Assembly: GCA_034670305.1 (NCBI GenBank)
Contig: JAXMNT010000005.1
Span: 1-64,000 of the forward strand
Direction: 5' to 3'
Source of the DNA: Deltaproteobacteria bacterium
GTDB taxonomy: Bacteria > Myxococcota_A > Polyangia > Polyangiales > Houyiibacteriaceae
DNA length: 64,000 bases
Shown here: positions 1 through 64,000 of the stretch, in pieces
Layout of the letters: every line of letters starts with the position of its first letter
How positions within the stretch are numbered: the stretch's first letter is position 1
The notes under the pieces: generated by a model
Databases searched by the model: none
The model's input: only the letters and a program-made list of their open reading frames with translations
What the model was told of the DNA's origin: nothing
Translations under genes and position numbers: made by a program

Positions 1-63
1 TCCGCTGGGCATCGCGCTCCGATTCGCGCCTCGCCGTCGCGAAACACACGGCGTCCACGACGC

Positions 64-96
64 GGGCAAGGGCACGGGCAAGGGCAACGGCAAGGG
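64..96. repeat. Short hexamer tract (GGGCAA/GGGCAC)n downstream of the phosphomevalonate kinase gene
   Basis: ggcaagggcacgggcaagggcaacggcaaggg; the reverse-complement type occurs at 37499-37530. Confidence 0.6.
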
Positions 97-120
97 AGCA
101 GGTCGCTTTTCAGCGACCTG

Positions 121-1146
121 CTAGCCGGCGACGCCTTCGCCGCCGAGCGGAAGGTCGAGCACCGTGATGTTGGCGCGGGCGCACGCGGCTTCGAACGCCT
201 TGGCGCCAGTCCTGGACGCGAAGAACGCGAGCGCGACGTCGCCCCCACCCGCGCCGCTCGGTTTGGCGCTGCCGCCGGCGTCGGCGGCGAGCCGCGCGAT
301 CTCGGTCAGGCGTTCTTCGACGATCGGCGCGCCCGCTGCTTCGCCAAGCGCCGCCATGGCCTGGTGGTAGCGCTCCGCGGCCTGCACGACGGCGTCGGCG
401 CCCTGGCCGACGCAGGCGACGAAGCGCCCGCTCTCCTGTACCAAACGTTTCATGACTTTTTGGTAGCCGGCTGCGTCGCGCGTTTGAAACGCGCGCACCT
501 GCTCGACCAGATCGCGGGTACTGGCGGCCTGACCGGTCCAGGCGATCCGCAGTTGCAGCGTGGACGGCCAGACGAGCTTGCGTGCCGCCGATGCGATCGA
601 CTTCGGGTCGTTCATGTCGGGCAGCCGGTACTCGAGGAAACCGCCGTACACGGCCGCGGCGACGTCGGCGCCGCTGCCCTGCGGGGCCACTGCCGCGTGT
701 CCACGCAGCGCCGCGGAGAAGATCTCGGCTTCGTGGTCGCGGACCGAACGTCCGTGCGCGACGAACACCGCGCCGGCGCCCGCCGCAGCAGCGGCCGCGC
801 TCGAGCCGAGCCCGAGCTTCACGTCGCCGCGGCGGAGCGCGGTCACGTCGAGCATCAGGTCGCCTTCGGTCGGGCCGAGCTCGGCTTCGGCCAGTCGGCG
901 TGCGACGGCGGCTTCCGGATAGCGCCCCGTGGTGCCGCCCGAAGCGGCGTCGCCCTCGAACGCGAACCGCGAGAGATCCGGCAGGGTCGTGCCGAGCGAC
1001 TCGGCGGTGATGAGGCGCGCGGTGGCGCGGGCTTGCACGGCGGCGACGATGGCGGGTGCACCGTCCAGCACGGCGTACTCGCCGGAGACCATCATCTTGC
1101 CGGGGGCGGTCGCGAAGTGCCCGAGCAGATCTTCGTTGGGGCTCAC
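121..1146 (-). CDS. Phosphomevalonate kinase (GHMP kinase)
   Basis: APGKMMVSGEYAVLDG N-terminus, [23 protein letters not shown] and KPSGAGGGD motifs. GTG start at 1146 overlaps the mvaD stop (GTGA). The upstream extension in the ORF track is not considered real. Confidence 0.85.
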   Translation of the reverse strand: MSPNEDLLGHFATAPGKMMVSGEYAVLDGAPAIVAAVQARATARLITAESLGTTLPDLSRFAFEGDAASGGTTGRYPEAAVARRLAEAELGPTEGDLMLDVTALRRGDVKLGLGSSAAAAAAGAGAVFVAHGRSVRDHEAEIFSAALRGHAAVAPQGSGADVAAAVYGGFLEYRLPDMNDPKSIASAARKLVWPSTLQLRIAWTGQAASTRDLVEQVRAFQTRDAAGYQKVMKRLVQESGRFVACVGQGADAVVQAAERYHQAMAALGEAAGAPIVEERLTEIARLAADAGGSAKPSGAGGGDVALAFFASRTGAKAFEAACARANITVLDLPLGGEGVAG

Positions 1147-2186
1147 AGGATCTCCACTTCGACGCCCGCGCCCGGCTTGGCGATCAGGGTCGACTGCACA
1201 CCGTCGGTGCGTTTGAGGGCGCGCTGTACCTTCTTCGCGTCGTCCGCGTGGCACAGCACCTTCACGTGCGGGCCGGCGTCCATGGTGGCCCACGCGCTCA
1301 CGCCGCGATCGCGGAGCGACTCGACGGTGCGCAGTGCCGCGATGGTCGGCGGCTGCCAGTAGAGGATGCTCGGCGAGGCGCTCATCGCGCAGGCGTGGAA
1401 CGCGAAGGTGCTCTGCTCCATCGCGGCACCGAGGGTGTCGAGGTCCTTCTTCTTGAGCGCGCGTTTGATCTTCCGGCAGAGCGCCGGCGCGCGTTCGACC
1501 CACGCGTCGTAGAGCGGCGAGGTCTTGCGCGAACGCTCCATGCCTTCGGTGGAGCCGACCTTCTTCGGGCCCTTGGCGGTGACCGCGACGACCAGGCGCA
1601 CGTCCCAGTGGTGTTCGTCGAAGAGCGGCTTGCCGGCCAGGCGATCGTCGCCCGGTTTGCCGGCCGGCAGCTCCGCGAACCCGCCGAAGAACGAGCGCGC
1701 GGCGGACGCACTGGCCCATCGTGCGAGCGCGCTCTGCTTGCGGACCGACCAGCGGAGATCGGCGGCGGTGGTCGCGGCGGCGGCGAGTGCGGCGAACCCG
1801 GAGGCGCTCGACGCGAGGCCGGCGGCGGTGGGGAAGTGGTTCACAGAACGCACATGGGCGAAGCGGGTCTCGCTGCTCTGCTCTCGGATCCGATCGAGCA
1901 TGCGCACCACACGCGCGCGTTCGGCTTTCGACGCGCGGCGTCCATCGAGCGACACGCGGTCGGCCCTCAAGGTCGCGTCGTACGACACCTCGGTCTCGGT
2001 GAGCAGTCCGTCGAGGGTAAGCGAGATGCTGGGGACCGCGGGCAGGTTCAGCGCGAGGTCGTTCTTGCCCCAGTACTTGGCGAGCGCGATGTTCGCGCGG
2101 GCCCGGGCGACGACGCGGTTGGACGTGAGGCGCGTCGGGGCGTGCGCGCCCATGGCGGGCGGCCGGCGGGTCGTGTGCTGGGTCAT
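1143..2186 (-). CDS. mvaD: Diphosphomevalonate decarboxylase
   Basis: NIALAKYWGK, NHFPTAAGLASSASGFAAL, SASAARS and TMDAGPHVK motifs. Confidence 0.95.
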   Translation of the reverse strand: MTQHTTRRPPAMGAHAPTRLTSNRVVARARANIALAKYWGKNDLALNLPAVPSISLTLDGLLTETEVSYDATLRADRVSLDGRRASKAERARVVRMLDRIREQSSETRFAHVRSVNHFPTAAGLASSASGFAALAAAATTAADLRWSVRKQSALARWASASAARSFFGGFAELPAGKPGDDRLAGKPLFDEHHWDVRLVVAVTAKGPKKVGSTEGMERSRKTSPLYDAWVERAPALCRKIKRALKKKDLDTLGAAMEQSTFAFHACAMSASPSILYWQPPTIAALRTVESLRDRGVSAWATMDAGPHVKVLCHADDAKKVQRALKRTDGVQSTLIAKPGAGVEVEIL

Positions 2187-3208
2187 GGGGTGTTCTTCTC
2201 GTGCTCGGTGGCGCGGGCGTCGGCTCGGCTACCGACTTCGGCCACGAGCGTCATCGAGGCGTGTTCCGCGAGCTTGGGCTCGAGGGCGCGCGCCTCTTCG
2301 AGCGAAGCGCACAGCGCGATCATACAACCCCCGCCACCCGCGCCGGTCAACTTCGCCCCGAGCGCCCCGCCGGCGCGTGCGACGCGGCAGAGGGTCTCGA
2401 GTTTCTCCGTAGAGATCATCATCGCGCTCAGCAGCGCCTGGTTCATGTCCATGAGCTGGCCGAGCGCGCGCAGGTCGTCCGCTTCGACCGCCAGCCGCGC
2501 GTTGTTCACGAGCACGCCGATGCCTTCGAAGATCTGCTGCATGCGCTCGGGCTCTTTGTCGTGCTGGCGCGCGACGTGGTCGACGATCTCTTTGGTGCTG
2601 GACGACTCCCCGCTGTGGGCCACGACAAGCGCGAAAGGCTGCTGCACCTTCACCGGCCGCAGGGGTTCACCGCGCTTGAACACCGCGACGCCGCCGCACG
2701 CCGACATCGCGTTGTCGACGCCGGAGGGGTTGCCATGGAAGACGCGCTCCCAGCGCATGGAGTACGCGCCGCGTTCTTCGTTGGTGCGCTCGACGCCGTA
2801 GTGCGCGTCGAGCGCGCCCACGACCGCGACACCGATCGCGGCGGAGCACCCGAGGCCCGCGCCGCCGGGCAGATCGACCTCGGCGCGGATGCACACCGGC
2901 GCCGGCCGATCGAGGTAGCCCTCGAGCGCCGCCGCAAAGGCGCGGGCGAGCGACGCTTCTCCGCGGGCTTCACTGCGATTCCCAAAGCCAGCGCCACTGG
3001 CTTCGAGGAGCTCCGGGCCGCGCACGTCGACGTCCCAGGGCGAGACGACGAGCCGGTCTTCGGTCGACGGTTCCGCAACCGCGGTGACGCCGCGGGTGAG
3101 ACCCGCCGCCAGGGCCGGGTGGCCATACACGACGCTGTGTTCGCCGAGGAGGATGACCTTGCCGCCACCGAACGCGGCTGCGCTTCCCGAAGACACCACC
3201 GGACTCAC
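2183..3208 (-). CDS. mvk: Mevalonate kinase
   Basis: GKVILLGEHSVVYGHPALA, PGGAGLGCSAA, HGNPSGVD and KLTGAGGGG motifs. GTG start overlaps the upstream stop. Confidence 0.9.
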   Translation of the reverse strand: MSPVVSSGSAAAFGGGKVILLGEHSVVYGHPALAAGLTRGVTAVAEPSTEDRLVVSPWDVDVRGPELLEASGAGFGNRSEARGEASLARAFAAALEGYLDRPAPVCIRAEVDLPGGAGLGCSAAIGVAVVGALDAHYGVERTNEERGAYSMRWERVFHGNPSGVDNAMSACGGVAVFKRGEPLRPVKVQQPFALVVAHSGESSSTKEIVDHVARQHDKEPERMQQIFEGIGVLVNNARLAVEADDLRALGQLMDMNQALLSAMMISTEKLETLCRVARAGGALGAKLTGAGGGGCMIALCASLEEARALEPKLAEHASMTLVAEVGSRADARATEHEKNTP

Positions 3209-4239
3209 ACCCGGCGGATGGCCAAGCGCTCGGCCACGTAGCGGAGCACGTCGACGCCCGGGCCATCGAAGGGCGAGTTGTCGAGCGCCTGGTGGGCGTC
3301 GCCGAGCAACTTCTCGAGCCGGGTCTCGACCTTCGTGCGCGCGCCGCAGTCGACGATGAGTTTCGCGGCGGCGGCGACCTGCGCTTCGGTCGGGGACTCG
3401 CTCGCGAACAGATCCGTCAGCGCGCCGCGCTCGGCCTCCGGCACCATCTGCTCCGTCTCGGACACCAGACATGTGCGCTTGCGGTTGCGCAGATCGTTGC
3501 CGGGTTTGCCGGTCTCGTCTTGGTCGCCGAAGGTGCCGATGAGATCGTCGGCGAGCTGGAACGCTTCGCCGAGCGGATCGCCGTAGGCGAGCATCGCGTC
3601 GAGCTGTGCCTGATTCGCCCCACCGAGGAGCGCGCCGAGAAGCAACGGGCCCCGCACGGTGTAGCTGCCGGTCTTGAGATCGTGCATGCGCGAGACGTCG
3701 GCGTTCGCGGTCAGGTCGAGGTGCTGTCCGAAGAACACTTCTTTCTGGATGACGACGAAGCGGTCGTAGGCCGCGCGCTGGGTGGCCGCGGGGTATGGTG
3801 CTTCGAAGAGCAGCTCCCAGGCGTACGCGCTCGCGAGGTCGCCCGCGAGGATGGCGAGCGCATTCGCGAGGTGGGTCTCGTGGGCGGCGCGGTACTGCGC
3901 GTGCACGGCCGGACCACCCCGGCGCTCGTCGTCCTGGTCCATCCAGTCGTCGTGGATGAGCAGGTACGACTGCAAGAGTTCGAGCGCGGCACCGACGCAG
4001 GTCGTCGCGTCGTCGTCCGGATCACTCGCGACACAACGATACGCCGCGTCGACCACGATGGGCCGGAGCCGCTTGCCGCCCCGCAGGGTCAAATCGCGGA
4101 TGCCTTCGACGAGCTCGATCGAGTCGGGCGAGGTCGCGCGGCCTTCGACGAGCTTGGCCTCGAGGTACTGCTCCAGTTTGGCGTCGACTCGGGTTCGAAC
4201 CCCCTGCATCCACGCGGCGACGTCTCGTGTGTCGTTCAT
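3205..4239 (-). CDS. Polyprenyl diphosphate synthase (FPP/GGPP synthase family)
   Basis: GGKRLRP, IHDDWMDQDDERRG (FARM), KTGSYT and FQLADDLIG (SARM variant). Start taken at ATG 4239 (MNDTRD). Confidence 0.9.
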   Translation of the reverse strand: MNDTRDVAAWMQGVRTRVDAKLEQYLEAKLVEGRATSPDSIELVEGIRDLTLRGGKRLRPIVVDAAYRCVASDPDDDATTCVGAALELLQSYLLIHDDWMDQDDERRGGPAVHAQYRAAHETHLANALAILAGDLASAYAWELLFEAPYPAATQRAAYDRFVVIQKEVFFGQHLDLTANADVSRMHDLKTGSYTVRGPLLLGALLGGANQAQLDAMLAYGDPLGEAFQLADDLIGTFGDQDETGKPGNDLRNRKRTCLVSETEQMVPEAERGALTDLFASESPTEAQVAAAAKLIVDCGARTKVETRLEKLLGDAHQALDNSPFDGPGVDVLRYVAERLAIRRV

Positions 4240-4371
4240 CTCTGCGGGCGTGTAGGCGTTTGGTGTTCGACGGGCAAGCGCCGCGGGTCCGGCCGGTGCC
4301 CACGTAGGGCCAAAGGTCCGCAAGCGCGGGCCACCAGGGGATCATTTTGGCTGCGCGCAGTATGGTCACCC

Positions 4372-6309
4372 ATGACCGATTGGACACCAGGTTCCCGCGG
4401 AGGCTTCGGCGGCCAAGAAGCCCCAGGGGGCGCGGCCCGCACCGTCGCCCAGGAACCAGCCCGCCCGCCGAGCATCGAGACCATTCCTTTCAACGCCCTT
4501 CCGGCGGTCAGCCGGGAGGCGCTGACGAGGGCCAAGCCGCTCTTGAAGGGGCCGGCCAAGGGCGGAGGCAAGACGTTCTTTGCGTGTCTGGGCGTGCTCG
4601 CCGGCGTCGGCGTGCTGAGCATGGCGATGAAGTTCGAGTACGGGCGACCGTACCGGCCGCAGGCCGAAGCAGAGAGCCTCCTGGTGTACGCCGGCGCGCT
4701 CTTGGTGATGGCGTTCTGCGGGCTGTGGTTGGCGCGCCGGTTCATGGCGTCGAAGAGCCCGTTCAAAGGCGGGGTCTACCTCTTCGGCACCGGTTTGGTG
4801 GTCTCCGACGGGCCGAACATCACTGTGTACCCGCTCTCGCTCGTGACCAAGATCAACACGGTGCACCAGCACATCAACGGCGCCTACGCGCACACGACGA
4901 TCTACTTCATCTTTCCGGGGCGGAGCGAGGCGTTCAAGATCCACCGCAACGACAATGTCGGCGCCCGGATGGACGCGTCGAGGTTGCAGTTGCGCGACGC
5001 GCTGATGGCCGGCGACATGGCGACCGCGCGGGTGATCGATCCGCTCATCGACGGGATCATCGACCCGACCTGGGGCGACGTCGAAGCGATGCAGGCGAAG
5101 TTCGGCGGGGAGCAGGGACTCTCGGCGGCGTCGGTGCCGAAGTGGCTCGGCATGGCGCCGATCGCGGGCATCTCGGTGGCGATCGCGCTGCTCGCGGTGC
5201 CGATGTGGATGGTCCGCAACTCGATGAGCGACAGCGCCGCTTTCGACCGGGCGCTGGCGTCGGCGAACGACACCGGCGACGTGTATCAATTGGAGTCGTA
5301 CGCGCGCAACGGCGGCGATCGGGCGGACGAGGTTCTGTCGTTGCACCTTCCGCGCGCGCTCTTGACGAAGGCCCAGGAGACCGGGGAGGTCACCCCGCTG
5401 CGCGAGTTCGTCCAGCGGTTTCCGGAGACGCCGTTCGCGGGTGAAGCGCGCGCGACCATCCACCAACGCTTCGAGGAGGTGCGGGCCGAGTTCCTGGCGC
5501 AGGCCAACCCCGAGGGCGGGGTGCGCGCGTTCATGGATGGGCTGCTCGCGTGGCTCGAAGCGAACGACTCGCCGCCGGTGCGCGTTCGCTATGCGCCGCC
5601 TTCGGTGGAAACTTTGACGGGCATCGACGAGACGCTGCGCCGGCGTTCCCGCAACGTCATCCCAGTGTCGCCGCACTTCACTCAGGAGCGGGCGCAGTCT
5701 CGCGAGACGAGTGTGACGCGCGCCCTCTCGAGCGGCTTCGCGACCGTGTTTCCGGCCGACGTGATGCGGCTCGAGCACGGCAACGACATCGCGGTGTCGC
5801 AGGCGTCCGACGTGCCGACCATCGACGTCGAGTATGCGATTCAGCCCTCCGGTGCGATCTACGTCTCCGAACGCGACGGACGGCAGTTCGTCGGCATCCA
5901 CATCGACTTCCACGTCTCGATGCACATCCCCGGCGCCGCGGTGACCCACGCCTTCCAGGTCGCGGTCGAACCGCCCGAACGGTTCTCGGTCTCGTACCAA
6001 ACCTTCGGCGGCGTCGGCAACATGAGCGAAGGCGCCGTCTACTCGACCATGGCCGAGCGCGCCTTCGACAAACTCGCGGTGGATCTCGGCTTGGCGTTCT
6101 TCGCCCCGGGCTCCGCGGCCTACCTCGCGGCCGAACAACGGTCCCAACGCAGCGCGGAGGGCACCCGCCGACCCTCGACCGGCCTCGGCGGCACGCCAGG
6201 CTTCGGCGGCGGCCTCGACCCGGCGCTGCTCGACGGCCTCGGCGCCGGCGGCGACGCCGAGACCCAGCGCCGCATGCAGGAGCTGCGCGACCTACTCAAC
6301 ATGCACTGA
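4372..6309 (+). CDS. Hypothetical membrane protein (~645 aa) with three hydrophobic segments and a large C-terminal extracytoplasmic domain
   Basis: GC3-rich reading frame from ATG 4372. Hydrophobic stretches FFACLGVLAGVGVL, LLVYAGALLVMAFCGLW and IAGISVAIALLAVPMW. Confidence 0.75.
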   Translation: MTDWTPGSRGGFGGQEAPGGAARTVAQEPARPPSIETIPFNALPAVSREALTRAKPLLKGPAKGGGKTFFACLGVLAGVGVLSMAMKFEYGRPYRPQAEAESLLVYAGALLVMAFCGLWLARRFMASKSPFKGGVYLFGTGLVVSDGPNITVYPLSLVTKINTVHQHINGAYAHTTIYFIFPGRSEAFKIHRNDNVGARMDASRLQLRDALMAGDMATARVIDPLIDGIIDPTWGDVEAMQAKFGGEQGLSAASVPKWLGMAPIAGISVAIALLAVPMWMVRNSMSDSAAFDRALASANDTGDVYQLESYARNGGDRADEVLSLHLPRALLTKAQETGEVTPLREFVQRFPETPFAGEARATIHQRFEEVRAEFLAQANPEGGVRAFMDGLLAWLEANDSPPVRVRYAPPSVETLTGIDETLRRRSRNVIPVSPHFTQERAQSRETSVTRALSSGFATVFPADVMRLEHGNDIAVSQASDVPTIDVEYAIQPSGAIYVSERDGRQFVGIHIDFHVSMHIPGAAVTHAFQVAVEPPERFSVSYQTFGGVGNMSEGAVYSTMAERAFDKLAVDLGLAFFAPGSAAYLAAEQRSQRSAEGTRRPSTGLGGTPGFGGGLDPALLDGLGAGGDAETQRRMQELRDLLNMH

Positions 6310-6325
6310 CGTTCGCGAGGGGTAG

Positions 6326-9300
6326 CTACATGGCGCCGTTGTCGAGCATGTGGCTCATCATCTCTTCGGCGGTGTCTGCGTTCTCGTTGGGCTCCGGCGG
6401 GTCGTGTTCAAACGATGCCCCTCCAGTATCCATGTGGCCCGTCGCGGCATCCACAATCGAGTCGGCGAGCGCCTCCATCGAGTTGTGGAACATGCCGATC
6501 GGGGTCATCGCATAGAGACCTCGACCGGCGGTCGCGAGTCGTTGCCCCTCCGGTGCGTTCACGACGTCATGGAGCACGAGCACGCCTCCCGCGACTCCAA
6601 GAACCCTCCCCGCGCCCGATGCCGTGGGAGGGGGGTTCTGGATGCGCGGAACTGCTCGACGCCTGGTGTGTCTCAGCAGTTTGGCCTCTTCTTTGCCGTT
6701 CTCGAGGTAGATTCCGGTCACGCGAGGGTTCGTGGTCAGCCTCCAACGGCGGCCGGCCTCGTGGTTTCGGGCCCTGAGCATTTCAGCCGGAGTGCGCTGG
6801 TTGTGGAAGGTGACATCGCTCCTGCCCTGCAAGTACGGGGCGCACTGCGCGGTGCAAGGCGGGTGGAGCACATCCGTCGCAATGGTGATCTTGCCACTGC
6901 TGGCTCCCCGAAGGTTGTCGTGTGCGATCACAACCGCCCGTTCGGCATGCGTACCAGCGATCCCCAAACGACTGCCGGGTGAGGACGCATAGATCACCCG
7001 CTGGTTTGGCAGGGTCTTCTGCACTGCGTCTCTCAAGGCACTGTACCCGCTGCCCGAACGTCCAATGATGACGGTTCCGTCGGCCTGTATGCCCACCGCG
7101 ATGGTGTCCCGCAGGCCGGACGCCTTCTTGATTGCGTCCGCCCACTGCTGCGCCAGGGCTCCGTGCGCCGGGTTCAGCCCGATCGGGTCTCGGGTTTGTA
7201 GGACGTTGCCGCCGACGTAGTGGTAGCTGTTGAGGACTTCGCCGCCGGCGAGCGCGTGGATCTCGGCGGGGTCGGGGGTCGCCCAGCGGCCGAGTCGAGG
7301 GATCAGGTAGCGCTCGCCGAAGTAGACGAGGCCGACCTCTTCGTCGGCTTCTTTCGTCGTGAAACCGGCCGGCTCGGGAGAGACGGGATCGTCGGCGACG
7401 AGCAACGTCTCGCGCGCGCCGTTCGGGTGGAACGTGCCGACCTGCACGAGCTCGCCCTCGAGCAGATCGACCACCGCCGTGGTGCTCTGCACGAGGTCGG
7501 TCAACGCCATCGTCACGCGGTGGCGCGGCAGCTCTCCGCTCTCGGGCGGCGGCTCCTGCCAGACGATGCGCGCGCCGGCGAGCAGGTACTGCGCCTCTGC
7601 GCGGTCGGCGCCCTCCCCGCTCGTGTACACGCCGGCTTCGCGCCGCACGCCGCGCAGCACGAAGTCCCCGGCCACGACATCGAGCGCGATGCGTTCGTCC
7701 GTGCCGGCCGCCACCGGCAGGGTCTGCTTGACGACACGGCGGTTCTGGCCGTCGTAGCGGTAGCGCTGACGCGCCGCGAGCGTCCACCCGGCGCCTGCGC
7801 CCCCGTCGTATCGGCGCGCTTCGTCGAGGCGGTCGAGTTCGTCCCAGTCGTACTCGTAGCGCTGCGCTTCGGCGCACGCGCAACGGGCCAGGTCGTCCGC
7901 CGCGCACACGCCGCCAGCGTCCGCGCACCGTGCGTGCACCTCGTAGGCGAGCACGTTGCCCCCGTCCCCGTACGCCACGTCGAGCCAGCCGCCTCGGTTG
8001 GCCGGGTCGTCGCCGCCAAGATCGTGGGCGGAGGCAAGCGCGGAGGGGCGGCCTTGCGCGCCGTTGACGAGGGTGCCGAGGCTGCGCTCGTAGAACCCCG
8101 CGCTCGGGTCGTCGCCCGTCCACTCGGTCATGTTCGCGAGGAAGTCGTAGGCGTACGCGAACGTGTGGGCGCGGCCTGCGGCGTCTCCGCCGAGACGCGG
8201 GGCGGGCACGGTGGACATGGGATCCACCGGTCGTTGACGGGCCCGCTCGTCGCGCCAGTCCTGCGGCGCATCGAGCACGTCCGCGGGGTCGGGCCCGAAG
8301 CGGTGTTCCACGCCCACCACTCGGTAAAGGGAGTCGTGACGCGCGCGGGTGCTCCGCGGTCTGTGGCCCGCCGGCCAGGACTCGGGATCGCGCAGGTCGC
8401 GGGTCTCCACCAGGTTGTCCGCGTCGTCGAACACGTAGCGGGTGTCGACGAGCTGGGCGACCTCGGGCAGCAGGCCACCCACGACGGGCACGAGACGGGT
8501 GGTGGTGGCGCGCAGTGGGCGGCGGCGGGCGTCGCGCTCGGTCACAGTCTCGAAGCGGTCGTCGCCGTAGGTCCCGCGCAGGAGCGCGCCGTCGAAGTCG
8601 TACTGCGCGCTCGAGAGCACATCGACGAGCGGCAGGTCGTCGACCAGCACCCGCGCCAGGGCGGGCAGCCCGCGTGCGTCGTACTCGAGCTCGCCGCCGA
8701 CCGACGCGCCCTCGAACGGATCCGTGGGCAGCGTGGTCTTGACCACGCGCCCGGCGTGGTCGTGCACCGTGGTCGCCAAGAACGGTTGCGCCGGCCACCA
8801 GGCTTCGGCCTGCGGCGCCCCGTCGAGCCGCTCCACGGTGCCGTCCGGACGCGTGTCGAGGGCGGGGGCATCGCCGACCTGCCGCACTTGCCGCGCACCC
8901 CACACGACCTGCCCGCGGAGGTCGTGTCCCGACTGGCTGCGCTGGGCGCGGTCCGCCGTCGCGACGTGTCGGCCCAGTTCGGACGCACTCGGTGGGAGCC
9001 CGTCCCACCCGGCCCAGGCCGGACGGGCATCGTACCAGTGCTGCGTGTCGACGGGCGTGCCGGCGGGCACCGCGCCATCCGCCCAGGCCTCGCCTTCGAG
9101 CGGCATCGGAGCGACCGGCGAGGGCGCCGACTCGGCGCAGCCCACGTACTGTTCGGCGCGGAGACGACCCACGCGGTCGTAGAAGAAGTTCTGTCCGCAC
9201 CCGCGCGGATCGCGCACCGCGAGGAGCTGGCCGAGGTCGTCGTAGAGGTAGCGCCAGCGGCCCTCGGTGGGCGTCGCGCCGGGTCGATCGGTGTCGCGGT

Positions 9301-12300
9301 CGACGGTGGCGAGGCGGCGGCCAATCGAATCGAAGACGAACTCCCGCGCCACCTGTCGATCGAGCACCACCGGCGCGCCGGGTGCGTCGCTGGCGACCTC
9401 CGCGCGCTCCAGCCGAAGGAGGGCGCCGTCCGCGCGGAACTGCTTGCGCAGCACGAAGAACTGCATCGCGGCGCCCGGACCGGACCGGTACCGCTGGACC
9501 GACTCGACCGCGCGCCCGTGGCCGTCGCTGCGCTCCGTCTCGCACGTCCCGGCGAACACCGGACCGTCGATGTCATCGACCACGAGCCCGTCCACGAAGT
9601 CGCGGAAACCATCGTCGTTGGCGTCGCACGTGGTCACCTCGAGCGGGCGGTAGTGCGCTTCGGTCACCGCGGTGTCGACGACGTTCACCGTCCGGCGCAC
9701 CCGCGAGAACGCGTCGCGCTCGGTCCACGCCCCGACCCGCGTCACCGGGGTCAGGGCTTGCTCGATCGTCGGGTCGGGGTCGTCCAAGAAGCCGCCCTGG
9801 AACGCGCCGGTCGCCGCACCGCGGGCGTCGAGCGCGGTGAGGCCGGATTGGACCCACGGGTGAAGCGCGTCGCCATTGGTGAGCATGGCGCGGCCACGCC
9901 CGAGACCATCGACATAGCGGCGCGAGACGATCGCGTCGTCGCCGTGGCAGTTCGTCGAAGTCCGGGTCGTGACGACCGTCATCGGACGGGCGCGCGAGTC
10001 GTCTGGCACATCGTACGTGGTCTCGCTGCTGGCCACACCGGCAGGGCATCCTTCGACGGGCGGCAGCACCAGCCCGCTCGCGCGACCGAGCGCGTCGTAA
10101 CGGGTCTCGGTGGTCGCCCCTGTGGCGTCGGTGTAGGCGCGCGGCACGCCGAGGCCCGCGTCCCACGTCGCCACTACGTCGAGGAACGTCGCGCTTCCCG
10201 TGTAGAGCCGTTCGAGCACGGGAAGCGCCGCGTAGTCCGTGTCCCAGACGAGCACGCTCAGGCGCCCACAGTCATCGAGGCCCGCGGCGAGATCGCCGCC
10301 GGCGCACATCACGAGCGGGTTCCCGAAGTCGTCGTACGTGGTGCTCGAGACCTGCGCCTCGTCCCGCTGCACGAAGCCGAGCGCGTGATCGTAGCCGTCG
10401 AACTCGAGGGCGACCGGCGCGTGCACGAGGGTGGTCGTGCGGATCACCCGGCCGCGTTCATCGTAGGTCTGGAGCGTCTCCCCGAAACGTGCGCCGCTCC
10501 CGTCCTCGACGAACTGGCTGACGGTCGCATGCAGCCAACCCGTCGGGTCTTCGAGGCGGGCGTGCACCGTCTGCGAGTGAATCGTGGGGTCGATCGGGCC
10601 CGCGTCGGCGAGCGTGACCTGGCCGTGCTGCGTTTGGCGCACGACCTGGCCGAGGTCGGTGACGGTTTCGGTGGTCTCTCGGGTGCGAACGGCGCCCGCG
10701 CCGCGGATCGGGATCGTCTCGGTCGCGTGCGTCCGCGCCTCTGCGCCACCGGTGCCTTCAACCCGGACCGCGACCGCGTCCAAGTGATCGTCCAGCGCGG
10801 TGAAGGGCTCGGTCTCGTAGGCGAGCGTCCCGGACTCGAACGGGTACGCGAAGGCGATCGGCCGACCGTCTAGACCATGGGCAATGGTGCGGAGCGCGAT
10901 CTGGGTGAACGACGTGCTCAGGGTGGTGCCCTCGTCGTCCCGCGTCTCGACCAGCCACGGGGTCGCCGCGATCGCATCGAAGGGGTTCGCCGCGAGCCGG
11001 TTGCCCTCGAGCGAAGCTGGGCGCGCACCGCGGTGGAAACGCGTCTCGGTGATGGCGGTGGGGTGACTTGCGTCCCCGACCGCGATCTCCTCGGCCCGCC
11101 CGAACCCGCGGAAGGCGCGCTCGGTGCCGTCGAAGCGGGGCGCGTGGTAGCGGTATTCGGTCCGGCCGCACCAGCCGGCGGGTCCAAGCACATCGAGCCG
11201 GTCACACACCTCGGTGGCCCGCACGACCGTGGGCAGCGCCGGCGAGTTGCCCTCTCGGCCGCACCCTCCGGCGCAGGCCTCGGATCCTTCGCGCACGTCC
11301 GCGGCGAGGTCCTCGAGGTAGTCGATCGCACTCGACTCGTATTCGATGCGGGCCTCGCCGCCGGTGGGCAACTCGATCCGCGTCAGCAGACGCGGACGCA
11401 CCCCGCCGAGCAGGTCGACCCAGCGCCAGTCTCCGGAGGCGGCGTAGAGCACGTCGATCGTGCCGCTCGCGTCGAGGTCCACCAGTCGCACGTCCGCGCC
11501 CAAGGCGAAGGGCGCATCGATGCGTTCCCCGGCGGCGAAGAAGTCGCCACCACGGTTGAACCAGACCTCGATCGTCGCGTCCCGGATCTCGAGGAGGTCC
11601 GCGGTGCCGTCGTGGTCGACGTCGGCGAAGGACAGCCCGGGGCGGTCGGCACGCACCCGCGGTGGGACCGCCGCCATCTCGACCCCACCGGTTGCGAACC
11701 CGTCTTCGCACCCGTCGCCGAACGTGCCGTCGCCGTTGCCCGGGAAGTACACGATCCGTCCCAGGTCCATCCAGACCAGGTCCTGCAGTCCGTCCCCGTC
11801 GAGATCCGCGAGCCGAGCTCCTTCGGAGAACCGGACGCGCTCACCTCCCGCATGGGCGGCGCAGTGGGTCTCGGGTTCGTCCACCGCTTCCCAGCCCCGC
11901 GCCCCCTCGGCGGCGTGGCCGAAGCGACCGTCCCCGCCGGCTACGTGGCCGAGGTTGAACCACACGCGGTGGTGATCGCCCGCGGTCTCGAGCCAGTCGA
12001 CGAAACCGTCCGCGTCGAGGTCCACCGCACGGAGATCCGGACTGCCGAGGTCGAGGTCGGGGTCGTCGAGCGGATGGGCCTCCGCGTATGCCCATTGCCA
12101 GCGTTCGGAGGTTGGCGAGGTGCGCACCCGCTCGCGCTGTGGGGTGTATCGACCGCGCCGCTCGGAGTACCGCGCCCAACGGACCAGATCGCTGCGCCCG
12201 TCGCCGTCGGCGTCCATGGGACGCACATCTCGGTCGGCGAGTGAGACGGCCCCTCGATGGCCAAGTGGCAAGGCCGTTGGGGTGGCAGGCGAGAACGCGC

Positions 12301-13762
12301 CGGCCATGCCGGGCCGTCCCTCTGGGAAGCCGTTGAAGTGCACATCGATGCGTCCGTCCAACGTCCGGATGACGTCGGTCAGTCCGTCCCCGTTGACGTC
12401 GAAGAGATCCGTCGTCGCCTCGCGCACACCAACCGGCGGGCTGCTCGGCGAGTGGTGCGTGATCGGGTTCAACGAACCCAAGCCGCTGTAGACAAAGCGG
12501 GTCGCGGGCAAGCGCGGGCGGACCCCGTCGACCTCGCGACCCTCCATCCAGATCTCTGCGAGCAGCGAGTGGTGGCCTGGCGCGTAGCGGAGCGGGTAGC
12601 GCCGAACGACGTCGTCCTCGCCCCCAGCCACGCTCACCACATCGATGCGCCGAAGCCGGCGGGCCAGCGTGGTCGAGAACCCACGCGCCCGAGACACGCG
12701 GACGTCCTCGCGTGCTTCGTAGTGGAACTCGACGCGGCGTCCCCACGTCGACAAGGGCGCCGCGCACGCGCGGGTCTCCGCCACGCTTGCCCGGGCGCAG
12801 TCGCTCGGGCTGTCGTAGTGAACGCTGCGCACGTACGCGAGCCCGCCGTGCGATTCGTAGGTGAAGTGCACGACGTTGCCGTTCGCGTCCGCGCTCCGGA
12901 CGAGTTTCCAGGTGTGCACGCGCGCGCCGGACCGAACCAGCGCGCCGGTGTCGCGTGGGGTCGGGCCGTCGGTCACCACCCCGTAGTCGAGCCGGCTCCC
13001 GTCGGCGCTTTGCACGACCCAGTGTCGCCAGTCGGGGCTCCGGTAGACTCTTCGGAAACCGCCTTCGATGCGGGTCCGGTAGGCCTGGTAGTCGGCGAGC
13101 TCGGCGGGCGGGGCCCCGCCTCGGTAGGTCTCGGGCAACGTGGTGGGATCGACGGGGACGAGCTCCGCACCGTCGAGCGCGAGCCGGTCCTCGAGTGCCT
13201 GCCAGCGCGGCCTGTCGACGTAGCGCGGGACACCGCGATCCCCCATGCGCGCGACCGACGACACCCCGAGGCTCCAACCGAACCCGAGTGGGCCGTTGCC
13301 CGAGCTCGTGGAGTACCCAAGGGTGATGCTGGGCTGGTGCCCCGCGCGTCCGGGCGGGAGGACGATCGGCACCGAGTAGCCTCCCGCGCCGCTCGAGAGG
13401 ACGGCGCGGAAACGTTCGCCCATGCCCTGCGCCGATCCCTCTCCGTCGGGCAGCGTGAGGCGCTGTGGGGTGGCGGCGCTCCGCTCTTCCCCATCGGGCA
13501 AAGAGACTTCGTGCCCCTCGACCGCCGGATCCGCGAGCATCTGCTCGGCGAAACGTTCGGCTCCGTGAACCGCCGGGCCGAGAGCCCGATTCGACTCTGG
13601 GGCATGCGTCAGGTTGGCCGAGACGTCCTCCCGGAGCTCCGTGCGGTCCTGGGCCGCGACCCCCGCGCTGGCGGCGAGCACCAGCGCGAGCGTGAGCGTG
13701 CGCTGCTGTGTGAACCGGGGATGCCGGGGACGGCGCGCCGTGGGTGCGATCGGGGGAACCAT
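6326..13762 (-). CDS. TcB-TcC-like fusion toxin: signal peptide + SpvB/TcB N-domain + FG-GAP repeats + YD/RHS repeats + RHS core + C-terminal deaminase-like cargo
   Basis: AAGGAG RBS and signal-like TLTLALVLAASAGVAA. TcB/SpvB-type LPDGEGSAQGMGERF...YSVPIVLPPGRAG...GNGPLGFGWSLG. Six DxxxxGxxD repeats, midN-like EYRY...FDGTERAFRGFG, YD repeats, and core GFTTKEADEEVGLVYFGERY...GRWATPDP...DPIGL. Confidence 0.9.
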   Translation of the reverse strand: MVPPIAPTARRPRHPRFTQQRTLTLALVLAASAGVAAQDRTELREDVSANLTHAPESNRALGPAVHGAERFAEQMLADPAVEGHEVSLPDGEERSAATPQRLTLPDGEGSAQGMGERFRAVLSSGAGGYSVPIVLPPGRAGHQPSITLGYSTSSGNGPLGFGWSLGVSSVARMGDRGVPRYVDRPRWQALEDRLALDGAELVPVDPTTLPETYRGGAPPAELADYQAYRTRIEGGFRRVYRSPDWRHWVVQSADGSRLDYGVVTDGPTPRDTGALVRSGARVHTWKLVRSADANGNVVHFTYESHGGLAYVRSVHYDSPSDCARASVAETRACAAPLSTWGRRVEFHYEAREDVRVSRARGFSTTLARRLRRIDVVSVAGGEDDVVRRYPLRYAPGHHSLLAEIWMEGREVDGVRPRLPATRFVYSGLGSLNPITHHSPSSPPVGVREATTDLFDVNGDGLTDVIRTLDGRIDVHFNGFPEGRPGMAGAFSPATPTALPLGHRGAVSLADRDVRPMDADGDGRSDLVRWARYSERRGRYTPQRERVRTSPTSERWQWAYAEAHPLDDPDLDLGSPDLRAVDLDADGFVDWLETAGDHHRVWFNLGHVAGGDGRFGHAAEGARGWEAVDEPETHCAAHAGGERVRFSEGARLADLDGDGLQDLVWMDLGRIVYFPGNGDGTFGDGCEDGFATGGVEMAAVPPRVRADRPGLSFADVDHDGTADLLEIRDATIEVWFNRGGDFFAAGERIDAPFALGADVRLVDLDASGTIDVLYAASGDWRWVDLLGGVRPRLLTRIELPTGGEARIEYESSAIDYLEDLAADVREGSEACAGGCGREGNSPALPTVVRATEVCDRLDVLGPAGWCGRTEYRYHAPRFDGTERAFRGFGRAEEIAVGDASHPTAITETRFHRGARPASLEGNRLAANPFDAIAATPWLVETRDDEGTTLSTSFTQIALRTIAHGLDGRPIAFAYPFESGTLAYETEPFTALDDHLDAVAVRVEGTGGAEARTHATETIPIRGAGAVRTRETTETVTDLGQVVRQTQHGQVTLADAGPIDPTIHSQTVHARLEDPTGWLHATVSQFVEDGSGARFGETLQTYDERGRVIRTTTLVHAPVALEFDGYDHALGFVQRDEAQVSSTTYDDFGNPLVMCAGGDLAAGLDDCGRLSVLVWDTDYAALPVLERLYTGSATFLDVVATWDAGLGVPRAYTDATGATTETRYDALGRASGLVLPPVEGCPAGVASSETTYDVPDDSRARPMTVVTTRTSTNCHGDDAIVSRRYVDGLGRGRAMLTNGDALHPWVQSGLTALDARGAATGAFQGGFLDDPDPTIEQALTPVTRVGAWTERDAFSRVRRTVNVVDTAVTEAHYRPLEVTTCDANDDGFRDFVDGLVVDDIDGPVFAGTCETERSDGHGRAVESVQRYRSGPGAAMQFFVLRKQFRADGALLRLERAEVASDAPGAPVVLDRQVAREFVFDSIGRRLATVDRDTDRPGATPTEGRWRYLYDDLGQLLAVRDPRGCGQNFFYDRVGRLRAEQYVGCAESAPSPVAPMPLEGEAWADGAVPAGTPVDTQHWYDARPAWAGWDGLPPSASELGRHVATADRAQRSQSGHDLRGQVVWGARQVRQVGDAPALDTRPDGTVERLDGAPQAEAWWPAQPFLATTVHDHAGRVVKTTLPTDPFEGASVGGELEYDARGLPALARVLVDDLPLVDVLSSAQYDFDGALLRGTYGDDRFETVTERDARRRPLRATTTRLVPVVGGLLPEVAQLVDTRYVFDDADNLVETRDLRDPESWPAGHRPRSTRARHDSLYRVVGVEHRFGPDPADVLDAPQDWRDERARQRPVDPMSTVPAPRLGGDAAGRAHTFAYAYDFLANMTEWTGDDPSAGFYERSLGTLVNGAQGRPSALASAHDLGGDDPANRGGWLDVAYGDGGNVLAYEVHARCADAGGVCAADDLARCACAEAQRYEYDWDELDRLDEARRYDGGAGAGWTLAARQRYRYDGQNRRVVKQTLPVAAGTDERIALDVVAGDFVLRGVRREAGVYTSGEGADRAEAQYLLAGARIVWQEPPPESGELPRHRVTMALTDLVQSTTAVVDLLEGELVQVGTFHPNGARETLLVADDPVSPEPAGFTTKEADEEVGLVYFGERYLIPRLGRWATPDPAEIHALAGGEVLNSYHYVGGNVLQTRDPIGLNPAHGALAQQWADAIKKASGLRDTIAVGIQADGTVIIGRSGSGYSALRDAVQKTLPNQRVIYASSPGSRLGIAGTHAERAVVIAHDNLRGASSGKITIATDVLHPPCTAQCAPYLQGRSDVTFHNQRTPAEMLRARNHEAGRRWRLTTNPRVTGIYLENGKEEAKLLRHTRRRAVPRIQNPPPTASGAGRVLGVAGGVLVLHDVVNAPEGQRLATAGRGLYAMTPIGMFHNSMEALADSIVDAATGHMDTGGASFEHDPPEPNENADTAEEMMSHMLDNGAM

Positions 13763-13807
13763 GAGCCTCTCCTTGTCGGTGTGAATGCGTGTACGGGAGG
13801 AGAGGAC

Positions 13808-16800
13808 TCAGTCCGCGTTCCAGTAGGTGTACTGGGCGAGGAGCTGCACATCGCGCAGCTCACCCACGTCGAAGCGCCCGTCGTCTTCGATCCGGATCCG
13901 CCACTGTCCCTGCACCGGTCGGCCGCGAAGGTCGGCGTGAAACACCAGCTCCCCGTCGCGCTCGTCGCGCACGTAGGATCCGACGCTCGCGTCGGCGACG
14001 ACCGTCATCGGTGCGAGCGGCACCCGGTACTGCCCGCCTTCGTGATCACGCACGGTGGAGGCATCGTGGCGCAGCTCGTACGGGTAGCGGTCCCGCGCGT
14101 AGCAGCTCCAGCCGCCCTCCTCGCACGCCAGCAGCTGGTCGCGCTGCACCAGGTTCACCGCCACCGAGTGCAGCCGGTAGTTGTAGAACCCCGGGTGCAC
14201 ACCCGCTTGCCGCAGGCGCCCTTGCAGGTCCGCGTCGTTGAGGTCGAAGGTGATCTCGTGGAAGCACCGCCCGTCCCAGCCGCACACGTAGTCTACGTGG
14301 TCGGCGCGGAACCGCTCGGCGTCCACGTCCGGGCAACCGAAGCGCTCTTGGGCCGGCCCACGCAACGCGCCGTCGGTCGCGACGAAGCGTCGCGGCGACG
14401 CGACGTCGACGAGGCGCTCGAGCTGGACGGCTGCCAACGCGCGCGTCTCGTGCCCGGCCTCGAGCGCGAAGTGCACCTCCACGACCTCTTCCACCGGGAC
14501 GTCGAGGACCACTGCGTGGCGGTGCCAACCGGGCGCGGTGAACGCATCGCTGACGTCGGTCGCGCCGCCTGCGCTGGCCGTGCCCGAGTCCGATGCAACC
14601 GCGACGACGAGATGCGACTCGGGGTCGGTTCGTTCCGCGGTGTCGTCCCGCTCGTACCACGAGAGCCAGAATCGACCTCGGACCGGTTCGGTCGTCGCGT
14701 TGCCCCATGCCCCTGCTGGATCGCTCGCCAGCTGGTAGGCGACCGAGTGCCCGAGCGGCGCACCAACCTCGCCCGATTCGACAAGGTACGGCACATCGTC
14801 GATCGGCCAGACCGCGGCGCAGCTGGTCTCCGGATCCGCGCAGACCGGGAACCAGCCAGCGTCGTCCTCGGTGGCGAGCTCGCCCAGGCGAGCGCTCCAG
14901 GCGAACAGGTTCGGCGAGTCGGCCGCGCAGATGCCGGCGCTCTCGAACACGTGGTCGGCCAGCGCGATGGCGGCGGACGCCCGCCCATCGCCAAGACCGA
15001 TCGCGCCCCGATACCCTCGGGTGAAGTCGCGGAGCAAACGCGCGTAGTCGCCTACGAAGCCATCCGCCAACCCGGTCACGATCCCGCTCGGGTTGCTCGC
15101 GGCGAAGTCGCCGGTCTCGCGGAGGTGCCGGTAGTCCACCGGGTTCATCGCGCAAAGCGCATCCGCCCACTCGGGTGGCGCCTCGAGCAGCCCAAGGTCG
15201 CCCGTCCGGTTCCACAGCTCTCGGTCGGCGAGATTCACAGCAAAGTGCTGCTCAATCGTGCGGCGCGCTTCCCAACCGAGTGACTTGGCGCGGTCGTGGG
15301 CGCGTTCGCACGCGCGTTGCAGCCGGCCGTGCCGGGCACGCATCACGGTGTTGACCGCGTGCTGGCGCCCCGACGCATCCGAACCCGCGAGCAGCATGCG
15401 TGAGAACGCGACGCGCGCTTGCTGGCGGTTGCGGCGGAGCCCCTCTACCCCTCTGCCGATCTGCTCGAGCGCGAGCTCCATCGACTCCACGGCGCGCGTC
15501 ATGTTCTCGGCGTGCGCGGCGAGTCGGTCGCCCGCATCGATCAACGCGAGTTCGATCGCCAGCGCGGTGCGCCGATCCTCTGCCTCGCCGCGGAGCGAGG
15601 TGTTGATGGCGAGGGTCCCGGTGGCGGTGCACGTCGCGCCTGCCGACACGACCTGCCGCCCGATGTCCCAACTGATGGTGAGGCTTCGGAGCACGGCCAG
15701 GGTGCAATCGAGGTTTTGACGGATGTGTTCGGCCGCGCGGACGTACTCGCTGACATCCCGCTGCGCTTCTTCCATCCGGATCGCGGTCGAGGCCCGCTCG
15801 ACCGTGACGCGCGCGCTCCGCACTTCGTCGAGCAGCTGACGCTCCGAGCGGGCCAGATCGACCAACGCGGTGCGCACCTGCGCCAACTCCGCGCCGTACG
15901 CGCCCTCCGGCGTGCGCTCTCGGGCGGCGAGGTCGCGCGCCACGTGGACCGGCAGGCCGAAGAGCGCGCGCGCGCTGATCGAACGCTGCAGCTGCGAGGC
16001 GCGGTGCCCGATGTAGGCGGCCGCCACCGGAAGATCGGCCAGGGTCTCGACGACCGGCGCCACATCCAGATCGTGCCCATCGTCCGGGGGGGACCCGAGC
16101 TCGCAGGTCAGCTCGAGCGCATCGAGGAGGTCGGGCATGAAGAGCACGTCGCCGTCGAGGACCCAGCCCTCGAAGTAGGTTGGATCGGTGGCGTGGTCGC
16201 GGAGAATCGACTCGAGCGAAGGGGTCGCGACGTGCGCACCACCGCGTGGCGCGCCCTGCCGTGCACGTCCGAAGAAGTCGGGCGGGTCCACGAGCGTGCC
16301 CGGGCGCGCCGAGACCGCGCGACCGAACATCGGGGTCAAACCCATCACCTCGAGGGCACGGCGTGAGAGCGCCGCCGGGTCGCCGCCGTCCACCTGATGA
16401 ACCAGGCCCTGGGTGCTCGCATAGGAGGCGACGCCCGACTGCACCGTTCCCAGCTCGTCGGTAAGCCAGTCTGGAAGTGCTCTTGCCCAGGCGCCGGGCC
16501 CGACCGGGGGCTGGTGGAACCATGGCGCGTCGAAGTCTGCGTCCGGAACGCCGCCCCACTCCGGAATCTCGACGAGGGCGCCCACCAACACGTTGGCGAG
16601 CTCGGGGTCCGCGGGCCACGCGAGCTCACGCGGCACGAGCGTGGTCTCGCACCCCTCCCCGCAGGAAACCGTGAACCGGCGGGCAGCGGGGACATGGTGG
16701 ACCAGGACGCGCTGGTAGAGCCCGTCCCGAACGACGTGGTGGCCGAAGTTGTGTCGGACGCTGGTTCGCCAGTCCGTCACATTGTCCGCGGCGCCTCCGG

Positions 16801-19800
16801 ACGATCCGATCGCGTGGAGCGCCGCGACCCCGCGGTACAGCCGCGTGTTCATCCGGAAGCGCTCGACCGGGTCGGAGCAGTCGTAGCGGGCGTCGTAGAG
16901 CCGGCTCATCAAACGCATCTGTCCGGGATTGACCGGCTCGCCGGGACCTGCGCAGAGCGTCCGCTCATCGGCGGCGTGGGGCAGGCCTTCTTCCACCGAG
17001 CCACTGTGCATCCAGAGGCCGCCGTCGCGGGTCACCCGGCCGAGGTGGTGCAAGTGTGCTTCGTAGCCGACCTGCCGCGCCATGGCGCGGAAGTTGATGC
17101 CACGCGCCCAGGCTGCGGCCTGCTCGGCCGCGGCCGCGCGTTCGTTTCCTTCGGCGGTGCGGACATCGTGCAACAGTCCGCGGCACGAGCGGATGGTGAC
17201 CGCGGCGTCTTGCTCGTTCGACGTCGCGCCGACCAGACCGAGCTCGCGATCGGACGCACGAAACTCGTACCCAAGCCCCCAGCCGTCACCGAGCTCGTTC
17301 GCTTGGAGGAAGGACGCCCGATCGCAGTCGCCCTGAACCAGGACGGGACAGGCGCGCGGACACTCCACACCCTCGGGACAGACGCAGGGGTCGAAGCCCG
17401 GGGCCTGGAAGAAGCAGACCGGCGCCGTGCCGAGCGCGGTGTCGACGCGAACGTCGTCCGCGGCCTCGCCGAGACAAGCCCGCAACGCCTCCTGGTCCTC
17501 CGCCGGGAGCTCGCCCAGGCAGAACCCACCGAAGCACTCCGCGCCCTCCCCGCAGTCCTCGACCGACACGCACGCTGGGGGCGGCTCGTCCCCGGGCCAC
17601 ACGTCGACCACGACACCACCGCACGCAAGTTCGAGTTGCTCACGCGCGGACTCCGCGCGGGCGTCGAGACCGAGGCCGCTCTCGATGACCTGCATGCAGG
17701 CTGCGTCGGACTCCTGGGCGGCCCGTTCGAAGGCGCGCAGGCGGCACTCGTAGGCGTTGTCCACGTCGTCGGCGCCGCACTCGTTCTCGTCGATCACACT
17801 CTCGAGCGCGACGTGCGCCGAGCGGTCGCCACAGACGAACGCGGGCCGGCTGCAGTGGTCCTCGTCGGGCAGCAGCTGACCGAGCGCGTCGATCAGGCCT
17901 GGCCCGAAGATGATCGTCTGAAGCGAAGGGGGCCGGAACTTCGTGTACACGCCGCCCGGCGAGTACGACACCCGCGGGCGGGGGTGCGGGTGCACCCCGA
18001 AGAGGACCTCGCCGCCGGCGAGCGCGTAGAGGACATCGTCTTCGGTCCAGTGCGGACAGCCTTCCGTCGCGCAACGGGCGCTCACCGCGTCGCTTCCGAC
18101 CCGGACGCTGACCGCCTCGCCATGGCCACCGGCTTCGAGCGCTGTGGGCGCAGCTTCTGGAGTCACGGTCGCGGTGTAGCGATCGCAGTCCGTCCCGATG
18201 GTGCCGCCCGCGGCGGCACTGCAGGCCACGCGACCGGCCTCGCTCCAGACGAGGCGCACGTCCTTCTCACCAAAGACGGTCACATACAGATGGTCCGCGC
18301 CGTCGCCGAGGTCCTTGCCGGTCGCGATCCGCGCTTGACCGCGCACGTCCTGGGACACGAGTCCGAGGCCGCGCGAGGCCGCGCTCTGCACGGCCAGCTG
18401 CGCCGCGGAATCGGAGAACGCGGTGGCGTTCCCGACGATGCGGGCGAGCGCTCCACGCGCTTCGAGCATGGCCGCGGCGACGGTTCCACCGGCCCCGAGG
18501 GATTCCTCAGGCAGGTGTCCGCAGCGCCCGTAGTGCCAGTCGCTCGTGCCGCCGCAGGCGAGGTAGCCCTGCGATGCAGGCTCGCCCGGCAGCGGCTCAT
18601 CGACCGAGTGGACGTGGTTGATCTGAGCCCGTCCGATCGTGTTCGCCATCGCCACAACGGGAGACCGGCCGCCCGAGAGCCGGACCTCGCGGCCGGGTCG
18701 GGCCGCGTCCGGAACGACCGGGACGCCCACGAGCCGGTCGCGGTCCAAGAGGTAACGTCGCGCGTCTTCGAGCTGCGGCAGGTCGATCCCCGCCGCCGCG
18801 AGGACGTCTTCGTCGTCGGCCACTTCGAGGCCTTCCTGGGCGATCCAATCCGGCAGGTCCTCACGCATCGCGTTGACGGTGACGCCGGCCAGCGTGGCGC
18901 CGGGCTCGTCGAGTTGCACGCCCAACCGCTCGAGCAGTTCGGCGGTCGCGACTCCGGCGTCCCCGATCTCGTCGCAGAGCAGGTCGTCGTCACCGGGCGC
19001 TTGGACCCGGGAGACGGCGTCTGCGAGCCGCGGGTATCCGACGAGCTGCGTCGCGAGCGCGGCCTGTACCCGCGTCGCGGCGTCCGTCCTCCGCTCGTGT
19101 TCGGCGGCCGCGGCTTGCACCATCGCGTCGGCGTTGGCGAGTCCGGGCAGCTGCCCGAGACCCACGTCGTGCAAGACCTCCACCGTCTCGGTGAGCGTGG
19201 CCACGCCGATCTCGGCGAGCGTGATCGTCTCGGTGTGGCCGATGCCACCACAGTCCGGCAGCTCCGCCGGGCACCCGCCCGTTTCGTAGGTGCTCTCGCC
19301 CGAGGGGAAACGATCCTCGAGGTTCACCGTGCCGTCGCCGCCCCCGGTGCTGCCGCCGCGGTCGAGCAACTGGCGTCCCCGGTGCACCGACTCCATGGCC
19401 TGCTGGGTCGCAAGCATGCTCAGGGTCAGTCGGTCCTGGGCGCTCTCGGGCTGGACGGTGAACGCGACGACCCCGCACGCGGTGTAGCCGCTCGCCGGAT
19501 CGTAGCGCTCCATCGTCTCGCGGTCCCGCATCGCGATCGTGCCATCGGAGCAGACGTCGACGGCCAGCGGAACGCTCGCCATCGTCTGGAGCCGGTGCGA
19601 GAGACAGAGATGAACCTGCTGCGCGATGGCGTCGCGCAGCGCCGCGTCCCCCATGCAGTCCGGGTCGTAGCATTCGAGCTCACCCTCCACGGCGCGCTCC
19701 TCGAACCTCCAGCGCCCGACCTCCTCGACGCAGCCGAGTTCGAGCGTGTGCAGCAACTCGTCGCACCCGCCGTCGCCTGCGTCGCAAGTGACCAACGTAT

Positions 19801-28484: not shown

Positions 28485-28776
28485 GGGGGCCCCCATCCAG
28501 TCCTGCCTTTGCTGTACCCGCCCGGCGGGTGCGTGTCGAAGCGCGGCCGCAGCCGGCGCAGAAGTTCAGCGTGTTGCGTGGGGGGCGGCGGGCCGCCGGG
28601 CAACCGCTGCTGGACGAAGCGTTTGTCCGGGCGGTCGAGCCGTCGTGGGCGGGCTGCGAGCAGTTCGGCGGCAGGGCGACGTGCTGGGGCTCGTGCTGGA
28701 GGCGCTGGGGGCTTCCGTGCAGGGGCTTCAGGGGCGCCGTGTGTGGCAGGCGCTGCGCCCGGCGCTAGAGTCGCGC

Positions 28777-29570
28777 ATGGCGGAACCGAAGGACGAAGTC
28801 GCGACGGCTCCAAGCAAGAAGCCCAAACGAGCGTGGTGGCGGCGGCTCTTGCGCGGGCTCGGGGTGCTGGTGCTGGTGTTGATCCTTGGGCTGGTGGTGA
28901 CCGGGTTCGTGATGCACGAGCCGCTGCCGAGCGCGACGGCGGGACCCGAGGCGGACGCGAGGGCGCGCGCGATCCAAGAGAGCATCGAGCCCGATGCGTG
29001 GGCAGCCACCCAGGCAGTCGCCTGGACGTTCCGAGGCCGAAACCGGCACCTGTGGGACCGGGACCGCGGCTTCGTACGGGTCCGGTGGGGCGACACCGAA
29101 GTGCAGCTGCGGACCGGCGATCAATCCGGCTGGGCCGAAGTGGGTGGCGAGCGCGTCACTGGGGATGAGGGCGACGAACTCGTCGCGCAAGCCTACCGCT
29201 ACTTCATCAACGACTCGTTCTGGTTGATGCCGCTCGGCGGCTTCTTCGACGAGGGGGTCACCCGAGGCTCGGTGTCGCTCGACGGCGAAGACGCGCTCTT
29301 GATCACCTACGCGTCGGGCGGCGTCACGCCGGGTGACTCGTACGCGTGGTTCGTGGGCGCGGACGGCCGACCGACGAAGTGGAAGATGTGGGTCGGCATC
29401 CTGCCGGTCGGCGGCATCGACGTGACCTGGGAGGGGTGGCAGCAGCTCTCGAGCGGGGTCTGGGTGAGCACCTCGCACACCATCGAAGGCCTGCTCTCGC
29501 TGGACCTCGGGGACGTGCGCGGCGCGACCACCCTTGCCGCGCTCGAAGCCGAAGACCCCTTCCGGCTCTG

Positions 29571-29571
<1 letters not shown>
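28777..29571 (+). CDS. Conserved-looking hypothetical protein with an N-terminal TM anchor
   Basis: TM segment after KKPKRAWWRR; Trp-rich body with FINDSFWL and ITYASGGVTPGDSYAW. Confidence 0.75.
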
Positions 29572-29812
<241 letters not shown>

Positions 29813-29845
29813 CGCGGCAGCCACCCGCAGCCACAGGGACGGCGA

Positions 29846-32800
29846 TTAGCGCAGCGTGGTCTCTCGCGATTCCGCTGCGTCTACCTGGCGGCACCAGTTC
29901 GCGAACGCTTCGTACTCGTTCGGCTCGATGCGGACGAGCGGCACCCGGAGCTGCCGTTCGATCTGCAGGTAGCCGTCCTGTTCGCTCGCGCGCACGGTGA
30001 ACTTCACCCCAGCCGGACCGTTCAGTTCCAAGGGCTCGAGGTTGGTGCTCGGCGCGCCGCCTTCGGTGCGGACCCGGACGACGACGTCGAGGTTCACCGG
30101 CGGGCCGACGACCTGGGCCGTCGTGCGGCTGGATGTGCTCGCGAAACGTTGCGCGAGGCTGGTCGGGAAGAGACCCGGCAGCACCATCGCGCCGCCCTGA
30201 GCGCGCGCGAGCGACGACACCCGCGCGACGTACCGGAGCACGAAGGGCTGCGCTGGTTGTTCGCGGCCGGTGATGGTCAGCGACTCCATCGTGGCGCCGT
30301 TGAAGAGGCGCGCGACGTAGGCTTCTTCGAAGCGCTGTTCGAGGACTGCTTCAGGCACCCCTTCGAGATCGTTGCGCCACTCGATCGCGCCCGCACCCCG
30401 GAAGGTCTCGGTGACCTCGACCTGCGCAGAGCCATCCGCCTGCACGTCCGCGACGATCTCGACGCGGCGGTGATCCGAGCCCGGCGGCGCGGGCGGAATG
30501 ACGATGCGTTCGGCGGCGGTCGCGTCGGCCGATGTGAGCACGAGCGCGTCCTGTTCGCGGAGCGCCGGCGACACGTAGCCGTAGGGGATGCCGCGCGCGG
30601 TCGGCTGCAAGAAGTCGCTGCCGACCCGCAGCGCGAGGTTGCGGTAGGTCTCCTCGTCGGCGAGCTCGCTCTGGGTTTGGTCGCTGCCGAAGCCGCGGGC
30701 CAAGATGAGCTCGGACTGGATGTCGAGCAGGCCGAGCATGTAGTGCAGAAGCCGGGAGCGGTTGCCAGTGCGGCCAGCCAACATCGGCGCGACCTGCCCG
30801 AACACGTCGTTGTTGTGTTCGATGTTCTCGAGCAACCAGTAGTAGAGCTTCTCGGCCTTCTCGCGGTCGGTCTGCGCATGCGCGGTGATCTCCCGCGCGG
30901 TGCGCATGGCGGCCGGGTCGATGGTGTCGCGGTCCGCGAGCACGTCGCGGAGTCCGCCGAGGAACCCCACCCAGTTGGCGTTCACGCCCCAGTTGATCGA
31001 GGGGATGAACTCGCGGCCGGCGACGCTGGCCGGCTCCTGCACGAGCGGCGCGCTCTGATCGAAACGCCAGCGGTACTCGGTCTCTCCGCTCGGCAGCGCG
31101 CGCTGCGCGGTCTCGGGCGCCGGTCCGCGCGGGTCGACGGTGGCCTCGAGGCCGGGCGGCAAGATCACCACGAGTTCGGTGCGGTCGAAGGGCACCTCGA
31201 AGCTCGCGAAGTAGAACCGGTCGCCGACCAGTCCGCCCGGGAGACCGGCGGGCGGATCGAGCACCCGCACATACTCGGACTCGACGTAGTCGCCGCTCGC
31301 GAGGTTCGGGAGTGAGATCGTGTCCTTGCCCTCGATCAGATCCGGTTCGAGCAAGGTGCCGTCCGGTTTGATGGTGCGCAGCTTGAGCATGTACGCGCCT
31401 TCGGGCGGGGCGAACTCGCCTTGTTCGTCCACCGCTTCTTCGCTCTGAAGGCGGTAGATCTGATGGGTGAGCGCGAGCGAGCTCAGGTCTTCGAAGACCC
31501 GCACGACCGTGTAGTCGAACACCAAGACCTGGGGCTGGTCGTAGGTGCGCTCCGAGGCTTCGAACCCGCGCACGAGCTCCGGGCCATCCACCCGGTAGCC
31601 CTCGAACTCGAAGCCGCCACCGAGCGCGGTGCGGATGCGGCGCAGGTCGGCCATCGACGCGGGCTCCTCTGCGAGGGCTTCCTCCAGAACCTGCAACGCG
31701 CCGGCCGCGTTGCCCTGCGCGAGCTGGTGGTCGGCGCGGTTGAGGCGCACCGTGGCCGAACGCGGCGAGTCCTGCTGCATGGCCAAGAGCACCTGGGTGA
31801 CCGCTTCCGGCGCGCCGCCCGCTTCGGCGAGATCGAGATGACTTGCGAGCAAACGCGCCTGTCCCTGCGGCGGTTCGAGCGACGCGAGGCGGTCGAGTTC
31901 GGCGCGGGCTTCGGGCCAGCGGCGCGCTTGCACGAGCTGCTGGTAGCGCTCGCTGCTGCGCGCGTCGCACTCGACGACCTTCTCCAGCTGCGCGTCGATC
32001 TCCGCGACGCGGTCGTGGCGCTTCGCGTATGCGAGCGCGAGCTCGAGCGGTACGCAGTTGCCGGGCAGGATCTCGATGGCGCCTTCGATGTGTTCGACCG
32101 CGCGTGAGTCCCAGCCTCGGTTGAGCAAGAGCTGCGCGAGGGTCAGCCGGAAGAGCGCGATCTCGGGGAACGTCTCGATGTCGCGGCGCAGGTTCTCCAT
32201 CGCCGGCTGGTCGCGGCCTTCGGCGGCTTGCAGCTGGGCGAGGGTGAGACGCGCGTACCAGGCCTTGTCGTCCTTCTCCCGCACGTGGCGGAGCAACATG
32301 CGCGCGTGGTCCCGGCGCATGTCGCCGGTGATGCCCGGATCGGCGAGCGCGACGGCGGCCTTCAAGGTGCCGGTCACGGTGTTGCGGCCGCCGAGCTGGC
32401 GCAGGGCTTCGCGCGCACCAACGGCGTCGCCACGCGAAAAGCGCAGCGTGCCGCGCAGGAAGACGTTCCAGGCGTCGTCGCCTTCGGGTTCGTAGTTCGC
32501 GAAGCCCGCGCCCGGGAGGATCGAGACCATCAGGATCGGGTTCGGGTGGCGGGTGGTGACCTTGACCTGCACTTCGTGCCGGCCCGCTTCGAGCCGGGCG
32601 CGGTGGAAAGTCACGCGGCGCAGCGGTTCGCGGCGGTGGTCGAGGCGGGTGATGCGCTCGCCATCGATCTTCACCTCGACCGAGTTCGGTGTCTCGAGCC
32701 GGAGCGTGTACTCACCGGTCTGCGCGATGTCGACGAAGGTCTCCGCGTAGGTCGTGCCCGAAAGCGGCAGCGGTCCCTGCCCGAGATGGAGTGCGCAGCC

Positions 32801-33622
32801 GCGGGTCCCGTAGGTGCGGGTCGGGCGTTCGCCTCGGCCGATGCCGAGGTCGTACGACGCGGCCATCGGTCCCACCGCGTCCGCGGCGTGCGTGTCGTCG
32901 AAGCTCAGCAGATCGCGCGGGCCGAAGGGACCCGCGACCGACCACTCGGGCGCACAACCGGACTGCAGCGCGAGCTCGGCGACCTTGGCCGCGTCGCCGG
33001 CGCGGTAGGCGAGCTCCACCTGCACGTCGGTGATGGTCTGGCGCGCGCCGATCGGAAGGTGCGGGGCGAGCTCCGCGAGCTCGGACGCGGCGACGTCGGC
33101 GAAGTTCGGCGCGAGCTGCGCGAGCTCTTCGACGCCGGCCGCGGCGATCTCCGCGACGACTTCATCGCCATCGCTGCGCAGGTTCTTCAACGTGTCGAGG
33201 AACGCACGCAGCGCACGCGCCGGCTCGCCGTGACTGTGGGCCTGCAGCGCGACCATCAGGTGCACGCTCGCGCTTCGAGGCGCGAGTGCGAGTGCGCGTT
33301 CGATCGCCGCTTGCTGCCGCTCGGGATCGCCGTCGTCGCGGGTCAGTTCACCCGCGGCCAGATCGAACGCGGCGCTGGGGTCGGTGGGGTTGTCGGCCGC
33401 CGCGCGCCGGAGGTCTTCGATGGTCAGTTCGTCCGCGGTCGTCTCGCCGCGCCGCGGGCATCCGACCATGGCGAGACAGAGCAAGAGCACGCCGAGTCGG
33501 GACAGCGCGGACAGGGTCAAGGAGCGGGGCATGGAGGACATGGATCGGCCGTGCGAAGGAGAGAGGACCTGCGACGAAGGGTGCAGAACGGGGGGCGTCG
33601 AAGACGAAGCGGAGAACGACAT
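29846..33622 (-). CDS. TPR + DUF3857 + transglutaminase-like lipoprotein, probably inactive
   Basis: Lipobox LAMVG-C and TPR-like helices. DUF3857-like RTIKPDG...LPNLASGDYVE. The TGase site reads GRTGNRSRLL, with no Cys. Start is 33622 (coupled to the upstream stop) or 33532. Confidence 0.75.
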   Translation of the reverse strand: MSFSASSSTPPVLHPSSQVLSPSHGRSMSSMPRSLTLSALSRLGVLLLCLAMVGCPRRGETTADELTIEDLRRAAADNPTDPSAAFDLAAGELTRDDGDPERQQAAIERALALAPRSASVHLMVALQAHSHGEPARALRAFLDTLKNLRSDGDEVVAEIAAAGVEELAQLAPNFADVAASELAELAPHLPIGARQTITDVQVELAYRAGDAAKVAELALQSGCAPEWSVAGPFGPRDLLSFDDTHAADAVGPMAASYDLGIGRGERPTRTYGTRGCALHLGQGPLPLSGTTYAETFVDIAQTGEYTLRLETPNSVEVKIDGERITRLDHRREPLRRVTFHRARLEAGRHEVQVKVTTRHPNPILMVSILPGAGFANYEPEGDDAWNVFLRGTLRFSRGDAVGAREALRQLGGRNTVTGTLKAAVALADPGITGDMRRDHARMLLRHVREKDDKAWYARLTLAQLQAAEGRDQPAMENLRRDIETFPEIALFRLTLAQLLLNRGWDSRAVEHIEGAIEILPGNCVPLELALAYAKRHDRVAEIDAQLEKVVECDARSSERYQQLVQARRWPEARAELDRLASLEPPQGQARLLASHLDLAEAGGAPEAVTQVLLAMQQDSPRSATVRLNRADHQLAQGNAAGALQVLEEALAEEPASMADLRRIRTALGGGFEFEGYRVDGPELVRGFEASERTYDQPQVLVFDYTVVRVFEDLSSLALTHQIYRLQSEEAVDEQGEFAPPEGAYMLKLRTIKPDGTLLEPDLIEGKDTISLPNLASGDYVESEYVRVLDPPAGLPGGLVGDRFYFASFEVPFDRTELVVILPPGLEATVDPRGPAPETAQRALPSGETEYRWRFDQSAPLVQEPASVAGREFIPSINWGVNANWVGFLGGLRDVLADRDTIDPAAMRTAREITAHAQTDREKAEKLYYWLLENIEHNNDVFGQVAPMLAGRTGNRSRLLHYMLGLLDIQSELILARGFGSDQTQSELADEETYRNLALRVGSDFLQPTARGIPYGYVSPALREQDALVLTSADATAAERIVIPPAPPGSDHRRVEIVADVQADGSAQVEVTETFRGAGAIEWRNDLEGVPEAVLEQRFEEAYVARLFNGATMESLTITGREQPAQPFVLRYVARVSSLARAQGGAMVLPGLFPTSLAQRFASTSSRTTAQVVGPPVNLDVVVRVRTEGGAPSTNLEPLELNGPAGVKFTVRASEQDGYLQIERQLRVPLVRIEPNEYEAFANWCRQVDAAESRETTLR

Positions 33623-36600
33623 CAGCGGCCTCCTTCGAGGATCAGGCGCTGTTGGAGAATGCGGTCGGCGGCCTGCACCCAGGCGCGGAACGCCGGGTAC
33701 TCCTCGGGGGTGACGCGGTCGCGCCGTATCTCGAGTTCGGTGCGGGTCTGCACCTGGCGCGCGGTGGCTTCGACGGTGACGCGCAACCGGCCGAACGGAC
33801 TCTCCGCTTCGCCGCCTTCGGGCGACTGCGAGGCACGCATGCCGTTCGGCATGTGGATCACGCGCTCTTCGATGTAGGAAGACGGGCTGCCGAGATCGAG
33901 CGGGTACCGCCGGGTCTGGGTGCGCGCGAAGCTGCTCGTCAGATCGCCGAGCACGGAGGTCGGCGCGCGGAGCTGCTCGCCGTCGCGTTGCGCGAGCTGC
34001 GGCGCTTCGGCGGTGTACTCGTAGCGCACGTTGCCTTCGAGGGTGTCGAGCCCGGTGAAGCGCTGCGACTGCAGGCTCAACCCGGGAAAGAGATGGCGCA
34101 GGCTGCGCTCGAGCCGCTCCTGCCGGGTGCCTTCGGCCTGGTACTGGCTGCGGTACGCCGGCGCTTGCCCGCCGGTGACGGTGTCGTTGCCACGAAGGGT
34201 CGCGGAGCCATCGCGGGCGAGGCGCACGTCGAGGTTGCGCTCGCGCTGGTTCTGGGCCGGCGGCAACACCGGGGTGCGGCGAAGCTCCGAACCGGTCGGC
34301 CAGACGTGCAGCACGGTGACGCCCTGGTCCATGTCGGGCAGCTCCGTGATGCCGCTGTGCTCCGCGGTGCCGTCGATGTAGAGGTCGAGCTCCGGCACGT
34401 ACGCGATCGCGTGATCGAACACCGCGAGGCTGGCGGGCAGGTCGCGGATCTGACCGTTGCGCCGAGTGCGGGTCAGGATGATGTGCGCGTTGATGCCCGC
34501 GTGGGTGAACATCGCGTAGAGCAGCGACGCCTTGTCTTTGCAGTCGCCGAAGCCGCGCCGAACGATCTGCGTGACTCGGTACGGCTTGTAGCCGTGGATG
34601 CCGAACTCGAGCCCGACGTAGCGGGTGTTCTGCACGACCCAGTCGTGGATCGCGACGACCTTGTCGCGCAGGTTGGTCTTGCCAGCGACGAGCTCGTCGA
34701 CCGTGCGTCGGAGCGACTCGTCGGTCTGAAGCTGGTCTTGGATGAGGCCCCAGTACCAGCGCCCGACGTCCTCCCAGGTGCCGTACGTAGAGACGTGCAG
34801 GTAGGGCGCGATCTCGGTGAAGCCGGGCATGCCGGGCTCGCTGCGAATCGCCGGCACGTCGTCCGCCCAGTAGCGGTAGATGCGGTTGTCGCCGTCGACC
34901 GTCGCGGTGTGCTGCAGGCCTTCGAGTTGCGGTTCGTTGAAGAAGAACTCCCGCGAGGCCGGCGTGATGAGCACGTACTCCTCGTGTTTCACCGGCTGCA
35001 TCGACTGCAGGAAGGTGAGGTCGCCGTAGTAGTCGGCGAAGAGGTTGCGGTGCGCGACGTCGTCGATGCGCCAGCGCAGTTCGACCACATCGCCCGGCTG
35101 GAGATCCGGGAACACGACGACCAGCGCGCGGGTGTCGTAGTAGATCCGGTACCAGGGTTCGCCGAGCTGCTGCTCAAAGTACTGGGTGGCTTCGAGGCGG
35201 GTTCCGTCGCGGCGGTAGACCCGCGCGAGACGCACGTCGATGCGCTGCGAGGTGGGGTCGAACTGCATCGAGTAGGTGCGCATCTGGCGCGCGCCTTCGT
35301 CGTCGTGGACCTGCACTGCGATCTGCCGAAAGCTCGAGCCGAGCCCGTTGTCGTAGACGGTGTTGACGGTGAGATCCTGCAGGGTGGTGAGCGGGAACCC
35401 GCCCGCCTCGCCGCGGCGCGCAAGCAGCGCGTCTCCGTCTGCTGCGAGCGCTTCGTCGCGGCGCTCCTGCGGTTCGATCTGTTCGAGCAGCTCGCGGGTC
35501 CCGGCATCCTGAGGACGCAAGACCAGCGCAGCACGCAGCGCTTGAATGGCCGCGTCGCTCTGCTGCATGCGCAGGAGGAGCTGCGCGTGGGCGACCAGGG
35601 TGCCGGCTTCTTCGGGCGCGAGCCGGCGCGCCTGGGCGAAGACTTCGATCGCGTCGCCGGTGCGGCCGATCGCTTCGTAGATCGCCGCCACGTAAGTGAG
35701 GTTCGGCAGCACCGCCGGCGCGTTCTGACGGATCGCTTCGAGCTGCGCGACGACGGCCGGCATGTCGCGGCGGCGCACCCCGTCGGCGACCAGCACGCGA
35801 CGGCTCGCGCGGTCGTTCCACTGCTGGGCCACCGCGCGGGTGCGGAGCTCGACGGCGGCATCCGGGTTGTTGGCCGCGGCCAAGTACTCGGCGCGCAGGC
35901 GCAACCAGCCCGCCGCGTTCGGGGCGTGTCGTCCCGCGTCTTCGACCACCCGGCGCGCAGCCTGGGGCAGATCCATCTCCTGAAGGATGCGGGCCCGCAG
36001 CACCGCGGCCTGCATGCCCATCGTGCCGCTCTGCGCGATCGGTTCGATCCGGTCGAGCACGGGCAAAGCGTCTTCGCCGTGCAGTCCCGCCGCCACGAGC
36101 TGCGCGTGCAGCAGGTGCGCCTCGGGGGCGTTCGGGTAGCGCTCGAGCGCCTGGGCGGCGAAGCGCATCCGATCGCCGCGCTGCTCTTGCAGTCGCGACG
36201 CGAAGAGGAGGTGGTCGAGCTGCGGATCCGCCTCGGCCGCGCGGGCGGCGAGTTGGCGGGCGGGGAACTCGGCCGGATCGTCGCTGCCGCTCCACTGCAG
36301 GTAGCGGGCGAGGTCGTAGAGGTCGCGGCCGCTGGCGCGCTCGGCGTCCGCGGCCGACTGAAGGGTCTCGAAGATGGTCGGGCGGGCGCGCGGCAAGCGT
36401 GCGCCGTGGCCGGCACCCGCCGCCTCCGCGATGGTCGCGCCGACATGGGTGACCCCGCGCGGGGCGCGGCCGTTCGGATCGGTCACGCGGAGGTAGAAGC
36501 CCCAGGTCGACTCGGTGACGCAGGTCTTCACGAGGAGGCGGTTGACGCCGGCGTGCGCGCCGACGAGCGCGCGCGAGCGGTCCGGATCCGGTTCGCGGTA

Positions 36601-37335
36601 GACGTTGTCCGAGTGGACCTTCTCGCCGTTCCACCACACCGAGATGGCGCCGCCCCCACCGAGCGAGAGCGCGAGTGCTTGGCTGCGTTCGGACACGATG
36701 GTGGTCTGGGCGTAGCCGCAGACGTTGGCGTAGGGACGGAAGAGCGCGTCGAAGTCGACGTAGCCCACCCGCGTGATGTCCGGGTACGGGCGCCACTGCA
36801 CCTCGCGCTCTTTGCCTTGGTAGCGCACGTCGGTGTCGAACGCGGCCATGCGGTGTTCTTCCGGTCCGTCCTCGCGCTCGAAGCCCTGTTTGCCTTCGTT
36901 GTCGAACGGACCGATGACCTGCCAGTCCGTCACGTAGCCGAGGTCGCGGGTGATCTCGACGGCCTGCTCCAGGTGGCCTCGTCGGATCTCCGCGCGCGCG
37001 AGCAGCGAGCGGGCGTAGTCGCGCCGCTCTTGGGGCACGCGCCGGTTGTCCACGATGCCTTGCAGGAGCTCCAAGGTGACCGCCGGGTCGACCTGGTCCC
37101 ATGCGTTCCAGAGCTCGAGGAGCGGCAAGATGCCCCGGGCGCCGCGTTCCGTCGTGGCCTCGCGGGCGAGCGTGCGCTGCGCGGCGTCGAACGGCGTGCT
37201 GAAGGTGCGGACCGGGGTCGCCGCGACCGCGGCTGGACGAGCGGTCCGAGCCTGGGCAGCGCGGGGCTGGGCGGCACAGAGCGTTGGCACCGCGAAGGCC
37301 AGGAGCAACGAGAGAGGGACGGAGCGAACGGTCAA
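33622..37335 (-). CDS. Exported TPR + DUF3857 + transglutaminase-like protein
   Basis: Signal peptide, VFPDLQPGDVVE, RYVGLEFG, catalytic GDCKDKA (Cys), FDHAIAY (His) and YIDGT (Asp). Confidence 0.88.
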   Translation of the reverse strand: MTVRSVPLSLLLAFAVPTLCAAQPRAAQARTARPAAVAATPVRTFSTPFDAAQRTLAREATTERGARGILPLLELWNAWDQVDPAVTLELLQGIVDNRRVPQERRDYARSLLARAEIRRGHLEQAVEITRDLGYVTDWQVIGPFDNEGKQGFEREDGPEEHRMAAFDTDVRYQGKEREVQWRPYPDITRVGYVDFDALFRPYANVCGYAQTTIVSERSQALALSLGGGGAISVWWNGEKVHSDNVYREPDPDRSRALVGAHAGVNRLLVKTCVTESTWGFYLRVTDPNGRAPRGVTHVGATIAEAAGAGHGARLPRARPTIFETLQSAADAERASGRDLYDLARYLQWSGSDDPAEFPARQLAARAAEADPQLDHLLFASRLQEQRGDRMRFAAQALERYPNAPEAHLLHAQLVAAGLHGEDALPVLDRIEPIAQSGTMGMQAAVLRARILQEMDLPQAARRVVEDAGRHAPNAAGWLRLRAEYLAAANNPDAAVELRTRAVAQQWNDRASRRVLVADGVRRRDMPAVVAQLEAIRQNAPAVLPNLTYVAAIYEAIGRTGDAIEVFAQARRLAPEEAGTLVAHAQLLLRMQQSDAAIQALRAALVLRPQDAGTRELLEQIEPQERRDEALAADGDALLARRGEAGGFPLTTLQDLTVNTVYDNGLGSSFRQIAVQVHDDEGARQMRTYSMQFDPTSQRIDVRLARVYRRDGTRLEATQYFEQQLGEPWYRIYYDTRALVVVFPDLQPGDVVELRWRIDDVAHRNLFADYYGDLTFLQSMQPVKHEEYVLITPASREFFFNEPQLEGLQHTATVDGDNRIYRYWADDVPAIRSEPGMPGFTEIAPYLHVSTYGTWEDVGRWYWGLIQDQLQTDESLRRTVDELVAGKTNLRDKVVAIHDWVVQNTRYVGLEFGIHGYKPYRVTQIVRRGFGDCKDKASLLYAMFTHAGINAHIILTRTRRNGQIRDLPASLAVFDHAIAYVPELDLYIDGTAEHSGITELPDMDQGVTVLHVWPTGSELRRTPVLPPAQNQRERNLDVRLARDGSATLRGNDTVTGGQAPAYRSQYQAEGTRQERLERSLRHLFPGLSLQSQRFTGLDTLEGNVRYEYTAEAPQLAQRDGEQLRAPTSVLGDLTSSFARTQTRRYPLDLGSPSSYIEERVIHMPNGMRASQSPEGGEAESPFGRLRVTVEATARQVQTRTELEIRRDRVTPEEYPAFRAWVQAADRILQQRLILEGGR

Positions 37336-37498
37336 GGGAACCTCGGAAGGGGAGCGGGCGGATGAACGTGGAGCCCTAATACGACCGCAGCCAGCCGTAA
37401 ACGTTTGTTTGCGGCCGCAGTCGAGCCCAGCCGTTCCAGTGCCGACACGCCAAAGGGGTCAGATGTTCCGGAGGACCCCAAACCCGACAACCCCAAAC

Positions 37499-37820
37499 CC
37501 TTGCCCGTGCCCGTGCCCGTGCCCTTGCCCTGGATTGTCCCGAAGCCGAAGCCGACGCCGAGGTCCGCCGGCGTAGCTGGTGCTGGTGCTGGTGCTGGTG
37601 CTGGTGCTGGTGCTGCTGCTGGTGCTGGTGCTGCGGCTGGGTCTGGTGCTGCGGCTGGGTCTGGTGCTGACGCTGGTGCTGTTCACCCGAAGCCGACCCC
37701 GAAGCCGCTGCCGAAGCCGACCCCGAAGCCGACGCCGAAGCCGAAGCCGCTGCCGAAGCCGACCCCGAAGCCGCTGCCGAAGCCGACGCCGAAGCCCGAA
37801 GCCGATGGCGACGGCGACTG
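37499..37820. repeat. Composite intergenic hexamer tract: (GCCCGT)n, (GCTGGT)n, (GCCGAN/CCCGAA)n
   Basis: Directly visible blocks of period-6 repeats. Confidence 0.9.
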
Positions 37821-37863
37821 CCGACACCGAACCCGACGCCAAGCGTTTGCGTCGTCGGTGGGT

Positions 37864-38859
37864 CTATCCGAGGTGGGTGGGGCGGGGCCAGACGCACTGC
37901 GGCGGGAGGGGGCGGAGGGTCCACTGGGCGGAGGCGCCTTGGGCGAGCAGCGCCATGGTCAGCGTCACGAGCTCGCGGCGGCCGGCGGTGGGTTCTCCGA
38001 GCTTGGCCACCACTCCGTTCACTGCGTGGAAGACGTCGTTCTGAGCGTTCTTCGGCAAATCGACGAACATCATCAGCTGGTCTTCGAAGTGACAGAAGAA
38101 GACGAAGCGGTCGCGGGGGTGACACAGCGGGAGGTAGGCCCGGACCGCGTTGATCTCGACGGGGCTCGGCGGCCGGTCGAGCGGTACGACGCGCGCGGCG
38201 GCGGAGACCACCGCAGCCAGCCCGGCCGGATCGTTCTGGTCGTCGAGCAGGTACGCACCGGCGATGAGGAAAGCGAACGCGTGCTGCCGGGTCCAGCCGT
38301 CAGAGAATCGGTGGAACCGACCGAGGAACGAGATGCGCTGAATGGTGTCCCCGAGGTTGCCCGGCTGGAGCAGGGCCTCGAGCATCGCCGGGTTCTTCGC
38401 GCGCATCATGTCCTGCTGGCCCAGCTCCACGTTGCCATCGCCCGAGTCGACCCCCATCTGGCCCTGCGCGCTCCTCCAGACGTGGTGGAGCGTACGGCTT
38501 AGGTCGATCGTCGGTGTGGAGCCGAGCGCGCGGATCCGGATGGCGGCGCCGAGCGCCCACCGCAGGGTCTCGCGGTCGCGGGCCACGAGCAGCCGACTGC
38601 CGTGACGGAGCAGTTCCGCGCCGAACGCGTCTGGGTCGGGCGCGCGCGCCAGGAACTGCTGCACGACGGGCTCGGCCGCCGCGAGCAGGGTCTCGGCCGG
38701 TGCTTCGCAATAACAGGGCACGTACTTTCGCAGCTCGAAGAGGATGCGATCGCGCTGGTCCCCGGTGAGGGGCGCGCCGTCCGCACGGCCGGTCAGCGTC
38801 ATGAGCACCGCGGCGGACCGAAGCGCGGACCACTCACCACCCGCCGGAAGATTCGTCAT
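37864..38859 (-). CDS. Hypothetical protein (N-terminus weakly TerB-like)
   Basis: Coding-like frame from ATG 38859. [21 protein letters not shown] is only reminiscent of TerB. Confidence 0.6.
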
Positions 38860-38959
38860 CGGGGGAGCGTGCCGTCGGCGCGTGTGCGTTGCAAATGGCG
38901 CGACGGGCTCCTTGGTCCGTGCACCCGAAGGGCGACTCATGGAACTCGAAGGGACACGG

Positions 38960-39142
38960 ACTCGATGTGCGGGCGGCGCTATTGCTGCCGAAGAGGAACT
39001 CCCGCATCACGCCGCCGCTGCTGCCGGACTGCAGCGCGGCCGTCGCACCACTCGTGTTGTGAAAGGTCCCGTCGCGCCACTGCGGCGAAGCCTGGACCCG
39101 CTCGCGCCTCAGCCCGCGGAACCAATGGGCGACTGGGGTCAT
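38960..39142 (-). pseudogene. Truncated N-terminal remnant of a RomA-like MBL-fold hydrolase
   Basis: GLRRERVQASPQWRDGTFHNTSG...MREFLFG resembles the N-terminus of that family, but no HxHxDH core follows. Divergent from the TetR gene. Confidence 0.5.
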
Positions 39143-39183
39143 GGTCTGGGCAACCTGGTCATGGCTGCGCGACTCTGGTCACA

Positions 39184-39219
39184 GTAGACAACATGGGTCC
39201 AATCTGTCTACCTTGTCAA
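39184..39219. promoter_or_regulatory. Putative TetR operator with an adjacent minus-strand -35 box
   Basis: Inverted repeat GTAGACA-N14-TGTCTAC (39184-39211); TTGACA on the minus strand at 39214-39219. Confidence 0.6.
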
Positions 39220-39247
39220 CCACCGGGCGAAGGGCTAGCGTGGCGGC

Positions 39248-39844
39248 GTGGCGAAGGCATCTCCGATCTCTGTAGACGACGCGCGGACGACGCAGATCCT
39301 GGACGCCGCAGTCGAGGTGTTCCTGCGGTTCGGGTTCCGCAAGACCTCGATGGCGGAGGTCGCGCGGGCGGCGGACCTGTCGCGGCAGGGGCTCTACCTT
39401 CACTACCCAGCCAAGGACGATCTCTTCTGCGCCGCGATCGCACATGTGCTCGCGACGTCGCTGGCCGAGGCCACCACGCTGCTCGAGGACGCATCGCTGG
39501 GGCTCGAAGCGCGGCTGTGCGCTGGCATCGATGCGTGGCTTGGGCGCTACGTGGGCGTCTTTGGAACGGACACGTCGGATCTCGGGTCTGCGGTCGAACG
39601 GCTCGCCGCCGACGAGGTCGCCAAGCACGTCGCGGCGTTCCGGAACCGGGTGGGCAAGGTCGTGCGCGGTTCGGGGCTGGCCAAGGCGTACCGGCCGGCC
39701 AAGCTCACCGCGAAACAGCTCACCGGCGCGCTGTGCGACACCGCCGCGGGCCTCAAACTCAAGTGCGCCACCCGCGACGAGTTCCGCACCCGGCTCAACG
39801 CGGTCGTGCGCGCCTGGTGCCTCCCACTCCGGGAGACGCGATGA
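39248..39844 (+). CDS. TetR/AcrR family regulator
   Basis: ILDAAVEVFLRFGFRKTSMAEVARAADLSRQGLYLHYPAKDDLF. Confidence 0.92.
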   Translation: MAKASPISVDDARTTQILDAAVEVFLRFGFRKTSMAEVARAADLSRQGLYLHYPAKDDLFCAAIAHVLATSLAEATTLLEDASLGLEARLCAGIDAWLGRYVGVFGTDTSDLGSAVERLAADEVAKHVAAFRNRVGKVVRGSGLAKAYRPAKLTAKQLTGALCDTAAGLKLKCATRDEFRTRLNAVVRAWCLPLRETR

Positions 39845-40881
39845 GCCCTGAAGACGAAGCGGCAGCGGAAGCGGAAGCGGAAGCAGAAGCGGTGGCGGAA
39901 GCGGCAGCGGAAGCGGAAGCGGCAGCGGCAGCGGCAGCGGAAGCGGTGGCGGGAGCGGGAGCGGGAGCGGGAGCGGAAGCGGAAGCCGATGCCGAATCCG
40001 AAGCCGAATCCGAAGCCGAATCCGAAGCCGACGCCGACGCCGACGCCGACGCCGATGCCGAAGCCGAAGCCGATGCCGAATCCGAAGCCGATGCCGATGC
40101 CGAATCCGAAGCCGAAGCCGAAGCCGGAGCCGAAGCCGAATCCGACGCCGAGGCCGAGCCCGATGCCGAAGCCGACGGCGAAACCGAATCGGTCGGAGCC
40201 GACGCGCCGCCCGGGGTTCGGAAGAAGCCTTGGGGGCCCAAGGCGGCGCTGGTGCTCACCGTTGTGGCGGGGCTGGTGACGGCGCACCAGTTCGGGGTGT
40301 TCGAGGCGTTCGCGGAGCCGGCCGAGCTGCGGGACTGGCTTGTGGCTCAGGGCGGCTGGGGGCAGCTGGCGTTCGTGGTCGCGTACATGCTCTTTCAGCC
40401 CTTTGGGGTGCCCGGCACGCTCTTCCTTTTGGTCGCACCGATGATCTGGCCGTGGCCGGAAGCGTTCGCGCTCACGATGGCGGGCACGATGGCCGCGAGC
40501 ATCGTCGGGTTCTCGTTTGCGAGGTTCGTGGCGCGGGACTGGGTGACGCCGAGGATCCCGGCGAAGTTCCGGAAGTACGACGAGGCGCTCGCACGCCGGG
40601 GATTCGTCACCGTGACCGCGCTGCGGTTCGTCCTGTGGATGCCGCCGCTTCTGCACGCGTTTTTCGGCGTGTCGCGGGTGGGTTTTTGGACCCACTTCTG
40701 GGGGTCGCTCGTGGGCTACGCGCTGCCGCTCCTCGGCATGGCGTATTTCGGCGAGGGACTCTTCGAGTGGCTGGCGGAGATCCCGGCGGTGGCGTGGGTG
40801 GCGATCAGCGTCGCGACCGTGCTGGTGGTGGGTTCTGCGTTCGTGTGGCGCGTTCGCCGGCGCCGCGCCGCCTCGAGCTGA
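39841..40881 (+). CDS. TVP38/TMEM64 (VTT/DedA-like) membrane protein with an acidic hexamer-derived N-terminal extension
   Basis: ATGA overlap with the TetR stop. About 105 aa of AE/AD/SE repeats, then PGTLFLLVA...[11 protein letters not shown]...LRFVLWMP...GVSRVGFW. Confidence 0.82.
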
Positions 40882-41100
40882 CGTCCCCAGTGGAGGACGT
40901 AGCTGCGGACCAGACGCGCGGCGGTGTTTCGCACGCATGGGACGCAACCCGGCACCGATGCGGCCGACAAGCACCGCCGGTCCCCTGTTTGGGGGATGTG
41001 AACCAGGCCGATGCGCACCCACGGTGCGGTGGGCTGCCTTGCCGGGTCTCTTGGGACACGGCAGATTCGCGCCACTTGAACTGGGTGCGGGGAGTGTCGA

Positions 41101-43248
41101 ATGTCGAAGCGTTGGGGTTGGGTTGGGTTCGTGTGCTTGGTGGCTGCGTGTGGTGGCGACGACGGCACGACGTGCCCCGACGGCATGATGGTGATGGACG
41201 GACGCTGTGTGATGGCGTTCGACGGCGGCGGGGACACCGGGCCGTGTGATCCAACCACCGCCGAAGCCTGCAACGGCGTCGACGACGACTGCGACGGGAC
41301 CGTCGACGAGAACGTGACCCAGGCCTGCGGCCTGACGATGGAAGGTCAGTGCACGATGGGCACCGAGACCTGCGTCGACGGAATGTTCGAAGGGTGCGAC
41401 GCGGTCGAGCCGGTCGACGAAGTGTGTGGCGATGGGCTCGACGACGACTGCGACGGGGCGGTCGACGAGCGCTGCATGTGCACGCCCGGCGAGAGCCAAG
41501 CCTGCGGCAGCGAAGTCGGAGAGTGCATGCCCGGGGTTCAGGTCTGCGGGGACGACATGTTCTTCGGCACCTGCGACGGCGCGGTCGGGAGCTCCGCCGA
41601 GGTCTGCGACGGACTCGACAACGACTGCAACGGCGTGGTCGACAACGGCAACCCGGGCGGGGGCGGCGCATGCGGTACGAGCGTCGGCGCATGTTTGCCC
41701 GGCATCGAGATGTGTCTGGAGGGCGCCATCGTGTGCATGGGCGGCGTGAGTGCGACCGACGAGGTCTGCAACGACGTGGACGACGACTGCGACGGCATGA
41801 CCGACGAAGGGGTGCTGCTCGAGTGGTACCCGGACATGGACGGGGACGGCTTCGGCGACTCGACGGTGGGCGCCGTGCTCGACTGCGAGACGCCCCCGGC
41901 CCTGCCTGGCGCCGTGAACGACAACACCGACTGCGACGACGACTGCGCCGCGTGCACGCCCGGTGCCGTGGAGCTGTGCGACGGGTTGAACAACGACTGC
42001 GACGACGACTCGAACATCGACGAAGGCATCGGCAGCTGCGTGTTCGGCGACGACGTGTCGTGCGTGACGACGTGCGGGAGCACCGGCACCGGCACCTGCA
42101 ACGCGATGTGCGAGCCGCCGGACGACAGCGCTGCGTGCGACCCGCCGGAAGAGAGCTGCAACTTCGCGGACGTGGACTGCGACGGCATCGAAGACGAGGA
42201 CACCCGTGAGATCGTGCTGTCGGCCGCGCTCTCGTCGGGGTTCGACGACGCGGACGAGGTGCGCATCGTGCCGATCGCGACCGGGTTCTTGGCGGTCGTG
42301 CTCCACGGACGGCGGATCGATGCCCAGAGGCTGAGTACCGCCGGGGTACCGACGGGGAGTTCGCTCAAGATCAACATCGCCAACGACGTCGACAACATGG
42401 ACATCGATGTGTTCAACGGAGACCGCGTGGTCGTCGCGTGGACCCGCACCGGAGACGAGCTCGCCGCCGCGGTGCTGCGCGCGCGGTCCACGGGCATCAC
42501 CTTCGAACGGGTGGAGCGGATCATCGACGCGGACGCCGAACAGTTCGGCGACGTCGCCGTGGCCGCGAACGAGAGCGAGATCGTGTTCGCGTACGGCAAC
42601 GGGATCGGCGCGCTCGGAGACACCAACATCCGGCTGGCGCGGACGACCACAGCGCTCGGCGGTGTGAACACGACCGAGTTGCTTCAGCCACTGGCCTTCG
42701 CCCGCAAGTCCGCGCTGGATCTCATCGAGTCGGCCGGCACGTTCACGCTGGCTTTCGAAAACGGCGCGTCGGTGCGCACCGGCACCGTGACCACCACCGC
42801 GGGCAACCCGAACTTGCCCTCGAGCTCGGTGGCGGGCACGTGCGAACACCCGGTGCTCGGCGAGCGGGGCGACGGAGAGCGGGTGCTCGGATGTGTGTCC
42901 GGGTCAGAGCTTCTGAGTTGGACCTTGAACGCGTCGAGCGCGGTGGTGGGTGCGCCGACGCGCATGACCAACGTGGTGCCAGCGATCTCGTCCGGCACCC
43001 AGACGCACCGGGTGGCGTTCAGCGGCGGCGCGTGGATCTGGGGCGGCGCCATGACGCCGGCCGCGGGCTTCAACAACTTCATCGGGACCCGCGAGACCGA
43101 TGTCGCGCTCGCGAACGTGGGCGCGGCGTCGGTGTTCTTCGGGACCTTCGAGGGCGCGGACGTGGCGGCCGACGGCGCTGGCAACGTCGTGGGCATCATC
43201 GCCAACACCGGTTCGAGCACGCGGGTGTGGGTCTACTCGTGTCCATGA
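41101..43248 (+). CDS. Lipoprotein with multiple MopE-related Cys/Asp repeats and a beta-rich C-terminal domain
   Basis: Lipobox LVAA-C; about 6 copies of ExCxGxD(D/N)DCDGxxDE; WYPDMDGDGFGD. Confidence 0.85.
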   Translation: MSKRWGWVGFVCLVAACGGDDGTTCPDGMMVMDGRCVMAFDGGGDTGPCDPTTAEACNGVDDDCDGTVDENVTQACGLTMEGQCTMGTETCVDGMFEGCDAVEPVDEVCGDGLDDDCDGAVDERCMCTPGESQACGSEVGECMPGVQVCGDDMFFGTCDGAVGSSAEVCDGLDNDCNGVVDNGNPGGGGACGTSVGACLPGIEMCLEGAIVCMGGVSATDEVCNDVDDDCDGMTDEGVLLEWYPDMDGDGFGDSTVGAVLDCETPPALPGAVNDNTDCDDDCAACTPGAVELCDGLNNDCDDDSNIDEGIGSCVFGDDVSCVTTCGSTGTGTCNAMCEPPDDSAACDPPEESCNFADVDCDGIEDEDTREIVLSAALSSGFDDADEVRIVPIATGFLAVVLHGRRIDAQRLSTAGVPTGSSLKINIANDVDNMDIDVFNGDRVVVAWTRTGDELAAAVLRARSTGITFERVERIIDADAEQFGDVAVAANESEIVFAYGNGIGALGDTNIRLARTTTALGGVNTTELLQPLAFARKSALDLIESAGTFTLAFENGASVRTGTVTTTAGNPNLPSSSVAGTCEHPVLGERGDGERVLGCVSGSELLSWTLNASSAVVGAPTRMTNVVPAISSGTQTHRVAFSGGAWIWGGAMTPAAGFNNFIGTRETDVALANVGAASVFFGTFEGADVAADGAGNVVGIIANTGSSTRVWVYSCP

Positions 43249-44447
43249 GGGGCGCGCGCAGCGGGTGGGTCGACGGGTGGCGTGCCGTCTGGGCGGGGTT
43301 CGTGCGCGCCGGATTCGTCACGGTGCGAACCAAGTCGGTCGCGTTGGCGATGGCGGTCGCGGTCGTGCTCGTTGGATGCAGCGGCGGCGCGTGTCCGGAG
43401 GGGCTGCGCGAAGTCGGCGGCATGTGCGTCCCAGAAGACGCGGGCGCGGGCGACGCATGCGTCCCCGGCGCGGAGACCTGCGACAACACGGACGAGGACT
43501 GCGACGGCGCGATCGACGAGGAGGTCACACGGCCGTGCGGCACCGATCGAGGCGCGTGCGAGACCGGCACCGAGACCTGCACCGGTGGGGTGTGGGGACG
43601 CTGCGTCGACCCGGTCGATCCCTCCACCGAGGTCTGTGACGGCAGCCTCGACGACGACTGCGATGGCGCCGTGGACGAAGCATGTGCGTGTCCCGAGGGC
43701 ATGGCGCGCGCGTGCGGCACCACCGAAGGGCTCTGTGAGACCGGCGGTCAGGTGTGCACCGATCTGGCGTGGGGCGCGTGTGAAGGCGGCGTCGAGCCGG
43801 TGGCCGAGACCTGCGATGGACTCGACGAGGACTGCGACGGCATGGTCGACGAAGGACTCGGACGGCTCTGGTTCCGAGACGCTGACGCAGACGCCTTCGG
43901 CGACCCGGACGACACGCGCGCCGGCTGCAGCGCGCCCGAAGGGTACGTGAGCCGCGGCGACGACTGCGACGACAGCCGCAAAGGCACCTTCCCCGGCGCG
44001 CCGGAAGCCTGCGGCGGCGAGGACGAGGACTGCGACGGGCGCATCGACGAAGGTGCGAGCGGCGGCGATCGGACGTTCTTCCGGGACGCGGACGGCGACG
44101 GGTTCGGGGACGACGGCACAACGATGCGCGGATGCGACGAACCCTCCGGCTACGTTGGCCGCGGCGGCGACTGCGACGACAGCGACAACCGCGTGCACCC
44201 CGACCAGACGGGGTTCTTCTCGTCGCCCGCAACCGGCGGCGGCTACGACTTCGACTGCGACGGCGCGCAGACGCGCGAGTTCACCCGAGCCGCGGGATCG
44301 TGCGAACTGACCTGCCCCTCGAGCGCGAGCGGTTGGTCCGGCGCCGTACCGAGCTGCGGGGCCGAAGGCACCTACCGTCCCTGCTCGTTCGGCGGCGGCG
44401 GCGGCTGCAGCAACACCCCCATGTCGCGCCTGCAAACCTGCCGCTAA
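43245..44447 (+). CDS. Lipoprotein with MopE-related Cys/Asp repeats
   Basis: ATGA overlap with the previous gene (the true start may be later). Lipobox [17 protein letters not shown] repeats, [11 protein letters not shown] and YDFDCDG. Confidence 0.85.
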
Positions 44448-44451
44448 CTTT

Positions 44452-44766
44452 GGATTCGGCTTCGGCTTCGGCTTCGGCGTCGGCATCGGCGTCGGCTCGT
44501 CGGCTTCGGCGTCGGCTTCGGCATCGGCGTCGGCTTCGGCGTCGGCTTCGGCTTCGGCGTCGGCATCGGCGTCGGCTTCGGCGTCGGCTTCGGCCTCGGC
44601 TTCGGCTTCGGCGTCGGATTCGGATTCGGATTCGGATTCGGATTCGGCTTCGGCTCCGGCTTCGGCTTCGGCTTCGGCGTCGGCGTCGGCTTCGGCTTCG
44701 GCGTCGGCGTCGGCGTCCGCATCGGCTTCGGCATCGGCATCGGCTTCGGGTTTTCGGATTCGGATC
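44452..44766. repeat. Intergenic hexamer tract (TCGGCN/TCGGAT)n
   Basis: Directly visible. Confidence 0.95.
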
Positions 44767-44819
44767 CCGCAACTGCTCCGTCCACCGGTCGACGAGGCGC
44801 ACTCACCAAGGAGTGTGCG

Positions 44820-45950
44820 ATGACGAAATGGTTGGCGATGGGTGTGCTGTGTGTGTCGGTGCTGGCGTGCGATGAGGAAGGGGGCTGTCCTTCTGGCATG
44901 CATCTGGAGGCGGGCCGATGCGTGGGCTCGAGGACCGACAGCGGACCGGCGGATGCTGGCTTCGCGGGCGACGGTGGAGCAGCAGACGCGGGTGCGATGC
45001 GCGACGCGGATCTGGCGGACGCGTGCAGCCAGGAGGTCTGCAACGGCCACGACGACGACTGCGATGGCGCGACGGATGAAGGGATCCACGGCGAGGTGTG
45101 CGGCAGCGACGAGGGTCTGTGCGTGCGCGGCATCGGCTCGTGCGTCGACGGCGTGTTCGCATGCGAAGGGTCCGTCGAAGGCATGGAGGAAGTCTGCAAT
45201 GGCGTCGACGACGACTGCGACGGGACGATGGACGAAGCGGATCCGGAGCTGGGCGTCGCATGTTCCGCTGGCGGCGGTTGCGGACCCGGCATCCAGGTGT
45301 GCGTCGAAGGCGCACTGCAGTGCATGGGCGAGGTCGAACCGAGCGAAGAGATCTGCAACGGGTTGGACGACGACTGCGACGGACACGTGGACGAGGACAG
45401 CGTGTCCGGCCGGTGCGGGAGCGATGTCGGCGCGTGTGTGCCCGGACGCGCGCGCTGCACCGATGGCGTGGAGGTGTGTGCGGGCGGCGTGCAGCCGGTC
45501 GACGAGACCTGCGATGGCCTCGACAACGATTGCGACGGGGCGAGCGACGAAGGGGTGTCGACGCCTCTCTACGAAGACGCCGACGGAGACGGATTCGGAA
45601 CCGGCGCACCGCTCGAGCTCTGCGCGGGGACCGAGGGGTACGCGGAGGTCGGCGGCGACTGCAACGATGGCAACCCGGTGGTGCGGCCGAACCAGACCAC
45701 GTTCTCGGGCGAGCCAATCGTCAGCGGCGGCTTCGACTACGACTGCAACGGGGAAGAGGAGCCGCGGTACACGACGGTGCGGTCGAGCTCGGACTGCACG
45801 TGTCCCACGATCGGCTCGACCGCGTTCTGGCTCTACTCGGCGCCTGCGTGCGGTGTCGAAGGACGGCTGAAGCGGTGCGTGCGGAACGCGTTCACGCTGG
45901 CGTGTGATCAACTCGAAGTGGACCGAAACTTCGTGCAACCATGCCGCTGA
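44820..45950 (+). CDS. Lipoprotein with MopE-related Cys/Asp repeats
   Basis: AAGGAG RBS, lipobox [17 protein letters not shown]-type repeats, [10 protein letters not shown] and FDYDCNG. Confidence 0.85.
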
Positions 45951-46017
45951 CGTATCGTATGTGATACTGGTGTTCGAGGGTTGATACGGATCGGGCGTCG
46001 GCTGGGGGGTTGCTGAT

Positions 46018-46363
46018 TCCGAAGCCGAAGCTGACGCCGCCGAAGTCGACGCCGAGGCCGAGGCCGAAGCCGACGCCGACGCCGACGCCGAGGCCGAAGC
46101 CGACGCCGATGCCGATGCCGAATCCGAGGCCAAAGCCGAGGCCGAAGCCGACGCCGACGCCGACGCCGAGGCCGAAGCCGAACCCGAGGCCGAAGCCCGA
46201 AGCCGAAGCCGACGCCGAGGCCGAAGCCCGAAGCCGAAGCCGACGCCGTGGCCGAAGCCAACGCCGAAGCCGAAGCCGACCCCGACCCCGAAGCCGAGGC
46301 CGAAGCCGAGGCCGAAGCCGAACCCGAGCCCGAAGCCCGAAGGCCCAGGCCGAGGCCGAAGCC
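46018..46363. repeat. Intergenic hexamer tract (GCCGAN/CCCGAA)n between convergent genes
   Basis: Directly visible; reverse-complement type of 44452-44766. Confidence 0.95.
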
Positions 46364-46370
46364 GGTCGCC

Positions 46371-47042
46371 TCAGTCGTCCAGGTCTGGCATCGCGCAAGG
46401 TGAGGAGAACGGGGCTTGGTGCGGTTGGAGGAGGGCGGCGATGGCCGCGACGTCCTCGAGGACGGGGGCGCGGAGCCAACTTTGAAGCACGGCGCGGTTG
46501 GTCGCCTGGCTCTCGTCCGATTCGGGGAACCGGTTCAAGAACACGGCCGTCAACCGCAGCCCTCGATCCGCGACCGCGAGCGCGGCGGCGCGCGCGTCGG
46601 AGAGGCACCCGAGGCGGTTGGGGACGACGAGCAAGAGCTCGGGGTGGAGCCGAGCGGCCAGATCGAGCATGTCGAGTTCCGCCGTCAGAGGGACGAGGGG
46701 TCCGCCGGCCCCCTCGACCAAGACCATCTCATGGTCGGCTGCGATCGCGTGGATCCCCGCCTCGATCCGATCGATGTCGGGCGGCGCGCCCCCGCCCATG
46801 ACCACGGCCTGCGGCGCCAATGGTGGGGCGGCTCGGTAGAAGGATGGGTGGTGTGCGTAGGTGAAGCCGCCCGCCTCATCGAGCGCGAGCGCGTCCAGCG
46901 GTGCGCCTTCGACCACCCCGGTCTCGATCGGTTTGAGTCCGACCGCGTCGTGCTCCTCGCGCAGGACCCGGAGGAGGTTGCACGTGAAACATGTCTTGCC
47001 GACGCCGGTCCCAGTGCCGGTCACAAAGACGATTCGGCTCAT
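46371..47042 (-). CDS. bioD: Dethiobiotin synthase
   Basis: [24 protein letters not shown] and LGCLS motifs. Confidence 0.92.
46976..46991. promoter_or_regulatory. parS-like site inside bioD
   Basis: GGTTGCACGTGAAACA versus consensus TGTTNCACGTGAAACA. Confidence 0.65.
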
Positions 47043-48163
47043 CGAAGGGCTCGGATGGCGGAGACCAAGGACTCCACCTCATCGGGTCGATGCGTCGCCA
47101 TCGGTGTGATGCGCAGGCGGGCGGTTCCTTCTGGAACGGTGGGGGGGCGGATGGCCCCCACCAGAAGATTGCGCTCCAGCAGTGCTGCGGAGAGCGCCAA
47201 GGCGCGCTCGTTGTCGCCCACGACCCAGGGGACGATCGCGCCCTCCCCCTCCGCCAGCCCGAGCTCACTCCGCAGCGCGTGGGTGTGGCGACGCAGGCTG
47301 TCTCGCAGACCCTCCGCGTCCCGGCAGAGTCTCACCGCGACTTCGATCGCGGGCAGCAACGCCGCGGGGAACGCAGTCGAGAAGACGAAGCTGCGGGCCC
47401 GGTTCACCAGGAAGTCTTGCAGCGCGCCCGTCCCCGCCACGAAGGCCCCTGCCAATCCGAGCCCCTTGCCCAGCGTCCCGACCAGCACATCGGGCACCAC
47501 CCCGAGCTCGGCGCAGCGCCCGGCCCCGCTCGGACCCACGACGCCCAAGGCGTGCGCTTCGTCCACCAGAAGCCAAGCGTCGTGCGCATCGCACAGCGAG
47601 CGCAGGCCCTTCAAGTCGGCCAGGTCGCCATCCATCGAGAAGACCGACTCGGTCAGGACCAGCGCTCGACCTGAGCCCCGATGGGCTTCGAGGCCGGTTG
47701 AGAGCGCTTCCAAACAGGCGTGCTCGACCACCACCACCTTGGCTCGGGACAGCCGAGCGCCGTCGATCAGGCTCGCGTGAATCAGCCGGTCCGAGAACAC
47801 GACGTCGCCTTCGCCCATGAGGCTCGAGACCGTCCCCACGTTGGCCGCGTAGCCGCTCGAGAAGAGCGTGGCGGAGGGCAGGCCCACGTACTCGGCCAGG
47901 GTCTCTTCGGCCCGAACGTGCCCAATGAGATTGCCGGTGATCAGCCGACTGCTGGGAGACCCCGCGCCCTGGACAGCTTCCAGCAGGCCGGGGTGACTGG
48001 CCAAGCCCAGGTAGTCGTTGGAGCAGAAGTTGAGCACGGGCTCCGGCCGACCGCTGAGTCGCACCGTCGTCCCCGGTCCTTCCAAGGTCCGAAGCCGCCG
48101 ACGGAGACCAAGGCGCTCGAGTTCTTCGAGGCGCGTCCGCAGCGTTTCATCCAAGCTCGACAT
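47039..48163 (-). CDS. bioF: 8-amino-7-oxononanoate synthase
   Basis: NFCSNDYLGLA, SGYAAN, HASLIDG, ESVFSMDGD, VDEAHA and GTLGK motifs. Confidence 0.93.
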   Translation of the reverse strand: MSSLDETLRTRLEELERLGLRRRLRTLEGPGTTVRLSGRPEPVLNFCSNDYLGLASHPGLLEAVQGAGSPSSRLITGNLIGHVRAEETLAEYVGLPSATLFSSGYAANVGTVSSLMGEGDVVFSDRLIHASLIDGARLSRAKVVVVEHACLEALSTGLEAHRGSGRALVLTESVFSMDGDLADLKGLRSLCDAHDAWLLVDEAHALGVVGPSGAGRCAELGVVPDVLVGTLGKGLGLAGAFVAGTGALQDFLVNRARSFVFSTAFPAALLPAIEVAVRLCRDAEGLRDSLRRHTHALRSELGLAEGEGAIVPWVVGDNERALALSAALLERNLLVGAIRPPTVPEGTARLRITPMATHRPDEVESLVSAIRALR

Positions 48164-48209
48164 GGGAGCGCTCTAGCAGACTGCCCTACGTAGACCAGAC
48201 CGCCGGCCA

Positions 48210-48225
48210 CGTTGCACGTGAAACA
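48210..48225. promoter_or_regulatory. parS-like site
   Basis: CGTTGCACGTGAAACA. Confidence 0.75.
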
Positions 48226-48254
48226 TTCTCCACGACCGTTGCCTCTGGCACCGA

Positions 48255-48270
48255 AGTTTCACGTGAAACC
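48255..48270. promoter_or_regulatory. parS-like site
   Basis: AGTTTCACGTGAAACC, with a perfect 14-bp palindromic core. Confidence 0.8.
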
Positions 48271-48288
48271 TCCCAAGCCAAACCGACC

Positions 48289-49176
48289 TCAGAACTGCAG
48301 CAGATCCGAGCGGGGATCGCCTTCCAGCGCATCGTCCAGCACCTTCACGGCAGCCCGCACCTCATCGCCACCCCCTTTGGGCATGACGACCTCGAGGTGG
48401 GCGATGAGATCGCAGGGCGGGCCGCCCTTGAGCCGGGGACCCTTGCCCTTGAGCCGGAGCTTCATCCCGTTGGAGGCCCCCTCGGGCACCCGCAACTGCA
48501 CCATGCCCTCAGGCGTCGGGACCTCGATCTTCGCCCCCTCGAATGCCTCGAGCGGACGCACCGGGAGCCGCACGTGGAGCACGTCGCCTTCGAACCAATA
48601 GGCGTTGTGCGCACCCACCCGCATCGTGAGCACCAGATCCGACCGCCCACCCCGGCCGCGGAGTCCTTGCCCACTCAGCCGCAGTTGGTCGCCGTCCCGA
48701 ACGCCCGGCGGGATCCGCACCTTCACGGTGCGGGGACCCCTCGCCTCCTGGAGCACGATCTCCCGGGCCCCACCACGCACCGCATCCACGAATGTGAGAT
48801 CGAGGATGGCCGTGGAGTCGCGCGGCCGCGCAGGAGGCCGCCGTCCCCGCATCTGCTCGAAGATGTCTCGAGGATCAAAGGCGCCCCCCGAGAACGCGCT
48901 CCCGACGTCGAAGCTGGCGGCGCGGGCACGGGCGGCTTCCGGGTCGAACCCCTCGCGCAGCCCCACCATGCCGAACTCGTCGTAGAGCTTGCGCTTCCGC
49001 TCGTCCGAAAGAATGCGGTAGGCCTCGCCCACCCTCTTGAACCGCTCCTCAGCGCGCGGGTTGTCCGGGTTCCGGTCCGGATGGAGATCCCGAGCGAGCT
49101 TGCGGTACGCCTTCTTGATCTCCGCGGTGCTCGATCCCTTCGAAACCCCAAGGTCCTCGTAGTAGTTCGGCTCCAT
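48289..49176 (-). CDS. DnaJ-class chaperone without a zinc finger (CbpA-like)
   Basis: J-domain YYEDLGV...IKKAYRKLARDLHPD plus DnaJ C-terminal domain; no CxxCxGxG repeats. Confidence 0.9.
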   Translation of the reverse strand: MEPNYYEDLGVSKGSSTAEIKKAYRKLARDLHPDRNPDNPRAEERFKRVGEAYRILSDERKRKLYDEFGMVGLREGFDPEAARARAASFDVGSAFSGGAFDPRDIFEQMRGRRPPARPRDSTAILDLTFVDAVRGGAREIVLQEARGPRTVKVRIPPGVRDGDQLRLSGQGLRGRGGRSDLVLTMRVGAHNAYWFEGDVLHVRLPVRPLEAFEGAKIEVPTPEGMVQLRVPEGASNGMKLRLKGKGPRLKGGPPCDLIAHLEVVMPKGGGDEVRAAVKVLDDALEGDPRSDLLQF

Positions 49177-49316
49177 GCACCGACGATATGGGCCAAAGCC
49201 GCCGATGGCAACCCTTCTGGCGCCACTTTTGTCATTCTTTGGCCCCGTACGTGCCAATCTTGTCATATGCGGACTGAAACCCGTTGCGGTCCTCGTCTTG
49301 CCGCACTGAACCCCCC

Positions 49317-50077
49317 ATGGTAACCGCCGCACCCGTGAGCTTGGTCGATCTAACCCGCCTGCCCCAACACGTCGCCATCATCATGGATGGCAACGGTCGC
49401 TGGGCCCGCGCCCAAGGCGAGCTCCGAACGCTCGGCCACCGCGAGGGAAGCCAGTCGGTTCGCAAGATCGTGCGCGCCTGTCGCCGCCTCGGCATCGACG
49501 CGCTCACCCTCTACGCGTTCAGCGAACAGAACTGGTTCCGGCCTGGCCCCGAAGTCGCCGCGCTCATGGAGCTGCTGCGCGACTACCTGCAATCCGAACG
49601 CGACGAGCTGATGGAGAACGGGATCCGCCTGCGGGCGGTCGGACGCATCGAGAAGCTGCCGCCCTTCGTCCGCGCCGTGCTCGACCCACTCATCGCCGAG
49701 ACCGCTCAGAACGACGGCATGACCTTGACCCTGGCGCTCTCCTACGGCGGCCGCGAGGAGATCATCGACGCGACCAAAGCGCTCGCCGAGCGGGTCAAGA
49801 CCGGCGCGCTGAACCCTGAGTCGATCGACGAACGAAGTTTCGAAACGTTGCTCCCGTCCCTCGACGTCGGCCGCGTGGACTTGCTCATCCGCACCGGTGG
49901 CGAACAGCGCATCAGCAACTTCTTGCTCTGGGGCGCGGCGTACGCGGAGCTCTACTTCACCGACCGCCTCTGGCCAGACTTCACCGAAGCCGACCTCTAC
50001 CAAGCGCTCGCTTCGTACCAGCACCGCGACCGCCGCTTCGGCCGGGTCGCCGATGGTTGCGTCCCGTCCGTGGCTGA

Positions 50078-50081
<4 letters not shown>
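49317..50081 (+). CDS. uppS: Undecaprenyl diphosphate synthase (cis-prenyltransferase)
   Basis: HVAIIMDGNGRWA, YAFSEQNW, SYGGR and IRTGGEQRISNFLLW motifs. Confidence 0.95.
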
Positions 50082-50989
<908 letters not shown>

Positions 50990-51302
50990 CCCTCGCCCGC
51001 TGTGCTCCGCTCGGCGTGCTCTGAGTTCTGTCGTCCGTTGCGTCTGCGTTCCGTACTCGGGCTTGGTCTTCGTGTCGGCACCGTTCCCGGTCCGTGAGCA
51101 ATCGCCCAGCACCGCGCCGCTCAAACCACCCTCTGCGCGGCCCCCCCACCGAACGCACCGAGCCTCTGGCCACCGTCCGAGCAAACGGATCCACCCATCC
51201 GACACCCCGCGCCTCCGTTGTTTCTCCGCCCGGAACCGAAGGCCGAGCACGTGACGCGTCGCGTTGTTGACGTGCCCCAACCGCGATGCGATGCAGCCAC
51301 GC

Positions 51303-52712
51303 ATGAGCGTTACCAAGACGCCGTCGAAGACACGCCGAAAGAAGTCCTCCGCCAAGTCATCCGACGCGGCGAAGAGCACGGCGCCTTCAACCACTGACGA
51401 ATCGAACCCCGCGAGCGCTGAGCGCACGCCCTCGGAGGCACCTGTGTCCCACGATGATCGGTATCAGTTCTTCAAGGTCGTCCAGGACTACCTGGACCGC
51501 GCCGCGAAGGAAGTCTCTCTTCCCGACCACGTCCGCGAGATGCTCGCGCAGCCCAAGAACGAACTCATCACCCACTTCCCCGTCCGCATGGACGACGGGT
51601 CGATGAAGCAGTTCAAGGGCTACCGCATCCAGCACAACAACCTTCTCGGGCCCTACAAAGGTGGACTTCGTTTCCACCACTCGGTCTCGCTCGACGATCT
51701 GAAAGCGCTCGCCACGATGATGACGTGGAAGTGTGCGCTCATGAACATCCCCTTCGGTGGCGCCAAGGGCGGCGTGAAGGTCGACGTCAGCCAGCTCAGC
51801 CAGGCGGAGCTCATGCGCGTCACGCGCCGGTTCACCCACGCCCTCGGCAACAACATCGGACCGAACTACGACATCCCCGCGCCCGACGTCGGCACCAACG
51901 CGCAGGTCATGGTCTGGATCATGGACACCTACATGAACCAGGTGGACCACGCCTCGAAGAACGCGCAGCGCGCGGTCGTCACCGGCAAGACGCTGACCTG
52001 TGGTGGCAGCGAAGGCCGCGAGAAGGCCACCGCGCAGGGCGTCGTGCACTGCATCACGGAGTGGGCGCTCGACAACCGCTTCGACCTCGAAGGCAAGACC
52101 GCGATCATTCAGGGCTTCGGCAACGTGGGCAGCCACGCGGCACTCATCCTGAACCGACTCGGGGTCAGCACGATCGCGGTCGGCGATCACTCGGGTTACC
52201 TCCGTACGACCGAAGGCTTCAACGCCCACAAGCTCACCGAGTACGTGAAGCAACACGGCTCGATCGCGGGCTACGGCAGCGGCGAAGAGATCACACGCGA
52301 AGAGTTCTTCGCCACCAAGGCAGACCTCTTCATTCCTGCAGCGCTCGAGAACCAGATCGGGGAAGCGGAGGCGCAGGCGCTCGACGTCAAGCTCATCGCC
52401 GAGGGCGCCAACGGCCCGTGCAACCCGAAGGGCGAACGCATCCTCGTGGAGCGCGGCATTCCGATCATCCCGGACGTGCTCGCCAACTCCGGTGGTGTGA
52501 CCGTCAGCTACTACGAGTGGGTGCAGAACCTTCGTTCCGAATCGTGGGACCTCGAAGAGGTCGACATGCGCCTCGAGAAGGCGATGAAGAAGCACTACCG
52601 GCGCACCATGTTCTTCGCCCAAGAGAAGGGCGTCGAGCCGCGCATCGCGGCCTACGCGCTGGCCCTCGAGAACCTCGGCCAGGCGTACAAAGAGCGCGGC
52701 ATCTTCCCCTGA
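51303..52712 (+). CDS. gdhA: Glu/Leu/Phe/Val dehydrogenase (glutamate dehydrogenase)
   Basis: GPYKGGLRF, GGAKGG, DIPAPDVGT, QGFGNVG, EGANGP and NSGGVTVSYYEW motifs. Start uncertain. Confidence 0.9.
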   Translation: MSVTKTPSKTRRKKSSAKSSDAAKSTAPSTTDESNPASAERTPSEAPVSHDDRYQFFKVVQDYLDRAAKEVSLPDHVREMLAQPKNELITHFPVRMDDGSMKQFKGYRIQHNNLLGPYKGGLRFHHSVSLDDLKALATMMTWKCALMNIPFGGAKGGVKVDVSQLSQAELMRVTRRFTHALGNNIGPNYDIPAPDVGTNAQVMVWIMDTYMNQVDHASKNAQRAVVTGKTLTCGGSEGREKATAQGVVHCITEWALDNRFDLEGKTAIIQGFGNVGSHAALILNRLGVSTIAVGDHSGYLRTTEGFNAHKLTEYVKQHGSIAGYGSGEEITREEFFATKADLFIPAALENQIGEAEAQALDVKLIAEGANGPCNPKGERILVERGIPIIPDVLANSGGVTVSYYEWVQNLRSESWDLEEVDMRLEKAMKKHYRRTMFFAQEKGVEPRIAAYALALENLGQAYKERGIFP

Positions 52713-52720
52713 ACGAAACG

Positions 52721-53503
52721 TTGAACGAGTGGCTTCGGGCGGAGCCATTCTCGCTCTGTCTCTCGAGCGGCTTCTTCGGCTTCTTCGCGCACGCGGGCTT
52801 CGTCTGCGCGCTCGAAGAAGCCGGACTGCGTCCGTCGCGGGTCAGCGGCTCGAGCGCCGGTGCGTTGGTCGCGTCGTGTGTCGCGATGGGTGTGCCCGGC
52901 GAACGGTTGGCGGACCGGTTCCTCTCGCTGCAGCGCGCCGACTTCTGGGATCCCTTCTACGCCGGCCGGCCGACCGTGCCGAAGTTCGGTTTGCTCGAAG
53001 GACGGCTCTTCGAAGCGGAGCTCGAGCGGATCTTTCTCGCCGGCACCGCCCAAGAGGCGCCAACCTTCGACGACTGCGCGCTCCCGTTGACCGTCAGCGC
53101 CTGGGACGTGCAACGACGCCAGACCGTCGTGCTCGCCGAAGGCCCGGTCGCACCCGCCGTGCACGCGAGCTGCGCGTTCCCCGGTCTCTTCCAGATGGTG
53201 CCGCACCAGGGCCGCCTGCTCTGGGACGGCGGCATCGCCGACCGGCCGGGACTCGCGGGGCTCGAAGGACATGGGACGCGCGTGCTGATGCACCACCTCG
53301 AGTCGCGGTCGTGGTGGCGCACTGGCGACTCCGCCAAGGTACCGACGACACCCGGGGTGCAGGTCGTCACGCTCGGGGCGCTTCCGCGATCGGGCCCGTC
53401 GAAACTCGCGGAGGGACGCCGCGCGTTTGGCATCGCACGCGACCGGACGCGGCGGGCACTCACGCTGCCGATGCGCGGCGGTGTTCTTCGCGTCTCCCGG
53501 TGA
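52721..53503 (+). CDS. Patatin-like phospholipase
   Basis: LSSGFFGFFAHAG, GSSAG nucleophile elbow and DGG motif. Confidence 0.85.
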   Translation: MNEWLRAEPFSLCLSSGFFGFFAHAGFVCALEEAGLRPSRVSGSSAGALVASCVAMGVPGERLADRFLSLQRADFWDPFYAGRPTVPKFGLLEGRLFEAELERIFLAGTAQEAPTFDDCALPLTVSAWDVQRRQTVVLAEGPVAPAVHASCAFPGLFQMVPHQGRLLWDGGIADRPGLAGLEGHGTRVLMHHLESRSWWRTGDSAKVPTTPGVQVVTLGALPRSGPSKLAEGRRAFGIARDRTRRALTLPMRGGVLRVSR

Positions 53504-53534
53504 GGTTCCCCGACGACATGCTACGCGTGTGCCG

Positions 53535-54794
53535 GTGAGGTTGTTCGGACCGGCGCTCCTCTGCATCGTGTGCACCGCGTGTTCGGTCGCCACGCGACCG
53601 CCGATCCTGTCCGCGGCCGACCCGGTCGAGCCGCCGGAAGAGCCCCCGCCCGTGGCGCCGCTCGAACCGGAGCGGCTCGAGTTGCGGTGGACGCCCGAGG
53701 GCGCGGCGGCCCGCGCCGGCATGCACGAAGCGCAGTACCCGTTCGACGTCGCCTGGAGACTCGATTCTCCGCGCGAGTCGGCGTGGCTCGCGCTCCCGAG
53801 GACAGTCGAAGGGCCGCTCCAAACGCTCCCCGAATCCGCCGAACCGAACGCACCGGTCTGGATGGTGCGCGGCGAAGGAATCACCGAGACGCACGGTGGC
53901 GTGACGCTCACGTGTCTCGGTGCCTGCGATGCGGCGCGCGCGGCCCTGCAGGCGGTGCCGCCTTCGCTCGCGCTCGAAGGCGCCGTCCTAATCGCGTTCG
54001 AGCCCAACGCCGACCTCGAACCGACCCAGTTCGTCGGCCCAGGGTTCGTCGTCGGCCGCGGCGACGGCCACACCCTGCGCTGGCAGGACCTTGTCGCCGC
54101 CATGGTCCCCGGACCGTCCCATTGGCGCGCGGGCGTCGCGCGCTACGCGGAGTGGACCATCGCGTCGGAGGGCGACGGCGCGCGTCTGCTTCGTCTGGTC
54201 GCAGAAGCCTACGCCCGTCACCGCACCGCACCGCATCCGATCGCGGCCGGCGACGACCTCGATGGGGCCGGTCTGCTCGCATTCTGCGCCGACCTACACA
54301 GCAGCGGCTCCATCTGGAACCAGCGATCGAACGTGGCCGAAGCCACCGACCCGCCGACCGCGCAGCGGTGGCGAACATGGGTCGAAGAAGCCGCGGCGTT
54401 TCGTGGCGTGGTCGAGTTCGACGGATGTCTGCGCGCCGCTGGCTTGAAGCTCGTGGCCCTTCGGGTACCGCGCTACGAGACCCGGTCGATCCGGCGACTG
54501 CTCGGGGGCGCGACGGCCGAAGGAACCCCGCCCGTCGTGGTCCGCAGCCCAGGCCCGCTGCGACCGGGCGATCGGCTCCTCTACCTGCGTGGGGTGCGGC
54601 TCGAGAGCCTGGACGACATCGGCCTCGCGCTGGTCGGCATCGAGCGCGGTCGGCGGCTCGTGCTCACCGTTCAGCGGGACGAGCGCAGGGTCCGCCAGTG
54701 GCTCACGGTACCCACGCTGGAGGCGGAATCCGAAGCGGTTCGGTTCGCCATCGAAGCCCCCGACGACTGGTCGGCGCCCCACCGATCTCCGTGA
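53535..54794 (+). CDS. Hypothetical lipoprotein with a PDZ-like C-terminus
   Basis: Lipobox IVCTA-C; LRPGDRLLYLRG...LTVQRD. Confidence 0.6.
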   Translation: MRLFGPALLCIVCTACSVATRPPILSAADPVEPPEEPPPVAPLEPERLELRWTPEGAAARAGMHEAQYPFDVAWRLDSPRESAWLALPRTVEGPLQTLPESAEPNAPVWMVRGEGITETHGGVTLTCLGACDAARAALQAVPPSLALEGAVLIAFEPNADLEPTQFVGPGFVVGRGDGHTLRWQDLVAAMVPGPSHWRAGVARYAEWTIASEGDGARLLRLVAEAYARHRTAPHPIAAGDDLDGAGLLAFCADLHSSGSIWNQRSNVAEATDPPTAQRWRTWVEEAAAFRGVVEFDGCLRAAGLKLVALRVPRYETRSIRRLLGGATAEGTPPVVVRSPGPLRPGDRLLYLRGVRLESLDDIGLALVGIERGRRLVLTVQRDERRVRQWLTVPTLEAESEAVRFAIEAPDDWSAPHRSP

Positions 54795-54855
54795 TCTTCC
54801 GGGTTCGGGTGCGGCGTAGTTGACAGGAGGGGCCCAAAGCCGCGTCAATGGCACC

Positions 54856-55983
54856 GTGACCGACACCCCTCAGAGCGTGCTGGAGGGCGAGATCCCCGAA
54901 GGCGGCATCGTGACGATGCTCCTGGAGATCGAAGCGCTCCGCACCACCGGTGTGCTCCGGTTCTCCGGACCGTGCGAAGGCGAAGTCTCGCTCGTGCTCG
55001 GTCAGATCAGCGCGGACCAAGACGAACGGGAAGACGAAGAAGATCCGATCGAACTGTTGCTCGCCATGACGAGCGGGCACTTCGAGATCATTCAGCGCCT
55101 CCCTCCCTTGCCCGTGTCGAAGGGAGACACGACCCGCAAAGAGGGCTCTCTCGAAGTGCATGTGCCGGCGGACCTGATGAACTACTGCGAGCGCGCCGGT
55201 CTGACCGGCATGCTCTCGCTCGAGCAGGACGACATGCGGGCCGAGGTTCGATACGAGCGCGGCGAGCTCGACACCATCCGTCTCGACGGACTCGATGATC
55301 TCCACCACGTCTTCGGCTGGGACGAGGGACACTTCGTCGTCGACACTTACGCGGACGCGCCTTGGCTCGAGGACCTGCCCGACCCCGAAGAAGAGCCAGA
55401 GGAAGTTGCCGACGAAGCCGACGCCGACGAAGCCAAGGCTGCTGCGAACCCGCCGACGCCCAAGCCCAAGCCGCCGCGCCCCGACACCACGGGGCAGCAG
55501 TTTCTTCGGGTCGTCGAGGTCACCCTCGCGGAGGTGTTGCGCGAACGCGAAGAACGCCGGCCGCCGACCCGAACGAGTCCGCCGCTCCCGGATCTTCCGA
55601 AACCGAAGAAACACGCCACGCTCCTGCCCCCCGGCGGCGCGAAGCCCAAACGCAAAGAGCGCAAGGACCAGACGGTCCGGGTGATCTACCTGGGCGCGGA
55701 TGTCGCGAAGGCGCCTCCCGTCGGCGTGCGACACGTGCAAAAGGGCGTGGTTGGAGAAGAAGAGTTGCCCGAGGCCGCGCCCGCGCGGCGAGGAAAAGAT
55801 GCGATGAAGGAAGCCGCCGCCACTGCAGACCAGACGCCCGCCGAGGGCCAAGGCGACAAGGGCGACGCCAAGGGTGGCGAAGGCAAAACGAAGGAGCTTC
55901 CCACGATCGTCTGGGCCCTCATCGCAGTGATGATCGCGCTGACCGCGCTGACGATCTTGGCGGCGCTGCCGCCGGTCGACTGA
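54856..55983 (+). CDS. DUF4388 (PatA-N)-like tandem-domain protein with a C-terminal TM
   Basis: Two repeats LEGEI...RTTGVLRF and EGSLE...GLTGMLSL...W.EGHF, a low-complexity linker and a C-terminal hydrophobic helix. Confidence 0.65.
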   Translation: MTDTPQSVLEGEIPEGGIVTMLLEIEALRTTGVLRFSGPCEGEVSLVLGQISADQDEREDEEDPIELLLAMTSGHFEIIQRLPPLPVSKGDTTRKEGSLEVHVPADLMNYCERAGLTGMLSLEQDDMRAEVRYERGELDTIRLDGLDDLHHVFGWDEGHFVVDTYADAPWLEDLPDPEEEPEEVADEADADEAKAAANPPTPKPKPPRPDTTGQQFLRVVEVTLAEVLREREERRPPTRTSPPLPDLPKPKKHATLLPPGGAKPKRKERKDQTVRVIYLGADVAKAPPVGVRHVQKGVVGEEELPEAAPARRGKDAMKEAAATADQTPAEGQGDKGDAKGGEGKTKELPTIVWALIAVMIALTALTILAALPPVD

Positions 55984-56020
55984 ACGCGCGCCGGGTGCGG
56001 CTCTGAGCGAGGGCGGTGTC

Positions 56021-56290
56021 GGCTTCGGGAACCGCAGTGCTGGCTTCGGGAACCGCAGTGCTGGCTTCGGGAACCGCAGGTGCTGGCTTCGGGAGCCCCA
56101 GTGCTGTCCGTGGCACCGCAGTGCTGGCCTCGAGAACCGCAGTGCTGGCTTCGGGAGTCGCAGTACTGTCCGTGGCAACCGCAGTGCTGGCTTCGGGAGT
56201 CGCAGTGCTGTCCGTGGCAACCGCAGTGCTGTCCGTGGGAAGCGCAGTGCTGTCCGTGGGAAGCGCAGTGCTGCGGGCGCGAAACGCAGT
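56021..56290. repeat. Tandem array of ~13 x 21-bp units with a near-invariant CGCAGTGCT core
   Basis: Units such as GGCTTCGGGAACCGCAGTGCT and GTCCGTGGCAACCGCAGTGCT; one 22-nt and one 20-nt unit. Confidence 0.92.
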
Positions 56291-56302
56291 AGGCTTCGAC
56301 CC

Positions 56303-58132
56303 GTGTCGTCTTTCCGCGCGATTCTGATCTGTGTCGCTGCATGGATCCTCGCGACCAGCGGTGCTGGCCTCGGGAATCGCAGCGTGCAGGCGCAGTTGGA
56401 CGGCGGCGTGCGGGATGGGGGCGTGCGCGTCGGCGGGGTCGATGCGGGTGCCGGCGGCGCAGCGGAAACCGACGCCGTTCCCGGAGCCGAAACCGACGCC
56501 GAAGCCGACCCCGAAACCGACGCCGAAGCCGACCCCGATGCCGATGCCGGTGCCGATGCCGATGCCGATGCCGATGCCGATGCCGATGCCGATGCCGAAA
56601 CCGAAGCCGATGCCGATGCCGACGCCGATGCCGACGCCGATGCCGACGCCGATGCCGACGCCGACGCCGAAGCCGACGCCGATGCCGACTTCGATCCGGA
56701 CGAGGCGAGGTTCGGCGACGACCTCGACGACGAGCCGTTTGCCGAGGGCGAGGTTCGGGTTCGCTACTTTCTCGAGCGGGTGCAGGTGCGGGGGAACCGG
56801 AAGACGCGGACCGCAGTCATCCGTGAGTTCGTGCCGTTCACAGCCGGCTCGGTCATCGATCCCGAGAACGAAGCGTTCGAGTCCATTCAGATCCGGTTGC
56901 GCGGCACCGGCTGGTTTCGAACGGTCCGGCTCTCCCTCGAACCGGGCGCGCGGCGCGGCTGGGCCGTGCTCGTCATCGACGTCGAAGAACGCAACAGCAT
57001 CGTCATCAGTGGACTGACGCTTGGCATCAGCGAAGGGTTGAACAACTCCACCGACTCCACCGCAGACCCGGTCCCCTACCTCGGCGCGACCCTGACCGAG
57101 ACCAACCTCTTCGGCACCGGCGCGCAGCTCTCTCTCGGCGGGCTCGGCTCGACGCGCGGCTGGGGACTCGACCTCGAGTACGACAACCCGCGCCTCTTGC
57201 CACGCCGCTACGGCCTGCGCGCCGGCGGCTTCATGCAGCGCGCCCGGCAGTACTTCGGCAACGACCCACTGCTCGCTGGCGAGTGTCCAAGCGAAGTGGT
57301 CGGGTGCATGGAAGAACGCGCCGCGCGCAACGCGGTGGTCTTCTACCAGCGCGGCGGCATCGTGCTCGGCACGGGCCACGAACTCGGGGCGGTGACCCGA
57401 TTCGACCTCGACTGGCAGGGCGAAGTGCTCGATCTCCGGTCGCGGCCGGAAGCGGCGAGTGAACGCCGCGGGTCCGAGACCCGTCCCATCGATTGGCACA
57501 TTCACGATGGCGTCAGTTACCTCTCGATGGTGCGGTTCGGATTGACCTTCGACCGCCGCAACGACCCGGCGCTTCCTTCGCGCGGCGTGTACGCACGGTT
57601 TCAGTCCGAGGTCGCGCACCGGCTGATCGGCAGCGACTACGACTTCCTGCGCGCCCAGCTCGTGTTCCGCGCGTGGCAACCACTGCCGCGGCAGCACTCG
57701 CTCCGCTTCGGGCTCTTCTTCGGCGCCGTCGTCGGCAACGCACCCTTCCCGTACCTCTTCCAGATCTCGGACCTGACCGACCTCATCCCGGCGCGCGTGC
57801 AGGGCATTCAGCTCGACCGCCGGGAAGCGCCGAACTTCTTTGGCACCTCCGTGTCGGTGATGCGCGCGCAAGAGTTCGCGAGCCGCATCGACCTGCAGTA
57901 CGAGCTGCCGCTGGTTCGCAGCCCACGACGCGTACGCGCGCTCAACGGCTACGTGAACGTGGGCGTGTACGTGCTCTCTGACTTCGACGATCTCGCCGTC
58001 GCGGTCCCCGGCTTCGTCGGTGCGTCGCGCATCCCGATCGACCTGACCTTCGACATCGGCCTGCGCATGGACACCCGGGTGGGCGTGTTCAAGATCGGGT
58101 TCTCCAGCGTGCTCGGGTTGATCGCCCTGTGA
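56303..58132 (+). CDS. BamA/TamA (Omp85) family outer-membrane protein with one POTRA domain and an acidic DA-repeat linker
   Basis: Signal peptide, (DA)n tract, [21 protein letters not shown]...[27 protein letters not shown] and terminal beta strands. Confidence 0.8.
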
Positions 58133-58797
58133 GGTCGCAGGCTCGGGCCCAACGGACGTGGTCGCTGCGGATGCGGACCGCCTGTCTCGTGTTCGCGTCG
58201 CTCTTGTGGTGCACCAGCATCACCGAAGCGCAGCACCGCCTCCCGGTACGGCGGGTCGGGGTGATGTGGCAGAACGGCACCCCGCGCATCAACGTCAGCG
58301 TCCGCGATCTCGCGAACACTCCATCGGTGCGGCGCTCCCTCACGAGCGGCATCGCACGACGCATGAACGTGAGTGTGCAGACCTTCCGCAGCGGATCCGC
58401 TCGGCCCGTCGCGAGCCGTTCGTTCGCCTGCACGATCACCTACGACATCTTCGAGCGGAGCTTCGTCGTGCGTCGGGGCCGGCGCAGCGCGGTCGCCTCA
58501 GATTACGACGACGTGCTCGAGCGTTGCTTGACCCTGCGACGGCACCGCGCGGGCACCGCCGCGGAGTTCGCGGGGCTCGAAGGCCAGACGATCTTCTTCG
58601 CGGTGCGCGCCGAGTTCAACCCGATCGACCGGCGCCGTTGCCGGCAGCTGCTGCGCGGGAGCGGTTCGTCGCAGCAGGATCCCATCGGACCCATCGTGAT
58701 CAACATCGTGCGCCGCGAGATCTGCGAAGCGGAGCGGGTGGTCGAGTTCCGGTCGCAAGACATCGTGGTGCCGGCCTCGAACGGTGGGTCGCGGTGA
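58129..58797 (+). CDS. DUF4390-like exported protein
   Basis: Signal peptide, SLTSGI...CTITYDIFERSF, coupled to an NtrY-like kinase as is typical for DUF4390. Start may be 58171. Confidence 0.6.
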   Translation: MRSQARAQRTWSLRMRTACLVFASLLWCTSITEAQHRLPVRRVGVMWQNGTPRINVSVRDLANTPSVRRSLTSGIARRMNVSVQTFRSGSARPVASRSFACTITYDIFERSFVVRRGRRSAVASDYDDVLERCLTLRRHRAGTAAEFAGLEGQTIFFAVRAEFNPIDRRRCRQLLRGSGSSQQDPIGPIVINIVRREICEAERVVEFRSQDIVVPASNGGSR

Positions 58798-60296
58798 AGG
58801 GCTTGTCGCGCTTCGAACGGAAGATCCTGGCCGCGATCGCCTTCGTCGGTCTGGCACCGCTGATCGGTGCGTTGGTGCTCGGCCGGTCCACCGTCACAGA
58901 CGCCTACCGAACCGGCGTGAACCCCTCGGTGCGGGAACAGCTCGACGGTGCGGTCGCCCTGTATCAGACGCACCTCGAGACCCTGCGGGAAGACGCCGAA
59001 CGCACCGCGGATGCGATCGCCTTTCACCGCGATCTCGACACCCCGGATCCCGAGGTCCTTCGACCCCGACTCGACGCGCTGCTCGACCGCTACGCCCACG
59101 TCGCCTCGATCGAACTCTCGACCGACGACGAGACGCTGGTACGACGCGAGCGCACCGAGCGGCTGGACCCCGAGACGCGTCGGCCCATCACGCTGCGCCG
59201 CACCGTCGCAGGCCGCGAGGTGGTCGTCGTCGTCACCGCGCCGGTCCGGGTGTTCGAAGGGCTGCAGGAAGCCGGCGAACAGGCGGAGTTCTACGGGCGC
59301 ATGCTGGAGTCGGCGGACTTCGTCAGCGGCACGTACGTGTGGGTCTACATCGGTTTGCTCGCGCTGCTGATCTTGGTCGCCCTCGGGCTCGCGGGCATCG
59401 TCGCGCGGCGGGTCACCGGCCGGGTCACAGATCTCGCGGACGCGGCGCGCAAAGTCGGTCGTGGCGACCTGACCGTGCGGGTGCCGACCAGTGGTCGAGA
59501 CGAGGTCTTCGAACTCACCGAAGCGTTCAACGCCATGGTCGCCGACCTGCGCGACAGCCGCGCGCGCATCGACTACCTGCAGCGCATCGGCGCCTGGCAG
59601 CAGTTCGCCCGCCGCCTCGCGCACGAAATCAAGAACCCGCTCACGCCGATCCAGCTCGCCGCGCAAGAGATGGTGCGCAGCTACGAAGGGGACGACGCCT
59701 ACCGAAGCAAACTCGAAGAGGCGGTGTCGATCATCGAAGAGGAAGTCGCGACCCTCCGGCGCCTGGTGAGTGAGTTCAGCTCGTTCGCGAAGCTGCCCGA
59801 AGCGGACCTCGCGCCCGCGGACCTCGGGGAGTTCTTGCTCGACGTCGAACGGAGCGTGGCCGCCATCGCCGACGACGTCTTCGAAGACGAGCCCGCGCCC
59901 GAGGTCACGTTCAAGACCCAGGACGTGCCGATGCCGGTTCGGCTCGACGCGATGATGCTCAAGCGTTGCGTGGACAACCTCATCCGAAATGCGTTTCAAG
60001 CCATCCGCGACGCGGCCACCGAACCGGACGCCAAACCGCCCGGCGAGACCCGACTGCGCGTGCGCGCCACCCTCGAGGACGGCCACGCGGTCCTGCGGGT
60101 GGAGGACGACGGACCCGGCGTCGAAGAAAGCCACCTCGACCGGTTGTTCGATCCCTACTTCACGACCAAACTCGACGGCACTGGCCTCGGCCTGGCCATC
60201 GTCAAGAAGGTGGTCTTGGAGCACGGCGGCGAGATCGCGTACGAGGAGTCCCTCTGGGGCGGCGCTTGTTTTGCGATCCGCCTCCCGATCGACTGA
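58794..60296 (+). CDS. HAMP-domain sensor histidine kinase (NtrY-like)
   Basis: Two TM segments, HAMP, AWQQFARRLAHEIKNPLTPIQL, NLIRNA, DDGPG and FTTK..GTGLGL. Confidence 0.92.
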   Translation: MKGLSRFERKILAAIAFVGLAPLIGALVLGRSTVTDAYRTGVNPSVREQLDGAVALYQTHLETLREDAERTADAIAFHRDLDTPDPEVLRPRLDALLDRYAHVASIELSTDDETLVRRERTERLDPETRRPITLRRTVAGREVVVVVTAPVRVFEGLQEAGEQAEFYGRMLESADFVSGTYVWVYIGLLALLILVALGLAGIVARRVTGRVTDLADAARKVGRGDLTVRVPTSGRDEVFELTEAFNAMVADLRDSRARIDYLQRIGAWQQFARRLAHEIKNPLTPIQLAAQEMVRSYEGDDAYRSKLEEAVSIIEEEVATLRRLVSEFSSFAKLPEADLAPADLGEFLLDVERSVAAIADDVFEDEPAPEVTFKTQDVPMPVRLDAMMLKRCVDNLIRNAFQAIRDAATEPDAKPPGETRLRVRATLEDGHAVLRVEDDGPGVEESHLDRLFDPYFTTKLDGTGLGLAIVKKVVLEHGGEIAYEESLWGGACFAIRLPID

Positions 60297-60308
60297 GCCA
60301 ATCCATCC

Positions 60309-60839
60309 ATGAAGACCGACCTCCAACGCTTGGCGCCCTGGCTCGCCGCCATCGGAACCCTCGCGCTGCTCGCCACGGTCGGCCTGGTGCCGAAGTGCGG
60401 CCTGCGGCAGCCCGCGCCGCCCTTCGTCTCGGAGGTGGTGGCCGGGGAGGGCATCGGGGACCGGGTCGCGCTCGAGCACTTGGCCGGCAAAGTGGTGCTG
60501 CTCGACTTCTGGGCCAGCTGGTGTCCGCCCTGCCGGGCTTCGATCCCGGTGCTCAACGGGGTTCACGCCCAGTTCGGGTCGGAAGTGCAGATGTATGGGG
60601 TCAATGTGGAGCGGTTCGGGCCCGAGCGGGTCCAACAGGCCCACACCAACTTCGGGGCCGAATTCCCGAGTCTTCAGGACGTCTCCGGTGAGCTGCAGGC
60701 CATGTTCGGGGTGGAGAGCTATCCGACCCTCGTGCTCATCGATGGGACCGGCGCGATCCGTCACGTAGAGGCTGGAGTGCCGGACCAGGCGGCCCTGGCG
60801 GATCGCATCTCTGGACTACTTTCCGAACAATCTCAATAA
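60309..60839 (+). CDS. TlpA/ResA-family thiol-disulfide oxidoreductase
   Basis: N-terminal anchor, GKVVLLDFWASWCPPC and YPT. Confidence 0.9.
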   Translation: MKTDLQRLAPWLAAIGTLALLATVGLVPKCGLRQPAPPFVSEVVAGEGIGDRVALEHLAGKVVLLDFWASWCPPCRASIPVLNGVHAQFGSEVQMYGVNVERFGPERVQQAHTNFGAEFPSLQDVSGELQAMFGVESYPTLVLIDGTGAIRHVEAGVPDQAALADRISGLLSEQSQ

Positions 60840-61018
60840 GTTCGACGTCTCGACATTGATCCATCGGCCGTCTTTTGGTAGATTCCGCCGCCGCTGCCAG
60901 CCATGAGTGCTGCCGGGGGGGCCTTCGGGCCCAGGGAACACGTATCGAGCCATGGGCTCGGTGAACATGGGTCGTTTCGTTCCGACGATCGCTCGAAGGA
61001 ACAAAGGGAGAAGTCGGC

Positions 61019-61780
61019 TTGGTCAAGCAGCTGAAAGGCGCCAGCCTCGAATCGCGGGTCGCGCGCCTGCAGGAGCTCCAAAAGGTAGCGCCGGAAGGTC
61101 TCGTCGAGCAATTCGAAGAGACCCTGGACCTGTCGTGGATCTATCACGACAGCGCACTCGAGGGGGTCGTGTACACGAAGGAAGAACTCACCGGCGCATT
61201 CTCCGACGAGGTTGTCACCGACTCCGCGTTGCTGCCGGTGTACGACGAGATCCGCAACCACAAAGCGGCCATCCTGATGATCCGCGAGATGGCGCGAAAG
61301 AAGCGGTTCTCGGTCACCCTCGACGTGATCAAGAAGCTGTACGCGCAGCTGGCACCGGAAGAACTCGAGGGACGGCCGCAGCCCACCTACCGCAAGGACA
61401 TGCCGCTGCACCGGCTGTACTTCCACGAGATCGCGCCGCCCGAGAAGATCAGCTACCGGATGAGGCAGCTCGTTCAGTGGATGAACGCAGCCGACACCAA
61501 GCGGTCCACCCATCCGGTGCGGCTCGCGTCCAAGTCGCACGTGCAGCTGCTGCACATCTACCCGTTCCCGCGCCAGAGCGGGAAGGTCGCGCGCCTCGTG
61601 ATGAACTTGCTGCTGCTTCGCCTCGGCTACCCGCCGGTGATCATTCACGCGACGCAGCGGCAGCGGTACTACGACGCGCTCAAGCAGTCCGAAGACAAGG
61701 TCTCGGTGCTGATCAACGCCGCGCTTGGGGCCTCGGTCGAGAGCACGATCCGGTTCTTCGAAGAAGCGGGCGTGCGCTGA
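61019..61780 (+). CDS. Fic-domain protein with a degenerate active site
   Basis: IYHDSALEG, HPVRLA..H..LLHIYPFPRQSGKVARLVMN.LLL..GYPP and YYDAL. Confidence 0.8.
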   Translation: MVKQLKGASLESRVARLQELQKVAPEGLVEQFEETLDLSWIYHDSALEGVVYTKEELTGAFSDEVVTDSALLPVYDEIRNHKAAILMIREMARKKRFSVTLDVIKKLYAQLAPEELEGRPQPTYRKDMPLHRLYFHEIAPPEKISYRMRQLVQWMNAADTKRSTHPVRLASKSHVQLLHIYPFPRQSGKVARLVMNLLLLRLGYPPVIIHATQRQRYYDALKQSEDKVSVLINAALGASVESTIRFFEEAGVR

Positions 61781-61821
61781 AGCCGCCTCGCCCTTCTGGG
61801 CGAGGTCGGCCACGTGATGTC

Positions 61822-64000: not shown

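What the first reader, a model, noticed from the sequence alone, without database searches (positions are those of the whole stretch)
6800..7174. RHS cargo is a putative zinc-dependent nucleotide/nucleic-acid deaminase
Seen: directly after the RHS autoproteolysis motif (PDP...DPIGL) is a ~125-aa domain containing HAE-x27-PCTAQC (HAE at 6941-6949). Codon usage visibly shifts to more A/T-ending codons here. Known: HxE-x(n)-PCx(2-4)C is the deaminase-superfamily Zn signature, found in polymorphic toxins such as DddA. Inference: a recently exchanged, possibly uncharacterised deaminase warhead, also of base-editing interest.
Basis: partly seen in the sequence, partly recalled or inferred. Interest (0 to 1): 0.8.

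Follow-up and report, generated by a model that had tools for sequence, protein, structure and literature searches.

The report
Orphan deaminase-like cargo of RHS toxin
A giant shell-forming bacterial toxin protein ends in a 282-residue cargo with no known relatives that carries the zinc-binding signature of base-deaminating enzymes, so it is probably a new deaminase toxin, though its fold could not be confirmed.

Summary
A 2478-aa minus-strand gene (6326-13762) encodes signal peptide + SpvB + FG-GAP + TcdB-mid + RHS + Rhs core. It ends in PDP...DPIGL, followed by a 282-aa C-terminal cargo (CT, 6329-7174) carrying HAE-x27-PCTAQC (HAE at 6941-6949).

These are the cargo's only two cysteines. 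In this genome the strict motif occurs 3 times, and the other two are Pfam-confirmed deaminases. Shuffled proteomes give 0-1. GC3 falls from 0.87 to 0.76 at the junction.

The deaminase reading is plausible but not proven:
- Protein-language-model neighbours are all toxin deaminases (scores 0.82-0.90).
- Nine Pfam deaminase models, NCBIfam, PDB sequences and a TadA profile all miss it.
- Two single-sequence AlphaFold models fail beyond residue 64.
- An exhaustive search of 1.84 billion proteins finds only itself.
- A Walker-A-like stretch lacking the lysine is a local rival signal.

Context found here:
- The protein most resembles TcdB2-TccC3 cocoons.
- The cargo (29.9 kDa, pI 8.65) fits Tc cargo rules.
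- No immunity gene follows it.
- A conserved, unannotated ~2050-aa lipoprotein gene precedes this kind of gene in 14 of 16 relatives' loci.
- A second study's metagenome holds a near-identical cargo with an in-frame loop deletion.
- A third shows another cargo joined at the same junction.

Verdict: likely a new, sequence-orphan deaminase variant (about 0.6).

The parts
6326..13762 (-). Gene for the 2478-aa RHS protein (P0001), a natural TcB-TcC-like fusion; stop codon at 6326-6328
   Evidence: ORF list and translation. Pfam SpvB, FG-GAP_3, TcdB_toxin_midN and RHS_repeat. NCBIfam Rhs_assc_core and YD_repeat_2x. Best PDB sequence matches are TcdB2-TccC3 fusions, TcdB1 and YenB. GC3 phase is continuous.
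13652..13762 (-). Probable Sec signal peptide (residues 1-37: Arg-rich start, hydrophobic TLTLALVLAASAGVAA, then QD)
   Evidence: Read from the translation; inference, no predictor was run. It fits the 'signal peptide + SpvB + beta-propeller' class in PMC3482391 (passages).
12848..13393 (-). SpvB domain (residues 124-305)
   Evidence: PF03534, E 2e-23.
11033..11497 (-). TcdB middle/N-terminal domain (residues 756-910)
   Evidence: PF12256, E 5.2e-14.
7175..7381 (-). Rhs-associated core with the autoproteolysis motif (PDP at 7268-7276, DPIGL at 7175-7189)
   Evidence: TIGR03696, 50.2 bits, residues 2128-2196, profile 13-76 of 76. Sequence.
6329..7174 (-). C-terminal cargo (CT; hypervariable region): 282 aa, 29.9 kDa, pI 8.65
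   Evidence: No homologue found. GC3 is 0.762 against 0.874 in the core.
6680..7051 (-). Proposed deaminase-fold core (CT 42-165; pI 10.0). Proposed elements: a1 44-54, b1 60-65, b2 69-75, a2 76-88, b3 96-103, a3 106-116, b4 120-125, a4 129-141, b5 153-159
   Evidence: The topology is my inference from the sequence and from the secondary structure of the AlphaFold models, which is confident only up to residue 64. Language-model neighbours are toxin deaminases.
6941..6949 (-). H76-A77-E78: proposed Zn ligand (His) and catalytic Glu
   Evidence: No listed difference in these codons in the variant from run X5.
6842..6859 (-). P106-C107-T-A-Q-C111: proposed two Cys Zn ligands; the only Cys residues of the cargo
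   Evidence: No listed difference in these codons in run X5. The neighbouring codon 112 is changed, A to S.
7007..7096 (-). Walker-A-like stretch (CT 27-56; GRSGSGYS, with Tyr where the Walker lysine should be)
   Evidence: PF13555 AAA_29 at 22.7-23.2 bits, below the cut-off of 27. hhalign against 10 ABC ATPases of the same genome aligns only these 30 residues (probability 39%).
6329..6679 (-). Tail of the cargo (CT 166-282; pI 5.35): basic RHTRRR, Pro-rich linker, Gly/Val-rich hydrophobic stretch 187-205, acidic end
   Evidence: No Pfam family at E<=10 for CT 146-282. The function is not explained; filling the shell to the needed cargo size is an inference from PMC6868009.
13808..19951 (-). 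Upstream partner gene (P0003). The ORF runs to 20197; the likely start is M83, which gives a 2047-aa lipoprotein (MRVANRVSWMMCLMALGAC)
   Evidence: The database form is 2047 aa. A paralogue lies before the contig-27 RHS gene. A relative of it lies beside 14 of 16 RHS genes in related genomes. No Pfam or PDB match.
4372..6309 (+). Convergent neighbour (P0002; start uncertain; hydrophobic segments; no Pfam family). It ends 16 bases from the RHS stop, so no same-strand gene follows the toxin
   Evidence: GC3 frame plot, translation, Pfam. The 60-aa minus-strand ORF 6120-6302 is Arg/Ser/Pro-rich and shares third codon positions with P0002; I take it to be an antisense artefact.

Best explanation
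The gene encodes a secreted, natural TcB-TcC-type fusion: signal peptide, SpvB, beta-propeller, TcdB-mid and an RHS shell.

Proposed mechanism:
1. The aspartyl-protease core cuts after DPIGL (L2196).
2. This leaves a 282-aa, 29.9-kDa, basic cargo inside the shell.
3. The first two thirds of the cargo (about CT 42-165) fold, once released in a target cell, into a zinc-dependent deaminase-fold enzyme. H76, C107 and C111 hold the Zn-bound water and E78 shuttles the proton.
4. The substrate is most likely a base in DNA or RNA. If the proposed helix between strands 4 and 5 is real, the domain belongs to the TadA/APOBEC-like 'helix-4' division.
5. The 117-aa acidic tail is most simply filler or an accessory that brings the cargo to the roughly 30 kDa such shells carry.
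6. Delivery probably uses the conserved ~2050-aa lipoprotein encoded just upstream, in the role TcA plays for Tc toxins.

What is shown: the architecture, the motif and its rarity, the cargo boundaries, the absence of relatives and of an adjacent immunity gene, the synteny with the partner gene, and the existence of a near-identical variant elsewhere.

What is inferred: cleavage, encapsulation, the fold, Zn binding, the chemistry, the substrate, the partner's role and the target organism.
For: Architecture:
- The closest solved sequences are TcdB2-TccC3 fusions (E 4e-27 to 1e-25), TcdB1 and YenB.

Motif:
- HAE-x27-PCx3C uses the only two Cys of the cargo.
- The strict motif has 3 hits in 2.1 million residues of this genome. 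The 2 others are TadA and a dCMP deaminase. Shuffles give 0, 1, 0, 1, 0.

Language-model neighbours:
- Whole cargo: top 0.82, with Deam_C, SsdA_C, Toxin-deaminase and YwqJ clusters.
- CT 1-165: 0.90 for an unnamed cluster, then 0.89 MafB19-deam, 0.89 MsddA-like, 0.86 SCP1201-like.
- Of the ten best hits with a family, 9 (whole cargo) and 10 (CT 1-165) share the family or clan of the best hit.

Deaminase cargoes in this setting:
- They occur in this RHS lineage. 1 of 14 homologous cargoes (L042) has HAE...CPNC and weak PF00383 and PF14441 matches (E 0.0025 and 0.0074).
- They are known in TcC proteins (a YwqJ-like deaminase in TccC6; PMC7861908 passages).
- They are known in TcdB/TcaC-type toxins of myxobacteria (the sce3516-like family with HAE; PMC3482391 passages).

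Cargo size and charge:
- At 29.9 kDa and pI 8.65 the cargo meets the reported Tc rules of at least ~20 kDa and pI of at least ~8 (PMC6868009 passages).
- 12 of 14 homologous cargoes are 241-294 aa.

Independent variant (run X5, another study):
- It has an in-frame 9-base deletion in the predicted a2-b3 loop (CT 91-93).
- None of the listed differences falls in the HAE or PCTAQC codons.

Partner gene:
- Synteny holds in 14 of 16 relatives' loci and in 2 of 3 own loci.
Against: No deaminase profile sees the cargo:
- hmmscan against all of Pfam at E<=10 and NCBIfam at E<=1 list none.
- Nine Pfam deaminase HMMs run on the genome at E<=10 hit other places or nothing: PF14424, PF24120, PF24241, PF14428, PF24174, PF00383, PF14437, PF14431 and PF14441.
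- hhalign against 30 TadA sequences gives a probability of 0.1%.
- phmmer against PDB sequences finds nothing.

Structure:
- AlphaFold2 without an alignment is confident only for residues 1-64. At pLDDT below 50 it draws the HAE segment as strands rather than the helix a deaminase needs.
- Foldseek finds nothing at E<=0.001. VIA gives a best Z of 7.7 to generic folds.

Other weaknesses:
- The language-model scores are in the range the tool calls 'a lead only'. By the tool's own figures, a third of shuffled proteins reach a first hit of 0.8.
- Cx3C spacing is unusual for bacterial deaminases. I recall it only from the APOBEC consensus PCx2-4C; no call supports this.
- CT 27-56 matches Walker A regions as well as many real ATPases of this genome do (rank 11 of 101).
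- No immunity gene follows, unlike two relatives.
- P0003 has no detectable likeness to TcA.
Confidence: 0.6

Rival explanations
1. The cargo is a toxin or effector with a different, so far undescribed fold and chemistry. The HAE...PCx3C pattern is either a coincidence or a metal site of another kind.
For: No profile or structure method recognises a deaminase. 9 of 14 homologous cargoes also have no Pfam family at E<=0.1. 65.5% of 171 TcC cargo clusters had no recognisable domain in PMC7861908 (passage), so unknown cargoes are the rule. The language-model scores are below the level the tool treats as evidence.
Against: The strict motif is expected about 0.4 times per whole proteome by chance, which is about 5e-5 for a 282-residue stretch. 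The other two hits in this genome are true deaminases. Both of the cargo's Cys residues sit in the motif. The independently proposed family (deaminase) is the one the language model returns out of all Pfam families.
Confidence: 0.2
2. The cargo derives from a P-loop NTPase (ABC/SMC/RecF-like head or a small kinase) and acts through nucleotide binding. The deaminase-like motif is incidental.
For: AAA_29 (PF13555) matches CT 28-58 with E 8e-5 and 22.7 bits. In the genome-wide run this stretch scores 23.2 bits, rank 11 of 101 matches. hhalign against 10 ABC ATPases of the genome gives P = 3e-4 for CT 27-56. This is also the only part AlphaFold models with confidence, as strand-strand-loop-helix.
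Against: The Walker lysine is a tyrosine (GRSGSGYS), and that lysine is essential in P-loop NTPases (established knowledge). The match is below Pfam's cut-off of 27 bits. Only 30 residues align, with no signature motif, Walker B or H-loop alignment. ABC_tran is not reported and SMC_N reaches only E 0.13. None of the listed language-model neighbours is a P-loop family.
Confidence: 0.05
3. The cargo is a decaying or inactive remnant: a cassette that lost its immunity gene and is no longer a working toxin.
For: There is no same-strand gene after the stop, and a convergent gene ends 16 bases away. At least two relatives keep an overlapping downstream ORF: L042 with 194 aa and own contig 3 with 203 aa and low GC3. 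No distant homologues exist.
Against: The 282-codon frame is intact with a coding GC3 phase to the end. All motif residues are present. A variant from another study differs by an in-frame 9-base deletion and by 4 synonymous against 6 non-synonymous codon changes among those listed, which is not the pattern of free decay, although the numbers are too small for a test. Tc loci normally lack immunity genes (PMC7861908 passage).
Confidence: 0.1

Closest known systems
TcB-TcC cocoon of Tc (ABC) toxins, e.g. the Photorhabdus TcdB2-TccC3 fusion; natural B-C fusions are noted in PMC7861908
   Same: SpvB N-terminus, beta-propeller/TcdB-mid and RHS shell, with a core ending in a D-x-x-G-L cleavage site. 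The total size matches: 2478 aa against 2410-2439 aa for the full-length engineered fusion chains. The cargo is about 30 kDa and basic. There is no immunity gene.
   Different: It has its own signal peptide. The neighbouring large gene (P0003) shows no likeness to TcA in Pfam or PDB sequences. The host is an environmental relative of Sandaracinaceae/'Deltaproteobacteria' MAGs (record titles), not an insect or human pathogen. Some sister loci do carry candidate immunity genes.
TccC6 of Photorhabdus laumondii TT01 (TcC with a YwqJ-like deaminase cargo; PMC7861908 passage)
   Same: A deaminase-type cargo at the end of a TcC/RHS shell.
   Different: The YwqJ-deaminase model PF14431 does not match this cargo at E<=10. 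The sequence is an orphan.
DddA (BaDTF1 / SCP1.201-like, PF14428), a double-stranded-DNA cytosine deaminase toxin
   Same: A C-terminal toxin domain with HAE and a PC...C zinc site. An SCP1201-like cluster is among the language-model neighbours at 0.86.
   Different: PF14428 does not match. DddA is delivered by a type VI system and comes with an immunity protein (PMC7901873 passages). Here delivery is Tc-like, no immunity gene is present, and the spacing is Cx3C.
SsdA (BaDTF2, DYW-like; PF24120 SsdA_C), a single-stranded-DNA cytosine deaminase toxin
   Same: A toxin deaminase. SsdA_C clusters are among the neighbours of the whole cargo at 0.80-0.81.
   Different: PF24120 does not match. The family's SGW motif (PMC7901873 passage) is absent from the cargo sequence. 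[quoted passage not shown]
sce3516-like toxin deaminases of Sorangium and others (PMC3482391 passage)
   Same: An HAE signature, a myxobacterial host, and the TcdB/TcaC route listed among their delivery modes.
   Different: That family is placed in the C-terminal-hairpin division and is paired with SUKH-type immunity proteins. I had no member sequence or model of it, so membership was not tested.
Wolbachia WD0512-like giant toxins (divergent helix-4 deaminase followed by a second C-terminal domain, no immunity gene; PMC3482391 passage)
   Same: A very divergent deaminase followed by a further C-terminal region, with no immunity gene. The authors read this as being directed at a eukaryotic host.
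   Different: Those proteins have CxE rather than HxE, and a latrotoxin-type C-terminal domain. The tail here matches no family.

Membership tests
Deaminase superfamily (cytidine-deaminase-like fold) | [HC]xE at the start of one helix and PCx(2-4)C at the start of the next, about 20-35 residues apart | tested here: met
   HAE-x27-PCTAQC at CT 76-111. 3 strict hits in the genome, and the other 2 are true deaminases. Shuffles give 0-1.
Deaminase superfamily (cytidine-deaminase-like fold) | Significant match to a curated deaminase sequence profile | tested here: not met
   hmmscan Pfam at E<=10 and NCBIfam at E<=1 list none. Nine Pfam deaminase HMMs on the genome at E<=10 do not hit the cargo. 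hhalign against 30 TadA sequences gives a probability of 0.1%.
Deaminase superfamily (cytidine-deaminase-like fold) | Three-layer alpha/beta/alpha fold with five strands that brings His and the two Cys to one Zn site | tested here: inconclusive
   Two AlphaFold2 single-sequence models have pLDDT below 50 from residue 65 on. Foldseek PDB finds nothing at E<=0.001. VIA wide covers only residues 1-73, with best Z 7.7 to generic folds.
Deaminase superfamily (cytidine-deaminase-like fold) | Zinc-dependent hydrolytic deamination that needs the Glu | not testable with these tools
   This needs expression and assay.
BaDTF1 / DddA-like (PF14428) | Match to the family model | tested here: not met
   0 matches at E<=10 in the genome.
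BaDTF2 / SsdA (PF24120) | Match to the family model; SGW motif in the insertion between strand 2 and helix 2 | tested here: not met
   The only match lies elsewhere (contig 29, E 1.15). There is no SGW in the cargo sequence. The motif is taken from PMC7901873.
Tc-toxin B-C cocoon | SpvB N-terminal domain, TcdB middle domain with beta-propeller, RHS repeats, and Rhs core with the cleavage motif | tested here: met
   PF03534, PF12256, PF13517, PF05593 and TIGR03696. The best PDB sequences are TcdB2-TccC3, TcdB1 and YenB.
Tc-toxin B-C cocoon | Cargo of about 20-35 kDa with a positive net charge | tested here: met
   29.9 kDa, pI 8.65. The rule comes from PMC6868009. Note that PMC7861908 reports 36.5% of natural cargoes below pH 7.
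Tc-toxin B-C cocoon | A TcA homologue encoded beside it | tested here: not met
   The adjacent 2129-aa ORF has no Pfam family at E<=0.01 and no PDB sequence relative. It is nevertheless a conserved neighbour.
Classical Rhs toxin-immunity module | A small immunity gene directly downstream on the same strand | tested here: not met
   A convergent gene ends 16 bases from the stop. The only same-strand ORF is a 60-aa Arg/Ser/Pro-rich antisense frame. Such ORFs are present in relatives L042 and own contig 3.
P-loop NTPase | Walker A GxxxxGK[ST] with the lysine | tested here: not met
   The sequence is GRSGSGYS, with Tyr in place of Lys. AAA_29 scores 22.7-23.2 bits, below the cut-off of 27. Only 30 residues align to ABC ATPases.

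The most novel reading that the evidence does not exclude
The cargo founds a new family of the deaminase superfamily. It would be a helix-4 (TadA/APOBEC-like) type enzyme with a Cx3C zinc knuckle, undetectable by all current profiles. It would be delivered without any immunity protein by a myxobacterial two-gene machine: a Tc-like B-C shell plus a conserved ~2050-aa lipoprotein that replaces TcA and has no known relatives. The target would be non-kin cells, whether prey bacteria or eukaryotic grazers. Both the enzyme (a compact new editing activity) and the A-like partner (a new translocator) would then be new.
Probability: 0.3. Interest if true: 0.75.

Novelty: new variant of a known kind. 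Interest (0 to 1): 0.5.

Why it matters
Toxin deaminases (DddA, SsdA, BaDTF3) became base-editing and footprinting tools (abstracts listed). Each new, distant family has brought a new substrate or sequence preference. A 13-18 kDa deaminase-like domain that no profile detects would show that motif-plus-context reading can reach enzymes that homology searches miss.

Two further points matter for toxin biology:
- A cargo without an immunity gene in a family where sister loci have candidates. This bears on whether Tc-like shells protect the producer by themselves.
- A conserved, unannotated giant lipoprotein paired with B-C fusions in 14 of 16 related loci. It is a candidate for a non-TcA delivery component.

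Set against this, orphan cargoes are common, and deaminase cargoes in RHS and TcC proteins are already known.

Tried and rejected
Homologue searches that found nothing beyond the protein itself:
- The search of protein representatives, 1.84 billion proteins.
- The search for homologous proteins 'longer', which covered only 495-2000 aa, and 'near' for CT 1-170 at E<=10.
- Own genome and 60 relatives, where only chance-level hits of 21 bits or less appeared.
- The search for related loci in genome contigs and in metagenome contigs.
- PDB sequences.
- Earlier-findings look-ups.

Other steps that led nowhere:
- The PF14437 search over 301 genomes of the phylum returned housekeeping TadA in 300 of them rather than toxin domains. 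I used 30 of these as a TadA profile.
- hhalign against TadA, local and global, gave nothing. A MAFFT --add run aligned the N-terminal helix and hairpin of the cargo with those of TadA but not the HAE. I do not count this as evidence.
- BLASTP of the cargo against the deaminase-like cargo of L042 showed no similarity (best E 0.16, in the tails).
- AlphaFold2 on the whole cargo and on CT 1-176 gave low confidence. Foldseek PDB and VIA wide gave no informative match.
- My reading of 'SGAG...VLVLHD' (CT 186-203) and 'GTHAE-RAVVIAH...ITIATD' as an ABC signature plus Walker B was rejected. The spacing is wrong and hhalign does not extend beyond 30 residues.
- The 60-aa ORF 6120-6302 as an immunity gene was rejected.
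- No RNA holder was listed for the stretch.
- Parts of 6508-6600 and 6992-7035 have no cover in run X5.

Not run:
- Complex prediction, because both candidate chains are orphans that could not even be folded.
- Profiles of the toxin-deaminase families for hhalign. With a single-sequence query this adds little to the HMM scans already done.


Full report
**1. What is there**

The finding lies on the minus strand. ORF 6326..13762 encodes a 2478-aa protein, P0001. From the N-terminus it contains:
- An Arg-rich, then hydrophobic start that reads as a Sec signal peptide. This is my reading; no predictor was run.
- SpvB (residues 124-305, E 2e-23), FG-GAP-like repeats, TcdB_toxin_midN (756-910) and RHS repeats.
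- The Rhs-associated core (2128-2196), matched to the last position of its profile.

The core ends ...TPDPAEIH...NVLQTRDPIGL. The remaining 282 residues (window 6329-7174) are the C-terminal cargo, which I call CT and number from N2197.

The closest solved sequences are the engineered TcdB2-TccC3 fusions (2410-2439 aa for the full-length chains), TcdB1 and YenB. The protein is therefore a natural B-C fusion of the Tc-toxin type. It also fits the 'signal peptide + SpvB + beta-propeller' TcdB/TcaC class of polymorphic toxins described in PMC3482391 (passages read).

**2. The observation**

H76-A-E78 sits at 6941-6949. After 27 residues comes P106-C107-T-A-Q-C111 at 6842-6859. The cargo has 12 His but only two Cys, and both are in the motif.

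To ask whether this is more than chance, I scanned every likely-coding frame of the whole genome: 4608 frames and 2,117,205 residues.
- The strict pattern H[AS]E-x20-35-PCx2-4C occurs three times: here, in TadA, and in a 159-aa protein that Pfam confirms as a dCMP/cytidine deaminase (64 bits).
- Five residue-shuffled proteomes gave 0, 1, 0, 1, 0. For one 282-residue stretch that is an expectation of about 5e-5.
- The looser [HC]xE form is not specific. It gave 14 hits, mostly Cys-rich repeats, against 4-12 in shuffles.

The codon shift is also real.
- GC3 is 0.874 in the core and 0.762 in the cargo.
- No 282-codon window of the core falls below 0.812.
- The best change point is codon 2224, 28 codons after the junction (z = 5.7).

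The frame, with its coding GC3 phase, runs on to the stop at 6326-6328.

**3. Is it a deaminase?**

*For:*
- The motif statistics above.
- Protein-language-model neighbours. For the whole cargo the best clusters are Deam_C, SsdA_C, Toxin-deaminase and YwqJ-deaminase (0.82-0.77). For CT 1-165 they are an unnamed cluster (0.90), MafB19-deam (0.89), MsddA-like (0.89), SCP1201-like (0.86) and Toxin-deaminase (0.85). Of the ten best hits with a family, 9 (whole cargo) and 10 (CT 1-165) share the family or clan of the best hit. The tool warns that scores under 0.9 are leads only. What carries weight is that the family it returns is the one the motif had already suggested.
- The sequence can be threaded on the canonical order without insertions: a1 44-54, b1 60-65, b2 69-75, a2 starting at HAE, b3 96-103, a3 starting at PC, b4 120-125, a4 129-141, b5 153-159. 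This would be the 'helix-4' division, and it is inference only.

*Against:*
- No profile method sees it. hmmscan of all Pfam at E<=10 and NCBIfam at E<=1 list no deaminase.
- Nine deaminase HMMs run over the genome at E<=10 find TadA, a RibD-like frame and the dCMP deaminase, but never the cargo.
- hhalign against a 30-sequence TadA alignment gives a probability of 0.1%. PDB sequences give nothing.
With no homologues, AlphaFold2 ran on a single sequence. It was confident only for residues 1-64 (mean pLDDT 44.6 for the cargo and 52.5 for CT 1-176). In the low-confidence part it draws HAE inside strands.
- Foldseek against the PDB found nothing at E<=0.001. VIA-align over 48,161 chains gave a best Z of 7.7 to OsmC-like and other generic alpha/beta units, covering residues 1-73 only.

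**4. A local rival signal**

CT 27-56 (VGIQADGTVIIGRSGSGYSALRDAVQKTLP) resembles the strand/P-loop/helix unit of ABC/SMC ATPases.
- AAA_29 scores 22.7 bits (E 8e-5), below the cut-off of 27.
- In a genome-wide run this stretch ranks 11th of 101 matches.
- hhalign against ten ABC ATPases of the same genome aligns these 30 residues (probability 39%, P 3e-4) and nothing else.
- The Walker lysine is a tyrosine, so nucleotide binding of the usual kind is unlikely.

I read this as a convergent or vestigial local feature. It could serve as helix a1 of the deaminase core. I keep a P-loop origin as a minor rival.

**5. An orphan, but not a singleton**

Nothing related was found in any of these searches:
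- 1.84 billion representative proteins at E<=0.001.
- The word-indexed collection.
- The genome itself and 60 relatives.
- 185,579 species' genomes and the JGI metagenomes, searched by back-translated patterns.

Near-identical DNA does occur elsewhere. Four runs of one study hold the whole stretch, and these may be its source. Two runs of other studies hold parts. Laid on 6200-7500, they show the following.

*Run X5 (another study).* It has short contigs over most of the cargo:

| Span | Differences | Note |
|---|---|---|
| 6330-6508 | 1 | |
| 6609-6762 | 12 | |
| 6757-6960 | 9, plus a 9-base deletion | |
| 7046-7204 | 4 | crosses the core/cargo junction |

- The deletion is in frame and removes three residues of RGASSGK (CT 91-93), the predicted loop between a2 and b3.
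- None of the listed differences falls in the HAE or PCTAQC codons. Three of the nine differences of that contig are not listed.
- By codon, the listed changes are 4 synonymous and 6 non-synonymous: K17Q, A112S, S119A, E163K, K165E and M272T. This is too few for a test. Contig depths are 2.7-4.2, so single differences may be errors.

*Run X6 (a marine metagenome).*
- One contig matches 7176-7500 with 14 differences. It then continues for at least 101 letters unlike the cargo, breaking at the DPIGL junction.
- Another contig matches the end of the convergent gene (6200-6310, 1 difference) and then diverges.

Together these show cassette replacement at the junction in close relatives. Whether the two X6 contigs come from one locus is not shown.

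**6. Family context**

The last 500 residues of the core have homologues (46-53% identity for the full-length ones) in 18 of 40 related genomes. There are four further copies in this genome. I extracted 14 cargoes from 11 relatives' loci and the 4 own paralogues; one locus, L046, gave no cleavage motif and was dropped.
- Twelve are 241-294 aa long. The others are 160 and 500 aa.
- Pfam at E<=0.1 names little: a Peptidase_M91 effector domain (L043), zincin-like matches (L044), a HINT domain (L039), three weak below-cut-off matches to unrelated families (L047), one faint match (NeA_P2, E 0.07) in an own paralogue, and one weak deaminase. That deaminase is L042 (HAE...CPNC; PF00383 E 0.0025, PF14441 E 0.0074).
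- Nine have no family at all.
- L042's cargo shows no similarity to ours.
- The four own paralogous cargoes have still lower GC3 (0.60-0.66) than ours. The composition therefore argues for cassette origin, but not for a particularly recent one.

The uniform size of about 30 kDa, together with this cargo's 29.9 kDa and pI 8.65, fits published Tc cargo rules: about 20 kDa or more, and pI of about 8 or more (PMC6868009 passages). PMC7861908 reports many natural exceptions to the charge rule. This offers the simplest reading of the 117-aa acidic tail (pI 5.35, no family). A 13-18 kDa enzyme alone would be under the size threshold. This is inference.

**7. Immunity and partner**

No gene follows the toxin on its strand.
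- A convergent gene (P0002, about 4372-6309; hydrophobic segments; no Pfam) ends 16 bases from the stop.
- The only same-strand ORF (6120-6302) is an Arg/Ser/Pro-rich antisense frame.
- Two sister loci do have an ORF overlapping the RHS stop: 194 aa in L042 and 203 aa with low GC3 on own contig 3.

The lineage therefore includes immunity-type modules, and this locus stands apart. Tc loci in general lack immunity genes (PMC7861908 passage). So do the Wolbachia toxins that combine a divergent deaminase with a further C-terminal domain, which their authors read as host-directed (PMC3482391 passage).

Directly upstream, with its stop at 13808-13810 and 45 bases before the RHS start, lies a 2129-aa ORF, P0003.
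- Its database form is 2047 aa and starts at M83 with a lipobox-like MRVANRVSWMMCLMALGAC.
- It has no Pfam family and no PDB relative.
- Its 8 related clusters in the protein collection are all 'hypothetical'.
- It is nevertheless a faithful neighbour. A paralogue precedes the contig-27 RHS gene.
- Among the 16 relatives' RHS matches that lie in frames of at least 2400 aa, 14 have a P0003-like match within about 10 kb on the same contig. Twelve are upstream on the same strand, one is downstream and one is divergent.
- In this genome it is 2 of 3.

I infer that P0003 plays the part TcA plays for Tc toxins. Nothing here shows that.

**8. Comparison with what is known, and verdict**

RHS and TcC proteins with deaminase cargoes are known:
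- DddA, SsdA and BaDTF3 (PMC7901873 passages; abstracts in the listing).
- The YwqJ-like cargo of TccC6.
- sce3516-like domains in myxobacteria.

The kind is therefore not new. What differs here:
- A sequence that no profile recognises.
- Cx3C spacing. I recall the APOBEC consensus PCx2-4C from memory; no call supports this.
- A long extra tail.
- No immunity gene.
- A Tc-like shell with its own signal peptide and a non-TcA partner.

The relatives' record titles (Sandaracinaceae and 'Deltaproteobacteria' MAGs) place the host among myxobacteria-like organisms.

My odds:

| Reading | Odds |
|---|---|
| Deaminase-fold enzyme inside a Tc-like shell | about 0.6 |
| Toxin of another, unknown fold | 0.2 |
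| Inactive remnant | 0.1 |
| P-loop derivative | 0.05 |

The literature searches were not aimed at the P0003 family, so I make no claim about whether it is in print. I did not open any supplementary files of the papers cited. They may list more cargo families.

Noticed in passing
window 13808-20197 (minus); also G000 contig 27 about 66.3-73.0 kb: A cysteine-rich lipoprotein of about 2050 aa with no Pfam or PDB relatives sits directly before the B-C-type RHS gene. A relative of it lies within about 10 kb of 14 of 16 full-length RHS homologues in related genomes and of 2 of 3 in this genome. It is a candidate non-TcA 'A' component.
   Followed up: partly
window 13808-13810: The upstream gene and the RHS gene are in the same reading frame, separated by a single stop codon. 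The stop-to-stop frames 6326-13807 and 13808-20218 abut. The RHS protein has its own ATG and signal peptide 45 bases further on, so I read them as two genes. Read-through was not examined.
   Followed up: no
G000 contig 3, 206.6-214.2 kb (L051): A full-length RHS paralogue is followed by a 203-aa low-GC3 ORF overlapping its stop (an immunity candidate). About 4 kb further on there is a 548-aa frame holding only the end of an RHS core plus a different 294-aa cargo. This is an orphan cargo cassette, as in classical Rhs arrays.
   Followed up: partly
L042 (G008 contig 177), 122-1500 minus: A related genome's RHS homologue carries a different, weakly Pfam-recognised deaminase-like cargo (HAE...CPNC at its very end). 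A 194-aa ORF with no Pfam family overlaps its stop.
   Followed up: partly
L043 and L044: Other cargoes of the same RHS lineage match Peptidase_M91 (an effector-type zinc protease, E 1.5e-9) and zincin-like models. This hints that at least some members act on proteins rather than nucleic acids.
   Followed up: no
window 4372-6309 (plus): The convergent neighbour P0002 (about 645 aa) has hydrophobic segments, a Gly-rich C-terminus and no Pfam family. In run X6 its last 111 bases recur with 1 difference, next to different downstream sequence.
   Followed up: no
window 1143-4323 (minus): Genes for a GHMP-kinase-family protein and a polyprenyl synthetase (isoprenoid metabolism) lie a few kb from the toxin locus. 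They are ordinary housekeeping context.
   Followed up: no
window 22269-24344 (minus): A Ser/Thr protein kinase gene (Pkinase, E 3e-35), typical of myxobacteria-like genomes.
   Followed up: no
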